Shown: piece after piece, positions 1 to 64,000 of the stretch
How the letters are laid out: each line of letters begins with the position of its first letter
Numbering within the stretch: the first letter of the stretch is position 1
Assembly (NCBI GenBank): GCA_022865305.1
Contig: JALHSP010000074.1
Span: 18,413-82,412 of the forward strand
DNA length: 64,000 nucleotides
Source: Bacteroidales bacterium
GTDB lineage: Bacteria > Bacteroidota > Bacteroidia > Bacteroidales > VadinHA17
Direction of reading: 5' to 3'
Made by a program: the position numbers and the translations under genes
Notes under the pieces: model-generated
Database searches by the model: none
What the model was told of the DNA's origin: nothing
What the model saw: only the letters and a program-made list of their open reading frames with translations

Positions 1-2
1 TT

Positions 3-134
3 AACACAATCACAATAGATTATATTATTAAGCATTGCTCACAACACCTGGAGTTATTTAAAATTCCCAAGGTATTTGAGCTTGAAGATGACCTTACTAT
101 TAGTCCAACAGGGAAGAAGATCAAAAAAATTTAG
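3..134 (+). CDS. 3' end (C-terminal ~43 aa) of an AMP-dependent synthetase/ligase; gene starts upstream of the window
   Basis: Own translation of frame 3 gives ...HCSQHLELFKIPKVFELEDDLTISPTGKKIKKI*. This matches the usual adenylate-forming enzyme C-terminus (..YK.PK..E....LP.T.TGKI.K..). Stop TAG at 132-134. Confidence 0.45.
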   Translation, partial: NTITIDYIIKHCSQHLELFKIPKVFELEDDLTISPTGKKIKKI

Positions 135-372
135 TAAATAAGGTTGTATCTGGATTTTTAATTAACAGGTAGTTAGCTGGCACTAGTTTATTCGAACGAT
201 CTTTGACTTAATCTGGCAGTTTTCATGAGGATGTAGCTTTTTTCAAACTGAGATATTTGATTATACACTAGTTAAATTCCACTAATTCCTACATTATTTT
301 TTGCAATATATATAATTTTTATATAAATTTGATGTAAATGTAGTACTGTAGTATTAATTTAAATTTAAACCT

Positions 373-636
373 ATGAAAGTATCAGCATGGTTCTTAAAGG
401 CATTAAACTGGATTGCATGGATCTCTGCAGGAATGGGATCTTTATTTATCCTATTGGGAATAATCCAAATCCTTTTTGGAATATACCTAAAAATAGCAGG
501 AATAGAAAGGCCAGATGGTCCAAGGTTATTTGGATATTCGGAGATAGTAAATTTCTTTATTCTTTCAGCCAACTTCTTCATAATCATGATTGCTTCGAAT
601 ATGATACTATATAAATATCAAAACAACAAGGAATAG
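373..636 (+). CDS. small hypothetical membrane protein (87 aa, 2-3 hydrophobic helices)
   Basis: ORF track. Hydrophobic segments WIAWISAGMGSLFILLGIIQILFGIYL and IVNFFILSANFFIIMIASNMIL. No recognisable family. Confidence 0.3.
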   Translation: MKVSAWFLKALNWIAWISAGMGSLFILLGIIQILFGIYLKIAGIERPDGPRLFGYSEIVNFFILSANFFIIMIASNMILYKYQNNKE

Positions 637-773
637 AAAAGACCAGGACCTGTTTACCGATAAATCCTAATATTAATTTCCCTATCTGTTAATGGTGGCT
701 GCAGGTTCCCACTCAACCCATAGCTGATATCATTCCATATCTTAGGGATTTTCGGGAATAAGGACAAATTTCT

Positions 774-820
774 AAAATGAGTAAAATTCATTGTCTTGAG
801 TTTTACTCATTTTATTTTTA
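774..820 (+). terminator. stem-loop with T-rich tail (putative rho-independent terminator)
   Basis: aaaatgagtaaaa (774-786) pairs perfectly with ttttactcatttt (801-813). Loop is 14 nt, followed by attttta. Confidence 0.4.
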
Positions 821-1004
821 CAAAAAAGTGGAAAGAGAATGATATCTTTCTTTTTGCTTTGAGTATTGATTAAAGATTGCAGATGAATTGATATTGCTGA
901 AAATACAGGGAAAAAGTGTATCTTCCTTGTCAGAGCCTGGGGTATCGTTATTAATCAATTAATCATTAAATTTGTTGACAGATGCGGTGTCCTTTTGCCT
1001 CGAA

Positions 1005-2240
1005 TCAGAGTATAACTACTTTCTCAACGAATCTCTCTCTTCCATCTGATAGCAGTATAAAATAAATCCCTGAAGAAAGTGTTGAAATATCAAGAACCAG
1101 GACATCACTACTGACGTGTTTGCTTGAGATTAATGTCCCCTGTAGATTATATAAACTAACTGTTGCCAATGGCCAGGAATCTTCAAGTCTGATTCTGATC
1201 TCTTCTTTAGTTTTTTCAATTATTACCGATGGTGATGAATTTTCTTCTGTGCTATTTATCCCGGTAGCAGTACTACCATCCCATCCTGCAATCCGTGCCA
1301 ACATCCACCACATAGCCTTTGCAAGTCGTAATGCTCCAGTTGTTCCAATATGACCTACACTGGGAGAATCATCATTATCATTGTGTAATATAGGATAAGT
1401 ATGACCATTCCATGTAGTTGTATTTAATAACCCAGCATCATTATAACATAGAATATCGGCATAATCAAATAAAATTGTGGTCGGATGTGCATCCACATAA
1501 TCTCTTATCCTTTCATTTTTAAGAGAACCCTGATACCCACATTCTCCGGTATACATATCAACAGTTCCTGTTGTAAAGAATACTTTTGTTGGAATGCTAT
1601 TTGCAGTACAATAATCAATATATTCCTGTGTTGCATTTAAATATGAATCAAGATTTTGTGAGTTTCCTGTTTCTGCATAATCTGCTGCATCAAGACCCCA
1701 TGCTTTATCTCCCTCTGGACCATGTACTGATCTGCCATACCAATGCACTCCATAAACAGGATCAGCATTTGCAGTAGGAGAACCTTCTGTCATATCCCAG
1801 CACCAGCCATAACCAAATGCTCCTATAGTTAAACTGTTTGTATTACAATAAGATATTCCTGCTTTTGTCCTACTTAATGCTGTTGGATTATTATACCAAT
1901 CTCCCTCACCATATGCATATTGCCATCCCGTTGAATACCAATAACTACCCCATGTGGCACGACTCGCCCTTAAATGAGATGTAGTATATGCTTCAGGAGT
2001 ACCAGATTCAGTAACACTTACATCATAAGCAGGATATAATGATTCAAGCAATGTTAAACCAGTTCTTATTGCAGCTGAATGAGATTCACCAGCATAAGAA
2101 AGCCACATCTTTTTTATTTCTACAATATACTCTGCCGGTATATCATCAAACCTATCAACTACTCTGTGATCTGCTATTATCTGACCAAAATTAATAATTG
2201 AAAACTGGATTAAAATCAATAGTAAAATTACTCTTCGCAT
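1005..2240 (-). CDS. secreted protein of unknown function: ~300-aa enzyme-like domain plus T9SS (Por) C-terminal sorting domain; paralog of 8680-9696
   Basis: N-terminal signal peptide MRRVILLLILIQFSIINFGQ. C-terminal ~80 aa (..VSLYNLQGTLISS..LSSGIYFILLSDGRERFVEKVVIL) has the typical T9SS CTD pattern. The central domain is ~93% identical to the 8680-9696 product. Confidence 0.85.
   Translation of the reverse strand: MRRVILLLILIQFSIINFGQIIADHRVVDRFDDIPAEYIVEIKKMWLSYAGESHSAAIRTGLTLLESLYPAYDVSVTESGTPEAYTTSHLRASRATWGSYWYSTGWQYAYGEGDWYNNPTALSRTKAGISYCNTNSLTIGAFGYGWCWDMTEGSPTANADPVYGVHWYGRSVHGPEGDKAWGLDAADYAETGNSQNLDSYLNATQEYIDYCTANSIPTKVFFTTGTVDMYTGECGYQGSLKNERIRDYVDAHPTTILFDYADILCYNDAGLLNTTTWNGHTYPILHNDNDDSPSVGHIGTTGALRLAKAMWWMLARIAGWDGSTATGINSTEENSSPSVIIEKTKEEIRIRLEDSWPLATVSLYNLQGTLISSKHVSSDVLVLDISTLSSGIYFILLSDGRERFVEKVVIL
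1275..2180 (-). repeat. copy 1 of a ~906-bp direct repeat (paralogous coding segment)
   Basis: Colinear with 8686-9591 with no indels. Long stretches are nearly base-identical, e.g. 1600-1760 versus 9010-9170. Confidence 0.85.
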
Positions 2241-2812
2241 ACTTCTATGGTATTATATAAAATACAAATTAATACAAAAAATAAATATCTTCTTCAGAAT
2301 TATAGATGAGATCACTTTGACGAATGTCATAAAACTACTGATAAACTTTATTGATTTTAACAGATTTAACGGTTAATTACTAAAAATGTTACACTAATGA
2401 ATTCTTTTTTAATCTTTTAAAAACCGATTTGGTAATGTTAAAGGACTTGTCGAAGTTTGATATTAAGTTATGCATAGCAGAAGTATATTTGTGATATAAG
2501 TTACTTATATTAGACTGTATATCTGTATTTTGTATAACTTTCCCATTTTAATTATTAACTTTCTTATTCTTCTTCTACCTCACAAGATGTTATTTAATAA
2601 ATAAGTGCTCATAAATCGGCAACAACCAGCCTGCAATGTTTGAGCAGGATAAAAAAGTCGGTTATTCATGAATATTATAAGTATTTTGAGCCCAATCTAT
2701 TTTGGAATCTAAACCAATATTAATTAAATTTGCTATTTTTAAAATCAGTATCAACCGTTTAGATAGTTTTTCTGATAAAATTTATAATTACCTATATGTA
2801 AATTACATCATT

Positions 2813-3685
2813 ATGAAATCAAGGCTTACTTTTTTGATTGTATTATTAATGATAATCGCGTTTAATGCTTGCAAACAAAAAGAAACAACTTCTGATATGA
2901 ATATTATTTTCCTTCATCATAGTACCGGGGAAGTTATATGGAAAGGTTATTCAAATTCTTTGATCATAAAGGCTGTAAGGAGGATCAGCACCAAATTTGC
3001 TGATTTAATCAGTAAAAAAGCTCGTCTGCCTTTATTATTTGAAACATATAATAAAGAGCATAATAAAAATTACTTAATTAAAGAGTTGACATTTCCTAAA
3101 GGTACACCTTATGGCTGGAATAATTTCCCTTACGATTATTATAATATCTGGGTTAAAAATGCAGGAGATGAACCTTTTATGGAAGAACCTACTCTGGAAA
3201 TGCTTACAAAAGAATACCATGTGATTATTTTCAAACACTGTTTCCCGGTAAGCAATATTAAGGCAGATCCCGATTCTGCTGATATCAACTCAGATCTGAA
3301 AACAGTTTCTAACTATAAACTTCAATATACAGCCTTGAGAGATAAGCTTCATGAATTTCCTGATACAAAATTCATTTTATTCACCGGAGCTGTCCAGGTA
3401 AAGGCTAATATTAAGGAGGACGAAGCCAAAAGGGCAAAAGATTTTTTTAAATGGGTTATTGATGAATGGGATTTGCCCGGTGATAATGTTCATTTATGGG
3501 ACTTCTATAATCTTGAAACTGAAGGAGGTTTATACTTTAAGGATGAATATGCGGCATCAGCCAGTGATTCTCATCCGAATGGAGAATTTGCAAGCAAAGT
3601 AGTTAAGCTATTGTTTAACAGAATTATAGATATAGTAGAAAATAACGGAACCGGGACATATCTGACGGGTGAAGATAAGAGGTGA
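2813..3685 (+). CDS. hypothetical lipoprotein (weak SGNH/GDSL-like hints)
   Basis: The ORF track opens at TTG 2702. The ATG at 2813 gives a lipoprotein signal MKSRLTFLIVLLMIIAFNAC|KQ. FLHHSTG near the N-terminus and DSHPNGEFA near the C-terminus faintly resemble SGNH blocks I and V. Confidence 0.7.
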   Translation: MKSRLTFLIVLLMIIAFNACKQKETTSDMNIIFLHHSTGEVIWKGYSNSLIIKAVRRISTKFADLISKKARLPLLFETYNKEHNKNYLIKELTFPKGTPYGWNNFPYDYYNIWVKNAGDEPFMEEPTLEMLTKEYHVIIFKHCFPVSNIKADPDSADINSDLKTVSNYKLQYTALRDKLHEFPDTKFILFTGAVQVKANIKEDEAKRAKDFFKWVIDEWDLPGDNVHLWDFYNLETEGGLYFKDEYAASASDSHPNGEFASKVVKLLFNRIIDIVENNGTGTYLTGEDKR

Positions 3686-3731
3686 GTTATATCTGGCAAC
3701 ACCTTACCCCATTTTAAGATATAATAGATAA

Positions 3732-3760
3732 AATAGTTGGTAGAATTTACACCAACTATT
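3732..3760 (+). terminator. 10-bp perfect hairpin downstream of the lipoprotein gene
   Basis: aatagttggt (3732-3741) pairs with accaactatt (3751-3760). There is no strong T tail. Confidence 0.3.
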
Positions 3761-3823
3761 GAATTAATGGGAGATTTAGAAAAGTAAATATAAAACGGTT
3801 TATATTTCGATTTAAATTAGGAT

Positions 3824-5545
3824 AAAGAGGCCGTCTCAAAACACAATTGAGGCGGCTTCTTAATTTTGAATTAGTTAAGCCTTTTTTCATTACTCGTGTT
3901 TTTCTGAGGATTCTTTTATGTTTTTAAGTAACAACAAGGATTTCTTGCTAATTCCTTACAGCAATTTTGCTCAATTTATGTGATAAAGCCAGTAAACCTG
4001 CTTCTATTTCTACCTTTTCAAGGCCTCGGAGCAAAAATCTCCTATAGCTTTTATTGCCTTTTATAATTCCAAAAACAGCTTCCACATCAACCGGTCGCTG
4101 GCTTCTATATTTTCTGCCTCGCTCGCTGCTTAGCCTCTCACGAATGATCGATTTATATCGGTTTAAGCTATGGTTTATTTCTATTCTTCTGTTACCCTTA
4201 CCCTTATTACAAGTTTCTTTCATTGGGCAATCATAACAGTTTTGTGCCTGATAAAGTCGATTTATTTGCTTATATCCATTATCAGTAATCCTTATTTGTT
4301 CTTTAATAAAGGGCATCTGTTGTCCCATAGGACAGATGTAATAATCATAATCCTCATAATATTGTAAATTCTCTGTTCTGTACGGATCTGTTTTCCATTT
4401 GGTGGTTTGTTCTTTATGGAAGTAACTATACTTTACAAAAGCCTCAACATCATTATTTTCTAGGTATTCATAATTTTCTAACGAACCGTATCCGGCATCA
4501 GCCACAAGGGTATCAGGCATCTTTCCAAGACTCTCTTTTAGAGATTCCATGTGGGTTTTAAGTGTAGTAGTGTCATTGGTAGTTTGATGGATGGTATACC
4601 CTGAAATGAACTGATTCTCTGTACTGATCTGCCAGTTGTATCCTGGTTTTAACTGGCCATTGAGTATATGGTCTTCTTTCATTCTCATGAAAGTGGCATC
4701 CGGATCTGTTTTTGAATAACTGTTACGATTACCCAGTGTTTTTTCCTGTTCTTAATATTTTTTAAGATTTTCAGGCCAGTTCTTTCGTGCATAGTCAAGC
4801 TTCTGTTTTACTTTCTTATTTACCGGCTTGCCTTTAAGCGCTTTATCGATACTTTCTATTGTTCGAATGATTGATTCCTGATCGATCATTTCAAAACTAT
4901 CAGGCTCATTATTCTCAAGCTCTTCCCTGGCTACTGTTTCTGCATAGGCCCATACTTCCTTAAGCTGTCTCTTTATCCACTCCTTGCTTTTTGTTATACT
5001 GCGCCCCCATACAAAAGTATAACGGTTGGCATTGGCTTCGATTTTCGTGCCATCAAGATAGGCCTCCTTCAATGTTATTATCCCTTTCTCAACTAGTAAT
5101 AAAACAACCTGACTGAATACCTCCTTAAGAACACCTTTCAACCTTTCACTCCTGAAGCGGTTTATTGTATTATGATCCGGGTAACTCATCCCGCTTAACC
5201 ACATAAAATGTACGTTCTGTGTTATTGCCTGCTCTATCTTCCTGCTCGAGTAGAGATTGGTTAAGTAACCATATACAAGTACCTTAAGCATAAGCCGGGG
5301 ATGATAACTCGAACATCCTCCTCCATTATACCTCTTTATTAATAAATCTATATCAAGACTGTCAATAATCTGATTTACAACTCTAACTGGATGGTTGGGA
5401 CTAAAGTCTTTAAAGACTATCTTTGTTTTATGTGTTTGCATACCTCAAGTTAAATTAACCTGAGGTCTTTGAGGGGGGAGGCATCCCCTCTCTTTCTGCC
5501 AGTTATCAACAATAAAAGAAGGTGCCCTTTTTAGACACCCTCTTT
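3824..5545 (-). mobile_element. IS1182-family insertion sequence (~1.72 kb) with imperfect terminal inverted repeats
   Basis: Left end AAAGAGGCCGTCTCAAAA (3824-3841) matches the reverse complement of the right end AAAGAGGGTGTCTAAAAA (5528-5545) at 15/18. It encloses the transposase reading frame. Target-site duplication cannot be read because the flanks are A/T runs. Confidence 0.6.
3948..5441 (-). pseudogene. IS1182-family DDE transposase interrupted by one in-frame TAA (4752-4754)
   Basis: ORFs 4752-5441 and 3948-4688 are in the same frame. Reading through the TAA gives ..ENLKKY*EQEKTLGNRNSYSKTDPDATFMRMKEDH.., which restores the family motif KTDPDATFM. The N-terminal DUF772-like part reads SYHPRLMLKVLVYGY. 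The C-terminal part reads GRKYRSQRPVDVEAVFGIIKGN. Confidence 0.8.
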
Positions 5546-5814
5546 TTTTATTTACAATTTGCACATAATTTGCTAACATATCTATTGCTTGATATACTCT
5601 GAAATACAATCATATACTATAATGTTGCTGGTGTTAATAAATATTCTCAACTTACTACAAAGACAATTTGAAACTAACATCCGAAATCATTGATCAGATA
5701 AAAGGCGTTGCTTGTCAAAAACTGACCAAAACTGGTCAATATCAATTAAGAAGTAATATTTTTTAACATATCTTTCATCCGAAATTTAAAGTAAAAACTA
5801 AAATTGCTATAAAG

Positions 5815-6753
5815 ATGAAAAAGTTGAATTTTTTATTTGCATCCTTGTTTATGGTTGCTTCATTGGTGTCGTGTAAAAAGGATAATATGGAACAAGGTGT
5901 GTTAATGTCGGGGCAAAATGATTTTTCCACTTTTGCTGCCGCTATTATTAATAATGAAAGCTCACCTATTTCTGATGGATTAATTACACCTGTAATTATT
6001 TCCGGTGCAAACAGAGGCGGTAACAGAACCTGTGCAGAAGTTGCAGAAGCATTTAATACTTCTTTTGATCTCTGTGGCGACAAGCTTAGCTATGGGGATT
6101 TTGATTTAGATGGTGATTATGAATTTAGTGGAGCATTTCCTGTTGGACTTGATGTAACAATAACAGATGGCAAATTTGTTTCTTTTACAATGAGTAATAC
6201 CGGAGCAACTTGTTACAAAATAGGCGCTGTTATTGTCCATGGGGGCAATAAGGCAAATATATATTTTTATGCAAATGGCACACTGAGTGATGGCGGTCTG
6301 GCGGCTCCATTAAATTCCAGTAATACACCAGCTGGTCTCAGCAACCTGACTTTCTGTTTTGTTGAGTGTGAAAACAATTTAGTTATAGCTGTCAAATCTT
6401 GGTACTGGGAATCTGGAGCCTATCCAGGTGGATTAACTAAATATGGTGATAGTGAAGGAACATCTGCATTTCCACAAAGTTCGTCATGGTGTTTTAAACT
6501 TGGATATAATAACTATCCAGGTTCCGCTTTTAACATTGTGAGTGGCGGGACGATTGTCGCAAATGTTACTTATAGTGGTGGTCAAATAATAGTTACTGCA
6601 GTAGGAGGTCGTACTCTGGATAAAACTTATATTTACATAGGCACTTTAGAAGGTTTGCAGAATGATAACCTGAGTAGTGGAGGTTGTCCGGTTTATACTA
6701 ATTGGACTATGAACGATGCGGATGGAGTCATTCAAACTTTTCTAGCACCTTGA
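5815..6753 (+). CDS. hypothetical lipoprotein
   Basis: Signal plus lipobox MKKLNFLFASLFMVASLVSC|KKD. Gly/Ser/Thr-rich with predicted beta-rich character. No family recognised. Confidence 0.75.
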   Translation: MKKLNFLFASLFMVASLVSCKKDNMEQGVLMSGQNDFSTFAAAIINNESSPISDGLITPVIISGANRGGNRTCAEVAEAFNTSFDLCGDKLSYGDFDLDGDYEFSGAFPVGLDVTITDGKFVSFTMSNTGATCYKIGAVIVHGGNKANIYFYANGTLSDGGLAAPLNSSNTPAGLSNLTFCFVECENNLVIAVKSWYWESGAYPGGLTKYGDSEGTSAFPQSSSWCFKLGYNNYPGSAFNIVSGGTIVANVTYSGGQIIVTAVGGRTLDKTYIYIGTLEGLQNDNLSSGGCPVYTNWTMNDADGVIQTFLAP

Positions 6754-6804
6754 CTATTTGATTAATAAATTAATTGTTGATTAAATTAGTTTCCTAGTTA
6801 GCCT

Positions 6805-6845
6805 AAGAGGAATTGCCAGAAAGCAATTCCTCTTCTTTATTTATT
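6805..6845 (+). terminator. rho-independent terminator of 5815-6753
   Basis: aagaggaattgc (6805-6816) pairs perfectly with gcaattcctctt (6823-6834). Loop is 6 nt, followed by ctttatttatt. Confidence 0.6.
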
Positions 6846-7120
6846 AAACTCCCCAATGTTTTTAAAATCAATATTTTTCAATTTTTTTTTAAAACCTCAA
6901 TATTCAATGCCAATTTTTTAAAATAAATAAAGCCCCCGGAGCTAATCTCTGAGGGCTGGCAATAAGCCATTTGAATTCTTAAATGAAATGAAGATCCTAT
7001 CCTCTCAAGAAGAAACGTGGAATGCACACGTGGGGATTCAAAAATTAATAAAAGAACTATAAATAATAAAAGAATGGCAAATAAAAATTGTAAAATTACG
7101 AAATCGTAATAGGATTCAAT

Positions 7121-7948
7121 ATGGTCATAATCATTCAATGTAGAGACCGCGTGGGTCTGGTTGCAGCTATAACATCAGTTTTGGCAAAAGCTGACTTTAA
7201 TATTGTTTCCATGAGGGAATATGTAGATTTGGAAGAGAATAAATTTTTTGCCAGGATCGTAGTGGACGATATTGGATATCTGCAAAATATTGAGATGGCA
7301 ATAACAAAAGTATTACCTCCCGATGCCGTCGTTAAAGTAAATCCTTTGCCTGAGAAAAAAATAGTTGTTTTGGTTACAAAAGAATATCATTGCTTAAGCG
7401 ATATCCTAACACGAAATCATTTCAAGACCCTTGGAGCTAATGTTCAATGCGTTATTGGCAATCATCCTGATTTGAAGAATATTACTGAACTATTTAGTAT
7501 CCCATTTCATTTAGTTTCACATGAGAATAAAAGCAAAGAAAACTTTGAAGCTGAATTGACGAACATAATTCTTCCGTATAAACCAGATTATTTGATTTTA
7601 GCCAAGTTTATGCGTATCCTGTCACCGGAATTTATTACGTCTTTCAAATTAAAAATTATTAATATTCATCATTCATTTTTACCTGCCTTTATTGGGGCTT
7701 ACCCTTACAGGCAAGCACTGAAACGTGGAGTGAAAATAATAGGTGCAACGGCTCATTTCGTAACTAACGATTTGGACGAAGGACCAATTATTACCCAAAA
7801 AGTTATTCCGGTAAATCATTCGTTCACACTGATAGATCTTATAAAAGCAGGCAGAGAAAATGAAACTGCTACACTTGCCAAAGCCATGCAATTGGTTTTT
7901 GAAGACAGAGTATTTGTTTTTAATAATAAAACTGTTGTGTTCGAATAA
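7121..7948 (+). CDS. purU: formyltetrahydrofolate deformylase
   Basis: N-terminal ACT-like domain (IIQCRDRVGLVAAITSVLAKADFNIVS) plus a formyltransferase core with IINIHHSFLPAFIGAYPYRQA and GATAHFVTNDLDEGPIITQ. Confidence 0.9.
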   Translation: MVIIIQCRDRVGLVAAITSVLAKADFNIVSMREYVDLEENKFFARIVVDDIGYLQNIEMAITKVLPPDAVVKVNPLPEKKIVVLVTKEYHCLSDILTRNHFKTLGANVQCVIGNHPDLKNITELFSIPFHLVSHENKSKENFEAELTNIILPYKPDYLILAKFMRILSPEFITSFKLKIINIHHSFLPAFIGAYPYRQALKRGVKIIGATAHFVTNDLDEGPIITQKVIPVNHSFTLIDLIKAGRENETATLAKAMQLVFEDRVFVFNNKTVVFE

Positions 7949-8679
7949 GTTAGCCCTTTTGGAGATTATTCGGTTCTTCGCTCTCCATGGAGCTGAGGTT
8001 AACTAAGAACCGGAATTCCGCATTTACTGGGAAACTCGACGAAGTCAAAATCAATGAATTCATGTGCATGATTCATGATACTAGCGTTAATAATTTGTCT
8101 CGGCTAATAAAGTGTCTTTATCTTGAACCATACTTCCATCACATCTGTCACATCATAACAAACGATGGTGTGGTCACTATATCAATGATATATATATGTC
8201 TTAAAAAGGTTTTAGGATCAGGCAGAAAAGCTGTCAAGTGAGAAAGTTATGACACCTAGCTAAATACTGTTTTATACCCAGTTTTATAACAGCTTACCCT
8301 ATTAAGGTTTCGACTTAGTTCGCATTTCTACCAAAATTAAACCTTAGTGATATTTAAACAATTTTATTCTGGCCTTTCTAAAGTACAAGATAAGATACTT
8401 GTATATCTAATTTACTGATAGATATATAGTTAAATCATAGGGTAATTATAGTAGATGTCATAATTGCTTGTTTATAAGTGTTGTATGACACTTTAGACTA
8501 CAGACGATAGTAGATATGTAAGCCAAACAGAGGAAAGAATATGCATCAGACCGAAGGCTTACCCTAATTTTAGTAACCTAAGATTGTTTTCAGACTTTAT
8601 CCTCAGATTTGATACAGATTATAAAATATCACAAATAAAGCACCCAAATGGGGATGTATATTAACGTCTTTTTCAGAAG

Positions 8680-9696
8680 TTAATTTCCATCCCATCCTGC
8701 AATTCGTGCCAGCATCCACCACATAGCTTTTGCCAATCTCAATGCTCCAGTCTGCCCTATATGACCAACACTTGGAGCATCATTATTATTAGGATGTAAT
8801 ATAGGATAAGTATGGCCATTCCATGTTGTTGTTTGTACTGATCCTGCATCATTATAACATAAAATATCAGCGTAGTCAAAAAGTATTGTATTTGGATGAG
8901 CATCTACATAATCCCTTATTCTCTCATTTTTTAGATAACCCTGATACCCACATTCCCCGGTATACATATCAACTGTACCTGTTGTAAGAAATACTTTTGT
9001 GGGGATACTATTTGCAGTACAATAATCAATATATTCCTGTGTTGCATTTAAATATGAATCAAGATTTTGTGAGTTTCCTGTTTCTGCATAATCTGCTGCA
9101 TCAAGACCCCATGCCTTATCTCCTTCCGGACCATGTACTGATCTGCCGTACCAATGCACTCCATAAACAGGATCAGCATTTGCAGTAGGAGAACCTTCTG
9201 TCATATCCCAGCACCATCCATAACCAAATGCTCCTATAGTTAAACTGTTTGCATAACAATAAGATATTCCAGCTTTTGTCCTGCTTAATGCTGTTGCATT
9301 GTTATACCAATCTCCCTCACCATATCCATATTGCCATCCTGTTGAATACCAATAACTACCCCATGTGGCACGACTTGCCCTTAAATGAGATGTAGTATAT
9401 GCTTCAGGAGTACCAGATTCAGTAACGCTAACATCATAAGCCGGGTATAATGATTCAAGCAATGTCAAACCAGTTCTTATAGCTGCTGAATGTGATTCAC
9501 CAGCGTACACAAGCCACATTTTCTTGATTTCATCTATATAATATTGCGGAATATCATCAAACCTCTCAACCACTGTGTGATCAGCGATGATCTGTGTCCC
9601 AGGAAGAGTCACTTCTTCTTTTTCTTTCTTGCATGAATGTAAAATTACTGGAAGTATGAGGAAAACTAATCCTGTGAAACTGATGAGATTTTTCAT
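8680..9696 (-). CDS. lipoprotein paralog of 1005-2240, same enzyme-like domain but no T9SS C-terminal domain
   Basis: Lipobox ..VILHSC|KKEKEE. Residues 36-337 are colinear with and ~93% identical to residues 21-322 of the 1005-2240 product. The protein ends right after ..IAGWDGN. Confidence 0.85.
   Translation of the reverse strand: MKNLISFTGLVFLILPVILHSCKKEKEEVTLPGTQIIADHTVVERFDDIPQYYIDEIKKMWLVYAGESHSAAIRTGLTLLESLYPAYDVSVTESGTPEAYTTSHLRASRATWGSYWYSTGWQYGYGEGDWYNNATALSRTKAGISYCYANSLTIGAFGYGWCWDMTEGSPTANADPVYGVHWYGRSVHGPEGDKAWGLDAADYAETGNSQNLDSYLNATQEYIDYCTANSIPTKVFLTTGTVDMYTGECGYQGYLKNERIRDYVDAHPNTILFDYADILCYNDAGSVQTTTWNGHTYPILHPNNNDAPSVGHIGQTGALRLAKAMWWMLARIAGWDGN
8686..9591 (-). repeat. 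copy 2 of the ~906-bp direct repeat
   Basis: See 1275-2180. Confidence 0.85.
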
Positions 9697-9946
9697 TCCA
9701 AATAATCTTAATATTACTTTCGATAGATAAAGTGAATTTCGAATTTAATTTATTAACGAAGAAACCAAACTTTTATTGTTCACTTACTTAGCTTTAGGAT
9801 TGGCATAATTTATTATCTTAGCTTTTTCCACCGGACCAGTAGATTTCTGCCCTTAGCGTGAGGTACCCCCCTGGCGTGGATGCTGAGGTGTTTTTTAACA
9901 TGGAGGTTCCTAATAGAAATGCCGGAGGTTTTGCGTCTACGAATGA

Positions 9947-10813
9947 TTATTCATGATTTATGTTTAATATTTTAAATAGCTCTTTTGAAAATTTTTTTGC
10001 ACCAAATTCATTCAAATGAGAATTGCCGATCCAATCCTGATCAGCATCAAAAATTTCACAAAAATTTTTATAGTTAAAATTATACAAATTTGCTGAATAC
10101 CCATTATTGAAGGAAAGTAAATAAGGACCAACTCCAGATAGATTTTGTGTACGCTTAAATCCGGGCAATTCTAAAATTAATAACTCTATTCTGTTTTGAT
10201 GACATAATTTTGCTATTTCTCCAATCCATTGTGAAGATCTATACTGTTCTATGTTTAAATATGAGTCATTATATTCTGTATTATCAGGAACAATCTTTTG
10301 AAATTTTAATTGACCACATACAATTTTTGCTTTTCTGTGCTTGCTGCTTACAATTTTTTTTAAAAATTCTACACCCAACCATTTGAATTTCAAAATTGGT
10401 AAATCATTCACACCATATTTATAATCTTTCATTGTAACCTCAACAAGGGGATGGATTCTTTCGTTAAAAAATGTTTCCCCAAAAGTTCCAAGACCGAGAA
10501 TAACATATTTTGGTTTTTGCGAGGATTTCGTCAGATATTCATTTAACTGGATATAATTTGTTTTAATGGAAGCGCCACCCAAAGCTGTGTTATATGATCT
10601 TATTCCACATGAAGTAAGCAGTTCACAATCTATTGCATCCATTGCCAGACTGCTTCCCAACACCAACAGTTCAAATTCAGGATTATCTAACTTCAATGAT
10701 TCAAGCCTCTTTCTGCAATCCCAATCTGTATATGCAATTATTCCAATATAAAAGATATTAAAGAAGATAAAATATAAAACGTAAATAAATGATCTTCCAA
10801 GAAAAGCTTTCAT
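9947..10813 (-). CDS. membrane-anchored SGNH-fold protein, DltD-like partner of the adjacent MBOAT
   Basis: The track start is TTG. ATG at 10813 lies 2 nt after the MBOAT stop. There is an N-terminal TM helix, LLVLGSSLA (block I-like) and GNSHLNEFGAKKF (block V-like). Paralog of 15038-15919. Confidence 0.7.
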   Translation of the reverse strand: MKAFLGRSFIYVLYFIFFNIFYIGIIAYTDWDCRKRLESLKLDNPEFELLVLGSSLAMDAIDCELLTSCGIRSYNTALGGASIKTNYIQLNEYLTKSSQKPKYVILGLGTFGETFFNERIHPLVEVTMKDYKYGVNDLPILKFKWLGVEFLKKIVSSKHRKAKIVCGQLKFQKIVPDNTEYNDSYLNIEQYRSSQWIGEIAKLCHQNRIELLILELPGFKRTQNLSGVGPYLLSFNNGYSANLYNFNYKNFCEIFDADQDWIGNSHLNEFGAKKFSKELFKILNINHE

Positions 10814-10815
10814 AT

Positions 10816-12267
10816 TCAAAATTGAAAATATATAAATTGTTGCTCATTGCCACCAAACCAGAATATTGCCAAGACAATTGCAAAATAAAACACAGATCTT
10901 AATGTTCGCTTCCATTTTATTCCTATGATGGCAATGGCATGATCCTGCTCTCTTCCTCCCCACTCAATGAGAATACAAATACCGATAAAAATCATTGTTG
11001 TTAGTACATTTTGCATGTTTGTCAATGTTGGAACCGTAAATAAAGAAGGAGATACTATTTCAGACAGATACCCCAGAGCTTGTCCAATATTTTCAGACCT
11101 GCCAAATATTGAAGTAATGGATACCAGAAGAAAAAGCCCTAACACTCCTAAACTCTCACTAGCCGATGGTATAAGTTTTCCTGCTGCAATGAATTTATTT
11201 TTATTCATAGATCCTTTGATAATGATCGGCACAAAATAAAGACCATGTAAAAATCCGAATACAATAAAAGTCAGGTTAGCCCCATGCCACAATCCAACTA
11301 TTAGGAAAGTAATGAGAATAGAAATGGCCAGGCCAATTTTTTTATATCCTCTAAGAATAAAGCTTAATGGAGTAAAAACATAATCCATTAACCAGGATGT
11401 AAGCGAAATATGCCATTTTTTCCAAAAATCGCTTATATTGGTTGAAAAGAATGGAAATGCAAAATTATTGGTTATTCGAATATTAAATAATTTGGAAACG
11501 CCGCAAGCCATGTCTGAGTATCCTGAAAAGTCTGCATATAAGCTAATTATATAGAAAATTGCACCAAGTAATAAAGTACTTCCATTAAGGGTTTGATAAT
11601 TATTGAAAATATTATTGACAATTGGAGTTAGTCTATCTGCAATGATCATTTTTTTAAACAGGCCCCATAAGATCTGCCGCAATCCATCAACTGCTATGTC
11701 GTAATCGAACTCCCTTTTCTTTTGTATTTGCGGTAGAAATCGCTGTACTCTTTCTATTGGACCGGATAAGATTTTTGGAAAATATGCTAAATAGGTAAAG
11801 AAGCTTAATAAATCGTTAGTTGGCTTTATTTCTTCATTATTAACATCAATCAGATAACCTATCATTTGAAAGGTAAAGAAACTTATGCCTAACGGCAATA
11901 AAATATGAAAAGGGGTAAAATTAATATTAACGCCACTGTAGTTAAGAAGTGTTACAAAACTTTGTACAAAGAAATTAAAGTATTTAAAATAGAAAAGAAT
12001 AGCTATATTAAAAACAATTCCTGAATAGAAAATAAATTTCCGGATTTTACCTTCTTCTTTCTTCGCAATAAGCTTTGCCAGATAAAAATTGACAAAACCT
12101 GAAGCAGCTAAAAGAGAGACAAATTTCCAATCAGCCATGCAATAAAACACAATGCTTGACAATAATAGCAGTATGTTTTGTGTATTGGAATTTTTATTAA
12201 ATACCAGCCAATAAAGTAAAAACACAATTGGGAGGAACAGAGCAAATTCAAAGGAGGTAAACGTCAT
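10816..12267 (-). CDS. MBOAT family membrane O-acyltransferase (DltB/AlgI-like)
   Basis: Polytopic membrane protein with the MBOAT signature FWKKWHISLTSWLMDYVF and a downstream GLWHGA. Confidence 0.9.
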   Translation of the reverse strand: MTFTSFEFALFLPIVFLLYWLVFNKNSNTQNILLLLSSIVFYCMADWKFVSLLAASGFVNFYLAKLIAKKEEGKIRKFIFYSGIVFNIAILFYFKYFNFFVQSFVTLLNYSGVNINFTPFHILLPLGISFFTFQMIGYLIDVNNEEIKPTNDLLSFFTYLAYFPKILSGPIERVQRFLPQIQKKREFDYDIAVDGLRQILWGLFKKMIIADRLTPIVNNIFNNYQTLNGSTLLLGAIFYIISLYADFSGYSDMACGVSKLFNIRITNNFAFPFFSTNISDFWKKWHISLTSWLMDYVFTPLSFILRGYKKIGLAISILITFLIVGLWHGANLTFIVFGFLHGLYFVPIIIKGSMNKNKFIAAGKLIPSASESLGVLGLFLLVSITSIFGRSENIGQALGYLSEIVSPSLFTVPTLTNMQNVLTTMIFIGICILIEWGGREQDHAIAIIGIKWKRTLRSVFYFAIVLAIFWFGGNEQQFIYFQF

Positions 12268-12289
12268 AACAACCTAGCAGGAACTAATT

Positions 12290-12529
12290 TCACAATTTTG
12301 ACTGGATCAATTCAATCAATGTGCCCATATTCCCAAGTTTGTTTAATTCTTTAAGCTTAAACCTGCAATTAAACATTTTTTCAATTTCTGTAATGATTAT
12401 CATGTGAGTTAAAGAATCCCAGCCATCTACATCTGTTGCAGACAAATCGTCTCGCATTTCAAACTTTTCATGTTTTAAAACTGAAACCAGGATATGCCTT
12501 AATTTCTCAAGTATCTCCGATTTATCCAT
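12290..12529 (-). CDS. acyl/aminoacyl carrier protein (79 aa, DltC-sized)
   Basis: Phosphopantetheine attachment motif DGWDSLTHMIIITEIE. Sits between the adenylating enzyme and the MBOAT. Confidence 0.85.
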   Translation of the reverse strand: MDKSEILEKLRHILVSVLKHEKFEMRDDLSATDVDGWDSLTHMIIITEIEKMFNCRFKLKELNKLGNMGTLIELIQSKL

Positions 12530-12587
12530 ATTTTTATGATTAAATTGATCTATTTCCCCGAAACTTGTTTTTCATAGCAATAGATCA

Positions 12588-14069
12588 TTACTTTAAGATC
12601 ATACCTTTCAACATTTTCCTGTCAATTTTCCCATTGTTATTTAAAGGGAATGGCTTAATAAAAAAGTATTGGGTTGGAACCATATACGAAGGTATTTTTG
12701 ACTTCATATATTCTTTTACACCTGTAATATCAAACTCCATAGATTCAAACACGATAGCAATTTCATAATTACCTGCCGAGTTTTCAATTGCCAAAGCAGC
12801 TAAAACTGTCTTTTCTTTAATAGCTTTTTTAGCATAATATTCTACTTCCGAAAGTTCGACTCTAAATCCTTGTATCTTTACCTGAAAATCTTTTCGCCCT
12901 ATGTAATTTATATTGCCATTTTCTCTTAACAGGCACAAATCACCTGTGCGATAAAAACGAGTACTAACCCCCTCATAATTTGTGGTAAAAAACATTTCCT
13001 GATTAAGAAGCGGATTATTAAAATAACCAGGCGTTAATTGTGCACCAGCTAAGCAAAGCTCGCCAGTCTCATTATTATCTGCTTTCTCATTATTTTCATT
13101 AAATACAACAGCCAAATTGTTCATCATCGGCTCCCCAATAGATAAAATTCCATTATGTGTTTCATTCATAATAGCTCTTTGATATGTATAATAAGTACAA
13201 AAAATTGTATCTTCTGTTGGTCCATATACATTATCAATTCTTGCGTTTGGAACACAATGCGACCATTCTTCAACAACATCACTATGCAAAGCTTCTCCGC
13301 AGAATAATGAATACCTCATTTGCGGACAATAAATTTCGCTAAAATAAGGCCGCAAGTAATTTAATATAGATGGCACCATTAAAGCTATTGTCAGCTCCTT
13401 TTCATCCATGAGTTCAGATATATAACTATATTTGACCTGACCTTTCGGGATAGTATAAACACAAGCACCTTTAAGCAAAGGTATAAGATATGACATTACA
13501 GACAGATCGAATGTGAGTTCAAACATTTGCAGACAACGGTCATTTTCATTAATATCACGCCTCATAGCCCAAAAGGCTTCAACAAAACTTGCTACATTCT
13601 TTTTTGTAATCATCACTCCCTTAGGGATTCCAGTACTACCGGAAGTATAGAAAATATAAGCTAGTTGTGTTTCAAAATTCGACTTTAGTGTGTAAGTTTC
13701 CAACAACTCTAAAGATGCTTGAAAATCCTCAGAAAGAAGATATCTGGTTTCATCCGAATTCAATATAGTTTTAATACCAACTTGATCAATAATACTCTGA
13801 TTGCGTTCAGCAGGAGTTTCCGGATTTAACGGTACATAAGCTTTCCCAGAGAACCAAATTGCAAAAATTGAAGCATATGTGTCTAAATGGTCATTAGTAA
13901 TTAAAGCGATATTAGTATCGGCAATATTTTCCAATGACTTTGCAATTGTTACAATTCTTTGTGCAAATTGCTTATAAGTATAATATTCATTATTAATAAA
14001 AAACGCATTACGGGAACCATGTTTATCAATTGCTTCCAATAAAGGTTTTGATACTTCTTTATAAAACAT
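12588..14069 (-). CDS. stand-alone adenylation enzyme (DltA-like carrier-protein ligase), substrate unknown
   Basis: AMP-binding motifs YTSGSTGIPKGV, GELCLAGAQLTPGY, YRTGD, GRKDFQVKIQGFRVELSEVE and NNNGKIDRKML. Confidence 0.9.
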   Translation of the reverse strand: MFYKEVSKPLLEAIDKHGSRNAFFINNEYYTYKQFAQRIVTIAKSLENIADTNIALITNDHLDTYASIFAIWFSGKAYVPLNPETPAERNQSIIDQVGIKTILNSDETRYLLSEDFQASLELLETYTLKSNFETQLAYIFYTSGSTGIPKGVMITKKNVASFVEAFWAMRRDINENDRCLQMFELTFDLSVMSYLIPLLKGACVYTIPKGQVKYSYISELMDEKELTIALMVPSILNYLRPYFSEIYCPQMRYSLFCGEALHSDVVEEWSHCVPNARIDNVYGPTEDTIFCTYYTYQRAIMNETHNGILSIGEPMMNNLAVVFNENNEKADNNETGELCLAGAQLTPGYFNNPLLNQEMFFTTNYEGVSTRFYRTGDLCLLRENGNINYIGRKDFQVKIQGFRVELSEVEYYAKKAIKEKTVLAALAIENSAGNYEIAIVFESMEFDITGVKEYMKSKIPSYMVPTQYFFIKPFPLNNNGKIDRKMLKGMILK

Positions 14070-14347
14070 AAGTTTAAGTTTAATTTTATACTTTAAAAAT
14101 TGTAACCAAATTTCTGAATAAAAAACAGATTAATCAGATTCTTTCATTATTTGATAAACACCTCAATTTGTTATTAAATTGTTTGACGCCCAAGTGATAA
14201 AATTATAATAAATTAGTAGTTTTAAAAAGCTATAGATTTCTATTGCTGGTCCATTTTTGTGTCGAAGCAGGATTTTTATCATTTATTATGTAAGGTTTTT
14301 GTCGAGCAAGCTGAGCGACAATATTTTTATAAGATTAAATATTAAAG

Positions 14348-15016
14348 ATGTCTATGGATACAAATTATTCAATAAGAAGGGCAACAATTAAAGACGTAAC
14401 ATTTTTAGCTGACGTGATCATTGGTGCAGAAAAAAGTTTGACAGAGAATATAGGATTAGCTACAGTTTTTGAGTTATCGGAAGAGAGATTAAGACAACTG
14501 ATCATTGCAATGCTGGAAGAAGAAGTTGATGGTTGTGAGTTTTCAATAAGCAGTTTTTTTGTAACCTGTTACAAAGAAAAACCAGTTGCAGCAATAGGTG
14601 GCTGGCTAGAATGTTATTATGACAATATGCCTTCCTCGTTAATTAAATCGAACCTAATTGGTTTTGTTTTTCCAAGAGAAAACATACTTAAGGCTCAAGA
14701 GAAATCTGATATAATAAAAGGTTTACAATTTGAAAGAGAAAAGGGTACATACCAGTTGGAATATGGTTATGTTGCCCCTAACCATCGAGGCAAAGAAATA
14801 TTTAACCAACTCATGAAAATTCATTTGGACTATGCTAAGCAATTGGATCCAAATGTAAAGAAAGCACAAACACAAGCCTTTGAAAATAATAAAAGTGCTA
14901 TCATAACTCTTGAACAAATTGGATTTCGATTTGTAAAAAAGTTTGTTTCACAAAATAAAGATATCTTAAATTATATGCCTTTTAATGTCAAAGTCTTAAT
15001 GGAGAAATCTATTTAA
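14348..15016 (+). CDS. GNAT family N-acetyltransferase
   Basis: GNAT-like core ..YGYVAPNHRGKEIFNQLMK... The N-terminus IRRATIKDVTFLADV is typical. One of only two plus-strand genes in the 9.9-54 kb locus (the other is 46205-48526). Confidence 0.7.
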   Translation: MSMDTNYSIRRATIKDVTFLADVIIGAEKSLTENIGLATVFELSEERLRQLIIAMLEEEVDGCEFSISSFFVTCYKEKPVAAIGGWLECYYDNMPSSLIKSNLIGFVFPRENILKAQEKSDIIKGLQFEREKGTYQLEYGYVAPNHRGKEIFNQLMKIHLDYAKQLDPNVKKAQTQAFENNKSAIITLEQIGFRFVKKFVSQNKDILNYMPFNVKVLMEKSI

Positions 15017-15037
15017 TAATTTGTCATACAGTATTTT

Positions 15038-15919
15038 TCAATAACCTTGTTTGTCAAACACAATTTTAAAAAATTCTTTTGTGAATCTTTCAGCACCATA
15101 CTTGTTAAAATGAGACAATCCAGCCCAGTCCTTGTTATAGTCAATATACTTGCAAAAGTCCTGTGAATTCAAATTATACAGCGAGGCCTGGGATCCATCG
15201 GAATAATGAATAGTATACGGGCCTATTCCGGAAACGTTTTGTGTCTCCCTTACCCCCGGCAGGTCTATAATAATAAATCCAATGCCATTTTGTGCACATA
15301 ATTCTGCAAGCCTGTTTATCCAGTACGCAGATTCAAACTTGGCAAAATCAAGACTTGTGCTTTTATACCCTGAATTATCAGGAATTGTTCTAAGGCTCTT
15401 CTTATGTCCAAATGTTACTGTGGTTTTCCTGTATTCACTTAATACAGCTTTTTTTAGCAGCTCCATTCCTGCCCAGTTAAATTTTGTAACAGGAATATCT
15501 TTGATCCCATATTTATGATCCTTCATTGTAAACTCAACAACCGGCTGTATTCCCTCGCCATGAAAATCTTCAAGATATGAGTTAACTCCTAAAATAACGA
15601 AACGAGGTTTACTTGGGTATTTTGTAAGATATTCGTTCAATTGTATATAGCCTGTCCTGACCGAACTTCCAACTAATGATAGATTGAAGGATTTAATTCC
15701 TGAATAGGTAAGCAACTCGGTGTCAAAAGCATATTCGGATTGACTGGCGCCTAAAACCAATAATTCAAAATCAGGGTTTTCAAACTTAAGGGATTGAAGT
15801 CTTTTTACAAAGTCCCAGTCAGTCAGCGCAATTGTAGCAAGAAATATGGAATTCACAATAACTGAAAACAACCCAAAGAACAGAATAAATAAGACTATTC
15901 TATTTATAATTATTTTCAT
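15038..15919 (-). CDS. second membrane-anchored SGNH-fold DltD-like protein
   Basis: About 50% identical to the 9947-10813 product (..FELLVLGASQSE.., GYIQLNEYLTKYPSKPRFVILG, GLSHFNKYGAERF). Immediately downstream of the second MBOAT. Confidence 0.7.
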   Translation of the reverse strand: MKIIINRIVLFILFFGLFSVIVNSIFLATIALTDWDFVKRLQSLKFENPDFELLVLGASQSEYAFDTELLTYSGIKSFNLSLVGSSVRTGYIQLNEYLTKYPSKPRFVILGVNSYLEDFHGEGIQPVVEFTMKDHKYGIKDIPVTKFNWAGMELLKKAVLSEYRKTTVTFGHKKSLRTIPDNSGYKSTSLDFAKFESAYWINRLAELCAQNGIGFIIIDLPGVRETQNVSGIGPYTIHYSDGSQASLYNLNSQDFCKYIDYNKDWAGLSHFNKYGAERFTKEFFKIVFDKQGY

Positions 15920-15921
15920 TT

Positions 15922-17355
15922 TTAAAAATTAGCGTATACGAATTGCTGCGATTTAAGGCCTGTGACATAGATGATCGTGATAAGTATTGAATAGACAGTC
16001 CATCTTAACACCCTTTTGCTCTTGGCTTCACCTGACCAGAAGGCTTCAAGCTTCAGGTAAACATTATTGTAGTCATTTTGCAGGAGTTCCAGAAAGAGCA
16101 AGGCAGGAATAAATATCAAGACACCAAAAGGTTTAAGACTTATATCATCAAAGGGTGTTTCTCCGCTGAATCTGGTCAGTTTTGTCAAAAATGTCAATGC
16201 TGTTTTTACGTCGGGTGAGAAAAACAATACCATACACAAGCAGTAAAATAAATACGTTACGATTCTGCTAAACCATGTGTTCAGAAATATGGGAACTTTT
16301 GCAAACAATTTAACTCTGAGCTTTTTCGTAAAATACTCATAGTTAATTGCAATGGCCTGAAGGACTCCTATTAACATGAAAGTCCAGCCTGCTCCATGCC
16401 ATATTCCAAAAAGCATCCAGGTTATAAATATCGCATAGACCGAAGCCCACACCCCCCATTTTCTGTATCTGAAACTAGTTTGTTTGAACATATAATCATT
16501 AAACCAGGATGAAAGAGATATATGGAATCTTTTCCAGAAGGTTGTCATGTTTTCCGAAAAGAAGGGACGATTGAAGTTGGGTAAAAGATCTATACCAAAC
16601 ATCTTCGCTATACCAATAGCAATATCTGTATAACCTGAGAAATCAAAATACAGGTAAAGCGGATGAAGGATGAAAATTATCCATGAAGTAAATCCGTCGG
16701 AATAAGCGGTGTTTGTAAAAGAGTTGATCACATAGGGCGCCAGCTGGTTTGCCACAGCAACCTTCTTAAAAACTCCGATCAATACTATTCTTAGTCCTTC
16801 CGCCATCTGTTGCTCATTTATCTTTTTATCAAGACCTAATTGGGGAATAAAGTGATTGGAACGCTCAATAGGTCCGGAAAGGAACTTTGGATAGAAGGTG
16901 ATGTAAAGCAGGAATTTAAGCAGGTTCTTTTCAGGCTTCTCCCATCCCATTTTGACATTGATAAGAAATCCTATACCCTGCAGCGTGAAATAAGAAATAC
17001 CGACCGGAACCATAATCTCGGCAAGCCTGGATACGTAAATATTACTATTGAATAACTGCAGAAACGGATCAATGGTAAATGATGAATATTTCAGAATAAT
17101 CAGCTGTGACAAGTTTATGATAATTCCTGTTCTGAAGAGTGCAATCTTATGCTTTGATCCCGGGATCTTTTGCCCCAGAAAATAATTGATCAGAGAGTAA
17201 ACTAATACATATGGCAAAAGCAAAAAATTAAAAGTGGCAATAAATCCACAGCTTATCAGTACAAGGAATCCAACCCGGTACTTAGGGTTTAACAGGTAAA
17301 AAATAAAAATTGATAATACAACTAATAACGCAAACTTCAATGATATTATTCCCAT
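15922..17355 (-). CDS. second MBOAT family membrane O-acyltransferase
   Basis: FWKRFHISLSSWFNDYMF and GIWHGAG motifs. Polytopic. Confidence 0.9.
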   Translation of the reverse strand: MGIISLKFALLVVLSIFIFYLLNPKYRVGFLVLISCGFIATFNFLLLPYVLVYSLINYFLGQKIPGSKHKIALFRTGIIINLSQLIILKYSSFTIDPFLQLFNSNIYVSRLAEIMVPVGISYFTLQGIGFLINVKMGWEKPEKNLLKFLLYITFYPKFLSGPIERSNHFIPQLGLDKKINEQQMAEGLRIVLIGVFKKVAVANQLAPYVINSFTNTAYSDGFTSWIIFILHPLYLYFDFSGYTDIAIGIAKMFGIDLLPNFNRPFFSENMTTFWKRFHISLSSWFNDYMFKQTSFRYRKWGVWASVYAIFITWMLFGIWHGAGWTFMLIGVLQAIAINYEYFTKKLRVKLFAKVPIFLNTWFSRIVTYLFYCLCMVLFFSPDVKTALTFLTKLTRFSGETPFDDISLKPFGVLIFIPALLFLELLQNDYNNVYLKLEAFWSGEAKSKRVLRWTVYSILITIIYVTGLKSQQFVYANF

Positions 17356-17439
17356 TAATTCAGAGCTTAAGTGCTTATAATATTATAGAATCTGCCCAAA
17401 ATTGAAAACTAAATTTGACCGACAAACACAAGCTATTGA

Positions 17440-18639
17440 CTAACAGACTTTCCTGATACATTTCAATAATACTTCCAGTACTCTTTGCCGTTCTTCATCA
17501 GTCATGCCGGTGCCGGAAGGAAGACATAATCCATTTTGAAATAACCTTTCGGAGACCCCGCTAAGATAAGTCGGGTATACTGAGAAAACAGGCTGTAGAT
17601 GCATAGGCTTCCATAATGGTCTACTCTCAATATTATTCTCCTCCAACTGCTTCTGCAAATCCTCACGTGTAATTCCTGTTATTTCGGCATCGATAATAAC
17701 AGCAGTTAACCAGTGATTTGAAAAGTATGATTTATCAGGTTCTTCGAGAAATTTTAATCCTTGATATTTTTTCAGGTTTTCATAATAGAAGGAAAAATTT
17801 GATCTTCTTTGTTTTACTCTCTCATCAATAACCTCCATCTGCCCGCATCCAATTCCTGCAAGAACATTGCTCATCCGGTAATTATAACCGATCTGGCTAT
17901 GCTGATAATGCGGTGCTTTGTCCCGTGCCTGTGTCGCCAGAAATCTGGCTTTATCAATCATCTCTTTATCGTCTGAGATCAATGCTCCTCCTCCTGATGT
18001 TGTTATGATTTTATTCCCGTTGAAAGACAACACTCCCATTTTACCGAAAGTTCCAACTTGTTTCCCTTTATACTTACTGCCCAGGGCTTCCGCCGCATCT
18101 TCAATTACAGGTATATCGTATTTATTAGCTATAGCCATAATCCTGTCCATATTAGCTGGCATCCCGTATAAGTGAACAACAATGATTGCCTTGGGTAAGC
18201 GATGAGCGGTGAGAGGTGAGTGGTGAGATTTCCCTTGTGCCCTGCGCTCTGCGCCCTGCGCCCTGCGCCCTTTAATGGCTTCCTCAAGCAAGTCAGGGTC
18301 CATATTCCACGTTCCAGGTTCACTGTCAACCAGTACCGGTGTTGCTCCCAGGTAAACAATCGGATTTATAGTTGCTGAAAAAGTAAAGGAGGAAGCAATA
18401 ACTTCATCTCCAGGTTTGACTCCCAGCAGAATAAGGGCCAGGTGAATAGCCGCCGTTCCGGAGCTTAATGCCACAACATGCTTTATGCCACAATACCTGG
18501 CAATAGCTTCTTCAAAGGCATCTACATTCGCCCCAAGCGGAGCTATCCAGTTGGTGTCGAAAGCGACCTTAATATATTTTTGTTCAGCACCTCCCATATG
18601 CGGGCTTGAAAGGTAGATTCGTTTCTTATTTGTCAACAT
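17440..18639 (-). CDS. DegT/DnrJ/EryC1/StrS family PLP-dependent sugar aminotransferase carrying an in-frame ~25-aa repeat-encoded insertion
   Basis: Family pattern throughout (LSSGTAAIHLAL, IEDAAEALGS, SFNGNKIITTSGGGAL). Residues 124-148, GRRAQGAERRAQGKSHHSPLTAHRL, interrupt the usual ..EEAIK/..KAIIVVHLYG junction. Confidence 0.9.
   Translation of the reverse strand: MLTNKKRIYLSSPHMGGAEQKYIKVAFDTNWIAPLGANVDAFEEAIARYCGIKHVVALSSGTAAIHLALILLGVKPGDEVIASSFTFSATINPIVYLGATPVLVDSEPGTWNMDPDLLEEAIKGRRAQGAERRAQGKSHHSPLTAHRLPKAIIVVHLYGMPANMDRIMAIANKYDIPVIEDAAEALGSKYKGKQVGTFGKMGVLSFNGNKIITTSGGGALISDDKEMIDKARFLATQARDKAPHYQHSQIGYNYRMSNVLAGIGCGQMEVIDERVKQRRSNFSFYYENLKKYQGLKFLEEPDKSYFSNHWLTAVIIDAEITGITREDLQKQLEENNIESRPLWKPMHLQPVFSVYPTYLSGVSERLFQNGLCLPSGTGMTDEERQRVLEVLLKCIRKVC
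18194..18272. repeat. two abutting heptamer arrays inside the DegT coding sequence: (GGTGAGN)x5 then (GCGCCCT)x5
   Basis: Read directly: ggtaagc gatgagc ggtgaga ggtgagt ggtgaga tttccct t gtgccct gcgctct gcgccct gcgccct gcgccct. Confidence 0.85.
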
Positions 18640-18680
18640 TTGTGATAATTTGTTATTTCGGTGAATGCTAGTGCAAAGAG

Positions 18681-18743
18681 GTGAGCGGTGAGAGGTGAGC
18701 GGTGAGCGATGAGCGGTGAGTTATGAGCAATGAGTTTTGAGTC
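18681..18743. repeat. heptamer array (GTGAGCG-type, 9 units), left arm of zipper cassette A
   Basis: gtgagcg gtgagag gtgagcg gtgagcg atgagcg gtgagtt atgagca atgagtt ttgagtc. The core ggtgagcgatgagcg (18701-18715) is the exact reverse complement of 19160-19174. Confidence 0.85.
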
Positions 18744-18758
18744 TATAACAAATAGTAT

Positions 18759-19133
18759 TTAAGAACACCACTTATCAGGATGGTTGATCATGGATATCAG
18801 CATCTTGCGAACTTCATCATATTCATTCATTATTTCATCATGGATTTCATTTGAGATATACTTACAATCTCGTGAATAATCCAACCAGACTTCAGTTTCA
18901 TATTCTTCTCCTAATGAATCAGATAATTTATTTACAAAAGATTTGATATAACGCTTCTTTGCCCATGCTTCTGCAATATTTGATGTTACTGACCTCGACG
19001 AGCGACGAATCTGATCGATCAGAGAATACTTTTCTTCTTTTGGAAAATCTTTTGATATCTCAAATATCTTCATCGCCAGCTTATAAGCTTTCTGATATAC
19101 AATTAAATCCTTGAAACTATTTATCTGACTCAT
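18759..19133 (-). CDS. four-helix-bundle protein (23S rRNA intervening-sequence protein family, PF05635/TIGR02436-like)
   Basis: 124 aa. Family pattern FKDLIVYQKAYKLAMKIFEISKDFPKEEKYSLIDQIRRSSRSVTSNIAEAW. Confidence 0.85.
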   Translation of the reverse strand: MSQINSFKDLIVYQKAYKLAMKIFEISKDFPKEEKYSLIDQIRRSSRSVTSNIAEAWAKKRYIKSFVNKLSDSLGEEYETEVWLDYSRDCKYISNEIHDEIMNEYDEVRKMLISMINHPDKWCS

Positions 19134-19146
19134 AAATTGTAATCTA

Positions 19147-19195
19147 TCTCATTTCTCATCGCTCATCGCTCACCTCTCATCTCTATATTCTCACC
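19147..19195. repeat. heptamer array (TCTCATC/GCTCACC-type, 7 units), right arm of zipper cassette A
   Basis: tctcatt tctcatc gctcatc gctcacc tctcatc tctatat tctcacc. This is the complement flavour of 18681-18743. Confidence 0.85.
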
Positions 19196-19215
19196 GATGT
19201 AAAACAGGGCATACA

Positions 19216-20031
19216 TTACTCAAGAATAATCCTCCTTGAATCAAACGCCCAGGCCGCAAAATAACCCAGTGCACCATTAGTAATGTTTGATATGGGATTA
19301 TATGGAGTTGGAGGCATCACCCTTCTTTTCCAGAAAAGGATATCATTCAATTGTAAAAAATAGTTATAGACAGATTTATCAATGGAGAAAACCTGCACAT
19401 CAATTTCACCACCTTCATAAAATATACTTTCTGAAAAACTAATAATATTATTAGTATTGTTAATGATACCATCGTTGGTCTTTTCTTCAGTTAGAAGATA
19501 ATAACTGTCTTCTGCCATTGCACCATCCGAAATGAAGCGAACCAAATAGAAATTATCTGCATCGGGATTATCACTGAATTCGCACGTAATTGTGAATACT
19601 GTCTCTGCATTTGGATTTAATATGCTTTGTGATTGAGATTTAGTATAGCTAACTGAAATTAAATTTGTTTTCTGAGGCATGTATGAAATACCTTCATAAA
19701 TAATACCGTCATGTACTATCTCAATCTCGTAATTTTTTCCTTCAGTCCCAATAACGGAATCACCAATATAAAATCCATTACCAGTATAGCTCAGTTCCTG
19801 ATGTGAGGTTCCATCATTTATTATTATGCTGGCGTCTTCAATACATTGAGGTTCCTCCAGAGAAAAATAACTCGTAGTCTGAGTTAAACGGACAAGGCAG
19901 GTTGAGTCTTTATACATTTTACCTTCAACAACAAATGCAGGGTTAGCCGAATTCAGGTCGATATTAACTACCTCCTCACATGAAGCAATAATAATTAATA
20001 TAGAGATTGCGACTAAAGAATATTTGCTCAT
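19216..20031 (-). CDS. DUF4249-like lipoprotein, the usual partner of CarboxypepD_reg-type TonB receptors
   Basis: The internal ATG gives MSKYSLVAISILIIIASC|EE. Sits immediately downstream of the TonB-dependent receptor, as is typical for this pair. Confidence 0.65.
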   Translation of the reverse strand: MSKYSLVAISILIIIASCEEVVNIDLNSANPAFVVEGKMYKDSTCLVRLTQTTSYFSLEEPQCIEDASIIINDGTSHQELSYTGNGFYIGDSVIGTEGKNYEIEIVHDGIIYEGISYMPQKTNLISVSYTKSQSQSILNPNAETVFTITCEFSDNPDADNFYLVRFISDGAMAEDSYYLLTEEKTNDGIINNTNNIISFSESIFYEGGEIDVQVFSIDKSVYNYFLQLNDILFWKRRVMPPTPYNPISNITNGALGYFAAWAFDSRRIILE

Positions 20032-20041
20032 GAAACTTATT

Positions 20042-22351
20042 TTAAAACCTGAAATTATAGGTGATTGAAGGGACAATACCAAAGAGGCTTAGCTTCACTG
20101 CCTCTGTTGCTCCAGATAAAGTTTTGCTTCCGCGGAAACTAATTATATATGCGTTATGTCTGTTGTAAACGTTATAAACTGAGAAGGTCCAGTCCGACTT
20201 ATACTTTTTGAGATTCTTCCCATGTAAGGTCAGGCTGAGGTCAAGTCGGTGATAGGGAGGCATACGGTATCCATTTCGCTCAGTATAATAGGGTACAGGA
20301 TTATTGTCCACAATATACTTTCCGCTAGGGAAGGTAACTGCATTTCCCGTGGCATATGTCCAAACGCTTGATGTCGTCAATCGCTTACTGAGCTTATAAA
20401 TTGCAATAAAAGACACGTCATGTGTCTTATCAAACTTCATCGGATACCAGGAGAAATTGTTTATTCCTTCTATCTTAGCTTCTGCTCTTGACAGTGTATA
20501 GCTTATCCACCCTGTAAAATCTCCATACTTTTTCTTTATATAAAGTTCAAACCCATAGCTTCTTCCCTTTCCTGTAAGAATCTGCGATTCTGCATGCTCA
20601 TCAAAGATTATTTCAGCTCCATCTTCATAATCAACTGTATTAATCATGTTTTTGTAATAAACTTCTATTGATGTTTCAATGCTATTATTCAGAAAATTCC
20701 TGAATAAGCCTGCAGAAACCTGATCAACTAATACTGGTTTCAGATTATTGCTGCTCGGCATCCATACATCTGTAGGAGAGCCTGTTGTAGTGTTAGACAG
20801 AAGGTGTAAGTATTGTGCCATTCGATTGTATGACAACTTGATGGAACTTTTATCACTTAATATATAATTTACTGAAAGTCGGGGTTCAAGAGCAAAAAAG
20901 GGGTAAGCAGCTTTACCCGAACTATAATACGTTGAATCAACCGGCTCATTTTCTGGATTATATTTATAGAACCAACCCGGACCTATTTGACTAAAAATAG
21001 AAAACCTGAGACCATAATTTGCATTTAATTTTGATGTGATCTTATGTTCGCCTTGAACATATAAAGCACCTTCAAAGCCTCTTTTCTCCCTTAGAGCTAC
21101 TTCGAAGTCAATGCTATCATTAGTAGTTATTTCTCCTGGTCTGAACATGTGATAAGTAATATTCATGCCACTTTTTAAAGTGAAGTCCGGATTAATATAC
21201 CACGTTGCATCTTCTTTAAAGCTCAGGTCTTCAATGCCCGATTTAAGTCTCATGCCAAAAAGGCCGGAAATAAATCCATAATCATACTTGCTGTAAATCA
21301 TTGAGGTTTTGGAAAAAAGTTTCTTACTTAAGAGATGATTCCATCTTATTGTTCCTGTAGTATTTCCCCATATGGTTCCAACATCATTACCTAGTTCAAA
21401 TACATCTTTGCCAAAATAACCTGAAATAAACAACCTGTTTTTTTCATTAATAGTATAATTGAGTTTAGCATTAAAATCGTAGAAATAGAACTTCATATCA
21501 TGCCTGACCAGATCCTCGGGGAACAGAAGCCTGGCAACCAGATCACCATAGGTTCTTCTTCCTGACACAATAAAAGACATTTTATCTTTTATAATCGGGC
21601 CTTCAAAGGTCAAACGAGCAGAAATCAACCCTATTCCACCTGAGCTGCTGAATGTCTTGTTATTCCCATTATTCATTGTAATATCAAGCACAGACGATGC
21701 CCGGCCACCATAGCAGGCAGGTATGCCTCCCTTGTAAACAGTTACATCCTTTATAGCATCAGAATTAAATACTGAAAAGAAACCCATTAAATGAGAGGAA
21801 CTATACACTGATGCTTCATCAAGAAGAATCAGGTTCTGGCCCATTGATCCTCCACGCACATTAAAACCGGTGCTTCCTTCAGCCGAGCTGCTTATACCCG
21901 GAAGTAACTGGATTGTTTTCAGAATATCCTTTTCACCAAAAATAACAGGTATGGTTTCAATCTCCTTCAGATTCAATTTCTCAATACCTATTTCAGCCGA
22001 TGTGATCTTTATATCATTTCTTTCAGAGAATATAACAACTTCATCCAATGCCGTTACGGAAGGTGAAATTTCAATATTTAATATCTGGTTTTTATTAAAC
22101 TCCAATTCAAATTCCTTTTTTTCGTAACCTATATAACTACATCGTATTGTATATGTGCCTTCAGGGAGTGAAAGCGAATAAAAACCATATGAATTAGTTG
22201 CAACGCCTTTGGCAAGTTCAACCACCAGTACTGATACACCAATCAGGTCTTCTCCTGTTTCAACGTCAGTAATTTTCCCACTCACAGTATAGGTTTGCTG
22301 ACCAAAAGTCAATACAGGAAATAACGCAAAAAAAATGAATACTCTTTTCAT
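20042..22351 (-). CDS. TonB-dependent outer-membrane receptor with N-terminal carboxypeptidase-regulatory-like domain
   Basis: Signal peptide, then YTVSGKITDVETGEDLIGVSVLV..TNSYGFYSLSLPEGTYTIRCSYIGYE (CarbopepD_reg). Plug region follows (LPGISSSAEGSTGFNVRGG). The beta-barrel ends in an aromatic residue (..YNFRF). Confidence 0.9.
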   Translation of the reverse strand: MKRVFIFFALFPVLTFGQQTYTVSGKITDVETGEDLIGVSVLVVELAKGVATNSYGFYSLSLPEGTYTIRCSYIGYEKKEFELEFNKNQILNIEISPSVTALDEVVIFSERNDIKITSAEIGIEKLNLKEIETIPVIFGEKDILKTIQLLPGISSSAEGSTGFNVRGGSMGQNLILLDEASVYSSSHLMGFFSVFNSDAIKDVTVYKGGIPACYGGRASSVLDITMNNGNNKTFSSSGGIGLISARLTFEGPIIKDKMSFIVSGRRTYGDLVARLLFPEDLVRHDMKFYFYDFNAKLNYTINEKNRLFISGYFGKDVFELGNDVGTIWGNTTGTIRWNHLLSKKLFSKTSMIYSKYDYGFISGLFGMRLKSGIEDLSFKEDATWYINPDFTLKSGMNITYHMFRPGEITTNDSIDFEVALREKRGFEGALYVQGEHKITSKLNANYGLRFSIFSQIGPGWFYKYNPENEPVDSTYYSSGKAAYPFFALEPRLSVNYILSDKSSIKLSYNRMAQYLHLLSNTTTGSPTDVWMPSSNNLKPVLVDQVSAGLFRNFLNNSIETSIEVYYKNMINTVDYEDGAEIIFDEHAESQILTGKGRSYGFELYIKKKYGDFTGWISYTLSRAEAKIEGINNFSWYPMKFDKTHDVSFIAIYKLSKRLTTSSVWTYATGNAVTFPSGKYIVDNNPVPYYTERNGYRMPPYHRLDLSLTLHGKNLKKYKSDWTFSVYNVYNRHNAYIISFRGSKTLSGATEAVKLSLFGIVPSITYNFRF

Positions 22352-22395
22352 TCTTTTAATCTTCGTGCATTACTGTATATCAGGATTAAGACAAT

Positions 22396-22423
22396 GAACT
22401 CTGAGTCTGGAACTCTGAACTTT
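22396..22423. repeat. short heptamer array (GAACTCT-type, 4 units)
   Basis: gaactct gagtctg gaactct gaacttt in the intergenic region upstream of the TonB receptor gene. No complementary arm found. Confidence 0.4.
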
Positions 22424-22456
22424 TAAATGTTCTGCTCCACACTAGCTGAAAGGTGA

Positions 22457-22479
22457 TTCTTCAAAGGCATCTACATTCG
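22457..22479 (-). other. 23-nt exact copy of a DegT 5' coding segment (identical to 18508-18530); remnant reads ..SGPNVDAFEES..
   Basis: ttcttcaaaggcatctacattcg occurs at both positions. Flanking sequence keeps weak similarity for ~10 more nt, then diverges. Confidence 0.7.
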
Positions 22480-22588
22480 GACCAGATGGAAATTTGATTA
22501 AATTTTGCGGTATTGTCTTGCGGCTGAACAGGGAATTTTATATTTATGATTATAACCATAAAGGAACAAAATCCTGGTCACATTTTTT

Positions 22589-23173
22589 TCAGGCTCCTCG
22601 TCTGAAAATTGTCTGCAGGATAATCACAATATCGCCAAAGAAACTCCTGTTCATATAGTACTGGAGATTTAATCTTACTTTATCTGGCCATAATACATTA
22701 TCATTATATTCCTGTGGAGAAGATACATAGGATAGAAGCTCTTCTTCATTGGCATATTTTAAGGATGCCGGGCCTGTAATTCCGGGACGAAGTTCAAGAA
22801 TCTTTTTTTCTTCACCGGTAAGCTTATTTATATATTCAGGCAAGTCAGGTCGCGGACCGACAAAACTCATATCTCCCTTCAGTACATTCCAGAGTTCAGG
22901 TAGTTCATCCAGCTTATATTTGCGCAATTTTGTTCCAAGTGGTGTTATACGGCTCTCTCCCCTGACCGAGATGCTGCTTCCTCCATGGTCAACAACCATT
23001 GTTCGGAATTTATAAAGTATAAATAGCTTTCCATGCTTCCCTGCTCTTTTCTGGCAGAAGAACATAGGCCCCGGCATTCGCATCCTGATTAGTAATGCTA
23101 TTAATAAAAATAGCGGAAAAAGAATGAGCAGCCCTAAAAATGAAGCGATAATGTCAAAGAGCCTCTTAATCAT
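22589..23173 (-). CDS. undecaprenyl-phosphate sugar-phosphate transferase (small PglC/WbaP-C-terminal-type initiating enzyme)
   Basis: MIKRLFDIIASFLGLLILFPLFLLIALLI.., KFRTM, DELPELWNVLKGDMSFVGPRP. Confidence 0.9.
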   Translation of the reverse strand: MIKRLFDIIASFLGLLILFPLFLLIALLIRMRMPGPMFFCQKRAGKHGKLFILYKFRTMVVDHGGSSISVRGESRITPLGTKLRKYKLDELPELWNVLKGDMSFVGPRPDLPEYINKLTGEEKKILELRPGITGPASLKYANEEELLSYVSSPQEYNDNVLWPDKVRLNLQYYMNRSFFGDIVIILQTIFRRGA

Positions 23174-23182
23174 TATTCAGGA

Positions 23183-23245
23183 AGGTATTCAGTATTCAGT
23201 ATTCAGTATTCAGTATTCAGTCATCTAATTACCGATCACGGATTA
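23183..23245. repeat. heptamer array: GGTATTC followed by four perfect AGTATTC units, then attaccg-type units; left side of cassette B
   Basis: ggtattc agtattc agtattc agtattc agtattc agtcatc taattac cgatcac ggattac. Confidence 0.85.
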
Positions 23246-23624
23246 CTGTTCTTAATGCAAAAGGTTGAGGATTTATCAATCATTTTTTGAGGCATTCTTC
23301 CGATGGATTCACATTTATGCAATAACCGCTCAGTCTCTTCTGAATCAATATATTGACACTCTTCTGATACCTCAATCCAATGCTGGGTTTCCATCTGTTC
23401 AGCATCTGCATCTGTCAGCTTTGAAATAAAATGCATCTCGTATCTTCTTTTCCCCAAGCCTCGGCGATTTGCGCACCAATCGATCTTGAAGATCTTCTTA
23501 TCTGGTCAGTTAAGGAATATTTTTCTTCTTTTGGAAAGTTTTTACTCACAAAATATATTGCCTTAGCAACTTCCCGTGAAAGTTTATATACCTCAAGATC
23601 CCGAAAACTTGTCACATACACCAT
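23236..23624 (-). pseudogene. four-helix-bundle (23S rRNA IVS protein family) gene split by a 1-nt frameshift in a G4A4 run
   Basis: ORF 23415-23624 (..KEEKYSLTDQIRRSSRSIGAQIAEAWGKE) continues in another frame as ORF 23236-23457 (GKRRYEMHFISKLTDADAEQMETQHWIE..). The switch lies at ttttcccc, 23447-23454. Confidence 0.8.
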
Positions 23625-23644
23625 TATTACTTTATTTTACAAAT

Positions 23645-23686
23645 AGTACTGATTACCGATTACTGAATACCGATCACTGATTACCC
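23645..23686. repeat. heptamer array (ATTACYG-type, 6 units), right side of cassette B; overlaps the stop codon of the GNAT gene
   Basis: agtactg attaccg attactg aataccg atcactg attaccc. The reverse-complement units cagtaat/cggtatt match the left-arm CAGTATT register at 5-6 of 7 positions. Confidence 0.8.
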
Positions 23687-24279
23687 TCATGATTTTTTAT
23701 AAATTCCACCAGCAAATAATCATTCTGCAATTCCTTAAGTATAACCATCGTTGTGTTTTTTAAATGTGCCCACATTACAGCAGTATTATGTCTTGAGATG
23801 GTTGAAAGACACCTGAAATTCATCCTCCAGGCTGTCTCATACATAATATTATTCATTACCCTCCCTATTTCACGCCCTCTGTAATTTACATCAATCAGCC
23901 TCCCCACAAAGCACTTCTTATTCAAAAAGAAGCGCAGAAAAAAATATCCAACCAGTTTATTTTCACTAAATGTTCCCATCATCAGAAAGGCATTTTTTCT
24001 CAGCTGTTGTTGAAGAGAATTCAAGTCGAATTCATGTGGATGGAAAAAATCAAGATCCGGGACAGGCTGAGATTTTATTAGGTCATAAAGCTGGATCATG
24101 TCATCGGAATTAAGTCTTCTATAAGAAAACGGAGAGACAGAAAACTCATTGAACACATCCGGTAATATTTTTTCCATCTTGTATTTAAATAAAATCATGA
24201 ACAGGAATCCATTACCCCACTCTATTAACTTCCACAGAATACTAAAATGATGCTTAATGAAGATCAGAATTTTTTCCAT
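23674..24279 (-). CDS. GNAT-like acetyltransferase
   Basis: ..LVGYFFLRFF..VGRLIDVNYRGREIGRVMNNIMYETAW.. (R-G-x-x-I-G acetyl-CoA loop). Confidence 0.6.
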   Translation of the reverse strand: MEKILIFIKHHFSILWKLIEWGNGFLFMILFKYKMEKILPDVFNEFSVSPFSYRRLNSDDMIQLYDLIKSQPVPDLDFFHPHEFDLNSLQQQLRKNAFLMMGTFSENKLVGYFFLRFFLNKKCFVGRLIDVNYRGREIGRVMNNIMYETAWRMNFRCLSTISRHNTAVMWAHLKNTTMVILKELQNDYLLVEFIKNHEGNQ

Positions 24280-25286
24280 TACTGATACTTTTCCAGTTCA
24301 TTCTTAAGTCCTTGCTTAACAGGTAGTTGCCAAAGCAGCTTACACCAGTTATGATTGCCTTCAATAAGTTCAGGGCCCCCAGAGGTTACAGCTATATCCC
24401 AGCCAACTGACCTGTTTTCAGGTGTATGAAAAGCAGCTCTTTCAGCCAGATCAATAACCTCATTCCAGAAAGGAATAACAAATCCTGTAATAGGCTTTCC
24501 TGTCACAGGATGAATGCTGTGTTCCGGTTTCGTGATATCGCTATATACACCTATGCCCGTTACGATCCCGGTCTGCAAGTCAATGGCTGCAGCAAGATTA
24601 CCTGCAGCCATATTGTCAACATGGGAATTTACTGAAATCCTTAAACGGGCGCCAAGAAAATCGACATGACCCCCGGTCATCTGAGTAATGATTCTTACAC
24701 TATTAAGACCTGATGGCGACAGATCCATCAAGGCTGGATTCTGGACAATATACTCTTCGACAAGATCATAACCCTTTTTCTCCATATGATCAATAAGGGA
24801 GGCGGGAGAGTAATCAATACAGCTAATTACTTCAACTTCGGCACCAATCTGTCCCCGCGAACCTTTAATTACAAGTTTACCCGATTTATTTGCCAGAAGT
24901 TCTTCGATTTTTCTGCTGTTACCTTTAAGTGTTTGAATATCAGAATAGCGTCTTCTTATGAATGACTTAAAATGATTTAAAAATTTTATTTTGTCTGAGA
25001 GGACTTCCCTGGATCCTACTGGATTCATTTTCAACTGGTACTCATACATGTAACCAGTTCCAGCCCATTGAGAGCGTTCGGAATTATCCTTTGAGAAGAA
25101 TCTGAAACAAAAATAATCCAGTAAAGAAATATTATACTTAAACACTGAATAAACTGAATCTGTCAGCAGGTTGATTTTAGATTTGCCTGAAGATTTTGAT
25201 GCATGGCTTAGAAACCTGCCAAACTTCTGAAAATCGAGTTCTTTAATGTAATACAGCAAATAAACAAAAGGTCCTTTAAGCATCAT
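24279..25286 (-). CDS. sugar-transfer-associated ATP-grasp family ligase
   Basis: ..SPSGLNSVRIITQ.., NMAAGNLAAAIDLQTGIV, HPVTGKPITGFVIPFWNEV, VGWDIAVTSGGPELIEGNHNW are typical of the ATPgrasp_ST / alpha-L-glutamate-ligase-related family. Confidence 0.75.
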   Translation of the reverse strand: MMLKGPFVYLLYYIKELDFQKFGRFLSHASKSSGKSKINLLTDSVYSVFKYNISLLDYFCFRFFSKDNSERSQWAGTGYMYEYQLKMNPVGSREVLSDKIKFLNHFKSFIRRRYSDIQTLKGNSRKIEELLANKSGKLVIKGSRGQIGAEVEVISCIDYSPASLIDHMEKKGYDLVEEYIVQNPALMDLSPSGLNSVRIITQMTGGHVDFLGARLRISVNSHVDNMAAGNLAAAIDLQTGIVTGIGVYSDITKPEHSIHPVTGKPITGFVIPFWNEVIDLAERAAFHTPENRSVGWDIAVTSGGPELIEGNHNWCKLLWQLPVKQGLKNELEKYQ

Positions 25287-25353
25287 TTATGTCTGGTTTC
25301 AGGTTTAATTAATATCTAAGCTGAATATCGACTCCCTTTTTTTTATCTCATTA

Positions 25354-26472
25354 TCAGTCATTTGGATATATTTCACCCAGCATTTCTGCAGAACTGACGA
25401 ACTCGGTATCGGGCCAGTTTCTTACGATAGTATCAAGTAAAAGTTTCAATTCTCTCAATCCTTTTTCTCTGTTACTTTGTTCGATCCCCCCGACAAAGTT
25501 TACTCTGTGCGTGCTGATATTTGCAGGTTTGTTCCAGCGAAAAGCTGCTTCTATTTGTTTAAGAGTTAGATCAATTCCGCGATATCCCGGATCGGTTGGT
25601 TCAAAGGCGCAGTTTCTTGTATAATATATCAATCCATGTGATGTCTTTTTACCGTTTCTGAAGTACTTATATTTTATCCTGCCGTTTTTCCCAGGTATAG
25701 GATTGAAGGTACTTGCATAAATGTATTTTACACCTGTTTCAGCAAGAGTCTTCTCAAAAACAGGATGGAAAATACTATTGCCTGGTACAAAAATCCGTGG
25801 AGTGTAGCCAAAAATATCCTTAAAAAGATGAACCCCTTCAGAAATAGCAGCTTTAAGAAACTCTATCTGCTCAGGGTTGTTAAAATAGAATTCGGAACGG
25901 AATTGATTAAGAACCGGATTTATTCCGTCAATACTTACAGCAATAAATTCATGCTCAAACGCTTCCCTGACAACCTGATTACCCTCACGCAACTTTTGCA
26001 GCCAGAATTGAACCGAAACATGTTCCCGGCCATGTATTTCAGGAATAAAGATCCCAAGTTCCATCCCTTTTTCCCAGGTGTTGAATGTATCAGGATCACG
26101 GTTATATCTCTTTAATGTCTCAATAAATGGCTCATAGAAATATTCAGTGAAATCGCATTCTTTTATTCTTTTAAAGTCAGGATTGGCGACATTTGTTACC
26201 GCAGTCATAACTGCTCCATGACCATTTTTATCCTTAACACTTAACAATATCTCAAATAGATATTCAAGGTCTTGTTTATCAGCCAGAGTATCAAACCTGT
26301 TAAACCTGTTTTCAGTTATGGGAATGTTTGCCTTGAGGATTTTATTATAAACCTCCTTTGATGGCATCCGGATACTTCCCCAATCATCACACTCAATTAC
26401 AAGAAGTTTTCTTTTGCTTCTCTTGCCCTGCAGGTTTTTTAAATTTAGTACAAGGATGTTCTTTAAATCCAT
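25354..26472 (-). CDS. conserved hypothetical enzyme-like protein ('DDWGS' family), paralog of 35155-36258
   Basis: The track start is GTG; ATG is at 26472. Motifs LLVIECDDWGSIRMPSKEVY, IPEIHGREH and STHRVNFVGG are shared with the paralog. Possibly a deacetylase/hydrolase-fold protein (inference only). Confidence 0.65.
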   Translation of the reverse strand: MDLKNILVLNLKNLQGKRSKRKLLVIECDDWGSIRMPSKEVYNKILKANIPITENRFNRFDTLADKQDLEYLFEILLSVKDKNGHGAVMTAVTNVANPDFKRIKECDFTEYFYEPFIETLKRYNRDPDTFNTWEKGMELGIFIPEIHGREHVSVQFWLQKLREGNQVVREAFEHEFIAVSIDGINPVLNQFRSEFYFNNPEQIEFLKAAISEGVHLFKDIFGYTPRIFVPGNSIFHPVFEKTLAETGVKYIYASTFNPIPGKNGRIKYKYFRNGKKTSHGLIYYTRNCAFEPTDPGYRGIDLTLKQIEAAFRWNKPANISTHRVNFVGGIEQSNREKGLRELKLLLDTIVRNWPDTEFVSSAEMLGEIYPND

Positions 26473-26545
26473 AGTCACCTAGATAATTGAAATTCTTTTT
26501 ACTGTTTTTGAAAGAAGTGAATATTACAGCATACCTAAAAATGGA

Positions 26546-27415
26546 CTATAGGTATTTAACCGGCAAATTTCCTTGCTTTTCAATTTCTTCAATAATATCA
26601 TTTATTGGCTTAAAGTTGAATTCTTTTACCAGATATTCAAGTTTCTTTTCGACACTTTTCTTATTTAGCCGGTACAGCATTAATGGTAATCTTTTTTGTA
26701 ACTCTGATGATGATCTTGCTTTGTAAAAAAAGTCCGGATATTTTTCTTTGTCTAGTTCATACGGATGAAGATAGACAATAGCCGGACGATGTTTTTGAAT
26801 GGAAAGAATTGCTTCCCTGGTAAAACTATATGGCAGATATCTTAAATATCCCCCTCCGCAGGTCGGGACTGTTCTTCCCATGATATTAACAACAGATAGA
26901 GGGACCTCGATTAAAGAATTACCATTTTGTAATTCCAGGCGGACAATATCCTTACAAAATCCTGGCCAACCATAACGACTTGCTTTTGCAGGCATGATGC
27001 TGCTGTCATATTTGAATCCCAGTTCTGAGATTACCTCCAAAGCCCATGAGGTACTCTCTGAAATTGAAAATGCAGGAGCACGGAAGCCATAAATCCTTGT
27101 TCCTGTAATCATCTCGATTAATTCCTTGGCTCTGAATATCTCTTTTTTCGCTTTGTCCCTGCTTAATTTGAAAAATTGATCATGATAAAACCCATGAACA
27201 CCGATCTCATGTCCCGCATTGGCAATCGATTTTACCAGGTCAGGATACGTAGCAGCAATTTCACCCAGAATAAAAAAAGTGCCTCTGACTTTATTTTCTC
27301 CAAATAATTTAAGCAGGACATTGACATTTTTTAGGACCCTTTCTGTTGGAGGCATTTCAATATGAAAGTAGTCATGCATCAGAATATTAAGGCCATCCTC
27401 AACGTCTATTGACAT
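26546..27415 (-). CDS. polysaccharide deacetylase (CE4, DUF3473-containing subfamily)
   Basis: The track start is TTG. ATG at 27415 gives MSIDVEDG.. The NodB-type motifs are FFILGEIAATYPDLVKSIANAGHEIGVHGFYH. The C-terminal extension matches the exopolysaccharide-locus subfamily. Confidence 0.85.
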   Translation of the reverse strand: MSIDVEDGLNILMHDYFHIEMPPTERVLKNVNVLLKLFGENKVRGTFFILGEIAATYPDLVKSIANAGHEIGVHGFYHDQFFKLSRDKAKKEIFRAKELIEMITGTRIYGFRAPAFSISESTSWALEVISELGFKYDSSIMPAKASRYGWPGFCKDIVRLELQNGNSLIEVPLSVVNIMGRTVPTCGGGYLRYLPYSFTREAILSIQKHRPAIVYLHPYELDKEKYPDFFYKARSSSELQKRLPLMLYRLNKKSVEKKLEYLVKEFNFKPINDIIEEIEKQGNLPVKYL

Positions 27416-27490
27416 AATGGAAGATTCCTTATGGTTTCCGTTTTTACTACAAATACCCTTAGCTATCAATACAGCTTGACATTTTAAGAC

Positions 27491-28843
27491 TTAATGCACT
27501 GGCATTATCTTCTTCAACCATAATGGATAAACTATTAACGGAACTAAGCACGTAACGGTGAGAGCTATTGATACTCCGATTACATTATTCAATAATTTTG
27601 AAAGAACAATAGAAAGAGTAAGGAATAATCCAATATTTATTGGTGAAAGAATAGCATTTATTATCATCTTACCAGTACCAAGAACTATAATTGAATTAGA
27701 GAATTGTAGTATGTTTATAATAGCGAAGACTCCAATTGAAGCTGACAGGATAAATGGTATAGTCACCTTGTCTCCTATCCAGATATGGTAAATAAATTGA
27801 TTGAATATTATCATAATTATAGTTCCGGCCACAATCATCAGTGACATCTTATTGAGTTTTTTTTGCATCAATCGTATCCAGTTGTAATCTTTCTTTGTAT
27901 AGGCAAGTGTGATAAGAGGTTTTATCGGCATAACTACCAGGCTGATAATCATGATTGGTAAATTAAACATGCTGTAGGCAATGTTGAAAATGGTGACTTC
28001 ATTTGGACTGAACAGATGAGCTACTACAAACGGGACAGAACCGTAAATGATCAAGAAAGTAAATGAACTCACAAAACTTTGCAGACTCAAAACCATTAAA
28101 GATCGTGATTCGCTTAATTTAATCAATTTAAACGAAGGTCGGAAATGAGGGAATCTGTAAAAATAAGTATAGACAGTAGCAATTACATATACTAGAACAG
28201 GTATTCCTGTGACAATAGTCGCCAATAAAATGAGATTACCTTTATCTGCCCATATTGTAGCAACCCATATCAAAAACAAAGAAACAGAACTAGTTATTAA
28301 ATGGATCAGGCTCTCTGCAGTACTATTTCCATGTGCCAGATAAACCTGATTAACTGTTTTTAAAATAAAACCAATTACAACGAAGGAAACAGTAATTGTA
28401 GTTAACCTGACTAATTCAGATTGGGAGATTATTGAAGTGTTTAAAACACTCTGCCAATCTAAATAAGGATTGACAAAATAAAATACTGTCAGCACTAAAA
28501 GAAATATACCTCCAATAATTCCATAGGTTGTGCTGACATGGATACGCCCTTTCTGATAATCTTTCAATGCTATTGCTTCAGAAAGTTTAAGCCGCATTCC
28601 GCCCCCTACTCCTATATCAGCTAATCTGATCCAGTTGACAATAGTCGTTAAGGTCACCCATATCCCATACTTTGTCTGGTCGAGAAAACCAAGAACTATT
28701 GGTACATATATAAGAGAAATTACAACGCTGACAAATTTAATAATAGAAGTAGCACTTACCTGTTTAAAATAAACTGAACTTAACTCGTGAGAACCTACAG
28801 TCCGAGTCTTTACTTTTGTATATAATTGTTTAATACTTTCCAA
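27491..28843 (-). CDS. wzx: polysaccharide flippase (MOP/Wzx family)
   Basis: About 12-14 hydrophobic helices and a typical Wzx-like size (450 aa). The start codon is TTG according to the track, so the exact start is uncertain. Confidence 0.75.
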   Translation of the reverse strand: MESIKQLYTKVKTRTVGSHELSSVYFKQVSATSIIKFVSVVISLIYVPIVLGFLDQTKYGIWVTLTTIVNWIRLADIGVGGGMRLKLSEAIALKDYQKGRIHVSTTYGIIGGIFLLVLTVFYFVNPYLDWQSVLNTSIISQSELVRLTTITVSFVVIGFILKTVNQVYLAHGNSTAESLIHLITSSVSLFLIWVATIWADKGNLILLATIVTGIPVLVYVIATVYTYFYRFPHFRPSFKLIKLSESRSLMVLSLQSFVSSFTFLIIYGSVPFVVAHLFSPNEVTIFNIAYSMFNLPIMIISLVVMPIKPLITLAYTKKDYNWIRLMQKKLNKMSLMIVAGTIIMIIFNQFIYHIWIGDKVTIPFILSASIGVFAIINILQFSNSIIVLGTGKMIINAILSPINIGLFLTLSIVLSKLLNNVIGVSIALTVTCLVPLIVYPLWLKKIMPVH

Positions 28844-28932
28844 AAAGAAATAACTTATATATCGGGCTCTTCCGGAATGTCAATGTCTGATTAACGTTGA
28901 ACCTGGGAGTTTAAATCTGTTAAGTTCACCTC

Positions 28933-29562
28933 CTAGTTTCTGCTTTCAAACAGCACAAAATTCATTAACTTCAAATACTCCAGCAATACAATCTCAATCC
29001 CATCCTTGCTCTTCCACCACTTCTTCGCGTTAAAGTCTGTATATGAACTTGGTATGCAATATAAACAAATATCTTTCTGCGATTTTCTGAGAGTATTCTT
29101 AAAGATCATATATGCCCTGCGCATATGGTGAGCTGATGTGACCAGAAGCAATGTATCGATTTCAGGTTTATTTGCTATGTATTCCCTGATGATCATGGCT
29201 TCCTGCTGAGTGCTTTGAGCTCCGCCCGGAAGGATTATTACTTTCTCAGCCGGAATTCCCAAAGCGATGGCTGTGTTACCTGCCTGTCTGGAACTGCTTA
29301 TTATATCTGCTCCCCGTGCTTTAAGTTCCTCGTAACCGTCCATCTCTACCTCTACGATAAATAACAGGTCAGCTAATCCGGATTGGTACAGATCTGCCGC
29401 CTGCAGGATCCTGTCAGAAATTGAGCCCATGAGTACCACAATACCATCTGCATGAATAATATCATCTTTCTTGACCAACCATAATCCAGCCATGCGGCAA
29501 CCGCCGACATACACTATAACAAATAAGAGAAATGTACTAAAAATGAATATTCTTTGATTCAT
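28933..29562 (-). CDS. YdcF/ElyC/SanA (DUF218) family protein
   Basis: N-terminal anchor, ..GIVVLMGS..DRILQAADLY.., GGAQSTQQEAMIIREYI, LLLVTSAHHMRRAYMIF. Confidence 0.8.
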   Translation of the reverse strand: MNQRIFIFSTFLLFVIVYVGGCRMAGLWLVKKDDIIHADGIVVLMGSISDRILQAADLYQSGLADLLFIVEVEMDGYEELKARGADIISSSRQAGNTAIALGIPAEKVIILPGGAQSTQQEAMIIREYIANKPEIDTLLLVTSAHHMRRAYMIFKNTLRKSQKDICLYCIPSSYTDFNAKKWWKSKDGIEIVLLEYLKLMNFVLFESRN

Positions 29563-29576
29563 GGCAGAATTTCTTA

Positions 29577-30563
29577 CTATATAGAATCATGCAGACAGGC
29601 AAACATGCTCCAGTTAGCAAAACTTTTTAAAATTGTTTCAAAGTTTAAATTTAGCGGAAGTACAACCATGTTTTTGGCTTTCTGTTTAATAAAACCTAAC
29701 TGCCATAATTTGCTCATATTAAATGAAGAATTATGCGTCAGAGTCAAAATGCTAATATCCATTTTTTTTGCAATCTCAATTGCTGTTTTTAAAAGATCAT
29801 ATGTGATTTTCGGGCAACCGATTAATTCAACGATAAACATTTCTTTGTAAGAATTTCGCCGATTAACAGTGAAAATCGCTGATGATGCATATTTACCTTT
29901 TTCAAGATATATCATACCATAATGCCTTCTGGGATGCTGCAGATACCGCCAGTCAAAATAACCTTTTTTTCTGTGAGGTTTGATATAACTGCTATAATTT
30001 AAATTGTCTTTATCTATTGACTCAAGAAGCGAAATATTAATATTATATACATCATCCAACAGGATCGATTCAGTTTTGTTTGTCTTAAACATCCCATTGA
30101 TAACATTAAAAGGTCTGATCAACCTGACCATCCATGGTATTTTACCCATACTGAACCATCCCAGAGATAAATTTGCATTTATACTTTGATTATTCGGGAA
30201 ATTAAACAAAAAAGAAGGATTGTCTTTTCTGATAACTTCAAGTCCGTGTAACCGCATATTCTTGAATAAACTCTTACCCCTGGCTCCTGGGTGAACTACT
30301 GAATCGCAGGGTTGATAAGCCTTGTACACCTCACCTCTGACATTGAATTCCCACGGCCACAAATTATCCACACCGATTATTTCATTGTCTGATTCAGCAA
30401 CTGTAAGTACTGATTTGCCAAACGGAGACATTGTAAACTTCCATTTCCAGTATTGATCCCCTCTCAATACATCAGAACGCTGCTGATTCATAAAGACATT
30501 ATTTAGCAGGTGTAAAATATTGTCTTTATCATTTTCACCTGCTAACCGGATTGTAGGTTCCAT
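29577..30563 (-). CDS. GNAT family acyltransferase (large, 328 aa)
   Basis: IRLAGENDKDNILHLLNNVF.., ..VVHPGARGKSLFKNM... The C-terminal extension is as in Eis-like GNATs. Confidence 0.6.
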   Translation of the reverse strand: MEPTIRLAGENDKDNILHLLNNVFMNQQRSDVLRGDQYWKWKFTMSPFGKSVLTVAESDNEIIGVDNLWPWEFNVRGEVYKAYQPCDSVVHPGARGKSLFKNMRLHGLEVIRKDNPSFLFNFPNNQSINANLSLGWFSMGKIPWMVRLIRPFNVINGMFKTNKTESILLDDVYNINISLLESIDKDNLNYSSYIKPHRKKGYFDWRYLQHPRRHYGMIYLEKGKYASSAIFTVNRRNSYKEMFIVELIGCPKITYDLLKTAIEIAKKMDISILTLTHNSSFNMSKLWQLGFIKQKAKNMVVLPLNLNFETILKSFANWSMFACLHDSI

Positions 30564-30648
30564 ATTGTTATATATGATTTTTAAAGAGCATGTCAGAAAT
30601 AATTACCTGCTTTACACAAGTTTATACTGCCAGGTGTGCATTCAGCAT

Positions 30649-31863
30649 TTATTCATAAACAACTGTTCTTAAATGGTTCATTATAATCTCATAACCACGA
30701 GAGGTTGTATATTCTTTTTCCAGCAGTTTTCGCGCATTTAGACCCATAAGCAATCTTTCTTCCTGATTTTCGCTGAAAAATTTAATTGCTTCAATAAATG
30801 AAACCATATCTCCATGAATCAGTGTTATTCCGCAACGGTTTTCTTCTAACATAGCGCCAATATCAGTACTTCTGTTTATTGCGCATAAAACCGGTTTTGA
30901 ATAATCAAGATAAGTCAGTAACCTCGATGGAAACTGAGGTACTGAATAACATTTATCCAGAAGGATTAAACCCACATCGCTGGTTTGCATGATCAGTCTG
31001 AAGTCCTCTGTCGGAAGCCGGCTGTAAAGCAAAACATTTCCACCCTTGAAACTTCTGAAGATGTTTTCAAGAAAATGGAAATGAGTACCCGAGCCACCGA
31101 TCAGAAAAAAAGCTTTAGGATAATCAGCTAGTTTCTTGACTGCCTCGACCAAAAAGCCCAGACCGTGACCTTTACTGAGATTACCGCTGAAGATGAAAAC
31201 ACATGCACCGGACGGTATACCATATTTTCCCCTGATCGCTGCATGGCCCACTGTCGTTAATTCCCCGGTTGGCCTGATCGAATTTGGGCAAACCTCTACC
31301 TTTTCCGGTTTCAAAAACTTGTTTTTTGATATAAGATATTTAACTCCCATGGGAGACATGCAGCCTATGTAGTCAGCTATTTTGTATATCCGTATTTCAT
31401 GGTTCCTCAGGTAAAACCACGGAAGGCTGTATTTGCGGAATATTTTATGGTCAACAGAACCCTGGGGCCATATGTCTTTCAGCAAAAGATAAAACGGGGC
31501 ATTGTTCTTCCTTTTTAATTTACGAAAAAGTGAAGAAAGCGTAATTGGCGGTGTATGGCTTATTAGCAGATCAAATTTAATCTCTGAGAACTGTTTATTT
31601 ATGACTAATGAAATTTTGTATCCGAGGGTTAATAGTGAAATTGATTTTCTGATATTTGAAGTTTTCCGGATCTTGCCGGAGTTTATCCGAAGAACAGTTA
31701 TTCCATTTTCAACAGCTGGCATATGATTGCCCTGAATATTCATATCAGAAGCCGCAATCACATAAACCTTGTGCCCATTGGCCACAAATTCGTCCATCAG
31801 GTCTGAGTAAAGGTTTCTTTCATTTGGAACAGGCCATGCTATTGAAATAAACAGCACTTTCAT
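30649..31863 (-). CDS. glycosyltransferase family 4 (WbuB-like)
   Basis: The ATG at 31863 gives the typical MKVLFISIAWP start. A GT-B C-terminal EX7E-like region is present. Overlaps the upstream GT gene by ~44 nt. Confidence 0.8.
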   Translation of the reverse strand: MKVLFISIAWPVPNERNLYSDLMDEFVANGHKVYVIAASDMNIQGNHMPAVENGITVLRINSGKIRKTSNIRKSISLLTLGYKISLVINKQFSEIKFDLLISHTPPITLSSLFRKLKRKNNAPFYLLLKDIWPQGSVDHKIFRKYSLPWFYLRNHEIRIYKIADYIGCMSPMGVKYLISKNKFLKPEKVEVCPNSIRPTGELTTVGHAAIRGKYGIPSGACVFIFSGNLSKGHGLGFLVEAVKKLADYPKAFFLIGGSGTHFHFLENIFRSFKGGNVLLYSRLPTEDFRLIMQTSDVGLILLDKCYSVPQFPSRLLTYLDYSKPVLCAINRSTDIGAMLEENRCGITLIHGDMVSFIEAIKFFSENQEERLLMGLNARKLLEKEYTTSRGYEIIMNHLRTVVYE

Positions 31864-32926
31864 ATAACTTTTTAATTTGTTCATAAGTTTTGTCCCAGGA
31901 AAATTTTTTCGAATTTTTTATTCCATCTTCAATTATTTCATTGCGAATTTTTTTATCTTTTAATAAAGTAAAACAATGATGAATTTCCTCAATTGACAGC
32001 TCTTTAATTAGCAGTGGCGTCTTGCCTATTATTTCCGGTACCGATGATGCATCGTAAGCAATGACCGGACAACCAGCTTTTTGAGCTTCAATAATCGGGA
32101 TACCAAATCCCTCATATGAAGATGGATACAACAAACAAAAGGCGGCATTATAAAACTGGTTTAGCAAAACATTATCAACACCTGACAAACACTTATATCT
32201 GTCTTCGATTGATTGCTTTTTAATATATGCTATTTCATCCTCAGACAACTCTTTGCCAACAATAACCAGTGATAACTCTGTCTTGCTAACGGCCGCTACG
32301 GCCAATCTAAAGTTCTTATAATTACTCCGGGAGCCCACAAATAATACATAAGTATTTGGAGGATACGGCAGATTCGCATATTTTATCTCAGTAATTGGGA
32401 AATAATCATTAGAGACACCATTATATACAACACTGATTTTGCTCTCTTCAACGTTTGGAATAAATTTTAACAGATCGAATTTGGTATTGTTTGATACACA
32501 AATTATGTAATCTGCTTTTTGTATTGCATTCCTTATCTGTTGACAATGAAGGCACTTTAGAAACCTGTTAATGATTCCTTTAGGTGTAGAAAGGAAATAG
32601 ATAAAATCATGAACTGTTATAAAGTTTATTGCATTTTTGTTCTTAGCTATACGATAACTTGAAGAATGGAAAATAAAAGGTAATCTATAAGCCAATCTTA
32701 CATTAAAAAACCTTCGAAAATTTAGAAAAACTGAATTCCTTAATATCAATTTTGATTGAGGTATATCGATAGTTCTGCGTAATATATTATTTTGGGTACC
32801 CGCATATTCTATGAACTTTACTTCCAAATCCCAGTCATTGGCTAGCCGTCTTACATGTTCGTGCCATACAACAGAAATACCCCCGATTTTTTGATTGGAA
32901 AAAACTATATTCTCTATAAATATCAT
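31820..32926 (-). CDS. glycosyltransferase (GT4/GT1 fold)
   Basis: ..LYPSSYEGFGIPIIEAQKAGCPVIAYDASSVPEI.. (E-x7-E motif). Confidence 0.85.
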   Translation of the reverse strand: MIFIENIVFSNQKIGGISVVWHEHVRRLANDWDLEVKFIEYAGTQNNILRRTIDIPQSKLILRNSVFLNFRRFFNVRLAYRLPFIFHSSSYRIAKNKNAINFITVHDFIYFLSTPKGIINRFLKCLHCQQIRNAIQKADYIICVSNNTKFDLLKFIPNVEESKISVVYNGVSNDYFPITEIKYANLPYPPNTYVLFVGSRSNYKNFRLAVAAVSKTELSLVIVGKELSEDEIAYIKKQSIEDRYKCLSGVDNVLLNQFYNAAFCLLYPSSYEGFGIPIIEAQKAGCPVIAYDASSVPEIIGKTPLLIKELSIEEIHHCFTLLKDKKIRNEIIEDGIKNSKKFSWDKTYEQIKKLYESAVYFNSMACSK

Positions 32927-32996
32927 ATAGAACTTATTCCGGATATTATTTCTACCAAATCAGTTGATGTCAGACATTCGACACCTAACTATCTTT

Positions 32997-34055
32997 TCAC
33001 CTAAAAATGAAATCTAAATACTGCCGTGCAATTTTATCAAAAGCAAGGGTTTCTCTAACATTAAAAGCTTCCAAAGCCAGCGTTTTTCTCAGATTTGGAT
33101 TATCAATAAGGCGGTTTAAGGCAGAGGTCAATGCTTCAACATTATCCGGTTCAACCAAAAGGCCATTCACCCCCTCTTTAATTATATCCTTTGGACCTGC
33201 AACACAATCGCTGCTGATACATGCTAGTGGTACGGACATAGCTTCAATTAAGGCGTTAGGAAAACCCTCATAGAAGGAGGGCAATACGAATATTTCTGAT
33301 TCACCCATTATTTTGCTGAAATCTTTTCTGTGACCATAAAATATTACCCTCTCTGAAATCCCAAGAGATTTAACCTCTTTTTCCAAATTTGTTCTTTCAG
33401 GTCCATCGCCAACAATATGCAGGGTCCACTCTTTTTGTGGTAGCTTGCTAAAAGCACGAATAAGGACAAAATGACCTTTCTCACGAGATAACCTTCCTAA
33501 AGTAACAATCTGATTCTTCTTGACTGAAATGTCTGTATCAACGGCATTAACTGGATTTGGAACTACTGCAATGTTTCTGGCTCCTGTTTTCTCTGCAACT
33601 ATTCTGGCAGCTGTATGCGTCTGAACAATTATACCTCTGGCAAATTTATAAAGTATTTTTCGTGCAATGCTTATAAGAGGATCCATCTTAATCTCAGGCC
33701 CCATGCGATCAAAAACATAAAGAGGGATTCCCAAAAACCTTGTAGATAAAATCACAAATGGATTAAACCACTCTCCATAACTAAGCAAGACATCCGGTTT
33801 TATTCTTTTTATAGCTCTTCTTAAAAATGGTAAAATCAAAAATGCGTATCTTAACCGGTGATGTTTGCTACGTTCTACCTTTGGCCAGATTATCTTAATA
33901 CTTCCTTCAAGTGTATAAAATTGTTCGGTTTTATATAGGTTAATGACTGAAATCTGGTATCCTTTCCCTGCAAGATAATTGGCAAAACTTGTAAGAGATC
34001 TTTCCTGACCGCCACCTCTTAATCCACCTCCAATGAAACAGATTTTGCTACTCAT
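32997..34055 (-). CDS. glycosyltransferase family 4
   Basis: MSSKICFIGGGLRGGGQERS.., VLPSFYEGFPNALIEAMSVPLACISSDCVAGPKDII. Confidence 0.9.
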   Translation of the reverse strand: MSSKICFIGGGLRGGGQERSLTSFANYLAGKGYQISVINLYKTEQFYTLEGSIKIIWPKVERSKHHRLRYAFLILPFLRRAIKRIKPDVLLSYGEWFNPFVILSTRFLGIPLYVFDRMGPEIKMDPLISIARKILYKFARGIIVQTHTAARIVAEKTGARNIAVVPNPVNAVDTDISVKKNQIVTLGRLSREKGHFVLIRAFSKLPQKEWTLHIVGDGPERTNLEKEVKSLGISERVIFYGHRKDFSKIMGESEIFVLPSFYEGFPNALIEAMSVPLACISSDCVAGPKDIIKEGVNGLLVEPDNVEALTSALNRLIDNPNLRKTLALEAFNVRETLAFDKIARQYLDFIFR

Positions 34056-35064
34056 TTGAATTCTTTAATACAACATCAACCATCCATCCGTATGGATTGA
34101 ATTTGCCTTCAATCCAATTCATCGATCTGTCCCAATAACCAGGGCAGGGATCATATCCTTCCGGGACAAATCCATAACTCATTTCCAATAACTTTGGTGT
34201 TTTATTATCATAGACAAAATCAAATGCAACACATTGCACCTCAAGTTTATCAGCTAGGTCAAATGCTAATTCTATCGTGCTTTCATCGAAAAGATCTTTT
34301 TCATATAAAATATTACCACTACCCGAAGCCCTGAAATCTTTCTTTCGGACCAGACGTTTTATCGCGAAGGCTTTACTGTCAATGACAACTACTCTTATAT
34401 CAAAGTTGTTCCCGGGAATAAAATCCTGAAAGTAAATGTAGCCTTGCTCCCGACCTTTTATTTTTGAAAACTTCGGTGGAAAGAAAAGATGTACAAATCC
34501 TTTTATTATATCATATAACGTGGCTTTTCCTAAATTAAATTTCCTTATTATTTCTTTAAAATTTGACCAGTAACTATAATTACTAAATCCCCTTCCAAAA
34601 GCTTTCCGAATCATTTTCTCTGCTATATATCGATTTTTTACCAGCTTCACATTGGCTGAACCTGCTCCGCCTCTAAGCTTAAAAATTTTTGGAAAGGTTG
34701 TTTTCTTTACCCATTCCAAAGCTTCTCTTTTATCATAAAACACATACGTGGGGACTAAGGGAGCTCCTATCGCCTTTAATATATATTTCTGCCCCAGTTT
34801 GTCGTCAAAATGCCAGCCTGTTCTGAAATCAGGAAAAACCTTTTTACCTGATTGCTCTAAGGCAAACAAAAGCTGTTTGGCAAAAAGAATCGCCCTGGGA
34901 TTAGTTTGGAAATGATGCCACATAAGTGCATAGCAATCACTCAATTGTTCAATAATATTATTATTATAGCAATTTACTAGCTTATATGCAACACCTTTTT
35001 GCTCGCAATAGTTTATCCAGCGGTTACTAAATGAATGGTTTGAATTATGAATCGCTATTTTCAT
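34048..35064 (-). CDS. ATP-grasp domain protein (second ligase of this fold in the locus)
   Basis: ..PKIFKLRGGAGSANVKLV.., FQDFIPGNNFDIRVVVI.., FRASGSGNI.., CVAFDFV.. are typical ATP-grasp strand and loop patterns. Confidence 0.65.
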   Translation of the reverse strand: MKIAIHNSNHSFSNRWINYCEQKGVAYKLVNCYNNNIIEQLSDCYALMWHHFQTNPRAILFAKQLLFALEQSGKKVFPDFRTGWHFDDKLGQKYILKAIGAPLVPTYVFYDKREALEWVKKTTFPKIFKLRGGAGSANVKLVKNRYIAEKMIRKAFGRGFSNYSYWSNFKEIIRKFNLGKATLYDIIKGFVHLFFPPKFSKIKGREQGYIYFQDFIPGNNFDIRVVVIDSKAFAIKRLVRKKDFRASGSGNILYEKDLFDESTIELAFDLADKLEVQCVAFDFVYDNKTPKLLEMSYGFVPEGYDPCPGYWDRSMNWIEGKFNPYGWMVDVVLKNSNE

Positions 35065-35154
35065 GGGTAATTACGATGACTCCCCTAATCCGGGAGGTAA
35101 AATGCTTTCTATGAAATTATTATTATATTGTTTTACTTTTAAACAATATAATTT

Positions 35155-36258
35155 TTAGTCTCTCCCTTTAATAATTTCCAACAATCTATCCGAACTTATG
35201 AATTCCACATCCGGCCATCTTTTAATAATTTCTGCTAAAAGTAAATTCAATTGTGTTAAGTTGTTCTCTCTGTTCTCCCGATGAATTGATCCAATATAAT
35301 TTATCCGATGTGAAGAAATGATAGCAGGTTTTTTCCAAAGAAAAGCTGTTTGAATTTCATAAATACACTTCTTTATATTAGAGCTTGCATCAGTAGTTGG
35401 TTCAAAAGAGCAATTTCTAATAAAATAGTATTGCCCATATACATTTTTAGATCCCATCCAGTGAGTAATGTTTTTATTATTTGGAACAATTTGCTGCAAA
35501 GCCCCCTGGAATCCATAAACGCCATATTCCATTAATGTCTTTTCTAATTCAGGTCTCCAGGTATAACATGGCGCCATAAATGTCATTGAACGAAATCCAA
35601 AGATCCTTTCAAACAAATTTAATCCATCCTTAATTATTAAGTCCAACTGCGCTGTTTTTTCAAATCCGGCATCATTTAATGCTACCATTATCTGATTACC
35701 TTTAAAATGATTATTTTTCGGGAATATCCCAATCATACCGTACTTAAAGGCAAGTAGAATATCTTCATCATTATTTTGAAGTGCATTCATCCACACTGCA
35801 ACATTTAAGTGTTCACGCCCATGAAATTGAGGAATAAAGATATTTTCATTTAAACCTTGTTCCAATAATTTAAAAGAACTCTCATAATTATATCTTTTCA
35901 ACGTTTCAGTAAAAGGTTCAAAGTAATATTCTTGAAAATCACTTTCTTTTATCTTATTAAAATCCGGATTCGCAACAACACAATTAGCCGTTATTATAGG
36001 ATGATTCCCGTTTCTGTCTTTATATTTTAAAAGAACTTCAAATAAGGCTATCAGGTCTTCCTCACTTGCCAATGAATCATATTTTTCATAAGGATGTAAA
36101 TCCACACGATATCCTTGTTTAAATAATTTATCATACACCTCTTTTGATGGCATCCTTATACTCCCCCAATCGTCACTCTCAATTACGACTATTTTCCGAT
36201 TGGTTCGCCAACCGGGGATATTTATTACATGATGGATTATTTTATGAGACGAAAACAT
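35155..36258 (-). CDS. 'DDWGS' family protein, paralog of 25354-26472
   Basis: IVVIESDDWGSIRMPSKEVYDKL, IPQFHGREH, SSHRINYIGS. Colinear with the paralog at roughly 40-45% identity. Confidence 0.65.
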   Translation of the reverse strand: MFSSHKIIHHVINIPGWRTNRKIVVIESDDWGSIRMPSKEVYDKLFKQGYRVDLHPYEKYDSLASEEDLIALFEVLLKYKDRNGNHPIITANCVVANPDFNKIKESDFQEYYFEPFTETLKRYNYESSFKLLEQGLNENIFIPQFHGREHLNVAVWMNALQNNDEDILLAFKYGMIGIFPKNNHFKGNQIMVALNDAGFEKTAQLDLIIKDGLNLFERIFGFRSMTFMAPCYTWRPELEKTLMEYGVYGFQGALQQIVPNNKNITHWMGSKNVYGQYYFIRNCSFEPTTDASSNIKKCIYEIQTAFLWKKPAIISSHRINYIGSIHRENRENNLTQLNLLLAEIIKRWPDVEFISSDRLLEIIKGRD

Positions 36259-36282
36259 TGGCAGATTAAAAGATAATTACTC

Positions 36283-37512
36283 TCAGATCCTGAATTGGTC
36301 AATTAAATACTTAATTATTGACTGTTTTGAAAAGTGTTGCTTCCCAAGTTCAGCTATCCGGTTTCTTTCAAACTTCATATTTATCAGAGAATTAAAATTA
36401 AAACGATCAGGATATTTTAATTCTGTTTCTTTCAATAGAAATCCAACTTCTTTCTCAACAGTGTACGTTGAATAATCCCCTACACCTTCAGAAATTATTA
36501 CTGGTAAACCACATAACATGTACTCAGCAAATTTAGTTGGTGATGCAACATTATTCATAATGGTGTTTTCCCTGAATAAAATCCCAAAGTCTGCTGCATT
36601 AAGATATTTGCATACTTCATTATTGGGTACTGAAAATGAAATTAGCTTTTGTTTTAATGCAGGGTATTGAACTAGGGCTTTTTCCACACCTGCCTTATCC
36701 TTTGTAAGAAACATAAAAAATAAATCTTCTTTGTAATTATTCAATTCATTAAAGAATGCAAACATTTGTTCTGACACATGCCATTCATTCGCGATTCCAC
36801 CTGAATAAATAAAAACTAAAGTGCTTTCGCGGACACCAAGTTCATTGCGTATTCTCAAACGAAGATCTGAGTCATAATAAAATTTTTCCAAATCAGACAG
36901 GGATGGATAATTTACAAATTTAGTCTTTGCAGCAGCAAACGTATTTATGAAATAATTCATAAGAACGTTTGATACGGAAAATATTTTATTGGCTGATAAA
37001 ATTGTTTGGTATTCAAGATAATAAACATTGGCTATTGTTAAATACTTACTACGAGTGAAGTTCTGTTGCTTTATTGCGATGTATTTTTTTTCTTCAGCAG
37101 AAGCTGCCCTTGCATCATAGTAAAAGATGATTTTACATTTAGTAATTTTTCGCAGGTATTTTATTTCTTTACCAATCAGTGCTCTTGAAAAAATCAATAC
37201 TTCATCATTCTGTATTAAATGCCGGAATATTTTTAGATAAATAATTATAGTATTTATTATCGCAAATAAGCCTTTACTAGGCAGTAAGAAGAGAAAACCT
37301 TTGAATAAGTTAGTGCTTTTATGTATTCCAGCCAGTTGCTGTTTAATATAACCGGGTTTTATTATCTCTTTAATGCGGAATACCTGGATTAATTCAAACT
37401 TTACACCATACTTACGGTACAAATTAAGCCAATCCAGTACCTGTGTCTGAAAAACAGTTCCACTAAAATCTAAACAATTCAAATATATGAAATCCCTTTC
37501 CTTAATATTCAT
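36283..37512 (-). CDS. glycosyltransferase (GT-B fold, GT4-like)
   Basis: C-terminal ..PTKFAEYMLCGLPVIISEGVGD.. The N-terminal half is divergent. Confidence 0.65.
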   Translation of the reverse strand: MNIKERDFIYLNCLDFSGTVFQTQVLDWLNLYRKYGVKFELIQVFRIKEIIKPGYIKQQLAGIHKSTNLFKGFLFLLPSKGLFAIINTIIIYLKIFRHLIQNDEVLIFSRALIGKEIKYLRKITKCKIIFYYDARAASAEEKKYIAIKQQNFTRSKYLTIANVYYLEYQTILSANKIFSVSNVLMNYFINTFAAAKTKFVNYPSLSDLEKFYYDSDLRLRIRNELGVRESTLVFIYSGGIANEWHVSEQMFAFFNELNNYKEDLFFMFLTKDKAGVEKALVQYPALKQKLISFSVPNNEVCKYLNAADFGILFRENTIMNNVASPTKFAEYMLCGLPVIISEGVGDYSTYTVEKEVGFLLKETELKYPDRFNFNSLINMKFERNRIAELGKQHFSKQSIIKYLIDQFRI

Positions 37513-37553
37513 AACATATTTATTGAATTCCAGTGATATTCTTTGAATAAATA

Positions 37554-38660
37554 TCAGTATACTATTTTACTGATAATATCTACTATACGTTGAGCTGCTT
37601 TGCCATCCCACATTGGTGGTATTACCCCTCTCTTCCATTCACTATTAAATAGCTTTGTAAGTGCAGGTTTAATACAATCAGGATTAGTGCTAATCAGCTC
37701 ATTTGTCCCTAAAGAAACAGTTTCCGGCCGTTCCGTATTATCTCTCAAGGTGATACATGGTACGCCCATAACTGTAGTTTCCTCTGTTATACCCCCTGAA
37801 TCGGTGATGACAGCTTTTGCGTGTTGTACAAGATAGTTGAATTCAAGGTAGCCGAGCGGCTGGAGAAGGTGTAAGTTGTAAGCAGTGAGTAGTGAGTGGT
37901 GAGATATAAGGTCATTAATTTTTTTAGCTGTCCGCGGGTGAACCGGGAAAATGATAGGAATATTCTGTGATGATTCAATGATAGCTTCCAGTAACGCCTT
38001 TAGCTGTAAGTCGTTATCAACATTATTTGGCCTGTGAAGTGTAATTACGAGGTAATTACCTTCCTGAAGTCCGAATTCTTCCCATATCTCTGGCTTCCGA
38101 AACCTAGTCTGGTTGGCTAGAAGCGTGTCAATCATTACATTGCCGACAAAGTAAATACGTTTCTCAGGGACTCCGGCTTTTCGTAAATTATCATTTGCTG
38201 TTTCACTTGTTGTAAAGAAATAATCGGCTAGACAGTCTGTAACCATCCGGTTGATCTCCTCAGGCATTGTAAGATCAAAAGATCGCAGGCCACCTTCAAC
38301 ATGAGCTACCCTGGTAATCATTTTCTTGGCCACAATTGCACATGCCATAGTAGAGGTCACATCTCCGACAACAATCACCAGGTCAGCAGGATTTAATAAT
38401 AAATACTTTTCATAAGCAATCATGATTGCTGCAGTTTGCTCAGCCTGTGTTCCTCCTCCACAACCCAGGTTGACATCAGGCGAAGGAATGTTGAGTTCTT
38501 TGAAGAAAGCGTTACTCATCTTCTCATCATAATGCTGACCTGTATGAACTAACCTATAAGAAATATCATGTCCTTTCTCCTTCGCTTCATGAATTGCATT
38601 AATTATGGGTGCAATCTTCATGAAGTTTGGTCGTGCACCGGCAATGAGATGGAGTTTCAT
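37554..38660 (-). CDS. wecB: UDP-N-acetylglucosamine 2-epimerase (non-hydrolysing)
   Basis: MKLHLIAGARPNFMKIAPI, HTGQHYD, VVGDVTSTMACA, HVEGGLRSFD, PEEINR, VITDSGGITEETTVMGVPCITLRDNTERPETV. Confidence 0.92.
   Translation of the reverse strand: MKLHLIAGARPNFMKIAPIINAIHEAKEKGHDISYRLVHTGQHYDEKMSNAFFKELNIPSPDVNLGCGGGTQAEQTAAIMIAYEKYLLLNPADLVIVVGDVTSTMACAIVAKKMITRVAHVEGGLRSFDLTMPEEINRMVTDCLADYFFTTSETANDNLRKAGVPEKRIYFVGNVMIDTLLANQTRFRKPEIWEEFGLQEGNYLVITLHRPNNVDNDLQLKALLEAIIESSQNIPIIFPVHPRTAKKINDLISHHSLLTAYNLHLLQPLGYLEFNYLVQHAKAVITDSGGITEETTVMGVPCITLRDNTERPETVSLGTNELISTNPDCIKPALTKLFNSEWKRGVIPPMWDGKAAQRIVDIISKIVY
37871..37905. repeat. heptamer array (GTRAGNN x5) inside the wecB coding sequence
   Basis: gtaagtt gtaagca gtgagta gtgagtg gtgagat encodes ISHHSLLTAYNL on the minus strand. 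Confidence 0.75.
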
Positions 38661-38697
38661 AGTTCTCTGGATGGCATTTATTACTGATAAATTATAT

Positions 38698-38781
38698 GAC
38701 CGAAGACCGAAGATCGATGTATTAGGTTCAACTCCTGTCTTCCGTCTTCCGTCTTCCGTCTTCCGCCTTCAACCTTCCTCA
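38698..38781. repeat. empty zipper hairpin: (GACCGAA)x3, 14-nt loop, (TTCCGTC)x5-7
   Basis: gaccgaa gaccgaa gatcgat | gtattaggttcaac | tcctgtc ttccgtc ttccgtc ttccgtc ttccgcc ttcaacc ttcctca. Six of 7 positions pair per unit. The right arm runs into the stop codon and last 7 codons of 38769-40940. Confidence 0.8.
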
Positions 38782-40940
38782 ACCTGCTTCAACCCGTGAA
38801 TCTGATCGAGAACAGAAAGTGTAAGTCTCGTCATTTCAATATCAGTTTCAAATGGAAGTATAAGGGACTCTTCATTCTTAAGTTTCTTTGATAGTTCATT
38901 AATTAATACTTTATGACCTTTGTCAGCCTGTTTTAGCTTCATCCCCGTCTCATCACAATTAAAGGTTTGAAGCTCAATGAAATCATTGATTACCAGGGAA
39001 CTGCCGTTTGTAAATATTTCAATCCTCTCTTTCTCCATATCTTTTCCACCTATGGAAGTATAGGTCAGAACGCCTATTGATCCATTCTCAAACGCCATTG
39101 TTACTATTACATTATCCTCTGATTGTATGATTTTTCCATCAGTTGGTATATGGGCCGCATATATCTCCCTTACCTTGCCTGATGCCAGGTAAGCAATCAA
39201 ATCTATAAAATGACACACTTCACCTACTATTCTTCCGCCGCCTTCCTCCAGATCCTGTACCCAGATATCAGGAGGGAAATAACCTGCATTTACACGATAG
39301 TTTATAACAACAGGCGTTCCGCTATTCTTAATTACGTGTTTTACCTTCTGGATTAACGGTGAATACCTCCGGTTGAAGCCAACTGTTGCAACCACATGCG
39401 GATTTTCCCGTATTGCTCCTTCAATCATTGACAATTCATCATGGTTCATCGCCAGTGGTTTTTCAACAAGCACATTCTTCCCTGATCTGATTGAATCAGT
39501 AACCAAAACAGCATGAAGATTATGCCGTGTGCCAATAACAATCAGGTCAATGTCAGGATCACTTATTAACTGCCTATAGTCTGTTGAAACATAATTTACT
39601 TTATATTTCTCACTGACTGTTTTTGCAGAGGCAGGGGTTCTCTCGGCAATACCTATTAATTCATATTCTTCCGGCATATTCAATATATTCGACAGATGAT
39701 TTCTTTGAATAAAGCTGCCGACCCCTATAATACCAACTCCTATTTTCCCAGAAGTAATTTTCCGAGGATGTACTTCCATACGGCTTACCGGAACAACCTT
39801 CTCCTCGTGCAAATAATTAAATAAGCACGAAATATTTCCTCCAGGATTTTCAACCAGCGTATTATATGCTTCGGCTGCCTGATCAATATTAAATCTATTT
39901 GATATAAGAGGATCTACCTTCACCTGACCCGTAGCAAGAAGCCTTATAAATTCCATCATATTACGGTTTTCGGTCCAACGGACATAACCGATTGGGTAAT
40001 CTATTCCTTTTAGTTCATATTGATTATCATACCTTCCTGGTCCGTAAGATGTTGACATTACAAAATCAAGTTCCTTCGAATACATTGCCTCGCGCTCAAG
40101 ATTCATTCCAACTGATCCAACAATAACAACCCGTCCTTTTTTCCGGCAGGCTTCCATGGCCTGATTCGCCGGTTCAGAATGTTTTGTTGCAGCATAAATT
40201 ATAACTGCATCAGCACCATAGCCATGAGTTGCATCCTTTATTTTTTGAACAAGGTTCTTGTCATTTGCATCAAAACAATGATCGGCCCCCACTTCTTTCG
40301 CAAGTTCAAGACGCAATGGATTGAGATCTGTGCCAATTACGACCAGACCCCATGTTTTTGCTATCTGAACAGCTATTAGTCCCAGGAGGCCTAATCCGAT
40401 AATTACAATTGTCTCACCAAAAGTTACATTGGCACGCCTTATACCCTGCATCGCTATGGAACCTATAGTCGTAAAACCTGCAGATTCAAAAGAGACTTCA
40501 TCAGGTATTTTAACAGCCAGGTTGACCGGTACAGAAGTAAACTCAGCATGTGCTGCAATACCGGCACCGGCGCACGCAACACGGTCTCCCACATTAAAAT
40601 TTGTCACCAGGTGCCCTTTTGCTATAACAACTCCGGCATTGCTATAACCAACAGGTTTAAATATAACAGCCTGTTCAGCCGGATTTAATTTATTTTTTAT
40701 CGCTTTTATTGCTGAATTGAAACCTTTTTCCTGTATTATCCGGTTTACTTTATCCCACAATAATTTCTTTTCATGCAGTTTTTCGGACAGTGTCACATCC
40801 CCCTTCTTCATGCCCATTGTCTCAGTCCCTGTACTGATAACACTGGTATAGACTGCAACCAGCAACTCATTATCTCCGGGAGTTGGCACAGGTGCATCCA
40901 GCGCATTGAGTCCTTTATTTGTAGCAAAAATTTGTTTCAT
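38769..40940 (-). CDS. bi-domain oxidoreductase: N-terminal MDR/zinc-type alcohol dehydrogenase fused to a Gfo/Idh/MocA NAD(P)-binding oxidoreductase
   Basis: The N-terminal half has GDRVACAG.. and the Rossmann motif IIGLGLLGLIAVQIAK. The C-terminal half has GVGIIGVGSFIQRNHL, LVEKPLA and EVCHFIDL. Confidence 0.85.
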   Translation of the reverse strand: MKQIFATNKGLNALDAPVPTPGDNELLVAVYTSVISTGTETMGMKKGDVTLSEKLHEKKLLWDKVNRIIQEKGFNSAIKAIKNKLNPAEQAVIFKPVGYSNAGVVIAKGHLVTNFNVGDRVACAGAGIAAHAEFTSVPVNLAVKIPDEVSFESAGFTTIGSIAMQGIRRANVTFGETIVIIGLGLLGLIAVQIAKTWGLVVIGTDLNPLRLELAKEVGADHCFDANDKNLVQKIKDATHGYGADAVIIYAATKHSEPANQAMEACRKKGRVVIVGSVGMNLEREAMYSKELDFVMSTSYGPGRYDNQYELKGIDYPIGYVRWTENRNMMEFIRLLATGQVKVDPLISNRFNIDQAAEAYNTLVENPGGNISCLFNYLHEEKVVPVSRMEVHPRKITSGKIGVGIIGVGSFIQRNHLSNILNMPEEYELIGIAERTPASAKTVSEKYKVNYVSTDYRQLISDPDIDLIVIGTRHNLHAVLVTDSIRSGKNVLVEKPLAMNHDELSMIEGAIRENPHVVATVGFNRRYSPLIQKVKHVIKNSGTPVVINYRVNAGYFPPDIWVQDLEEGGGRIVGEVCHFIDLIAYLASGKVREIYAAHIPTDGKIIQSEDNVIVTMAFENGSIGVLTYTSIGGKDMEKERIEIFTNGSSLVINDFIELQTFNCDETGMKLKQADKGHKVLINELSKKLKNEESLILPFETDIEMTRLTLSVLDQIHGLKQVEEG

Positions 40941-42928
40941 AATTTATCGGATTTCATGATCTCAATTATTAATCCAACCGGAACAGTTGCTTTAATCAAA
41001 GCAACCAAGACATAACCATCTTCCTTTAGACCGTATGATTTTGATACGAACGATTTCTCTTTTCTCAGAATAAGTCCGGGATTCTGTTCAAAAACCAGGA
41101 TAATGTTTTTACTATCTTCACAACTTGTTTCCACGATATTGTCCTTAATGTCAAAATCAATACCGGTATCAAAATGAAAGAACCATTCTACTGTATGAAG
41201 CCCAGTCCCACTAATAATATCTTTGATCGTCCACTTTTCATTTATCTTGTCAAAAATGATTGTTCGTTCATGTAGTACCGGTTTTGGTAACCGGGTATAA
41301 CCGTTATGAATTGCAGTAACAATATCATGGTTTGTATCTGACTCCCATTTCAGCACCTCAGGGATAGCATCGCGGCTGAAGTTCCACAACACCTCCTTAA
41401 TTATATTGTTCTGAGATTCACCATCCACTGTGACTGTGTTGTGCATTTTTGTGCTCCGGAATAACACTCGCAGATCAGCGTTTGCTGCATAAACATAACT
41501 CCCCGGGTCAACCAGAAAGGATTTTCCGTGTGTAAAGAGTTCAAATGAAAATAAGTCACTGTGCGTATGAGTACCAGATCCCAGTTCAGGGTATAGCCCT
41601 TTCCCGGTCGAATTGAATAACAGATAATTATCCCTATTTCTTAATATATAAATACCGGAATCCGCGAAAGCTCTGGATTTGAGGTTGACTTCCATTTCTG
41701 ATATTTTGCTCCATTTCTCGAATGCTTCCAAACCTCCAAATATGGAACAATAAACATTAAAACCATCTCCACAAGCTTTAAAATCTGATCTGTTAAAGAG
41801 TAATGCTCCGAGCGACATCAGGTAGCGGAAATCGTTCAAATCTTCGGTCCCGAACGGTAACAAACGACCATTGTCCTGATCACCTATAATTGGTGAAGTT
41901 CCGTCCGTTTTAAGACTGTACATAATAAATTCAAACATCTTTTCCAGCCTGTACCAGATATCTAGAGGAATTTCATGACCATTATTCTTTAGGAGTAGGA
42001 TAGGAATAAGGATAAGTTCAAGTACCAGACGGTTGTAGTTAGTAGATCGTTCGTACGACATCCCGGATGGTAGGATCTGCAATCTGATCTCATGCAACAA
42101 TTCACGTTTTCCTTCTTCCAACCATTTTTGCGGCTCCTCAAGATCGTCGAAAACCAGTCCTAGATGTATCTGTCCTGCAAGGTCAGCGAGATAATGGTTG
42201 TGATTATTGAATTGTCTTTTTTCAGGATTCCTGTATATAAACCAGCCATGCTGATATAGGCTGCTTTTTATCTTCTCCGTTGATTTGTTGTCGAGGATCT
42301 CTGATCCTATTATTAGCCCGACTGCCCAGATCCAGTTAACTGCCCTAATCGCTACATCCATAGTACAACCCCAATTTATACTATACATCAGGGGATTCTC
42401 ATCAATCCAGTTTTGAATCTGATCAACACAAATTCTGGCATACTTTTCATTTTTAGTTAATTTATATGCCAGTCCTAACTTTAGTAAATGATGGCAACGA
42501 CTCAATTCACGTGGTATTTTTACATCTGATAGTGTTTCTATGCTTTCCTGAATATATTTCCTATAAAATGTACCCTGTGCCCATCGAAATCCTGTTTTGA
42601 AATCGGAGTGCCATTCAATATTATTAATTACTAAATCACCCGATCCAAGAATATTATATACTCCATTAGAAATTTTTTCAGCCTCTTTGAGGATGATACT
42701 CTTTTCTACATCATCAATATAAAAATTACCCGGGATCTTTAAAATGAAAGATAATTTATTAATGAACTCCTCGGTACTGACAGCAGTATTGGAATATTTA
42801 TTCAGCTTTCTGACTATCCGTTTTTGAAACAATATGTAATAACACTCTAAAATACGTCTTCGTAGTCCATACTGGAACTTCACAAACATATCAATAGAAC
42901 TAAAATACTTACTAATTTTTTTCGTCAT
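40937..42928 (-). CDS. heparinase II/III-like (alginate-lyase superfamily) protein, no signal peptide
   Basis: Size, an (alpha/alpha)-toroid-like N-terminal half (..NWGCTMDVAIRAVNWIW..) and a C-terminal HTHSDLFSFELF.. pattern typical of Hepar_II_III. The N-terminus MTKKISKYFSSIDMF is not a signal sequence. Confidence 0.75.
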   Translation of the reverse strand: MTKKISKYFSSIDMFVKFQYGLRRRILECYYILFQKRIVRKLNKYSNTAVSTEEFINKLSFILKIPGNFYIDDVEKSIILKEAEKISNGVYNILGSGDLVINNIEWHSDFKTGFRWAQGTFYRKYIQESIETLSDVKIPRELSRCHHLLKLGLAYKLTKNEKYARICVDQIQNWIDENPLMYSINWGCTMDVAIRAVNWIWAVGLIIGSEILDNKSTEKIKSSLYQHGWFIYRNPEKRQFNNHNHYLADLAGQIHLGLVFDDLEEPQKWLEEGKRELLHEIRLQILPSGMSYERSTNYNRLVLELILIPILLLKNNGHEIPLDIWYRLEKMFEFIMYSLKTDGTSPIIGDQDNGRLLPFGTEDLNDFRYLMSLGALLFNRSDFKACGDGFNVYCSIFGGLEAFEKWSKISEMEVNLKSRAFADSGIYILRNRDNYLLFNSTGKGLYPELGSGTHTHSDLFSFELFTHGKSFLVDPGSYVYAANADLRVLFRSTKMHNTVTVDGESQNNIIKEVLWNFSRDAIPEVLKWESDTNHDIVTAIHNGYTRLPKPVLHERTIIFDKINEKWTIKDIISGTGLHTVEWFFHFDTGIDFDIKDNIVETSCEDSKNIILVFEQNPGLILRKEKSFVSKSYGLKEDGYVLVALIKATVPVGLIIEIMKSDKL

Positions 42929-43104
42929 ACAAGCTCAATACTACCGATTAAAACAGTCTCTTGTGATGATTATCACATACTTCTCATACCAATATATGAT
43001 GAATTGTATTCAATTTTTATGAATTAATTGTATAAGAAAAAAAACAGATTATTATATTGCAGTGAGCCTAATTGATGGTTAACTTAAGGTAAATCTAACT
43101 AAAA

Positions 43105-44469
43105 TTAATCAACACTTCTTTTCATTCTTTGGATAAACTCTATATTCTTGCCGCTTTTCGACCTTATGAAATCATCTGTATATTCAAAATTGAGAACCAA
43201 CTGGTTATTAACGATGGAACATATTTTTGCCCTGATCTCTGCTTCGTCATCTATAGTAAAATCCTTGGTTGTACTTAATTTGACCAGTAAATCTCCACTC
43301 ACATTTTGAATCATTTGCATCACCTTAATTCGCTTATAAGCATTATTTTTTTTAATATAAAATCCTAGTGTTCTAAAGGGTAGTTCACTGCCATCAGCCA
43401 AGATTAAGAATAATTGCTCACGACCTTCTACCTGGTCAAAAATAAGATGCTGACGTCCACAAAGATTGCATTGTGGTCCTCCATATGTTGCCAGATCTCC
43501 GCTTCTGTATCTGATAAAAGGGGTTTGTAAAGAATTAAAAGTAGTTCCTATTATAGAACCAACACAGCCTTTCTCATCAACCGGCAAACCCTTTTCATCA
43601 AGTAATTCAACATAACTATACTGCGGCCAGACATGTAAGGAAATACTATGTTCACATTCACCGGCTAATGTAGTACTCTCTGCCAATCCCAGCCAGCTAT
43701 AAACACGTGTATTGTATGTTTTTTCAAATAATTCCCTCTGGTAATCATAAACCGGCTCTGATCCGCTAAGAATGGCCTTTGGTACAAAATTTAAGGAAAG
43801 TTTAGATTCAAGAAGCAGTTGTGTAAAAATATAAAGGCTTGAAGGATATACATGAAAGAATGCAGGCTTTAGCCAATTAAGGAAATCTACATACTCTTTT
43901 ATATAAGTTCGCGATAAATGATAGGAGGAGACCAGCCAATCATTCGTAAACCTATATCTCTGGAAAAGCTTATGGTTTTTAACTGGCTCGCCCCTTAAAA
44001 TTATCCTTGTATCGTTTTCATTATATCCTACCCTTTTCCATTGTTGATAAATAAATGCACGTTCAATTGCGTCGCTATCCGGCATTTTATAAATTAATAA
44101 TGGTTCACCAGTTGTACCACTGGTTTTAGCAACTCTAAGCTTCGACATATTTATCTTCTGATATGCGGTAAGGTCAGTGGTTCTGTTACGGACAATCTCT
44201 TTTGTCAAGTATGGAATTTTACTGAAATCACTCCATGTTTTAATATCATTTGGAGTTGCTCCCATCTTCAGGAACATCTCTTTATAATAGGGAATATTTT
44301 TATAGGAGTAGTCGAGTAACAACTTTACTTTAGTCCATTGATGATTATCGTTTTCTTCTTTGCTCCACCATTGCGACTTTTCAATAAAATTATACCATCG
44401 CAGATAAGTTAGCCGGTTTTGTATATTTCTAAATTTCAGATAACGAAGAATAAAGAAGTGCCGATCCAT
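43105..44469 (-). CDS. phenylacetate-CoA-ligase-like adenylating enzyme (CapK family)
   Basis: AKTSGTTGEPLLIY, YRSGDLA.. Size is ~450 aa, typical of capsule-locus CapK/F390-synthetase-like proteins. Confidence 0.8.
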   Translation of the reverse strand: MDRHFFILRYLKFRNIQNRLTYLRWYNFIEKSQWWSKEENDNHQWTKVKLLLDYSYKNIPYYKEMFLKMGATPNDIKTWSDFSKIPYLTKEIVRNRTTDLTAYQKINMSKLRVAKTSGTTGEPLLIYKMPDSDAIERAFIYQQWKRVGYNENDTRIILRGEPVKNHKLFQRYRFTNDWLVSSYHLSRTYIKEYVDFLNWLKPAFFHVYPSSLYIFTQLLLESKLSLNFVPKAILSGSEPVYDYQRELFEKTYNTRVYSWLGLAESTTLAGECEHSISLHVWPQYSYVELLDEKGLPVDEKGCVGSIIGTTFNSLQTPFIRYRSGDLATYGGPQCNLCGRQHLIFDQVEGREQLFLILADGSELPFRTLGFYIKKNNAYKRIKVMQMIQNVSGDLLVKLSTTKDFTIDDEAEIRAKICSIVNNQLVLNFEYTDDFIRSKSGKNIEFIQRMKRSVD

Positions 44470-44696
44470 AGATTCAGATATTATAAGATTTATATTACGT
44501 ATTAGATGTTAACTTTAATATTAGTGTAAAAAAATTAAAATGATCATTCACTATCTACAAATGATCAGGTCAGTATCTTGGTCTAATCCCAACTTATTAT
44601 CATTAATTATTTGATATATCTACTGTGACTCGCCATTCAACATCAGCCCTTACCTGGTTCGTCACACTCAGATCGTGGCAAACAACCTCAATTCCT

Positions 44697-45941
44697 TTAA
44701 AAACTGCCGCCCCGGAAATTTATTTTCCGATAAATTTCTTCATTGCTGGCATTCCTCAACTCCTGAGTATAACAAACGCTTATAGATATCCACATGAATA
44801 CATATTTTGTAGAAAATTCAGGCCAATTCCAGGCATACATAGAAATAACATAAATAAGTAACAGAAGAGCAAGGGCTTTAACCAGATCATTATTACTCTT
44901 GTAAAAACCAAGATAACTTGCTCTCAGGAGCAGAATTAAGAAAGGGATCAGATAAAGTAATCCACCTTTATACAATAAGACAAGAAAGCCGCTTTCAACA
45001 AAATCTGCAAGTCTATCTGAATATGCTTCCCGTGAAATGGCTGCTCCTAACCCGCGTCCGAAAATCCAGTCAGAAGTTGTGTGAAAATCAAGAAAAAAGG
45101 CTTCATAAACAGATCCTCTTGATTGGTCAATGGCTTCTTTGTTAAATCCTCTTTGAAAAACATAGGTTGACTCGGCAATATTTCCAAATGACAGAATAAC
45201 TATTATTAAAAGGAAACCGGCAAAGTATATCTTAATGCGGTCATTAAAAGTTAAAAAATATGTTTTTAGCCTCAAAATAATCATGGCAAACATTACTAAT
45301 ATTGAATCTATTAACATTGCCCTTCGACCCCATTGAACAAAAAGGAAGATCATCAATAAGGTATATAATAATACAATATTGAAAATGTATTTCTTTTTTG
45401 AATAATGAGCAATTAGCAGCAGGAAACTACTCCCGATATCAAATATAAATGCTCGACGCTGCTGTTCCCAATCTCCTACTGCAATTCCAAATAAAATAAT
45501 AGATAATTGAATTAAAATAGCAGGAATAATCAGGATAAGAGCTATGTGGAAAAGATGGCTGAAGAAATTTAGATCAAATTTTGCATATAACAGGATTAGT
45601 GGTAAAACATATGGAAGGAAAAAAAATTGTTGCCCTAAAATCCTTTGCGGGAATGAGAGACCGGGCCACAATTCACTATGAGGATTCAGGCTTACCAAAA
45701 ATAGTAAGACAATTGACCATCCAATAAAAACTATAAGAACCGGATAAAATAATGCTCCGGGAGTTGGCTTTGAGGGATTTGTAAGTCTGTAAAATATAAT
45801 AAAACTTATGGCTATGAATGATAATATATATTTTGTAACTGTTGGAATACCATATTTTTGTAACATTTCACAATAAATAATCCATAAAAAAAGATTCATT
45901 AAAAAGAAAGCTAGAATAAGTATTTTATAACTTTTTTGCAT
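44697..45941 (-). CDS. wzy: O-antigen/capsule polymerase-like polytopic membrane protein (Wzy/O-antigen ligase family)
   Basis: About 10-12 TM helices with a large loop (..QRGFNKEAIDQSRGSVYEAFF..GRGLGAA). The track start is TTG; ATG at 45941 is preferred. Confidence 0.6.
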   Translation of the reverse strand: MQKSYKILILAFFLMNLFLWIIYCEMLQKYGIPTVTKYILSFIAISFIIFYRLTNPSKPTPGALFYPVLIVFIGWSIVLLFLVSLNPHSELWPGLSFPQRILGQQFFFLPYVLPLILLYAKFDLNFFSHLFHIALILIIPAILIQLSIILFGIAVGDWEQQRRAFIFDIGSSFLLLIAHYSKKKYIFNIVLLYTLLMIFLFVQWGRRAMLIDSILVMFAMIILRLKTYFLTFNDRIKIYFAGFLLIIVILSFGNIAESTYVFQRGFNKEAIDQSRGSVYEAFFLDFHTTSDWIFGRGLGAAISREAYSDRLADFVESGFLVLLYKGGLLYLIPFLILLLRASYLGFYKSNNDLVKALALLLLIYVISMYAWNWPEFSTKYVFMWISISVCYTQELRNASNEEIYRKINFRGGSF

Positions 45942-46204
45942 ACTCTTACACCTGTCAATCAATACCAAAATACTAATATTTCACATGCCCTAAATACTAC
46001 CTAACTACTTACTTCTTAATTACTACTTCTCTACTCTCCCTCTTTAAAAGCGCCCCTCAAATCCTGATCCTCCCATAGATTCGTGACTTCAAAACACAAA
46101 TGAAACATTTCACAGAAATATCCGTTAAAATTCATGTATTCATCAACAATATTTGTCTGTTCATCAAAAGTATTACGATATTGGTCCAAAACAAAGAATG
46201 CACA

Positions 46205-48526
46205 ATGAAAAGGTTATTAATTGTATTATTCCTTATAATAAGCTCACTGGTGTCAGCCAGAACATATTACGTTTCGCCCAACGGCACGGATGGTCCTTAT
46301 CCTACCCGAGGAACATTTGAGAATCCGTGGAAGTCATGGCATTATGCTTTTAATAATACAACAAGAGGAGATACTTGTTATTTCAGGGGAGGTGTTTATC
46401 CGGCATATTCAACTTCAATAGGAGCAAAAATAAATACGACAGCCGTAGATGGTTATATTGATAATCCAACTTGTTTTTTTGCATATCCCGATGATTTTGC
46501 TGCTGGAAATTATCCGGTATTGGATTGTTATATAAGGAACACTACAAATTGGTTCAATATTGGCGTGGAACTTTCGCGATGTAGTCATATCTATTTTAAA
46601 GGATTAACCGTCAAGAATTGCAGACAGTTTATGCCGACAAATGGAAATTCAGGAGTGGGATGGTATGTATGGAGTGAAAGTTACTCAGACAGATATATCA
46701 CAAGAGATATAAGGTTTGAGAATTGTGTGGCCCATCATACCAGTGGCCCCGGTTTTAAGGTTCAATTATCTGATTCAGTGTATTTCATTAACTGTGATGC
46801 TTTTAATTGTTGTGATTCATTAACCGCTTATGATGAAGGAGGCAACGGAGGCGGTTATGTAGTTGGTGGTAATAGAGATAATTTCGATAATGCCAATTAT
46901 TCTTACGCATATTTATATGGTTGCAGGGCTTGGAATTGTTCGGATCAGGGTTTTGCTTTTAACTCTGCCGGACAGATTGTTTGTGAATATAGTTGGTCAA
47001 TTAATAATGGTAATGTGCCTTTTGCAACAAATACAGTTAGGAAAGGTTCAGGATGGAAATTGTGGTATAGTGAAGCTGCTAAAAAGAATACAATAGGCGT
47101 TGTTCAAATTATAATGCGTAATTGTATTGGTGCTTATAATGCGATGTATGGTATAAACTGGACGGATGGCGGTTCTGGTGAACATAATACTTATGCAGAA
47201 ACAAGGGCACACGTATATAATAATTTCTATTATCATAATGCTTACTATGTTTACAATTTCACCCCCGGAGGGGCTGGTCATCAAAATATTTACGATGGTC
47301 ATACATTAGATACGGTAGGACTTTATGATCATGTTTATTATAATAATCTGTCTTATGTCAGCGGTGATGAAAGAGATCTTTTAGAAGGTATTGGTCCTGC
47401 CAGTTCAAATAATCTTTTTAATGTAACGGGAACACCTGTCAATGATCTTTATTTTTTAAGCCTTGACACAACAGGAATGCTTGGTGTTGGTACAAGACAG
47501 AAGGATGGATCATTACCGGAAACTAATTTTGGCAAACCTGCTCCGGGCAGTCCATTGATCGATGCAGGAATAGATGTTTTTGGAATAGGTTATAATGGAG
47601 AAGCTCCTGATATTGGATGGTTTGAATCATCTTCAGGATCTGCTACTCCTGCTACTCCGGTTTATGTCAGCTCCATCATTCAAAATGCCACTCCTTCAAG
47701 ACTGGAAATGACTTATAATCTTACCCTGGCTAACATCGTCCCGGCTGCTTCCTCCTTTACTGTAATGGTTAATTCTTCTGCCAGATCTATAACCTCTGTC
47801 GCTATTTCAGGCAACAAAGTCCTGTTGACCCTTTCAAACCCTGTGGTTTATGGTGATGTTGTAACTGTTGCATATACCAAACCTGCAAGTAATACATTGC
47901 AGACTACCGCCGGTGGTCAGGCTGCAACTCTCAGCGCCCGGCAGGTAACTAACAATTGCACAGCTTCAGGGAACCAATCGCCTGTCGTCAATATCTCTTC
48001 ACCTACAAAGGGCACATCATTCTTTGCACCTGCTACTATTAATATTACCACTGTCGTTTCTGACCCTGACGGTACCATTAGCAAGGTTGAATTCTATAAT
48101 GGAAATATTAAGCTCTTTGAATTGACATCAACTCCTTATTCATATACCTGGAAAGATGTAGGTCCGGGTACTTATTCGCTAACAGCTGTTGCCACGGATA
48201 ATTTAAATGCAACTACTACTTCATCTGCTGTGGAAGTGGTAGTAGTGCTGGCTACTCCTGTTTATGATCCTGACTCGGAAATTCTTAATCTTTACCCAAA
48301 TCCAAATGATGGCCATTTTAAAATCGATCTCATTTCAAGGCTCCCTGGAAATCGTAATAGAGTGATTATTTTCAGCCTGGCAGGTAAAACTGTTTATGAT
48401 GGAACATTAGATGAGGGTGTGTATACCAAAGAAATTGATTTGTCAGGTTCAGCACCGGGCACCTATATTTTTATGATAACTAATGATCAGAATATAGTCA
48501 CGGCAAAAAAATTTATCAAGAATTAG
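46205..48526 (+). CDS. secreted right-handed parallel beta-helix protein with Ig-like domains and a T9SS C-terminal sorting domain
   Basis: ATG at 46205 gives the signal MKRLLIVLFLIISSLVSA. Beta-helix repeats are present (NCVAHHTSGPGFKV, NCDAFNCCD, GCRAWNCSDQGFAF). Two Ig-like modules follow. The tail LNLYPNPNDGHFKIDL..GTYIFMITNDQNIVTAKKFIKN is a T9SS CTD. Confidence 0.85.
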   Translation: MKRLLIVLFLIISSLVSARTYYVSPNGTDGPYPTRGTFENPWKSWHYAFNNTTRGDTCYFRGGVYPAYSTSIGAKINTTAVDGYIDNPTCFFAYPDDFAAGNYPVLDCYIRNTTNWFNIGVELSRCSHIYFKGLTVKNCRQFMPTNGNSGVGWYVWSESYSDRYITRDIRFENCVAHHTSGPGFKVQLSDSVYFINCDAFNCCDSLTAYDEGGNGGGYVVGGNRDNFDNANYSYAYLYGCRAWNCSDQGFAFNSAGQIVCEYSWSINNGNVPFATNTVRKGSGWKLWYSEAAKKNTIGVVQIIMRNCIGAYNAMYGINWTDGGSGEHNTYAETRAHVYNNFYYHNAYYVYNFTPGGAGHQNIYDGHTLDTVGLYDHVYYNNLSYVSGDERDLLEGIGPASSNNLFNVTGTPVNDLYFLSLDTTGMLGVGTRQKDGSLPETNFGKPAPGSPLIDAGIDVFGIGYNGEAPDIGWFESSSGSATPATPVYVSSIIQNATPSRLEMTYNLTLANIVPAASSFTVMVNSSARSITSVAISGNKVLLTLSNPVVYGDVVTVAYTKPASNTLQTTAGGQAATLSARQVTNNCTASGNQSPVVNISSPTKGTSFFAPATINITTVVSDPDGTISKVEFYNGNIKLFELTSTPYSYTWKDVGPGTYSLTAVATDNLNATTTSSAVEVVVVLATPVYDPDSEILNLYPNPNDGHFKIDLISRLPGNRNRVIIFSLAGKTVYDGTLDEGVYTKEIDLSGSAPGTYIFMITNDQNIVTAKKFIKN

Positions 48527-48560
48527 CTTAATGGTACTATTGCTGAGTTCCGGGCTCCGG

Positions 48561-48610
48561 CTTCACGTTAAAATAAATCTTACCAATAAAGTTAAGTGTT
48601 TAACGTGAAG
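48561..48610. terminator. bidirectional terminator hairpin between convergent genes
   Basis: cttcacgttaaa (48561-48572) pairs perfectly with tttaacgtgaag (48599-48610). Loop is 26 nt. Lies between the stops of 46205-48526 (+) and 48617-50998 (-). Confidence 0.5.
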
Positions 48611-48616
48611 TTCCTT

Positions 48617-50998
48617 TTATTTCACTTTCTTTCTTTTGAATATATGTTTTCTCCATCGCTTCTTATCACTGGGGTAACCGTATTTTTCTCCATACCCATA
48701 ATATTTACTGCTTGATTGAATATCGTTTACTACCAGGCCTACTCCTTTTATGCCACTGACATGTATTTCATTTAAAGTATTTACAAACATATCTTTTAGT
48801 GTCTTTCCTGGTTTAACCACAAAAAGACATGCATCAGAAAGAGACGCCAGGTAGTATGCATCCGAAATAACTCCAATAGGGCTTGAGTCAACAATTATAT
48901 AATCGTACCTTTCTTTCAACAGATTTAATAGCTCACCTGTCTTTTCCAGTGCGGTGAGTTCAGATGGATTCGGAGGCACAGGTCCGGCTGAAATCAGCGA
49001 CAGGTTTTCAAATGATGTTTTCTGTATAATATCCTGCAATTTGTCTTTGCCTATCAGCCATGTGGAGACACCACTTTCATTACTGAGGTTAAAATCCTGG
49101 AATATTTTTGGTTTTCTCAAATCAAATCCTACAAGGATTGTTCTTTTACCCAGCAAACTGTAAACTGATGCCAGGTTTACTGCTGTGAATGTTTTTCCCT
49201 CTTCGGGCATGGCAGACGTTACCAGAATTACCGGTGCTCTGGATTCTTTTGTAAAGAACTGCATCCGTGTTCGCATTATACGGAAAGCCTCTGCTATTGG
49301 GGAGCTGGGATCATCAAACATTATTGTCTTGATTTTCTTTGTAGTATGCGGTATATTGCCAACAACAGGCAGGTCTGTCATTTTCCTTAAATCTTCATCC
49401 TTGAGTTTTCTATTAAATAATAACTTTAAGTATACTACTAAAAAAGTGATCCCAATAGATGCAAGCAAGGCAACAAAGCTGAGCTTTATAAGATTCGGGG
49501 AGACTTGAGTGCTGAATCGTGCATCTGCAGGTTCAATTATCTCGCTATCAGCTCGGTTTGATGCTTTCTGCATTTCCTGTTCGGCCCTGGTTTCAAGCAG
49601 AAATGTAAACAACTCATCGTTAAGACGAAATTTCCTTTCAATTCCAAGAAGCTGCCTCTCAGTAACAGGTAAAGATGATGCCTGTGAGTTTGCCTTGTTA
49701 ATCTGCTCCTGATTTTCTGACCTGGCCAGACTGTTTGCTCTTCTGAGACCGTTCAGTGTTTCGCGGAGAGCATCTTTTGTATTGCGGACTCTCTGCTCAA
49801 GGTTTCGTTGTAAGGGATTCATCACACCTGCCCCTCTTGCGGATAACTGTCCCTGGAGTTCAGCAAGTTCTTCAACAAGCCTTGTCAATCCCGGATCGGT
49901 TATGCCCATAGTTATCGGAATAATGGGCATCTCTCCGGTTTCGTCTTTCGCCAGGTAATCAGCAAGATAGTCATGATAGTTAGCCTCAAGGTTAAGACGA
50001 GCCCTCTCATTTTCAAGTTCCGTTACCTGTTGGATAATTGCCTGACCCTGAGCAGAAAGGTCCATGACTCTGTGCGATGAACGGAATTGTTGCAGCCTGT
50101 TTTCTGTTATTGAAAGAGAATCTGAGATTCCAACAATCTGATCATCAATGAATTGTATTCTTCTTTCAGCTTCGGTATTCTTTTGGTTAAGAGAAATGGC
50201 CTGAAAACCCTCAATATGTTTATTGAGAAAATCCATATCTTTAGCTCTGTTAGTTCCATACATACTTATTACCAGCACAGAACCTTCCCTGGACATAAGT
50301 TGAACATTAATCCGTTCAGCGAATGAGCGAATTAGTTTAGTTCGACTATGGACAGTGAAATAGAGCTTTTTATTATAATTTATTTTAAACCATTCCTCAT
50401 TTCTGCATTCAATCATGAAATTTTCACCCTGAATTTCAAGAGTATCTCCAAAAGAAGCAGTTTTCTGGTATGGAAAATAATCAGATTCAGACACAATAGT
50501 GAACCTATTGTTGCCCAGGTAATTAAATAAAACCTCAGTATCTCTGGGAAGAGGGATCTCATTTTCATATACTATTCTTAACGGAGCTACCGGATAAATT
50601 GAAACCCGGTTTCTTAATCCCTTGGAATAGAATTCAATCTCAAAAGGCAACTCTTTCAGTGTAGTTTCAGTCAGCGCAAAAGACTTAAGTATCATAATCT
50701 GATTCTGCAAGTTCCTCATTCCACCCGGAAGACCCAGACCCTGCAAAATTTGGGCGTTACCCATTAATGATCTATTATCCTCTGTTTCATTTATCAGAAT
50801 AGCTGTTGATGTGTGGTATACAGGCAGGGTATGCTTTACATATAAGCGGACGCAAAATAGAGCAATAGATGCTGCCAGTAAGAACCAGTACCAGTTCTTC
50901 ATGATCAGCGAAAGAATAATCTGCAGATCGTTCTTCCCTCCATCATTCTGGTGTAAACGCTGTGGTTCATTTTGAAAGCTGTTCTGTTTTTCCATCAT
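48617..50998 (-). CDS. wzc: polysaccharide co-polymerase / tyrosine autokinase (Wzc/GumC type)
   Basis: N-terminal Wzz-like domain with two TM segments and a long coiled-coil region. The C-terminal P-loop kinase domain reads VILVTSAMPEEGKTFTAVNLA, with DLRKP and VDSSP. Confidence 0.9.
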   Translation of the reverse strand: MMEKQNSFQNEPQRLHQNDGGKNDLQIILSLIMKNWYWFLLAASIALFCVRLYVKHTLPVYHTSTAILINETEDNRSLMGNAQILQGLGLPGGMRNLQNQIMILKSFALTETTLKELPFEIEFYSKGLRNRVSIYPVAPLRIVYENEIPLPRDTEVLFNYLGNNRFTIVSESDYFPYQKTASFGDTLEIQGENFMIECRNEEWFKINYNKKLYFTVHSRTKLIRSFAERINVQLMSREGSVLVISMYGTNRAKDMDFLNKHIEGFQAISLNQKNTEAERRIQFIDDQIVGISDSLSITENRLQQFRSSHRVMDLSAQGQAIIQQVTELENERARLNLEANYHDYLADYLAKDETGEMPIIPITMGITDPGLTRLVEELAELQGQLSARGAGVMNPLQRNLEQRVRNTKDALRETLNGLRRANSLARSENQEQINKANSQASSLPVTERQLLGIERKFRLNDELFTFLLETRAEQEMQKASNRADSEIIEPADARFSTQVSPNLIKLSFVALLASIGITFLVVYLKLLFNRKLKDEDLRKMTDLPVVGNIPHTTKKIKTIMFDDPSSPIAEAFRIMRTRMQFFTKESRAPVILVTSAMPEEGKTFTAVNLASVYSLLGKRTILVGFDLRKPKIFQDFNLSNESGVSTWLIGKDKLQDIIQKTSFENLSLISAGPVPPNPSELTALEKTGELLNLLKERYDYIIVDSSPIGVISDAYYLASLSDACLFVVKPGKTLKDMFVNTLNEIHVSGIKGVGLVVNDIQSSSKYYGYGEKYGYPSDKKRWRKHIFKRKKVK

Positions 50999-51114
50999 TG
51001 TTGTATTATATTGCTTCTGTTTCTGTAAAAACTCGTTACATCAAAGTATATGCCTGAATCAGTACAAGCATATATAGATGGGGATATAGCCTCTTGCTGA
51101 TGATTTCATCATAG

Positions 51115-51909
51115 TTACAGAGTTCGGAAGAATGCTATTACTCCGAGAGCAGATGTGATTGCGCTTAAAAACAACGTCCAGACAGAAGAGTTTACTGCAA
51201 ATGATCTTCCTTGCATAGGCATAGAATAGATGATATCATTGGGCATGATATAGTATAATTCTGATGACAGAATGCTTCTGTCTGCAAGCGAAAACTCCTT
51301 GATAACCGGACCATACGGCGAGGGTCTTATTAGCTGTACCTTCTGTCGATTACTGAATTGACTCATATCTCCGGCCATGGAAAGTGCTTCAAATACATTC
51401 ACACGGTCCTTAGTTAAGAGATATCTTCCAGGGCTTCTTACCTCTCCGATTATACTAACATAATTATTAACCAACCTCACTGTTATTGCCGCATCAGCTA
51501 CATAATTTTTAAAAATCGAGTCCAATTCAACTTTTATTTCAGACAATGTTTTACCGCCTGCTTCAACTTTCCCGACAAACGGGATATCAATGTTCCCATC
51601 ACCATCAACGGGATAACCAAACAAAGCTGCGCTCTCTTCAGTCACAGCACCACCTGCGCCAACCGGCATAATATTAAACAAAGACGACCACTCAGGGTCC
51701 GGAGTTATTACTCTGATATAGAGGTTATCATAGGGCATTACCTTATATGCAGCCGGAGTAACGGAAGTCCTGATATCGCTAACCGGTATATTATAATCAG
51801 CTAACTTGTCCGAATACTTGAGATAGGTCAGCTTTTTCCGGGTAACACATGAACTCAATATCAGGATAATTGATAATGAGATCAGGGTAATTGTATGGTC
51901 TATTTTCAT
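51115..51909 (-). CDS. wza: polysaccharide export outer-membrane lipoprotein (Wza family)
   Basis: Lipobox LILSSC|V. Poly_export pattern YKVMPYDNLYIRV.. and SLBB-like GEVRSPGRYLLTKDRVNVFEALSMAGD. Confidence 0.9.
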   Translation of the reverse strand: MKIDHTITLISLSIILILSSCVTRKKLTYLKYSDKLADYNIPVSDIRTSVTPAAYKVMPYDNLYIRVITPDPEWSSLFNIMPVGAGGAVTEESAALFGYPVDGDGNIDIPFVGKVEAGGKTLSEIKVELDSIFKNYVADAAITVRLVNNYVSIIGEVRSPGRYLLTKDRVNVFEALSMAGDMSQFSNRQKVQLIRPSPYGPVIKEFSLADRSILSSELYYIMPNDIIYSMPMQGRSFAVNSSVWTLFLSAITSALGVIAFFRTL

Positions 51910-52000
51910 CTTAAATGCGATTAAAAATTATAAAACATAAAGAGTGTCTGAGAATTAAGTTATAAAGTTAACTGTTTTATTTCTTATCTGATCCTTTCAA

Positions 52001-52085
52001 CTTCGCGAGGTAAAAGATTCTAAAGTTTATGCTCAATGTGTATTTAGAATCTTTGGCTAAGGATTACCTTTAGTCCTCACCGAAG
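52001..52085. other. structured intergenic element between capD-like stop and wza start
   Basis: Inner perfect 9-bp stem gattctaaa (52016-52024) / tttagaatc (52043-52051). Outer imperfect stem cttcgcgagg (52001-52010) / cctcaccgaag (52074-52084). A small side hairpin is ctaagg-atta-cctttag. Confidence 0.35.
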
Positions 52086-52101
52086 CTTAAGCGAAGTCTA
52101 A

Positions 52102-54045
52102 CTATATTCCCCTGTAAATTTTTGCTTCCTTCAGCTTCCCATTGTTGGTTTTATATTCAGGTATCAGTTCACTCATTCTTTTAACGACCTGATGCTTGGA
52201 AAGAGTGTATATAATATCTATCAATTCGTCGATTTTTGCAAGTATTGCCGGACCGTCAATTTCTTCAATCCTTGCTTTCATTATCTTAGGATGGTGAGTA
52301 GGCAAAGTGGTTTCCTTATCGGTAAGTAACTCCTCGCAAAGTTTTTCGCCTGGTCTTAGACCTGTATATTTTATTTTAATATCCTTTTCTGGCTCGAGCC
52401 CTGAAAGCCTGATCATATTAACTGCGAGATCAGCAATTCTGACCGGATCACCCATGTCGAAGACAAAAATCTCCCCGCCCTGCCCCATAAAACCTGCCTC
52501 AAGGACAAGTTGGCAGGCTTCGGGAATAGTCATGAAATACCTGTATACTTCAGGATGAGTGACTGTCACTGGGCCTCCATCCCGTATCTGTTTACTGAAA
52601 ATCGGAATTACCGAACCATTGGAGCCCAACACATTCCCAAACCTTGTAACTATAAATTGAGTTTTCTTACCCTCGATCTGATCAAAAGCCTGTATGATCT
52701 TCTCACAGATCCGCTTTGAAGCACCCATGACACCTGTAGGATTTACTGCTTTATCTGATGAGATCATCACAAATTTACCAACTCTGTATTTAACAGCGAG
52801 TTCTGTCAGGGTCATTGTGCCACCCACGTTCACGCGAATTGCCTCATGTGGATTCTCCTCCATAAGTGAAACGTGCTTATATGCTGCTGCATGAAATACG
52901 ATATCTGGATGGAACTCCTGAAATATATATTCCATTTTTTCAAGGTTCGTTACATCAGCCAGGAGTATTTGAAACTGAAGATCCATGAACTTCCCCCTGA
53001 GTTCATTCTCAAGATAGAATATGGGGGTTTCTGCCTGATCAACCAGAATTACTTTTCTCGAATTAAAGCGGGCAAGCTGACGAACAATTTCAGACCCGAT
53101 CGACCCTGCAGCACCGGTTATCAGAATAGTTTTATCATTCAGCCCTTCCTTTATAAGGTCCAGATTAAGCTTAATGGGATCCCTGCCAAGCAGATCTTCG
53201 AGTTTTACCCTTTGAAAATAACTTGTGTTAAGTTGCCCAGCCATCCATTTATCCACTTCAGGTGTATCAAGTACTTCAAGCCCCAGGTTTATTGCAGAAC
53301 GTATTATCCGGCTTTTTTCATCGATAGTGATTTCTTTTTCAGCGAGTATCAAACTCTTAATTTTCTTCTTCGACAGAAATTCTGCTGACAAGACGGCACT
53401 TCCATATACAGGTATGCCGTTAATCTTTTTACCCTGAAGACTTTTATCATTATCAATGAATCCTGTTACATTAAAGCCATACTTTGAATCGCTAAGGACT
53501 ACTCTTTTAACAACAAAACCTAACTCTCCAGCTCCGTAAATAAGAATATTTCTTGTTTTTTTTATGGAGCTTGTGGCAAAACGGAAAATCACCTTAACAA
53601 AAACCCTCAGGAAAAACAAAAAAACAGTAATGGTTACATAATGGATCAGAATAATGGATATGGGTATTTTTAGGATATCACCCCAGCCCATGCGCCTGCT
53701 TAACAGCGAAAGAAAAATTAATGATGCTGTCGAGCTGGTGGTAACAATAAAAACAAGTGATATATCGGTTAAAGTTGTGTGACGAAGAAGTCCTGAATAT
53801 GAACGGAATATTATACTAAGAACAGAATATACAATAGTAGCTATCAATGCATGATTATACACAATCGGAGAAGTGAGTACAGCAAAATCAAAGTTAAACC
53901 GCAATATGTAAGCAATAAGAAATATGAGGAAAACAGAGAGATTGTCAATCACAAAAACCATCCACCTGGGAACAGAGTATTTACTGAATATAGTAAATGC
54001 TTGTTCCCTGAGATACAATAGCCATTTTGAGTATTCTTTTCTCAT
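52102..54045 (-). CDS. membrane-anchored nucleotide-sugar 4,6-dehydratase/epimerase (CapD/WbpM/PglF family)
   Basis: Four N-terminal TM helices, two Rossmann regions (ILIYGAGELG; ILITGAAGSIGSE), YKHVSLMEENP and MISSDKAVNPTGVMGASKR. Confidence 0.9.
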   Translation of the reverse strand: MRKEYSKWLLYLREQAFTIFSKYSVPRWMVFVIDNLSVFLIFLIAYILRFNFDFAVLTSPIVYNHALIATIVYSVLSIIFRSYSGLLRHTTLTDISLVFIVTTSSTASLIFLSLLSRRMGWGDILKIPISIILIHYVTITVFLFFLRVFVKVIFRFATSSIKKTRNILIYGAGELGFVVKRVVLSDSKYGFNVTGFIDNDKSLQGKKINGIPVYGSAVLSAEFLSKKKIKSLILAEKEITIDEKSRIIRSAINLGLEVLDTPEVDKWMAGQLNTSYFQRVKLEDLLGRDPIKLNLDLIKEGLNDKTILITGAAGSIGSEIVRQLARFNSRKVILVDQAETPIFYLENELRGKFMDLQFQILLADVTNLEKMEYIFQEFHPDIVFHAAAYKHVSLMEENPHEAIRVNVGGTMTLTELAVKYRVGKFVMISSDKAVNPTGVMGASKRICEKIIQAFDQIEGKKTQFIVTRFGNVLGSNGSVIPIFSKQIRDGGPVTVTHPEVYRYFMTIPEACQLVLEAGFMGQGGEIFVFDMGDPVRIADLAVNMIRLSGLEPEKDIKIKYTGLRPGEKLCEELLTDKETTLPTHHPKIMKARIEEIDGPAILAKIDELIDIIYTLSKHQVVKRMSELIPEYKTNNGKLKEAKIYRGI

Positions 54046-54087
54046 CTCTAAGATATTGGAAGAGAGGTTAGATTTTCAATTTGTAAT

Positions 54088-54165
54088 AAGACAAAAGTTA
54101 AAAGATAAAAGTATTAATCTTTGAGTCCTTCACTTTTGTCTTGTGAATTTTATCTTTTGTCTTTT
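54088..54165. repeat. empty zipper hairpin (GACAAAA / CTTTTGT flavour) just upstream of the capD-like start codon
   Basis: aagacaaaagttaaaagataaaag | 21-nt loop | cttttgtcttgtgaattttatcttttgtctttt. Perfect sub-stems are aagacaaaag/cttttgtctt and aaaagataaaa/ttttatctttt. Confidence 0.7.
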
Positions 54166-54534
54166 CCGACTCCGGAGGAGCATGCTTCCGCCCCGTCAGT
54201 CCCAACTACTTATTGCTGTAACTAATTATTATTGTGATGCAAAGTGTCTTTAGTCAGGCTTTTGCCAACAATTATATTCGTTACAGTAAACCTGCTCCGG
54301 TCAGACAAATGAACAAACATTCAGGCGGTGAATTTAATGAAAGAAATGTGGGTTATCAAACAGTAAAATGAATAGAGTGTTGAAAAAAATGGTATATCCG
54401 GGATATTTGACTAGCAATAATTGTTAATTCAAATTCTAAATTGTTTTACTGGTAATAATTTTGTCTCCTTTCATAAAAATCCAAAAATTTTTGATGAAAG
54501 TATTGTAAAACCTGATAAAAAGCTCCTGAATCAA

Positions 54535-56688
54535 TTATTTATTAAATATTGTGAAATCAATCCGTCTGTTAAGTCTTCTGTCAGTCGGATAGGTATTCGA
54601 GGCAATCGGTCTGTTTCCGCCATATCCTTTTGCTGTCAGGCGTTTGCTACTGATGCCTCTGTTGATCATATAGTTTACTATCACCTGGGCTCGGGATTGG
54701 GACAGTGACAGGTTATTTGACGAAACTCCCTGGTTATCAGTGTGCACGCCTATCTCAAGTCCTATACCTGGGTATTTATTCATCAGCATCACAACCTGAT
54801 CAAGCATGATATATGCGCGGGTGGTCAAACTGTTGTTGGCATCAAAATATGTGTCAGTCAGAAGGCTATTATTCTTTTCGAGAATATACAATTCCTTTTC
54901 TGCAGGATCTTTGAGTATAAAGATTCGAACCCTGGCATCACTATGCCCGCTTGCTACCATCTCATTATATGCCGGGTAGGTGGCCATCAGGTTCATTTGC
55001 TCGTCAACAATATAGCTCCAGGTACCGGCTTCGGCATCAAATAGTTCCTTCACAGTGTACTTCGCAGGTACATTTCTGAAAAAGGTGCTGTAAAGATTAG
55101 TCTTGGCTCGAGATGATAATAATACCACCTGGAATACTGCCTCCCTGCTGAAATCTGTCTCAGCAGAATAGAGCCCATTAACTTTAACATTCTCAAAATG
55201 CCTGATGTCAGTAAGATTCTGCCTCACAACTGGCCTTCCGGCTATATATGAAGCCCTATCCTGCTCACTTCGGAACACAATCACTTTTTTTGTTACCGCC
55301 CTTTTGACAACATCTACTGTAGTCTGCGACTTTAATGTTAGTCCCAGTCTGACATTATATTCTCCGCTTTCACCAAACGTATGGTTGACTCTCTCTCCAT
55401 ATTCTGTGGTACCATCACCAAAGTTCCAGAAATAGCCTGTAACATTATATCCGGGACAGTATGACTTTAATCCATCAAATTCAACTGCCTCACCGATAAT
55501 AGCATAATCAGGAGAACTAATAAACGGTTGATCATTATCAACGATCTCAATATCATACGTGAGTTTTCGGAAGAAGAGGTTTCCAGTTCTCCTGTCGGTG
55601 ATATCAAGGTTTATGCTGTATCTTCCGGGGCCCGGGAAACAGTGCCTTACATTTGTGCCGTACACCTTTGAATCATCCCCGAAATCCCATTTATACCTTA
55701 GTCTCAGCGTGTCAATCTGTATTGATCCTGTGTCTGAGATAGTAAAACAATACTGGTTTTCTTTCTGAGGCTCGCTTAACCAGACCTGGAGTAGATCTGA
55801 GTTGAACCGGAATATATCTATAGTTTTCCCCCTGTTCGAAGAGAAGTATCCTTCATTCTTATTTGCATGAGTAATAATGCCGAAATCATCGAACTCCGAG
55901 TTTACAGGCGCATCTAGCCTTACTGGCGGATACCATCCAGTGCCTTGCTGCTTCGTTACAAAAATATCCTTCCCTCCTAGTCCCTCGTGACCATCGGATG
56001 AGAAGAAAAACTCACCAGCGTTGTTTATAAAGGGATAAGATTCATTCCCCTTGGTGTTAACGAGTGGACCAAGGTTCACAGGGTCTTCCCAATAACCGTT
56101 TCTCCATTGACTGTAGTAAATATCTGCACCTCCGTAACCATCGGGCCTGTCAGATGCGAAGTACAATCTTTTACCATCGGGAGAGAGACATGGCATGGTA
56201 ATATTATACCACTCATTATTGAACCCCATCTCATGGATCTTTGTCCATTTTTCACCCTCCAGAACTGCCCTGAAAATGCCAAGCTTATTTCTTAATGTAG
56301 AAAGCTGACGGTAATTACCATCAACCTGCAGATTTCTGGAATAGTATATTGTATCACCTCTGCTGCTAAAGGTTACTGGCCCGTCGTTAAAGTGTGTCTT
56401 TAAACTCTTTGAAAACAATCCTGATTTTCGCCATGCAACCTTACCTGTCGTATCAATATAGTTGATCTTAACCTGGCCTCTGTCCTGGGAAGAAGAGTAA
56501 TTTGTCAACGAACCTGACTGACGGTTTGTGCTGAAAACTATTCCGTTCTTATAATAAACAGGACAGAATTCGTCATATTTCTTCGAGCTGAAAGGGGCTT
56601 TTGTCACCGTATATGTCTCTTGCTGCCCTGTAGATAACTGGTTAAGGGTGAAGCTTATCAATATAATTAGTAGCAACTTGAAATTCAT
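54535..56688 (-). CDS. OmpA-family protein with TolB-like beta-propeller repeats and PKD domains
   Basis: ATG at 56688 gives the signal MNFKLLLIILISFTLNQL. The track's extra 23 aa are a translation of the heptamer array. WD40-like PD40 repeats are present (LSPDGKRLYFASDRPDGYGGADIY). Two PKD-like modules are present (WDFGDDS.., WNFGDGT..). The C-terminal OmpA domain reads TDNQG..NLSLSQSRAQ..RRIDF. Confidence 0.85.
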   Translation of the reverse strand: MNFKLLLIILISFTLNQLSTGQQETYTVTKAPFSSKKYDEFCPVYYKNGIVFSTNRQSGSLTNYSSSQDRGQVKINYIDTTGKVAWRKSGLFSKSLKTHFNDGPVTFSSRGDTIYYSRNLQVDGNYRQLSTLRNKLGIFRAVLEGEKWTKIHEMGFNNEWYNITMPCLSPDGKRLYFASDRPDGYGGADIYYSQWRNGYWEDPVNLGPLVNTKGNESYPFINNAGEFFFSSDGHEGLGGKDIFVTKQQGTGWYPPVRLDAPVNSEFDDFGIITHANKNEGYFSSNRGKTIDIFRFNSDLLQVWLSEPQKENQYCFTISDTGSIQIDTLRLRYKWDFGDDSKVYGTNVRHCFPGPGRYSINLDITDRRTGNLFFRKLTYDIEIVDNDQPFISSPDYAIIGEAVEFDGLKSYCPGYNVTGYFWNFGDGTTEYGERVNHTFGESGEYNVRLGLTLKSQTTVDVVKRAVTKKVIVFRSEQDRASYIAGRPVVRQNLTDIRHFENVKVNGLYSAETDFSREAVFQVVLLSSRAKTNLYSTFFRNVPAKYTVKELFDAEAGTWSYIVDEQMNLMATYPAYNEMVASGHSDARVRIFILKDPAEKELYILEKNNSLLTDTYFDANNSLTTRAYIMLDQVVMLMNKYPGIGLEIGVHTDNQGVSSNNLSLSQSRAQVIVNYMINRGISSKRLTAKGYGGNRPIASNTYPTDRRLNRRIDFTIFNK

Positions 56689-56728
56689 GGTTTTCGTTTT
56701 ACTAGATAGAAGTGCCTGGTTATTTAAA

Positions 56729-56878
56729 GTTGGCAGTTGGCAGTTGGCAGTTGGCAATCTTTGTTTCTTGTGTATATTATTTCAGGGGAAAATTTCAGGA
56801 ATTTCTATTATAATCCTGATCTATTACTTAAAATCTAAAATTTAACTTTTTGCCAACTGCATTTTGCCAACTGCAATT
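56729..56878. repeat. empty zipper hairpin: (GTTGGCA)x4, ~94-nt loop, TGCCAAC-type arm
   Basis: Four perfect gttggca units at 56729-56756, and tgccaac tgcattt tgccaac tgcaatt at 56851-56878. Two 10-bp perfect matches gcagttggca/tgccaactgc. Confidence 0.75.
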
Positions 56879-56953
56879 TTTTGCTAAGGTAAGTAATTAA
56901 GTCGCGTTAAGAATCGAAAGTAATGTGCACTGCTTTAATGCTTAATAATCCGC

Positions 56954-57069
56954 CTAGTGCCGCGGAACATATTTCTCAGGATTTTCCACCATATGATTCA
57001 ACATCCTGCCTACTTCTTCCAAATTGTCAATAAGTTCCAGATATTCTTCGTGAGTGATATAGTTACACT
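56954..57069 (-). pseudogene. 3' remnant (~38 codons) of a four-helix-bundle gene, truncated exactly at the left arm of cassette C
   Basis: Own translation gives KCNYITHEEYLELIDNLEEVGRMLNHMVENPEKYVPRH*. This aligns with the C-terminus of the 18759-19133 product (DCKYISNEIHDEIMNEYDEVRKMLISMINHPDKW). Confidence 0.6.
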
Positions 57070-57123
57070 TAGAATGCCTAGAGTGCCTAAAGTGCCTAGA
57101 GTGCCTAAAGTTGATTAAGTTTG
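57070..57123. repeat. 9-mer array (TAGAGTGCC/TAAAGTGCC type), left arm of cassette C
   Basis: tagaatgcc tagagtgcc taaagtgcc tagagtgcc taaagttga ttaagtttg. agtgcctaaagtt (57100-57112) is the exact reverse complement of 57528-57540. Confidence 0.8.
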
Positions 57124-57126
57124 AAG

Positions 57127-57513
57127 TTATTGTAGTTTTGAAGTTTTACCAATCGAGGTAAAAATTGCCAGTAATTCTATTGCTTCGTTCATTACAGGTT
57201 CCGTTTTTTGTGAGTTGATCCAGTTAAGATCAATTATAATTTCCAGCCAATAGATAGTCTCACTGGCTTCGCTTTCACAAATTCTTATTTTATTTATAAA
57301 ATCAGCTTTACTTCTTGCCCGGTTGGCTTCTCTGTAATTTGCACCAACACTTGTTCCTGCCTTTGTGAATTGATTCCTAATTATTTTCCCTTCAGGTGAT
57401 CCTGGTAAAAGAACAGATAGTTTTATAACACTGATAGCAAATTTCTTCGTTCTTCCCTCCAGTTGCCTGGCAAACTCTTTATTATCCATAACTTCAATTT
57501 TAATAACTCCCAA
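57127..57513 (-). CDS. four-helix-bundle protein (23S rRNA intervening-sequence protein family)
   Basis: 128 aa. ..FAISVIKLSVLLPGSPEGKIIRNQFTKAGTSVGANYREANRARSKADFINKIRICESEASETIYWLE.. is the typical family pattern. Confidence 0.85.
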   Translation of the reverse strand: MGVIKIEVMDNKEFARQLEGRTKKFAISVIKLSVLLPGSPEGKIIRNQFTKAGTSVGANYREANRARSKADFINKIRICESEASETIYWLEIIIDLNWINSQKTEPVMNEAIELLAIFTSIGKTSKLQ

Positions 57514-57540
57514 CTTTAGGCATTCCTAACTTTAGGCACT
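57512..57540. repeat. right arm of cassette C (AACTTTAGGCA repeat), abutting the PorP/SprF stop codon
   Basis: aactttaggcattcct aactttaggcact. Confidence 0.75.
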
Positions 57541-58457
57541 TAAAAAATCAAAGGATTCACCACATCCACCTTATACCGGAACTCGTATCTTAGCATTATC
57601 TCATGCGATCCATAGCTATATCTTCCAAGCTTGCCGATATCATAATCGTATGTATAGGCGACTCTCAACTGGTTGTTTATAGCGAACTGAAATAATCCTG
57701 CTACAGACCGGTTACTCCGGTATGATGCTCCCACCCAAAACCTGTCAAATAAGTTAAAATGAGCATTCACATCATATAATAACTTTTCTCCTGGCGAGAA
57801 AGTCACAAGAGTCGACGGAAATAACTTTAGTTTCGGGCTTAAACTAAAGACATAACCCGTATTGAATAAATAATAGTATTGTCCGGGATTAACCTTCAGT
57901 GTATATTTGTTTTTATCAAAATCGAACTTGTAGCCCAGTAATTTTGGTATTGAAAAACCTATAAAATAATTATGATATGAGTAATATGTACCAAAACTAA
58001 AGTCAGGAACAACAAAAACCCGTGAATCGATTAGCTTAAATTCATCACCCGGATCGAGGACAACAAGGTCAGACCAGGCAGTGTTTGTGGTGATTATACC
58101 TGCTCCAAGACCAAGTGAGAGATTCCCATCTCCCATACTGATTTTATAAGAATAATTGGAACTGAATTGAGTTTCTTTTGTGACTCCTAATTTATCATTA
58201 ACAACAACAAGACCTACTCCTAGTTTGGAATCGAGTAAAGGTGCATCTACCGCCAGCGTCATGGTTTCAGGAGCACCAGTGATTCCTATCCATTGCTTAC
58301 GGTAGAAAGCTGCAATATTCAGTGCGCCCCTGTTACCTGCATATGAAGGATTTATCGTAAGAGGATTTAGGACATACTGATTTGAGACAGGAGTTAGCTG
58401 CCCCGAAACGTTCAGAGGAATCAGCAACCAGAAAAAAGCCTTAATTATCCTTTTCAT
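57540..58457 (-). CDS. PorP/SprF family type IX secretion system outer-membrane protein
   Basis: The internal ATG gives the signal MKRIIKAFFWLLIPLNVSGQ. The family opening is LTPVSNQYVLNPLTINPSYAG. A beta-barrel pattern runs to the C-terminal ..VVNPLIF. Located directly downstream of a type-B CTD cargo gene, as is usual. Confidence 0.88.
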   Translation of the reverse strand: MKRIIKAFFWLLIPLNVSGQLTPVSNQYVLNPLTINPSYAGNRGALNIAAFYRKQWIGITGAPETMTLAVDAPLLDSKLGVGLVVVNDKLGVTKETQFSSNYSYKISMGDGNLSLGLGAGIITTNTAWSDLVVLDPGDEFKLIDSRVFVVPDFSFGTYYSYHNYFIGFSIPKLLGYKFDFDKNKYTLKVNPGQYYYLFNTGYVFSLSPKLKLFPSTLVTFSPGEKLLYDVNAHFNLFDRFWVGASYRSNRSVAGLFQFAINNQLRVAYTYDYDIGKLGRYSYGSHEIMLRYEFRYKVDVVNPLIF

Positions 58458-58577
58458 TATCTTTAAATTAATTTTAAAAGTATAAAAGAACCCGCATGCC
58501 GCTGATAATTTGATTATTGTATTTAGCTTTGCTGAGCTTTCAAGCAAGGTTTATCAGCAAAACATGCGGGTCTTATT

Positions 58578-61500
58578 TTATCTTCTTATAACAATATAAC
58601 CACCAATTGCATTGCTGTTTGTCGGTTTCAGAATGAAGAAATAAGTGTCATCAGGAAGAGGATTGTTATTATAGTCAACTCCATCCCATTCGTTTTGATA
58701 ATCTCTGTTCAGGTAAACCTGTGCTCCTCTCCTGTCAAATACCACGAGTTCAGTTTTTCCGAGTGTCTCAATTCCACGTAATACGAAGTAATCATTTTTC
58801 CCATCCATATTAGGGGTAATGAGAGTCGGAATGACCAGGTTATTAACAGTAATTATTATATAGTCTTTTGCCGGAGAACATACTCCATTAGTTACTGTCC
58901 ACAAAAGAATGTTTTCACCTAGTTGAAGTCCGGTTACATATGTTTCTGAAGAATCAGCATCAGAGAATTCAGCGGAACCTGATTCGAGAGACCATATCCC
59001 GGTCTCATGAATATCCAGGTCAGCTGCTTCCATTTTTGTTTCAAACAGATATTCCAATACTCTGTCAGGACCTGCATCAGCGACAGGTTTATTCCAAATC
59101 TCAACTTTTACCGAATCAATATTTTTACATCCATATATGTCAGTTAATGTAACCTTATACATGGTAGTTGTTTCCGGAGAAGCTACCGGATCAGATATAC
59201 CAGGATTATCCAACATTGTTTCCGGATCCCAGAAGAAGGTCCCGGTACCAAGTGCATGAAGCTGGACAGATCCTCCTTCACAGAGGATGGTATCTCTGCC
59301 GGCATCAATCGATGGTAAACTTCTGAATATTACCCTGATTATATCTGTAGATTTGCATGTACTGTTTGATTCAGTCCAGGCAAAGTCATATGTACCAAAC
59401 TGGTCCACCGTGACAGTAGCATCAGGCTGATTCGGATCCGGACTAAAGATAGCATTCCCGGGTCCGCTGGATTTAGTCCATGTGCCTGTACCGGAACCAG
59501 GTGTTGCATTCAGGCTGAAATCAAGGTCGCATTCTTCCCCGCCATTTCCCGCATCTGCTGCCGGTGCTTTAATGAAAATAACATTTGTCGAAGCAATATC
59601 TGAACATGTTCCGTTTACTTCTGTCCATGTGAAGGTATAAGATCCATAAGCTGATACAGTAACTTTAGCATTGGGTGCGTTAGCACTTGGAGTGAATGTT
59701 GCTGTTCCTGATCCTGCGGTCTTGGTCCATGTACCGACTCCGACACTTGGAACTGCATTAAGGAAAAATTCCGGACCACAGTTATTGCCGCCTGTTCCGG
59801 GATTAGCATTTGGTTGCTCGTAAAAGTTAACTGTAACTGCAGCACTTTTTGAACATACCACATTTAATTCTGTCCATGTAAATATATAAGTCCCGTATTC
59901 AGATACTGTAACTGTTGCTGTTGGTGAATTTGCACTTGGTGCGAATTCTGCTGTCCCGGGTCCGCTGGTCTTTGTCCAGGTTCCTGTACCAATGTTTAGA
60001 ACCGCACTGAATTTGAAGTTCAGATCGCACTCGTTGCCTCCGGTTCCGGGATTAACTACAGGCTGTCTGTAGAAGTTGACTGTAATTGATGAACTGCTTG
60101 AACAGGTTACATTGACTTCAGTCCAGGTAAAGGTATATGTCCCATATGCTGAAACTGTAACCGTTGCAGTTGGGCTGTTAGCATTTGGTGTGAACGTTGC
60201 AGTGCCCGGTCCGGCAGTTTTAGTCCATGTACCGACTCCAATACTAGGCACTGCATTAAAGATGACTGTCAGATCACACTCATCTCCTCCTTTACCGGCA
60301 TTTGCCAATGGTACTGCATTGACAGTCACAACAGCAGTACCTGTTTGTGTCTGTGAACAACCTGTGGTACTTGCATCCCGGACATTTACCAGTGCATAAG
60401 TAAATATTCCTGAGATACCTGTCGGAACTGGCAATGTAACACTGTTACCTACTGTTGTTGTGATGGTCTGGTTACTGCCATTATTGATCTTATAAGTGAA
60501 TGTATAAGGTGCTGTGCCTGATGCTCCCGTGAAAGCTATATTTGGAGAGGCTGCATCTTTACATACTGTCGTGGTTCCGCTTATGGTAGCCGTTGGCAAT
60601 GGATTAACCGTTATAGTAGCGCTGCCTCCCTGTAGCTGTGAACAGCCTGAAGTACTTCCGTCCCGGACACTTACCAATGTATAAATAAATGTTCCTGCAG
60701 TACCTGTAGATACTGCTACAGTAACACTATTACCACTTGTTGTTGTAACGGTCTGATTACTGCCACTATTGATCTGATAAGTAAAGGTATAAGGTGCTGT
60801 ACCTGATGCTCCCGTGAAAGTAATATTCGGAGAAGCTGCATCTTTGCATACCACTGTGGTTCCGCTGATTGATGCAGTTGGTAATGGATTAACAGTAACA
60901 ATTGCACTGCCTGTTTGTGCCTGCGAACAGGTTGTAATACTTGCATCCCTGACACTTACAAGTGAATATGTAAATGTACCTGCTGTACCGGTGGGTACTG
61001 ATACAGTAACACTGTTACCTGATGTTGTTGTAACTGTCTGGTTGCTTCCACTGTTAATGGTATAGGTGAAAGTATAAGGTGCTGTACCATTTGCTCCTGT
61101 GAAAGTAATATTTGGTGAAGCTACATCTTTACATATCACTGTCGTTCCACTTATCGTCGCTGTTGGTAATGGATTGACTGTTATTGTAGCACTGCCACCC
61201 TGTATCTGCGAGCATGCCGTGGTGCTTCCATCACGAACGCTTACCAGCGCATATGTAAATATTCCAACTGTACCTGTGGGTGCCGGAACCGTCACACTAT
61301 TGCCTGAGGTTGTAGTAACAGTCTGATTGCTTCCGCTATTTATTGTGTAAGTAAAGGTATAGGGTGCTGTACCATTTGCTCCGGTGAATGTAACATTCGG
61401 CGAGGCTGCATCTTTACATACTGCTGTTGTTCCGCTTATGGTTGCTGTTGGTAATGTATTAACTGTTACTACTGCACTACCTGTTTGTGTCTGTGAACAA

Positions 61501-64000
61501 GTCGTACTGCTTGCATCCCTGACACTCACAAGTGAATATGTAAATGTACCTGCCGTACCGGTAGGTGCTGCTACCGTAACACTATTGCCTGAAGTTGTTA
61601 TAACTGTCAGGTTGCTTCCACTGTTAATCTTATAGGTAAAGGTATATGGTGCTGTACCATTTGCCCCTGTGAAAGTAATATTCGGAGATGCTGCATCCTT
61701 ACATACTGCTGTGTTTCCGCTTATGGTCGCAGTCGGTAATGGATTGATCGTAACAGTCGCACTACCCGTTTGTATCTGAGAACAGGTTGTTGCACTTGCA
61801 TCCCGTACACTTACCAGTGAATATGTAAATATACCTGTTGTACCGGTGGGTACTGCTACAGTAACACTGTTACCTACTGTTGTTGTGACAGTTTGATTAC
61901 TGCCACTATTGACTGTATAGGTAAAGGTATAAGGTGCAGTTCCATTTGCTCCTGTGAACGTAATATTAGGTGAAGCTTCATCTTTACATACCACGGTCGT
62001 TCCGCTTATTGATGCTGTCGGTAATGGATTGACAGTAACCACTGTACTGCCCGTTTGTGCCTGCGAACAGGTTGTGGTACTTGCATCCCGGACACTCACA
62101 AGTGAATATGTAAATGTACCTGTCGCACCTGTAGCAGCTGAGACCGTAACACTATTGCCCGATGTTGTTATGACGGTCTGGTTACTTCCGCTGTTTATCT
62201 TATAGGTAAAGGTATACGGTGCTGTGCCATTGGCTCCCGTGAATGTAATATTCGGAGAAGCTGCATCTTTACATACTGCTGTCGTCCCGCTTATGGTCGC
62301 TGTCGGTAATGGATTTATAGTAACCACTGCACTGCCCGTTTGTGCCTGCGAACAGGTCGTACTGCTTGCATCCTGTACACTGACCAGTGTATATGTAAAT
62401 GTTCCTGCTGCACCTGTGGGTACTGCTACTGTAACACTGCTGCCTGAGGTTGTTGTGACAGTCTGGTTGCTTCCGCTATTGATCCTATAGGTAAAGGTAT
62501 ATGGCGCTGTTCCATTTGCACCTGTGAACAAAATATTCGGAGATGCCGCATCTTCACATACTGATGTCGTACCACTGATACTTGCTGTCGGCAGCGGATT
62601 GACAGTTATGTAATTTGCCTTTGTTTCAGTATCCGATGCCCCTTCCGTTATTGTGAGGCTTACTGTTTTCGACCCTGATGTTGTATAGGTTACTGTATGC
62701 GGACCAGATCCCGTTGCCGTTGAAGGTGTGGCCCCTGTACCAAAATTCCAGCTATAGGTCGTCGATCCTGATACTCCTGTGCAAAGACTCGTAAAGATCA
62801 CACTTGAACCTGTGCATATACTTGTACTGCTTGCTGAAAAGTTTGCATTGAGGGTACATCCCTGTAAACTGATTGCCAGTGTTACCTGTGCTCCGGAACA
62901 TCCCGTTGGAAGCGTTTCCACAACACCAATATTGCCATTGTTCATCCCGAAATTAACTGTTATACTGTTATTATCCGGTCCTGTGGCTCCCGAGGTGATG
63001 GTAGCTCCGGTTGGTACTGTCCAGTTATATGTGGATCCTGTTGTCAGTGTTACACTATATACTATTCCGGTAGCACTGCAGGCTGGGGTCTGACTGCCGC
63101 TTATGGCCGAGGTAGTTGGCAATGGATTAACAGTTACTACTGCGCTTCCTGTCTGTGTTTGAGAACAGGTTGTAGTACTTGCATCCTGAACACTTACAAG
63201 GGTATAGGTAAACGTACCTGCTGTTCCTGTGGGTACTGCTACTGTGACACTATTGCCTGATGTCGTTGTAACTGTTTGATTGCTGCCGGTATTGATCCTA
63301 TAGGTAAAGGTATACGGTGCTGTGCCATTTGACCCTGTGAAGGTGATATTCGGAGATGCAGCATCTTTACATACTGCTGTCGTTCCGCTTATCGTAGCTG
63401 TCGGTAACGGATTCACTGTTACTACTGCACTGCCCGTCTGTACCTGGGTACAGGCAGAAGTGCTTGCATCACGCACACTTACAAGGGTATAGGTAAAGGT
63501 TCCTGCTGTACCTGTGGGTGCTGCTACTGTAACACTATTGCCTGAACTTGTTGTGATGGTCTGGTTGCTTCCGCTGTTGATCCTATAGGTAAAGGTATAT
63601 GGTGCTGTGCCATTTGCTCCTGTGAACGTAATATTCGGAGAAGCTGCATTTCTGCATACCGCTGTCGTTCCGATTATTGTTGCGGTTGGCAATGGATTAA
63701 TAGTCACTATTGCACTACCTGTCTGTGCTTGTGAACAGGTCGTAGCACTGGCATCTCTGACACTTACAAGGGAATATGTAAATATACCTGTTGCATTAGT
63801 AGGTACTGATAACGTTACACTACTGCCCGATGTTGTTGAAACAGTCTGGTTGCTGCCGCTATTGACAGAATAGGTAAAGGTATAAGGTGCTGTGCCATTT
63901 GCTCCTGTGAATGTAATATTTGGTGAAGCTGCACCAATACATACTGCTGTAGTTCCGCTTATAGTTGCTGTTGGTAACGGATTCACTGTCACTACTGCAC
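58578..64000 (-). CDS. giant repeat adhesin (at least 1804 aa in window, 5' end outside) with a type-B T9SS (gliding-motility-associated) C-terminal domain
   Basis: The ORF is open to the window edge. The C-terminus ..IPTLITPNMDGKNDYFVLRGIE..VVFDRRGAQVY..DDTYFFILKP.. is the CHU_C/TIGR04131-type domain. Upstream are tandem 95-aa and ~83-aa Ig-like repeats and one PKD-like module. Confidence 0.9.
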   Translation of the reverse strand, partial: AVVTVNPLPTATISGTTAVCIGAASPNITFTGANGTAPYTFTYSVNSGSNQTVSTTSGSSVTLSVPTNATGIFTYSLVSVRDASATTCSQAQTGSAIVTINPLPTATIIGTTAVCRNAASPNITFTGANGTAPYTFTYRINSGSNQTITTSSGNSVTVAAPTGTAGTFTYTLVSVRDASTSACTQVQTGSAVVTVNPLPTATISGTTAVCKDAASPNITFTGSNGTAPYTFTYRINTGSNQTVTTTSGNSVTVAVPTGTAGTFTYTLVSVQDASTTTCSQTQTGSAVVTVNPLPTTSAISGSQTPACSATGIVYSVTLTTGSTYNWTVPTGATITSGATGPDNNSITVNFGMNNGNIGVVETLPTGCSGAQVTLAISLQGCTLNANFSASSTSICTGSSVIFTSLCTGVSGSTTYSWNFGTGATPSTATGSGPHTVTYTTSGSKTVSLTITEGASDTETKANYITVNPLPTASISGTTSVCEDAASPNILFTGANGTAPYTFTYRINSGSNQTVTTTSGSSVTVAVPTGAAGTFTYTLVSVQDASSTTCSQAQTGSAVVTINPLPTATISGTTAVCKDAASPNITFTGANGTAPYTFTYKINSGSNQTVITTSGNSVTVSAATGATGTFTYSLVSVRDASTTTCSQAQTGSTVVTVNPLPTASISGTTVVCKDEASPNITFTGANGTAPYTFTYTVNSGSNQTVTTTVGNSVTVAVPTGTTGIFTYSLVSVRDASATTCSQIQTGSATVTINPLPTATISGNTAVCKDAASPNITFTGANGTAPYTFTYKINSGSNLTVITTSGNSVTVAAPTGTAGTFTYSLVSVRDASSTTCSQTQTGSAVVTVNTLPTATISGTTAVCKDAASPNVTFTGANGTAPYTFTYTINSGSNQTVTTTSGNSVTVPAPTGTVGIFTYALVSVRDGSTTACSQIQGGSATITVNPLPTATISGTTVICKDVASPNITFTGANGTAPYTFTYTINSGSNQTVTTTSGNSVTVSVPTGTAGTFTYSLVSVRDASITTCSQAQTGSAIVTVNPLPTASISGTTVVCKDAASPNITFTGASGTAPYTFTYQINSGSNQTVTTTSGNSVTVAVSTGTAGTFIYTLVSVRDGSTSGCSQLQGGSATITVNPLPTATISGTTTVCKDAASPNIAFTGASGTAPYTFTYKINNGSNQTITTTVGNSVTLPVPTGISGIFTYALVNVRDASTTGCSQTQTGTAVVTVNAVPLANAGKGGDECDLTVIFNAVPSIGVGTWTKTAGPGTATFTPNANSPTATVTVSAYGTYTFTWTEVNVTCSSSSSITVNFYRQPVVNPGTGGNECDLNFKFSAVLNIGTGTWTKTSGPGTAEFAPSANSPTATVTVSEYGTYIFTWTELNVVCSKSAAVTVNFYEQPNANPGTGGNNCGPEFFLNAVPSVGVGTWTKTAGSGTATFTPSANAPNAKVTVSAYGSYTFTWTEVNGTCSDIASTNVIFIKAPAADAGNGGEECDLDFSLNATPGSGTGTWTKSSGPGNAIFSPDPNQPDATVTVDQFGTYDFAWTESNSTCKSTDIIRVIFRSLPSIDAGRDTILCEGGSVQLHALGTGTFFWDPETMLDNPGISDPVASPETTTMYKVTLTDIYGCKNIDSVKVEIWNKPVADAGPDRVLEYLFETKMEAADLDIHETGIWSLESGSAEFSDADSSETYVTGLQLGENILLWTVTNGVCSPAKDYIIITVNNLVIPTLITPNMDGKNDYFVLRGIETLGKTELVVFDRRGAQVYLNRDYQNEWDGVDYNNNPLPDDTYFFILKPTNSNAIGGYIVIRR
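59312..60305 (-). repeat. 4 tandem copies of a ~250-bp (~83-aa) coding repeat
   Basis: Unit N(P/A)G.GG.ECDL.F...V..IG.GTWTKT.GPGTA.F.P.AN.P.A.VTVS.YG.Y.FTWTE.N..C.... Confidence 0.8.
60320..62602 (-). repeat. 8 tandem copies of a 285-bp (95-aa) coding repeat
   Basis: The unit NPLPTA(T/S)ISGTT.VCKDAASPNITFTGANGTAPYTFTY.INSGSNQTVTTTSGNSVTV..PTGTAGTFTYSLVSVRDAS.TTCSQ.QTGSA.VTV recurs every 95 aa. Antisense ORFs in the track step by 285 nt (60814, 61099, 61384, 61954). Confidence 0.9.
63129..64000 (-). repeat. second block of the same 285-bp repeat (3 copies in window, continues past the edge)
   Basis: NPLPT occurs at residues 4, 99 and 194 of the window-internal translation. Confidence 0.85.

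Follow-up and report, generated by a model that had tools for sequence, protein, structure and literature searches.

What kind of genetic element places a broken gene for a small four-helix-bundle (4HB) protein between two arrays of heptanucleotide repeats, in the middle of a polysaccharide operon and overlapping the stop codon of the gene upstream? The locus that raises this question, termed cassette B here, lies in a 64-kb window, the whole stretch of 64,000 nucleotides analysed, of a Bacteroidales metagenome-assembled genome. All genes around cassette B are on the minus strand, and the cassette is co-directional with both of its neighbours. The upstream neighbour (23674-24279, minus strand; 201 aa; NCBI protein MUO72_10005) was called a GNAT gene in the initial annotation; the protein itself has no Pfam match, although its homologues carry PF00583, and we refer to it as GNAT-like. 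The downstream neighbour (22589-23173, minus strand) is a bacterial sugar transferase (PF02397).

In gene sense, the cassette begins with an upstream arm of five units, GGTAATC AGTGATC GGTATTC AGTAATC GGTAATC (23651-23685, minus strand), which were located by repeat and pattern scans and read GATTACC, GATTACT, GAATACC, GATCACT and GATTACC on the plus strand. A 26-nt leader (23625-23650, minus strand), which includes a degenerate sixth unit, AGTACTA, connects this arm to the ATG of the 4HB gene (23622-23624). At the far end, the left array was found just as first described, with one GGTATTC (23184-23190) followed by four perfect AGTATTC units (23191-23218), and TRF reports it with 5.3 copies, a 100% match and a score of 74. 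On the gene strand, this downstream arm reads (GAATACT)x4 and then GAATACC (23184-23218, minus strand); its units are reverse complements of the upstream family, and 10 nt separate its end from the sugar-transferase ATG (23171-23173). The opposite-sense, attaccg-type units that had been noticed next to it are also present: a degenerate AGTCATC (23219-23225) is followed by AATTACC, GATCACG and GATTACT (23227-23247). On the gene strand, these correspond to one degenerate and three forward-sense units directly 3' of the ORF (23219-23247, minus strand; AGTAATC CGTGATC GGTAATT AGATGAC), where local pairing with the outer arm is possible, and the left side does fold on itself in prediction (-17.8 kcal/mol, z = -5.0). 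The pattern GAWTACYGAWYACY has 10 matches in the window against 0.61 expected, an approximately 16-fold excess that none of 100 shuffles reached. As tandem 7-nt intergenic units in excess of chance, the arrays belong to the heptamer simple-sequence repeats of the LSSR or STRR type.

The intrusion of the arrays into the flanking genes has a simple arithmetic basis. The forward-sense units carry TAA or TGA, and because 7 leaves a remainder of 1 when divided by 3, three successive units present a stop codon in every frame, so that any gene entering an arm ends within a few codons. This is why the neighbour's stop lies inside the array. The TGA of the GNAT-like gene (plus-strand TCA) occupies 23674-23676, and its tail and stop are array-derived. 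The initial annotation assigned four codons before this stop to the right array; three of them (G-N-Q) are within its units, and the E codon lies just outside. The 3' end of the 4HB gene likewise enters the left array, as had been observed, its stop (23236-23238) falling in the opposite-sense unit GATCACG. Among relatives of the cassette, the stop of the upstream neighbour was found inside the array at 18 of 60 loci.

By profile comparison, the gene between the arms is a TIGR02436/PF05635 4HB ORF of the '23S rRNA intervening-sequence protein' family. When its two halves are joined, the restored protein exceeds both curated cut-offs, scoring 113.8 bits against PF05635 (cut-off 33.8) and 105.5 bits against TIGR02436 (cut-off 24); 2RLD (Bacteroides) and 2GSC (XCC0516) are relatives by sequence with solved structures. 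Unlike other proteins of the family, which are encoded by single intact ORFs of about 120-130 aa, this copy is frameshifted and split into fragments of 69 aa and 73 aa. The 5' fragment (23415-23624, minus strand) covers helices 1-2, matches profile positions 1-51 of TIGR02436 with 56.5 bits, and stops 11 codons past the frameshift site, with a tail that reads ..AEAWGKEDTRCILFQS before the stop codon. The 3' fragment (23236-23457, minus strand) covers helices 3-4 in the -1 frame, reads ..GKRRYEMHFISKLTDADAEQ.. and runs without further stops until it terminates inside the heptamer unit. The 4HB family is large, with at least 8000 matching database proteins, and the best 120 of these matches are 72-85% identical, 124-151 aa long and in a single frame. 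For genomic context, one genome per species was scanned; 490 relatives were found, of which the best 80 (59-80% identity, mostly Bacteroidota) were analysed.

We considered whether the protein might be Avd, the accessory protein of diversity-generating retroelements (DGR), which has a homologous four-helix-bundle fold (PMC10053308). The 4HB protein matches PF22296, whose fold is homologous to Avd, with 43.7 bits. Avd identity was rejected, however, because the score against NF033474 was 36.3 bits against an equivalog cut-off of 80 and no reverse transcriptase is nearby: none was found among the Pfam-annotated neighbours over about 8 kb on one side and the ORFs of 15922-22351 on the other, nor was a template/variable repeat pair found in the neighbourhood of cassette B. 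PADLOC defence models did not match any of the three 4HB proteins of the window, IMG/VR viral contigs contained no close relative of the 4HB protein, and no Rfam family, rRNA included, passed its gathering threshold anywhere in the window.

The arrangement of cassette B recurs across its relatives. Among the 80 loci, TRF detected short-period arrays within 200 nt on the upstream side of 67 and on the downstream side of 63, whereas control windows displaced by 1 kb contained them in 8 and 15 of 80; a period of 7 was found for 118 of 130 arrays. In most of the best 80 relatives, forward RGTAWTC units precede the gene and their reverse complement follows it. Counting only strict RGTRWTC doublets at 72 loci, the upstream flank had them in the forward sense at 32 loci versus 7 in the reverse sense, and the downstream flank in the reverse complement at 41 versus 5 in the forward sense. 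Roughly a fifth of the relatives have no array on one side. The units differ between loci (GGTAATC, GGTATTC, GGTAAAC, AGGTAAG, GTAGTTG and others), yet the two arms of one locus match: the mean distance between arm units was 1.26, compared with 2.07 +/- 0.10 for permuted partners, and none of 2000 permutations was as good. One mismatch per unit was seen in 26 of 50 pairs of consensus units, GGTAATC against GGTATTC being recurrent. An inverted flank complementarity score of at least 12 was reached by 49 of 72 loci and by 0 of 63 displaced controls. This ungapped score and the permutation test of unit covariation were used in place of RNA duplex energies between the flanks, which separate poorly (median -55.6 kcal/mol versus -38.6, -42.7 and -35.3 kcal/mol for controls). 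The covariation of the arms evidently preserves their pairing. The initial annotation was right that the arrays overlap the ORF ends and the neighbour's stop, but it treated them as separate curiosities, whereas the comparison identifies them as paired arms of a single cassette design that is conserved across the family.

A second cassette in the same window indicates that the repeats follow the protein. Sister cassette A (18680-19184, minus strand) has an intact 124-aa 4HB ORF (18759-19133) with RGTGAGY units upstream in gene sense (19147-19184) and their reverse complement downstream (18680-18742). Its relatives, which are 83-91% identical and occur in three unrelated gene contexts, all have RGTGAGY upstream and the complement downstream. 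On this evidence, a second 4HB clade has a repeat unit of its own, and the repeats are clade-specific. Because of this specificity, a role of the 4HB protein on its own repeats is suggested.

What could two complementary arms around a gene be for? The RNA of the whole cassette (23177-23692, minus strand) is predicted to form a stem-loop in which 40 long-range pairs enclose the ORF, with a minimum free energy (MFE) of -137.2 kcal/mol (z = -4.31; none of 100 shuffles as stable). The predicted closing stem, with its 40 pairs distributed over about 45 positions, joins 23648-23692 with 23177-23221 and appears in both the MFE and the centroid structures. Relatives are strongly co-oriented with their neighbours, at 60 of 73 loci for the upstream and 55 of 71 for the downstream gene. 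The Bacteroidetes -7 promoter motif TAnnTTTG occurs at just 4 of 77 loci, sigma-70-type sites are not enriched among the 77 relatives, and cassette B itself has neither a -7 motif in its leader nor an intrinsic-terminator-like site. The closest parallel is the intervening sequence (IVS) of 23S rRNA with its S23p ORF, found in Leptospira and Coxiella burnetii, whose ORF belongs to the same PF05635 family. In Coxiella, the IVS has complementary ends and is excised by RNase III (PMC4990558); the ends form a long stem of 28 bp, compared with the 40 pairs predicted for cassette B, and in both cases complementary termini enclose an ORF. The Coxiella ORF is also prone to decay, and the element is regarded as selfish (PMC4990558). 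Cassette B differs in that it sits between the protein-coding GNAT-like and sugar-transferase genes of a polysaccharide operon instead of a 23S rRNA helix, and in that its arms are tandem heptamers of variable copy number, not a unique inverted repeat.

By analogy with the IVS, the cassette would be transcribed by read-through of the host operon, the arms would pair to close the whole ORF into a loop, and RNase III might then cut the stem and release the cassette RNA from the operon transcript. Cleavage by RNase III has been demonstrated for the IVS (PMC4990558), and the predicted stem of cassette B is a likely substrate by the same analogy. We consider it probable, with some confidence, that cassette B is a resident copy of a widespread IVS-like cassette, consisting of a 4HB gene and inverted clade-specific heptamer arms, that it is now a young pseudogene leaking at most traces of full-length protein, and that its RNA is read through from the operon and presumably cut at the stem by RNase III. 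In our literature search, no paper was found that links the 4HB family to flanking heptamer arrays or describes the cassette design, and the cassette is accordingly placed here among IVS-type elements, as one that lies outside rRNA and has heptamer arrays for arms.

The arms might instead work chiefly as DNA, forming hairpin or cruciform sites of recombination or mobility comparable to REPIN or attC sites, a possibility that we hold to be real but doubtful and that is compatible with the explanation of the frameshift given below. REP/REPIN-RAYT systems comprise a small gene flanked by cognate inverted repeats, with ORF-less copies elsewhere in the genome. The cassettes resemble this generally known arrangement: the 4HB gene lies between its own inverted repeats, these are clade-specific as in RAYT-REPIN pairs, and solo, ORF-less inverted arrays occur elsewhere in the window. 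They are unlike it in that the 4HB protein has no HUH transposase features, the genes are multi-copy, and the repeats are tandem heptamers, not single palindromes. Neither an HUH/Y1 transposase nor terminal inverted repeats with a target-site duplication, the hallmarks of REPIN-RAYT elements and MITEs, were found. The two tandem-heptamer arms also look different from an integron cassette, which by description has a single attC site with R and L boxes.

Sites that are empty or filled between relatives might favour such mobility. Comparison with orthologous loci, which the initial annotation had proposed, revealed an intact, in-frame copy of the cassette in a more distant organism (L004), where it is flanked by the same pair of genes. 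There, the 4HB protein has 129 aa and is 84% identical to the restored protein, the GNAT-like and transferase proteins are 62% and 71% identical to those of the window, and the two regions align collinearly over 1333 nt with 72% identity. The other two of the three closest orthologous loci examined are essentially empty: in L002 (GNAT 79.5% identical) and L003 (70.6%), the junction is about 51 nt long, without a 4HB gene and with at most a two-unit array relic. At a further locus (L091), the junction is occupied by arrays that belong to other families and lack an ORF; they lengthen the GNAT tail of L091, and array relics occur at this junction in L092 as well as in L003. The empty, filled and other-array states imply that the GNAT/transferase junction has been visited repeatedly. 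The other array families in L091 and L092, and the frequent location of family members on contigs shorter than 2 kb or ending in arrays, would also be in keeping with action at the DNA level. Against it, the only ORF of the cassette is the 4HB gene, with no recombinase, HUH transposase, integrase or reverse transcriptase in or near cassette B, and no target-site duplication is visible when filled and empty sites are compared. The strong co-orientation with host genes fits a constraint at the RNA level better. Moreover, the two filled orthologous sites have diverged to saturation in dS, which makes the insertion old; a recent horizontal transfer between these two sites was rejected on the same ground.

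We prefer the IVS-like reading of the cassette, and within it the frameshift has an ordinary explanation. The initial annotation correctly recognised a G4A4 run at the break, but set it one position too low (23447-23454); the site, T4C4 on the plus strand (TTTTCCCC; gene-strand GGGGAAAA), occupies 23448-23455 and has one A fewer than the intact relatives. All 80 of the best genomic relatives match as one uninterrupted full-length segment. At the break site they read W-G/A-K-R-R/K-Y, with freely varying third positions in the Gly and Lys codons. One of them (L024) reads TGG GGA AAA AGA AGA TAC where the window reads TGG GGA AAA GAA GAT AC. The window is thus L024 minus one A, which identifies the break as a one-base deletion from an A5 run and bears out the earlier proposal that a single-nucleotide homopolymer indel separates the halves. 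The ORF has evidently lost one A from the ancestral A5 (TGGGGAAAAAGA -> TGGGGAAAAGA), which cuts the protein after two of its four helices. It has no other damage. Measured against L004, the whole gene has a dN/dS of 0.05, and the half beyond the frameshift one of 0.10. Because both halves have a history of purifying selection and nothing else is damaged, the gene looks like a young pseudogene: it must have spent most of its existence under purifying selection and acquired the frameshift recently. This status is highly probable in our judgement, the remaining confidence being divided between an artefact of the consensus, leakage by frameshifting and phase variation. Three causes had been left open at first; the uniformly in-frame relatives favour ordinary gene decay and make phase variation and programmed slippage unlikely.

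The missing A might still be an artefact of sequencing, assembly or consensus building, or of a strain mixture at the A-run, in an organism that truly has A5 and an intact gene. The sequence comes from a metagenome-assembled genome, indels in homopolymers are among the frequent errors, and an ORF with no other defect is what such an error would leave. We nevertheless regard an artefact as unlikely, for a run of 4-5 nt is short for a systematic short-read error, and the A4 allele recurs in a Logan contig that was assembled independently from the same organism and has an identity of 99.988% across 8346 nt, although both assemblies probably derive from the same sample. Neither the A4 nor the A4+N allele was matched when JGI metagenomes were scanned for the exact pattern.

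Programmed -1 ribosomal frameshifting would turn the A4 allele into a functional arrangement, in which slippage on G_GGA_AAA makes the full-length 4HB protein and the 69-aa product is a second isoform. The site does have the form required, since zero-frame TG|G GGA AAA|GAA is a canonical X_XXY_YYZ slippery heptamer; a -1 slip would yield the family sequence W-G-K-R-R-Y, and the -1 frame is open for 73 codons that are 84% identical to the intact orthologue. None of the 80 relatives, however, needs frameshifting, and L024 has the exact A5 version of the site. The heptamer is in frame in just 17 of 73 relatives, through the free synonymous choice of Gly and Lys codons, and because these third positions are free, no slippery motif is conserved. 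A stimulatory structure would be expected 5-9 nt downstream, but the first hairpin begins about 12 nt past the site, and the 83 nt downstream fold unremarkably (-16.1 kcal/mol, z = -1.08; 24 of 200 shuffles fold as well). With no conserved slippery site, no stimulatory structure and runs of only 4 nt, programmed frameshifting is very improbable, as is phase variation. The zero-frame heptamer, on which a -1 slip gives the correct product, may nevertheless allow a small leak of full-length protein by accidental slippage.

Known contingency loci use tracts of about 7-8 nt or more. Phase variation, in which reversible slippage in the G4/A4 run or in the AGTATTC copy number would toggle the gene, is the least credible reading of all: the break does lie in adjacent homopolymers and the left array does have four perfect units, but the runs of 4+4 nt fall short of a tract of roughly 7 or more units, tract and array lengths are the same in the MAG and in the Logan assembly (probably from the same sample), array length would not reset the frame since the arrays lie outside the ORF body, and for each of three related cassettes, 3-5 independent samples have identical arrays, with as many as about 19 units, so that the arrays do not behave like fast-slipping repeats.

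The frameshift is therefore routine in itself, and the value of the locus lies in its context, the physical linkage of a 4HB gene and heptamer arrays. Heptamer repeats of the unit TAACTGA have been catalogued in Beggiatoaceae, Cyanobacteria and Bacteroidetes (PMC4679880), and convergent pairs of GGGAATC in Xanthomonas (PMC4692102), with no linked gene reported in either case. Like the arrays described here, published heptamer repeats, including the cyanobacterial STRR type, are tandem and intergenic and often lie just before start codons or in convergent inverted pairs. Their units are also akin: rotating the reverse complement of AGTTATC gives TAACTGA, and GGGAATC is similar to GGTAATC. The cassette arrays stand apart from them by flanking a 4HB ORF as its two arms and by varying in step with the protein clade. 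Genes annotated 23S_rRNA_IVP have, for their part, been noticed wedged between cas genes (PMC3936711). The cassettes thereby join two puzzles, the role of the abundant 4HB or '23S rRNA intervening-sequence' proteins and the excess of heptamers among longer bacterial simple-sequence repeats. Speculatively, and with less conviction than we attach to the reading of cassette B itself, 4HB genes and their clade-specific heptamer arrays might make up a kind of element that has so far gone unrecognised, embedded in operons and either selfish or domesticated, whose pentameric, Avd-like protein would recognise the repeat arms of its own element in RNA or DNA form. The rRNA IVS would then be a special case that landed in rRNA, and the elements, together with their ORF-less leftover arrays, might be a major source of the heptamer excess in Bacteroidota and Cyanobacteria, including in-frame insertions in coding genes. 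For annotation, it matters that a neighbouring gene can owe its stop codon and C-terminal tail to an array, and that arrays can persist in frame inside enzymes, one case being a DegT enzyme with an array-encoded insert of 27 aa. They also break metagenome assemblies. The cassette architecture is general, conserved and experimentally tractable.

The window contains three 4HB cassettes and the truncated remnant of a fourth ORF. Sister cassette C (56957-57538, minus strand; cassette proper 57070-57538) has its 4HB ORF at 57130-57525, bracketed by 9-mer and 16-mer repeats, and is abutted by a 38-aa C-terminal remnant of another 4HB ORF (56957-57069). Many family members were encountered on contigs shorter than 2 kb or on contigs that end inside the arrays. 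Cultured bacteria with a cassette include Perlabentimonas gracilis M08_MB (L035), Rhodohalobacter sulfatireducens WB101 (L030), Fulvivirga imtechensis AK7 (L078), Echinicola salinicaeni P51 (L084) and Ekhidna sp. To15 (L088). The design was seen wedged into operons across Bacteroidota and in one of the two cyanobacterial plasmid copies inspected: a copy on an Oscillatoria plasmid has same-sense purine-rich arrays on both sides, and one on a Nostoc plasmid has GCAGGGA upstream and CCCCTGC downstream.

The junction between the GNAT-like and sugar-transferase genes, at which the frameshifted copy of the four-helix-bundle (4HB) gene, cassette B, lies in the window, also holds heptamer arrays or array relics in other lineages. 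They were found in the genomic relatives L091 (2085-2160), L092 (2090-2125) and L003 (5247-5297), the last being an orthologous junction without a 4HB gene, and the arrays, some of them present only as relics, are of different families. In L091, five GCGCAGA/GCTCAGR units encode the tail of the GNAT protein (..SSGLRAQSEEESIK). The occurrence of different array families or relics in the same junction across lineages points to a recurrent landing site. In L002, a relative with an empty site, the sugar-transferase gene (2304-2890) is apparently frameshifted in its contig; the called gene encodes just 84 aa, and the frame switches near 2615.

The two other cassettes of the window also combine a 4HB gene with flanking arrays. 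Cassette A (18680-19184) contains an intact gene of 124 aa with RGTGAGY arrays on one side and their complement on the other, and is located between a DUF4249 gene (19216..20082) and a DegT aminotransferase gene (17440..18639), immediately upstream of the latter. A relative with 91% identity to cassette A (L093) occupies the equivalent position, upstream of a DegT gene. Cassette C (56957-57538), whose arms consist of 9- and 16-mers, has PorP/SprF on one side and an OmpA/PKD protein on the other. Because its 4HB gene is adjoined by a C-terminal remnant of 38 aa from another 4HB ORF, the region suggests a product of nested or successive insertions. The 4HB genes of two cyanobacterial plasmids are likewise flanked by arrays. 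In plasmid pNSMS101 of Nostoc sp. MS1 (L104, 1155-1610), four GCAGGGA units precede and three CCCCTGC units follow the gene, and an Oscillatoria plasmid (L103) carries long G/A-rich 7-8-mers in the same sense on both sides.

Arrays are also found inside a coding sequence. The DegT ORF on the minus strand contains two heptamer arrays (18194-18271), which read (GGGCGCA)x5 and (TCACCNC)x5 on the gene strand. Their orientation is stop-free, the reading frame is preserved through both, and the stretch of about 27 aa that they add to the enzyme reads GRRAQGAERRAQGKSHHSPLTAHRLP. The orthologue in L005, 73% identical to that of the window, has an insert in the same loop, but a shorter one, in which GGTGAGT and GATGAGC units are still present.

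Four further sites with heptamer arrays in the window, at 54085-54165, 38698-38794, 37884-37903 and 56728-56879, lack an ORF and are located at gene boundaries. They represent other unit families (AAGAYAA/CTTTTGT, GACCGAA/GTCTTCC, AGTGAGT and AGTTGGC/GCCAACT); three of the four sites hold inverted pairs, the exception being AGTGAGT, a single array of three units. These might be cassette relics or independent elements.

Many 4HB-bearing contigs in the protein match tables are shorter than 2 kb or end within the downstream array, as at the ends of L100, L101 and L102, and heptamer arrays appear to be frequent breakpoints in short-read metagenome assemblies. The separately built Logan contig of the same organism differs from the window over 8346 nt solely at position 25968, within ORF 25354..26478, where the window has A and the Logan contig has C.

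At the end of the window, next to the T9SS PorP/SprF gene, an ORF of at least 1804 aa on the minus strand (58578..63992) is made of a 285-nt (95-aa) tandem repeat (60309-64000; 7.9 + 3.1 copies, about 78% identity) and probably encodes a repetitive surface protein.

Follow-up and report, generated by a model that had tools for sequence, protein, structure and literature searches.

The spacer that separates a PorP/SprF gene from an OmpA-like gene in a Bacteroidales genome of the VadinHA17 lineage raises the question of how small genes framed by inverted repeat arrays came to be packed into 800 bp, and whether such units insert into one another or decay in place. The window analysed here, a stretch of 64,000 nucleotides (contig JALHSP010000074.1, positions 18,413 to 82,412), carries this junction on its minus strand, bounded upstream by the gene of the PorP/SprF type IX secretion membrane protein (57540..58547; Pfam PF11751, E = 8e-73) and downstream by an OmpA-like gene with Pfam matches to PD40, PKD and OmpA domains (54535..56688). 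An earlier note, made from the letters of the window alone, had read three features between them, namely a gene-less hairpin, the truncated end of a four-helix-bundle (4HB) gene and an intact 4HB gene between complementary arrays, and had taken the clean truncation as its best evidence that cassettes insert into, or recombine with, one another. All three features were recovered in place, with arm pairing beyond chance, and the spacer is made of two tandem elements of one class. Our best reading, to which we assign a probability of about 0.6, is that they are intervening-sequence-type elements residing in mRNA spacers and decaying by deletion.

Two tandem elements between PorP and the OmpA-like gene

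The first element (element A, minus strand) is intact. Its upstream (5') arm, composed of AAGTGCCTAAAGT-type units, begins at the PorP stop codon and spans 57508..57540, while its downstream (3') arm, which reads (GGCACTYTA)x4.7 on the transcribed strand, occupies 57070..57111, where its last unit abuts the second element. The arrays within these arms are a 16-nt unit in 1.9 copies (57508-57538) and (TAGAGTGCC)x4.7 (57070-57111), and an exact 13-nt complement, 57100-57112 with 57528-57540, lies inside longer imperfect arms. Both RNA folds computed, minimum-free-energy and centroid, pair the arms around the ORF together with its ATG (-120.5 kcal/mol, z = -3.5), a predicted stem around an ORF as in the intervening sequences of 23S rRNA. 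The open reading frame runs from a TTG over 57127..57513, giving the 128 aa of the earlier reading, but every orthologue opens with MDNKEF or MENKEF, which puts the true start at the ATG of position 57489 and leaves a gene (57127..57489, minus strand) that encodes 120 aa; the remainder of that reading, an intact gene between 9-mer arrays with complementary 13-nt cores, stands. Membership in the PF05635 / TIGR02436 family was expected to show as a full-length match above the curated cutoffs in a protein of about 110-130 aa, and the 120-aa product matched over its full length both PF05635 (68.7 bits, cutoff 33.8, E = 6e-19) and TIGR02436 (90 bits, cutoff 24, E = 1e-25), as well as PDB 2RLD, a solved four-helix-bundle member (E = 4.7e-21, residues 11-118 on 12-119).

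The second element (element B) survives in part, as the last 38 codons and the stop of another 4HB gene (56954..57070, minus strand), recognised by homology to the related locus L049. From 57070 to 56957 the minus strand reads KCNYITHEEYLELIDNLEEVGRMLNHMVENPEKYVPRH, followed by the stop. Taken alone, this remnant gave its top match, at a sub-threshold level, to the C-terminal end of the family profiles, at positions 81-105 of 106 in PF05635 (E = 0.006, 17.2 bits against a cutoff of 33.8) and 77-107 of 109 in TIGR02436 (E = 0.006). Its agreement with the intact 124-aa homologue of L049 is far closer (32 of 38 residues, 84%, at positions 87-124, E = 4e-24), and the profile match and this full-length homologue together place it in the PF05635 / TIGR02436 family. 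The homologue search, whose query was the 38-aa remnant with four array-encoded residues, also bears on P0001, to which the remnant is 81% identical; P0001 and P0002 carry a precomputed PF05635 annotation. In L049 the intact gene is preceded by GTTGGCA arrays and followed by TGCCAAC arrays, the latter adjoining the OmpA-like start, and such arrays are also carried by L003 and L050. The fragment ending at the arm boundary 57070 was thus correctly recognised from the letters, and the full-length relative with native arms that the earlier note had proposed to seek exists, which removes the doubt it had raised itself, that such a homologue, or a significant similarity to 4HB C-termini, might be wanting.

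Between the remnant and the OmpA-like start stands a gene-less hairpin (minus strand), with a 5' arm reading (TGCAGTTGGCAAAA)x2 on the transcribed strand (56850..56881), an AT-rich loop of 92 nt (56758..56849) and a 3' arm reading (TGCCAAC)x4 (56726..56757) about 40 nt upstream of the OmpA-like start. The arrays, (AGTTGGC)x4.1 at 56728-56756 and (TTTTGCCAACTGCA)x2.3 at 56848-56879, make up inverted arms of 32 nt (56726-56757 against 56850-56881) with 78% complementarity, separated by 92 nt, or by 94 nt when measured between the heptamer cores. The RNA of the transcribed minus strand is predicted to fold at -44.1 kcal/mol (z = -5.3; none of 200 shuffled sequences reached this stability) by pairing 56850-56881 with 56726-56757. 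Arrays, fold and ORF list agree with the earlier description of a GTTGGCA / TGCCAAC hairpin around a 94-nt loop devoid of ORFs: the interval 56758..56849 yielded no credible ORF, 4HB trace or Rfam match, and no relic of a 4HB start or end was detectable in it, in contrast to the internally deleted cassette of L015 described below. Its interpretation as an "empty zipper", an independent empty cassette, did not survive, since GTTGGCA and TGCCAAC arrays are, in 1.6 Mb of related DNA, almost confined to the remnant-type gene and its spacer, and since L002 has the same order (N-truncated gene, GTTGGCA, loop, TGCCAAC, OmpA-like gene), where the loop has about the same length and position. The TGCCAAC array at 56726..56757 is the native downstream-arm repeat of the remnant-type cassette, and its counterpart lies directly upstream of the OmpA-like orthologue in L002, L003, L049 and L050; the extra GTTGGCA array and the 92-nt loop are present in the window and L002 and absent from L049 and L003. 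The translation of this array is also the N-terminal extension (MPTANCQLPT) that the ORF list gives to the OmpA-like gene, which had been suspected of being spurious and is: the product from the ATG at 56688 has 717 aa, as has the gene call in L001, and the alignments of its orthologues (about 45) all begin there, at residue 1.

Two further cassettes occur in the window, both on the minus strand. One is complete (18680..19184), with a 4HB gene at 18759..19133 between (G/A)TGAGnn heptamer arrays (18680-18742 and 19147-19184), and relatives of this gene in L022 and L174 are flanked by the same unit family. In the other (23185..23685), heptamer arrays flank a 4HB pseudogene broken by a frameshift (23415..23624 and 23236..23457).

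Vertical inheritance and deletion at the junction

The orthologous PorP to OmpA-like spacer was compared among about 45 Bacteroidales genomes, where the cassette is intact in L013, L022, L039 and L045, gutted by an unrelated insert in L042, internally deleted in L015, which keeps both arms together with the first 5 and the last ~7 codons, and absent in others. In L049, several cassettes are piled up in one spacer; the inserts of 190-240 nt that disrupt cassettes in L042 and L049 had no match in Rfam. The arms can also change on their own, being rearranged between L084 and L085 although the gene is 100% identical. P0099, which recurs in many samples, represents the same locus each time, apart from gapped scaffolds and one shorter downstream array, which may hint at a change of copy number or reflect an assembly effect. 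The earlier view that discrete units of gene plus arms turn over is therefore borne out by the states of this spacer, and the part of it that fails is the insertion of these units into one another.

That part held that a 9-mer cassette had recently inserted into, or recombined with, a 4HB gene that was already there, severing it at the edge of the arm. In its favour, the homology of the remnant starts within 1-3 nt of the last 9-mer unit, cassettes can accumulate in one spacer as in L049, and they must be able to move, since the subfamily is found in dozens of unrelated contexts. Yet the intact cassette begins at the PorP stop codon not only in the window but also in L013, L022, L039, L045, L088, L089 and L109, that is, in at least 7 other species or contigs, and orthologues 66-78% identical to its gene occupy this same site. 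Its divergence, moreover, matches that of PorP, the 4HB/PorP protein identities in 6 species pairs being 66/70, 78/78, 74/70, 63/66, 61/61 and 70/68%. Shared site and matched divergence make the cassette an older, vertically inherited resident, which is thus ancestral at the PorP stop and not a recent insert. The N-terminal 86 codons of the remnant gene and its GTTGGCA upstream arm, which an insertion should have left across the cassette, are not found beyond it, where the PorP stop abuts the arm; and in L002 the same gene has independently undergone a shorter truncation at its N-terminus, at a place that no 9-mer array adjoins. The clean truncation thus does not serve as evidence for one cassette entering another, and we regard the insertion account as very improbable. 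Since the cassette is the older partner and the missing 86 codons and upstream arm do not lie on its other side, the junction is a deletion that removed the upstream arm and ~86 codons and ended at the neighbour's arm. Such an end at an arm boundary was observed once and could be due to chance.

The history that we propose for the spacer starts with element A, which would have stood behind the PorP stop since before these Bacteroidales species diverged, with its protein under purifying selection. Element B, with its GTTGGCA/TGCCAAC arms, would once have stood after A and before the OmpA-like gene, where L049 retains it intact. In the lineage of the window, a deletion would then have taken the upstream arm and the first ~86 codons of B and joined its codon 87 to the end of the downstream arm of A, so that what is left of B would be the 38-codon tail and a gene-less GTTGGCA/TGCCAAC hairpin derived from its arm repeats. 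More generally, the arrays may change quickly by slippage or recombination and yet stay complementary, whole elements being lost by deletion.

Inverted arms across the PF05635 family

Inverted tandem-repeat arms were found around ~100 members of the family examined in Bacteroidales, on cyanobacterial plasmids and in an Azospirillum 23S rRNA intervening sequence. The subfamily of the intact cassette is the best covered, with ~85 metagenome genes in many contexts, as the scan of metagenome loci used an alignment of this subfamily only and the other subfamilies rest on fewer cases. Its members have sense AGTGnnCTAA arrays upstream and the complement downstream, with 2.9 motifs per 150 nt upstream against a background of 0.07, and arms homologous to that at 57070..57111 were seen in 80 or more related cassettes. 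The two arms of a cassette belong together: an upstream arm has 9.75 9-mers in common with the reverse-complemented downstream arm of its own cassette and 3.86 with the arms of other cassettes (permutation p < 1e-4), and stem alignment scores of at least 40 were obtained for 44 of 80 cassettes and for none of 80 shuffled controls. Each of the other subfamilies has its own repeat unit, conserved between species, so that to the 9-mers of the intact cassette are added (G/A)TGAGnn in the subfamily of the gene at 18759..19133 and GTTGGCA in the remnant type. Among 14 genes treated as the plasmid-borne set (13 cyanobacterial and the Azospirillum rRNA case), arms were complementary beyond all 200 shuffles in nine, including the Azospirillum case, which lies inside a true 23S rRNA gene (Rfam LSU) with (GAGGACG)x3.9 and (GTCTTCT)x4.1 flanks. 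A minority departs from this design, with direct instead of inverted arrays (L175, L185) or weak pairing (L177, L184, L186). Arm-like arrays also occur inside neighbouring coding genes, and the window contains both gene-less and in-gene arrays.

The arrangement is strand-specific. Cassettes are co-oriented with their upstream neighbour in 54 of 62 cases and with their downstream neighbour in 57 of 67, and the G-rich arm lies 5' of the ORF in 71 of 77 members of the intact-cassette subfamily and in 24/24 outside it. This polarity and co-orientation suggest a role at the RNA level. Mismatches in 80 predicted stems, counted to tell RNA-level from DNA-level selection, comprise 73 G·U and 85 A·C and do not separate the two: G·U is not in excess, the sense RNA thus shows no mark of selection for wobble pairs, and complementarity could be kept at the DNA level.

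In an alternative account the arms would be recombination or mobilisation sites, comparable to the REP sequences around RAYT genes or to the attC sites of integron cassettes, with the 4HB protein as a sequence-specific DNA binder of its own repeat and RNA pairing as a mere by-product. The equal frequency of G·T and A·C mismatches fits such an account, as do the specificity of the repeat unit to the protein subfamily across species, the occurrence of one cassette type in many contexts, the arm rearranged beside a 100% identical gene and the arm-like arrays in neighbouring coding genes. It has to contend, however, with a protein that has no nuclease or recombinase fold or motif and matches only PF05635 and the Avd-like family, with target-site duplications not being seen, with a cassette that stayed immobile at the PorP site across species splits, with the strand-specific polarity and co-orientation, and with the rRNA intervening sequences, in which the same arms demonstrably act as RNA (PMC4990558). 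We consider it unlikely, while leaving it some weight.

A second alternative would deny the arms any function, as slippage-prone simple repeats whose complementarity arose by quasi-palindrome template switching and which 4HB genes tolerate or attract. Heptamer repeats with no agreed role are indeed abundant in some Bacteroidetes and Cyanobacteria (PMC4679880), array copy number varies, gene-less and in-gene arrays occur in the window, and a G·U bias is absent. Against this, motif density beside the gene is 40-fold over background, the unit family is kept with the protein subfamily at 61-80% identity in unrelated contexts, the arms of L015 were retained after the loss of the gene, polarity is consistent over at least 10 unit families and three phyla, and the same design occurs inside an rRNA gene, where an insert that does not pair would be harmful. 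Passive repeats therefore seem to us improbable, and intervening-sequence-type elements in mRNA spacers remain the preferred reading.

Kinship with rRNA intervening sequences and its meaning

The 23S rRNA intervening sequences of Leptospira, Coxiella, Brucella and the Xanthomonas-type "S23p" ORF share with the elements of the window the PF05635 family, a size of about 430-490 nt and a layout in which complementary termini form a stem with the ORF in its loop. In Coxiella, an ORF of the same family is accompanied by a 28-bp terminal stem cut by RNase III and by variable tandem heptamers just upstream of the ORF, and excision by RNase III from precursor RNA has been shown for Coxiella and others (PMC4990558). 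The Azospirillum intervening sequence goes further and has full inverted heptamer arrays, like those of the window. The window elements differ in their location, in protein-gene spacers and not in rRNA helices 9, 25 or 45 (no rRNA match was obtained in 56400-57800, whose flanks are PorP and the OmpA-like gene, nor any Rfam match on the junction), in standing two in tandem, and in their longer, subfamily-specific arms of 7-9-nt units; RNase III excision, known for the rRNA intervening sequences, is putative in the window elements.

Avd, the accessory protein of diversity-generating retroelements, offers the second comparison. It shares a homologous four-helix-bundle fold, and window proteins weakly match bAvd (PF22296) and DivGenRetAVD. 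Avd forms a barrel of five subunits with positive charge, which binds RNA stem-loops and, more broadly, structured RNA beside the pairing of distal sequences (10.1101/2023.10.23.563531). The window genes were nevertheless rejected as Avd components, with DivGenRetAVD scores of 13.6-33 bits against an equivalog cutoff of 80; unlike a diversity-generating retroelement, their adjoining neighbours are PorP and the OmpA-like gene, and an adjacent reverse transcriptase and a template/variable repeat are lacking.

Other systems that combine a small gene with inverted repeats fit less well. REP/BIME repeats around RAYT genes (REPINs) resemble the window elements in a small gene flanked by inverted short repeats, a repeat specific to the gene subfamily and gene-less repeat hairpins elsewhere. 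RAYT is an HUH/Y1 transposase, however, and REPs are single palindromic units in hundreds of dispersed copies, whereas the 4HB protein has no catalytic fold, the arms are tandem arrays and the GTTGGCA arrays are not dispersed; this candidate was discarded, as the only families matched by the protein are PF05635, bAvd and TIGR02436, and not an HUH/Y1 (IS200/IS605-like) transposase. Integron cassettes with attC likewise combine an imperfect inverted repeat with a small ORF that usually lacks a promoter, and stand in tandem and co-oriented with surrounding genes. The attC site stands alone, 3' of the ORF, and is recognised by the IntI integrase at an attI platform, whereas the window arms are tandem arrays on both sides of the ORF and an integrase context is not evident at the junction, so that integrons were rejected on architecture and protein family. 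The heptamer repeats of Cyanobacteria, Beggiatoaceae and Bacteroidetes are tandem, intergenic and often directly upstream of start codons, and they share with the arms a variable copy number and the same phyla; they differ in being direct repeats with no link to PF05635 genes or paired inverted arrays (PMC4679880). In PADLOC, neither window 4HB protein matched a defence system, and the L049 protein had one chance-level match (E = 0.002). The literature, as far as it was accessible, provisionally offers no prior description of PF05635 genes with inverted tandem-array arms.

In the mechanism that we favour, the element is an ORF of ~120 aa of the PF05635 family framed by inverted arrays able to zip up into a long stem whose loop contains the ORF. 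The comparisons above establish the anatomy, homology and synteny of the elements, vertical inheritance, the deletion, and the subfamily specificity, complementarity and polarity of the arms. We infer that such elements are co-transcribed with the host operon and that their arms, like those of rRNA intervening sequences, pair in the RNA in vivo, the resulting duplex being one that RNase III could cut. An element with such a stem could reside between genes or within rRNA with little burden, and the stem, with the ATG at its base, may gate translation of the 4HB ORF, whose presumably pentameric product, to judge from its homologue Avd, probably binds this structured RNA.

Two long-standing problems are touched by the junction and its relatives: how rRNA intervening sequences and their "S23p" ORF arose and what they do, open since the early 1990s, and the meaning of the heptamer tandem repeats that abound in Cyanobacteria and some Bacteroidota, which is also open. 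Whether in an mRNA spacer, on a plasmid or within a genuine rRNA intervening sequence, the same ORF family comes with the same inverted arms, which amounts to a common design, and subfamily-specific units, strand polarity and long vertical inheritance under purifying selection at the PorP site suggest that this design is constrained. For annotation, "empty" repeat hairpins and short 4HB fragments can be read as decay products of these elements, and array-encoded N-terminal extensions of neighbouring genes as artefacts. The system also offers an experimental handle, in the 4HB protein against its own arm RNA and in RNase III against the operon spacer. We advance tentatively, as a possibility that we do not favour over its negation, that PF05635 genes wherever found, be it in operons of Bacteroidota, on plasmids and in cas operons of Cyanobacteria or in the 23S rRNA of Proteobacteria, are cargo of one widespread and so far undescribed class of genetic element. 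Its hallmark would be two self-complementary tandem-repeat arms with a unit that co-evolves with the protein, and the pentameric, Avd-like protein would recognise its own zipped repeat RNA (or DNA) and help to maintain or spread the arms. If this were true, rRNA intervening sequences would be a special case of such elements landing in rRNA, and part of the unexplained heptamer load in Cyanobacteria and Bacteroidota would consist of their arms and relics.

Three elements between the PorP/SprF and OmpA-like genes

Three minus-strand elements occupy the interval between the PorP/SprF gene (57540..58547, minus strand; PF11751, E = 8e-73) and the OmpA-like gene (54535..56688, minus strand), which encodes PD40, PKD and OmpA domains. 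Repeat finding, translation, profile matches and RNA folds confirmed the earlier note's description of 56729-57540 as an empty zipper, a truncated four-helix-bundle (4HB) gene and an intact 4HB cassette, i.e. a 4HB ORF with tandem-repeat arms on both sides. The gene-less hairpin is formed by a heptamer array, (AGTTGGC)x4.1 (56728-56756), and an array (TTTTGCCAACTGCA)x2.3 (56848-56879), both detected by Tandem Repeats Finder and a repeat finder, with inverted arms of 32 nt that are 78% complementary at a spacing of 92 nt; the RNA of the transcribed strand folds at -44.1 kcal/mol (z = -5.3). The N-terminal extension of the OmpA-like ORF, MPTANCQLPT, is indeed a translated TGCCAAC array. The remnant runs from 57070 to 56957 on the minus strand, with the in-frame translation KCNYITHEEYLELIDNLEEVGRMLNHMVENPEKYVPRH followed by a stop.

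The intact cassette (cassette A) is bounded by the array (TAGAGTGCC)x4.7 (57070-57111) and a 16-nt unit x1.9 (57508-57538), in which 57100-57112 is an exact 13-nt complement of 57528-57540. An intact gene between arms with such 13-nt cores had been reported and stands, but not its length of 128 aa: comparison with orthologues places the start at the ATG at 57489, not at the TTG at 57513, giving 120 aa. Its product is a member of the PF05635/TIGR02436 four-helix-bundle family (68.7/90 bits) and matches PDB 2RLD (E = 5e-21). When the 491 nt of the cassette are folded, the minimum-free-energy and centroid structures alike have the arms paired around the ORF, ATG included (z = -3.5). Upstream of PorP, a type IX secretion adhesin-like gene (60309-64000, 1804-aa-plus) consists mostly of 285-nt (95-aa) tandem repeats with 78-79% identity, which are ordinary for proteins of that sort.

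Deletion in cassette B beside an ancestral cassette A

Taken alone, the 38-residue remnant scored below threshold, yet it was the top match and aligned, as it should, with the C-terminal end of the profiles (E = 0.006). A database search retrieved two close relatives on short metagenome contigs, P0001 (81% identity) and P0002 (65%). At genome locus L049, the remnant-type gene is intact (124 aa; it shares 32/38 residues with the remnant, E = 4e-24), with GTTGGCA arrays upstream and TGCCAAC arrays downstream, the latter directly before the OmpA-like start. This establishes the remnant as a genuine C-terminal 4HB fragment, and since the intact gene carries these arrays on its two sides, GTTGGCA/TGCCAAC heptamers are the remnant's native arms. 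Across 1.6 Mb of related DNA, they are nearly limited to the remnant-type gene and the spacer. The "empty zipper" therefore represents the arm repeats of the remnant's own cassette (cassette B), and not an independent empty cassette. At the orthologous junction L002, an N-terminally truncated remnant-type gene is separated from the start of the OmpA-like orthologue by GTTGGCA-type arrays, then a loop of ~90 nt, then TGCCAAC-type arrays. In both L002 and the window, the gene is followed by an additional GTTGGCA array and a loop before the TGCCAAC array is reached. At a further locus, L003, the full-length remnant-type gene precedes TGCCAAC arrays and is frameshifted by a 17-nt palindromic insert (CCCGAGTACTCGGGG, within 110-135) that resembles a very small mobile palindrome. 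At L049, a GTTGGCA...TGCCAAC hairpin with no gene (7490-7775) also follows the PorP stop directly, and its ~190-nt loop contains further nested inverted arrays of CTCGGCAC and AACCAGT types.

A genome scan with the OmpA-like protein recovered the orthologous PorP to OmpA-like locus ~45 times among uncultured Bacteroidales (45-67% identity), mostly with a spacer of 60-200 nt that lacks a 4HB gene. At four of these loci (L013, L022, L039 and L045), this spacer holds a gene orthologous to the intact one (66-78% identity), with an upstream 9-mer arm that begins at the PorP stop codon just as in the window, and the same arrangement recurs on metagenome contigs L088, L089 and L109. As 4HB identity tracks PorP identity pair by pair (66/70, 78/78, 74/70, 63/66, 61/61 and 70/68%), sequence comparison indicates vertical co-inheritance of cassette A with PorP under purifying selection. 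Decay at the same site is seen at L042, where an unrelated segment of ~190 nt replaces the middle of the gene, and at L015, which keeps both arms with the first 5 and last ~7 codons. Unrelated inserts of 190-240 nt replace the middle of 4HB genes of the intact-cassette subfamily at L042 (9730-9915; terminal inverted repeats GCCGTCAACTTAAG / CTTAGGTTGACGG) and L049 (9106-9345), and neither matched any Rfam family.

Judged from these orthologues, the place of cassette A at the PorP stop is ancestral, and the far side of cassette A does not carry the remnant's missing 5' part. Deletion of cassette B's upstream arm and ~86 codons therefore accounts for the junction at 57070, and insertion of A into B was rejected on the same two grounds. 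The cassette turnover that had been proposed thus holds as deletion and decay, while the insertion reading finds no support at this junction. L002 bears a different, shorter N-terminal truncation of the remnant-type gene. The coincidence of the deletion end with an arm boundary, a single case, may reflect arm-promoted rearrangement.

Complementary arms across the 4HB family

All 4HB genes of the window and the genome loci are flanked by tandem arrays with complementary units, of GTGAG-type, TCCAGGT, GTTTCGC, GTGCCGT and other kinds. A metagenome scan with the intact-cassette subfamily yielded 80 loci (61-80% identity) from diverse contexts, and almost every one has sense AGTGnnCTAA-type units upstream and their complement downstream; motif density per 150 nt reached 2.9 and 2.4 in the upstream and downstream flanks, over backgrounds of 0.07 and 0.05. 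Upstream arms had more 9-mers in common with their own downstream arm, taken as its reverse complement, than with the arms of other cassettes (9.75 vs 3.86; permutation p < 1e-4). The median stem is 32 bp, and an alignment score of at least 40 was obtained for 44/80 cassettes, against 0/80 with shuffled arms and 4/80 in the direct-orientation comparison. Each protein subfamily has its own repeat unit: 9-mers mark the intact-cassette subfamily, GTTGGCA the remnant type and (G/A)TGAGnn the subfamily of gene 18759..19133. The last is very abundant, with 5562 homologues, the best 120 of which all show 78% identity or more. Arms change faster than the genes they flank. Loci L084 and L085 have identical genes (360/360 nt) and outer flanks, with wholly rearranged upstream arms (2390-2500 in each), which points to arm hypervariability or exchange, an assembly effect being also possible.

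Related arrays occur elsewhere in the window. A third 4HB cassette (23185-23685) is a frameshifted pseudogene, split into ORFs 23415..23624 and 23236..23457, with heptamer arrays still on both sides. Within a DegT-like aminotransferase gene (17440..18639, minus strand), the adjacent in-frame arrays (GGTGAGC)x4.9 and (GCCCTGC)x4.7 (18194-18271) encode GRRAQGAERRAQGKSHHSPLTAHRLP, and the first of them has the same unit, GGTGAGC, in the same orientation as the nearby arm of the 18680-19184 cassette. An arm-like unit, (AGTGAGT)x2.9 (37884-37903), also lies in frame in a UDP-GlcNAc 2-epimerase gene (37554..38660, minus strand), encoding ..ISHHSLLTAY... Two more gene-less inverted array pairs occupy intergenic spacers (54085-54170 and 38698-38794): one pairs AAGACAAAAG.. 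with ..CTTTTGTCTT, the other CGAAGAC x2 with GTCTTCC x5, reaching into the 3' end of gene 38769..40940.

Among 4HB genes carried on plasmids, 14 were examined, 13 of them cyanobacterial and one from Azospirillum; tandem heptamers stand beside nearly all, and in 9/14 upstream and downstream arrays are complementary beyond all 200 shuffles. One of the nine (L179, 1148-1612), on plasmid AZO_p2 of Azospirillum lipoferum 4B, lies within a 23S rRNA gene (Rfam LSU, 2139 bits), its PF05635-type ORF between (GAGGACG)x3.9 and (GTCTTCT)x4.1. It is a true 23S rRNA intervening sequence with the inverted tandem-heptamer design of the window cassettes. The window element may be likened to such ORF-bearing intervening sequences, but differs from them in lying outside rRNA, the location that defines them. 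Diversity-generating retroelements, REP/RAYT systems and recognised defence systems were all rejected by profile searches. PF05635 genes inside cas operons are known, with no mention of arms (PMC3936711); arrays also flank the 4HB genes wedged between cas6 and cas4 on plasmids of Anabaena sp. 90 (L187; complementary, GGTGACA/TGTCACC) and Pseudanabaena galeata (L185; long and direct, (AAAGCTA)x16 upstream and (AAAGCCA)x10 downstream). Heptamer repeats have been described in the same phyla without a link to the 4HB family (PMC4679880), and in the literature, incompletely covered, we found no published description of inverted tandem-array arms as a family-wide feature.

A probable transcription-oriented role for the arms

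Cassettes are largely co-oriented with their neighbours (54/62 upstream, 57/67 downstream), and the G-rich arm lies 5' of the ORF in 24/24 cassettes covering at least 10 unit families and three phyla, and in 71/77 of the intact-cassette subfamily. Mismatches in the stems do not favour G·U over A·C (73 vs 85), and DNA-level processes could therefore be what keeps the arms complementary; in a few cassettes the arrays are direct, not inverted. Co-orientation and arm polarity lead us to prefer a role at the RNA level, or one that is at least oriented with transcription. In rRNA intervening sequences, complementary borders form a stem cut by RNase III, and in the Coxiella element, whose stem is 28 bp long, the ORF is closely preceded by GACAGAT heptamers in tandem, two or three depending on the strain (PMC4990558). 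Avd, a homologue of the 4HB protein, forms a pentameric barrel with positive charge and binds stem-loops in RNA (10.1101/2023.10.23.563531). With an RNA-level role, the spacer would be co-transcribed with the operon and the arms would zip up in the transcript, the resulting stem serving as a putative RNase III substrate that would uncouple the element from its neighbours. This stem could also gate the 4HB start codon, and the 4HB protein may itself bind it.
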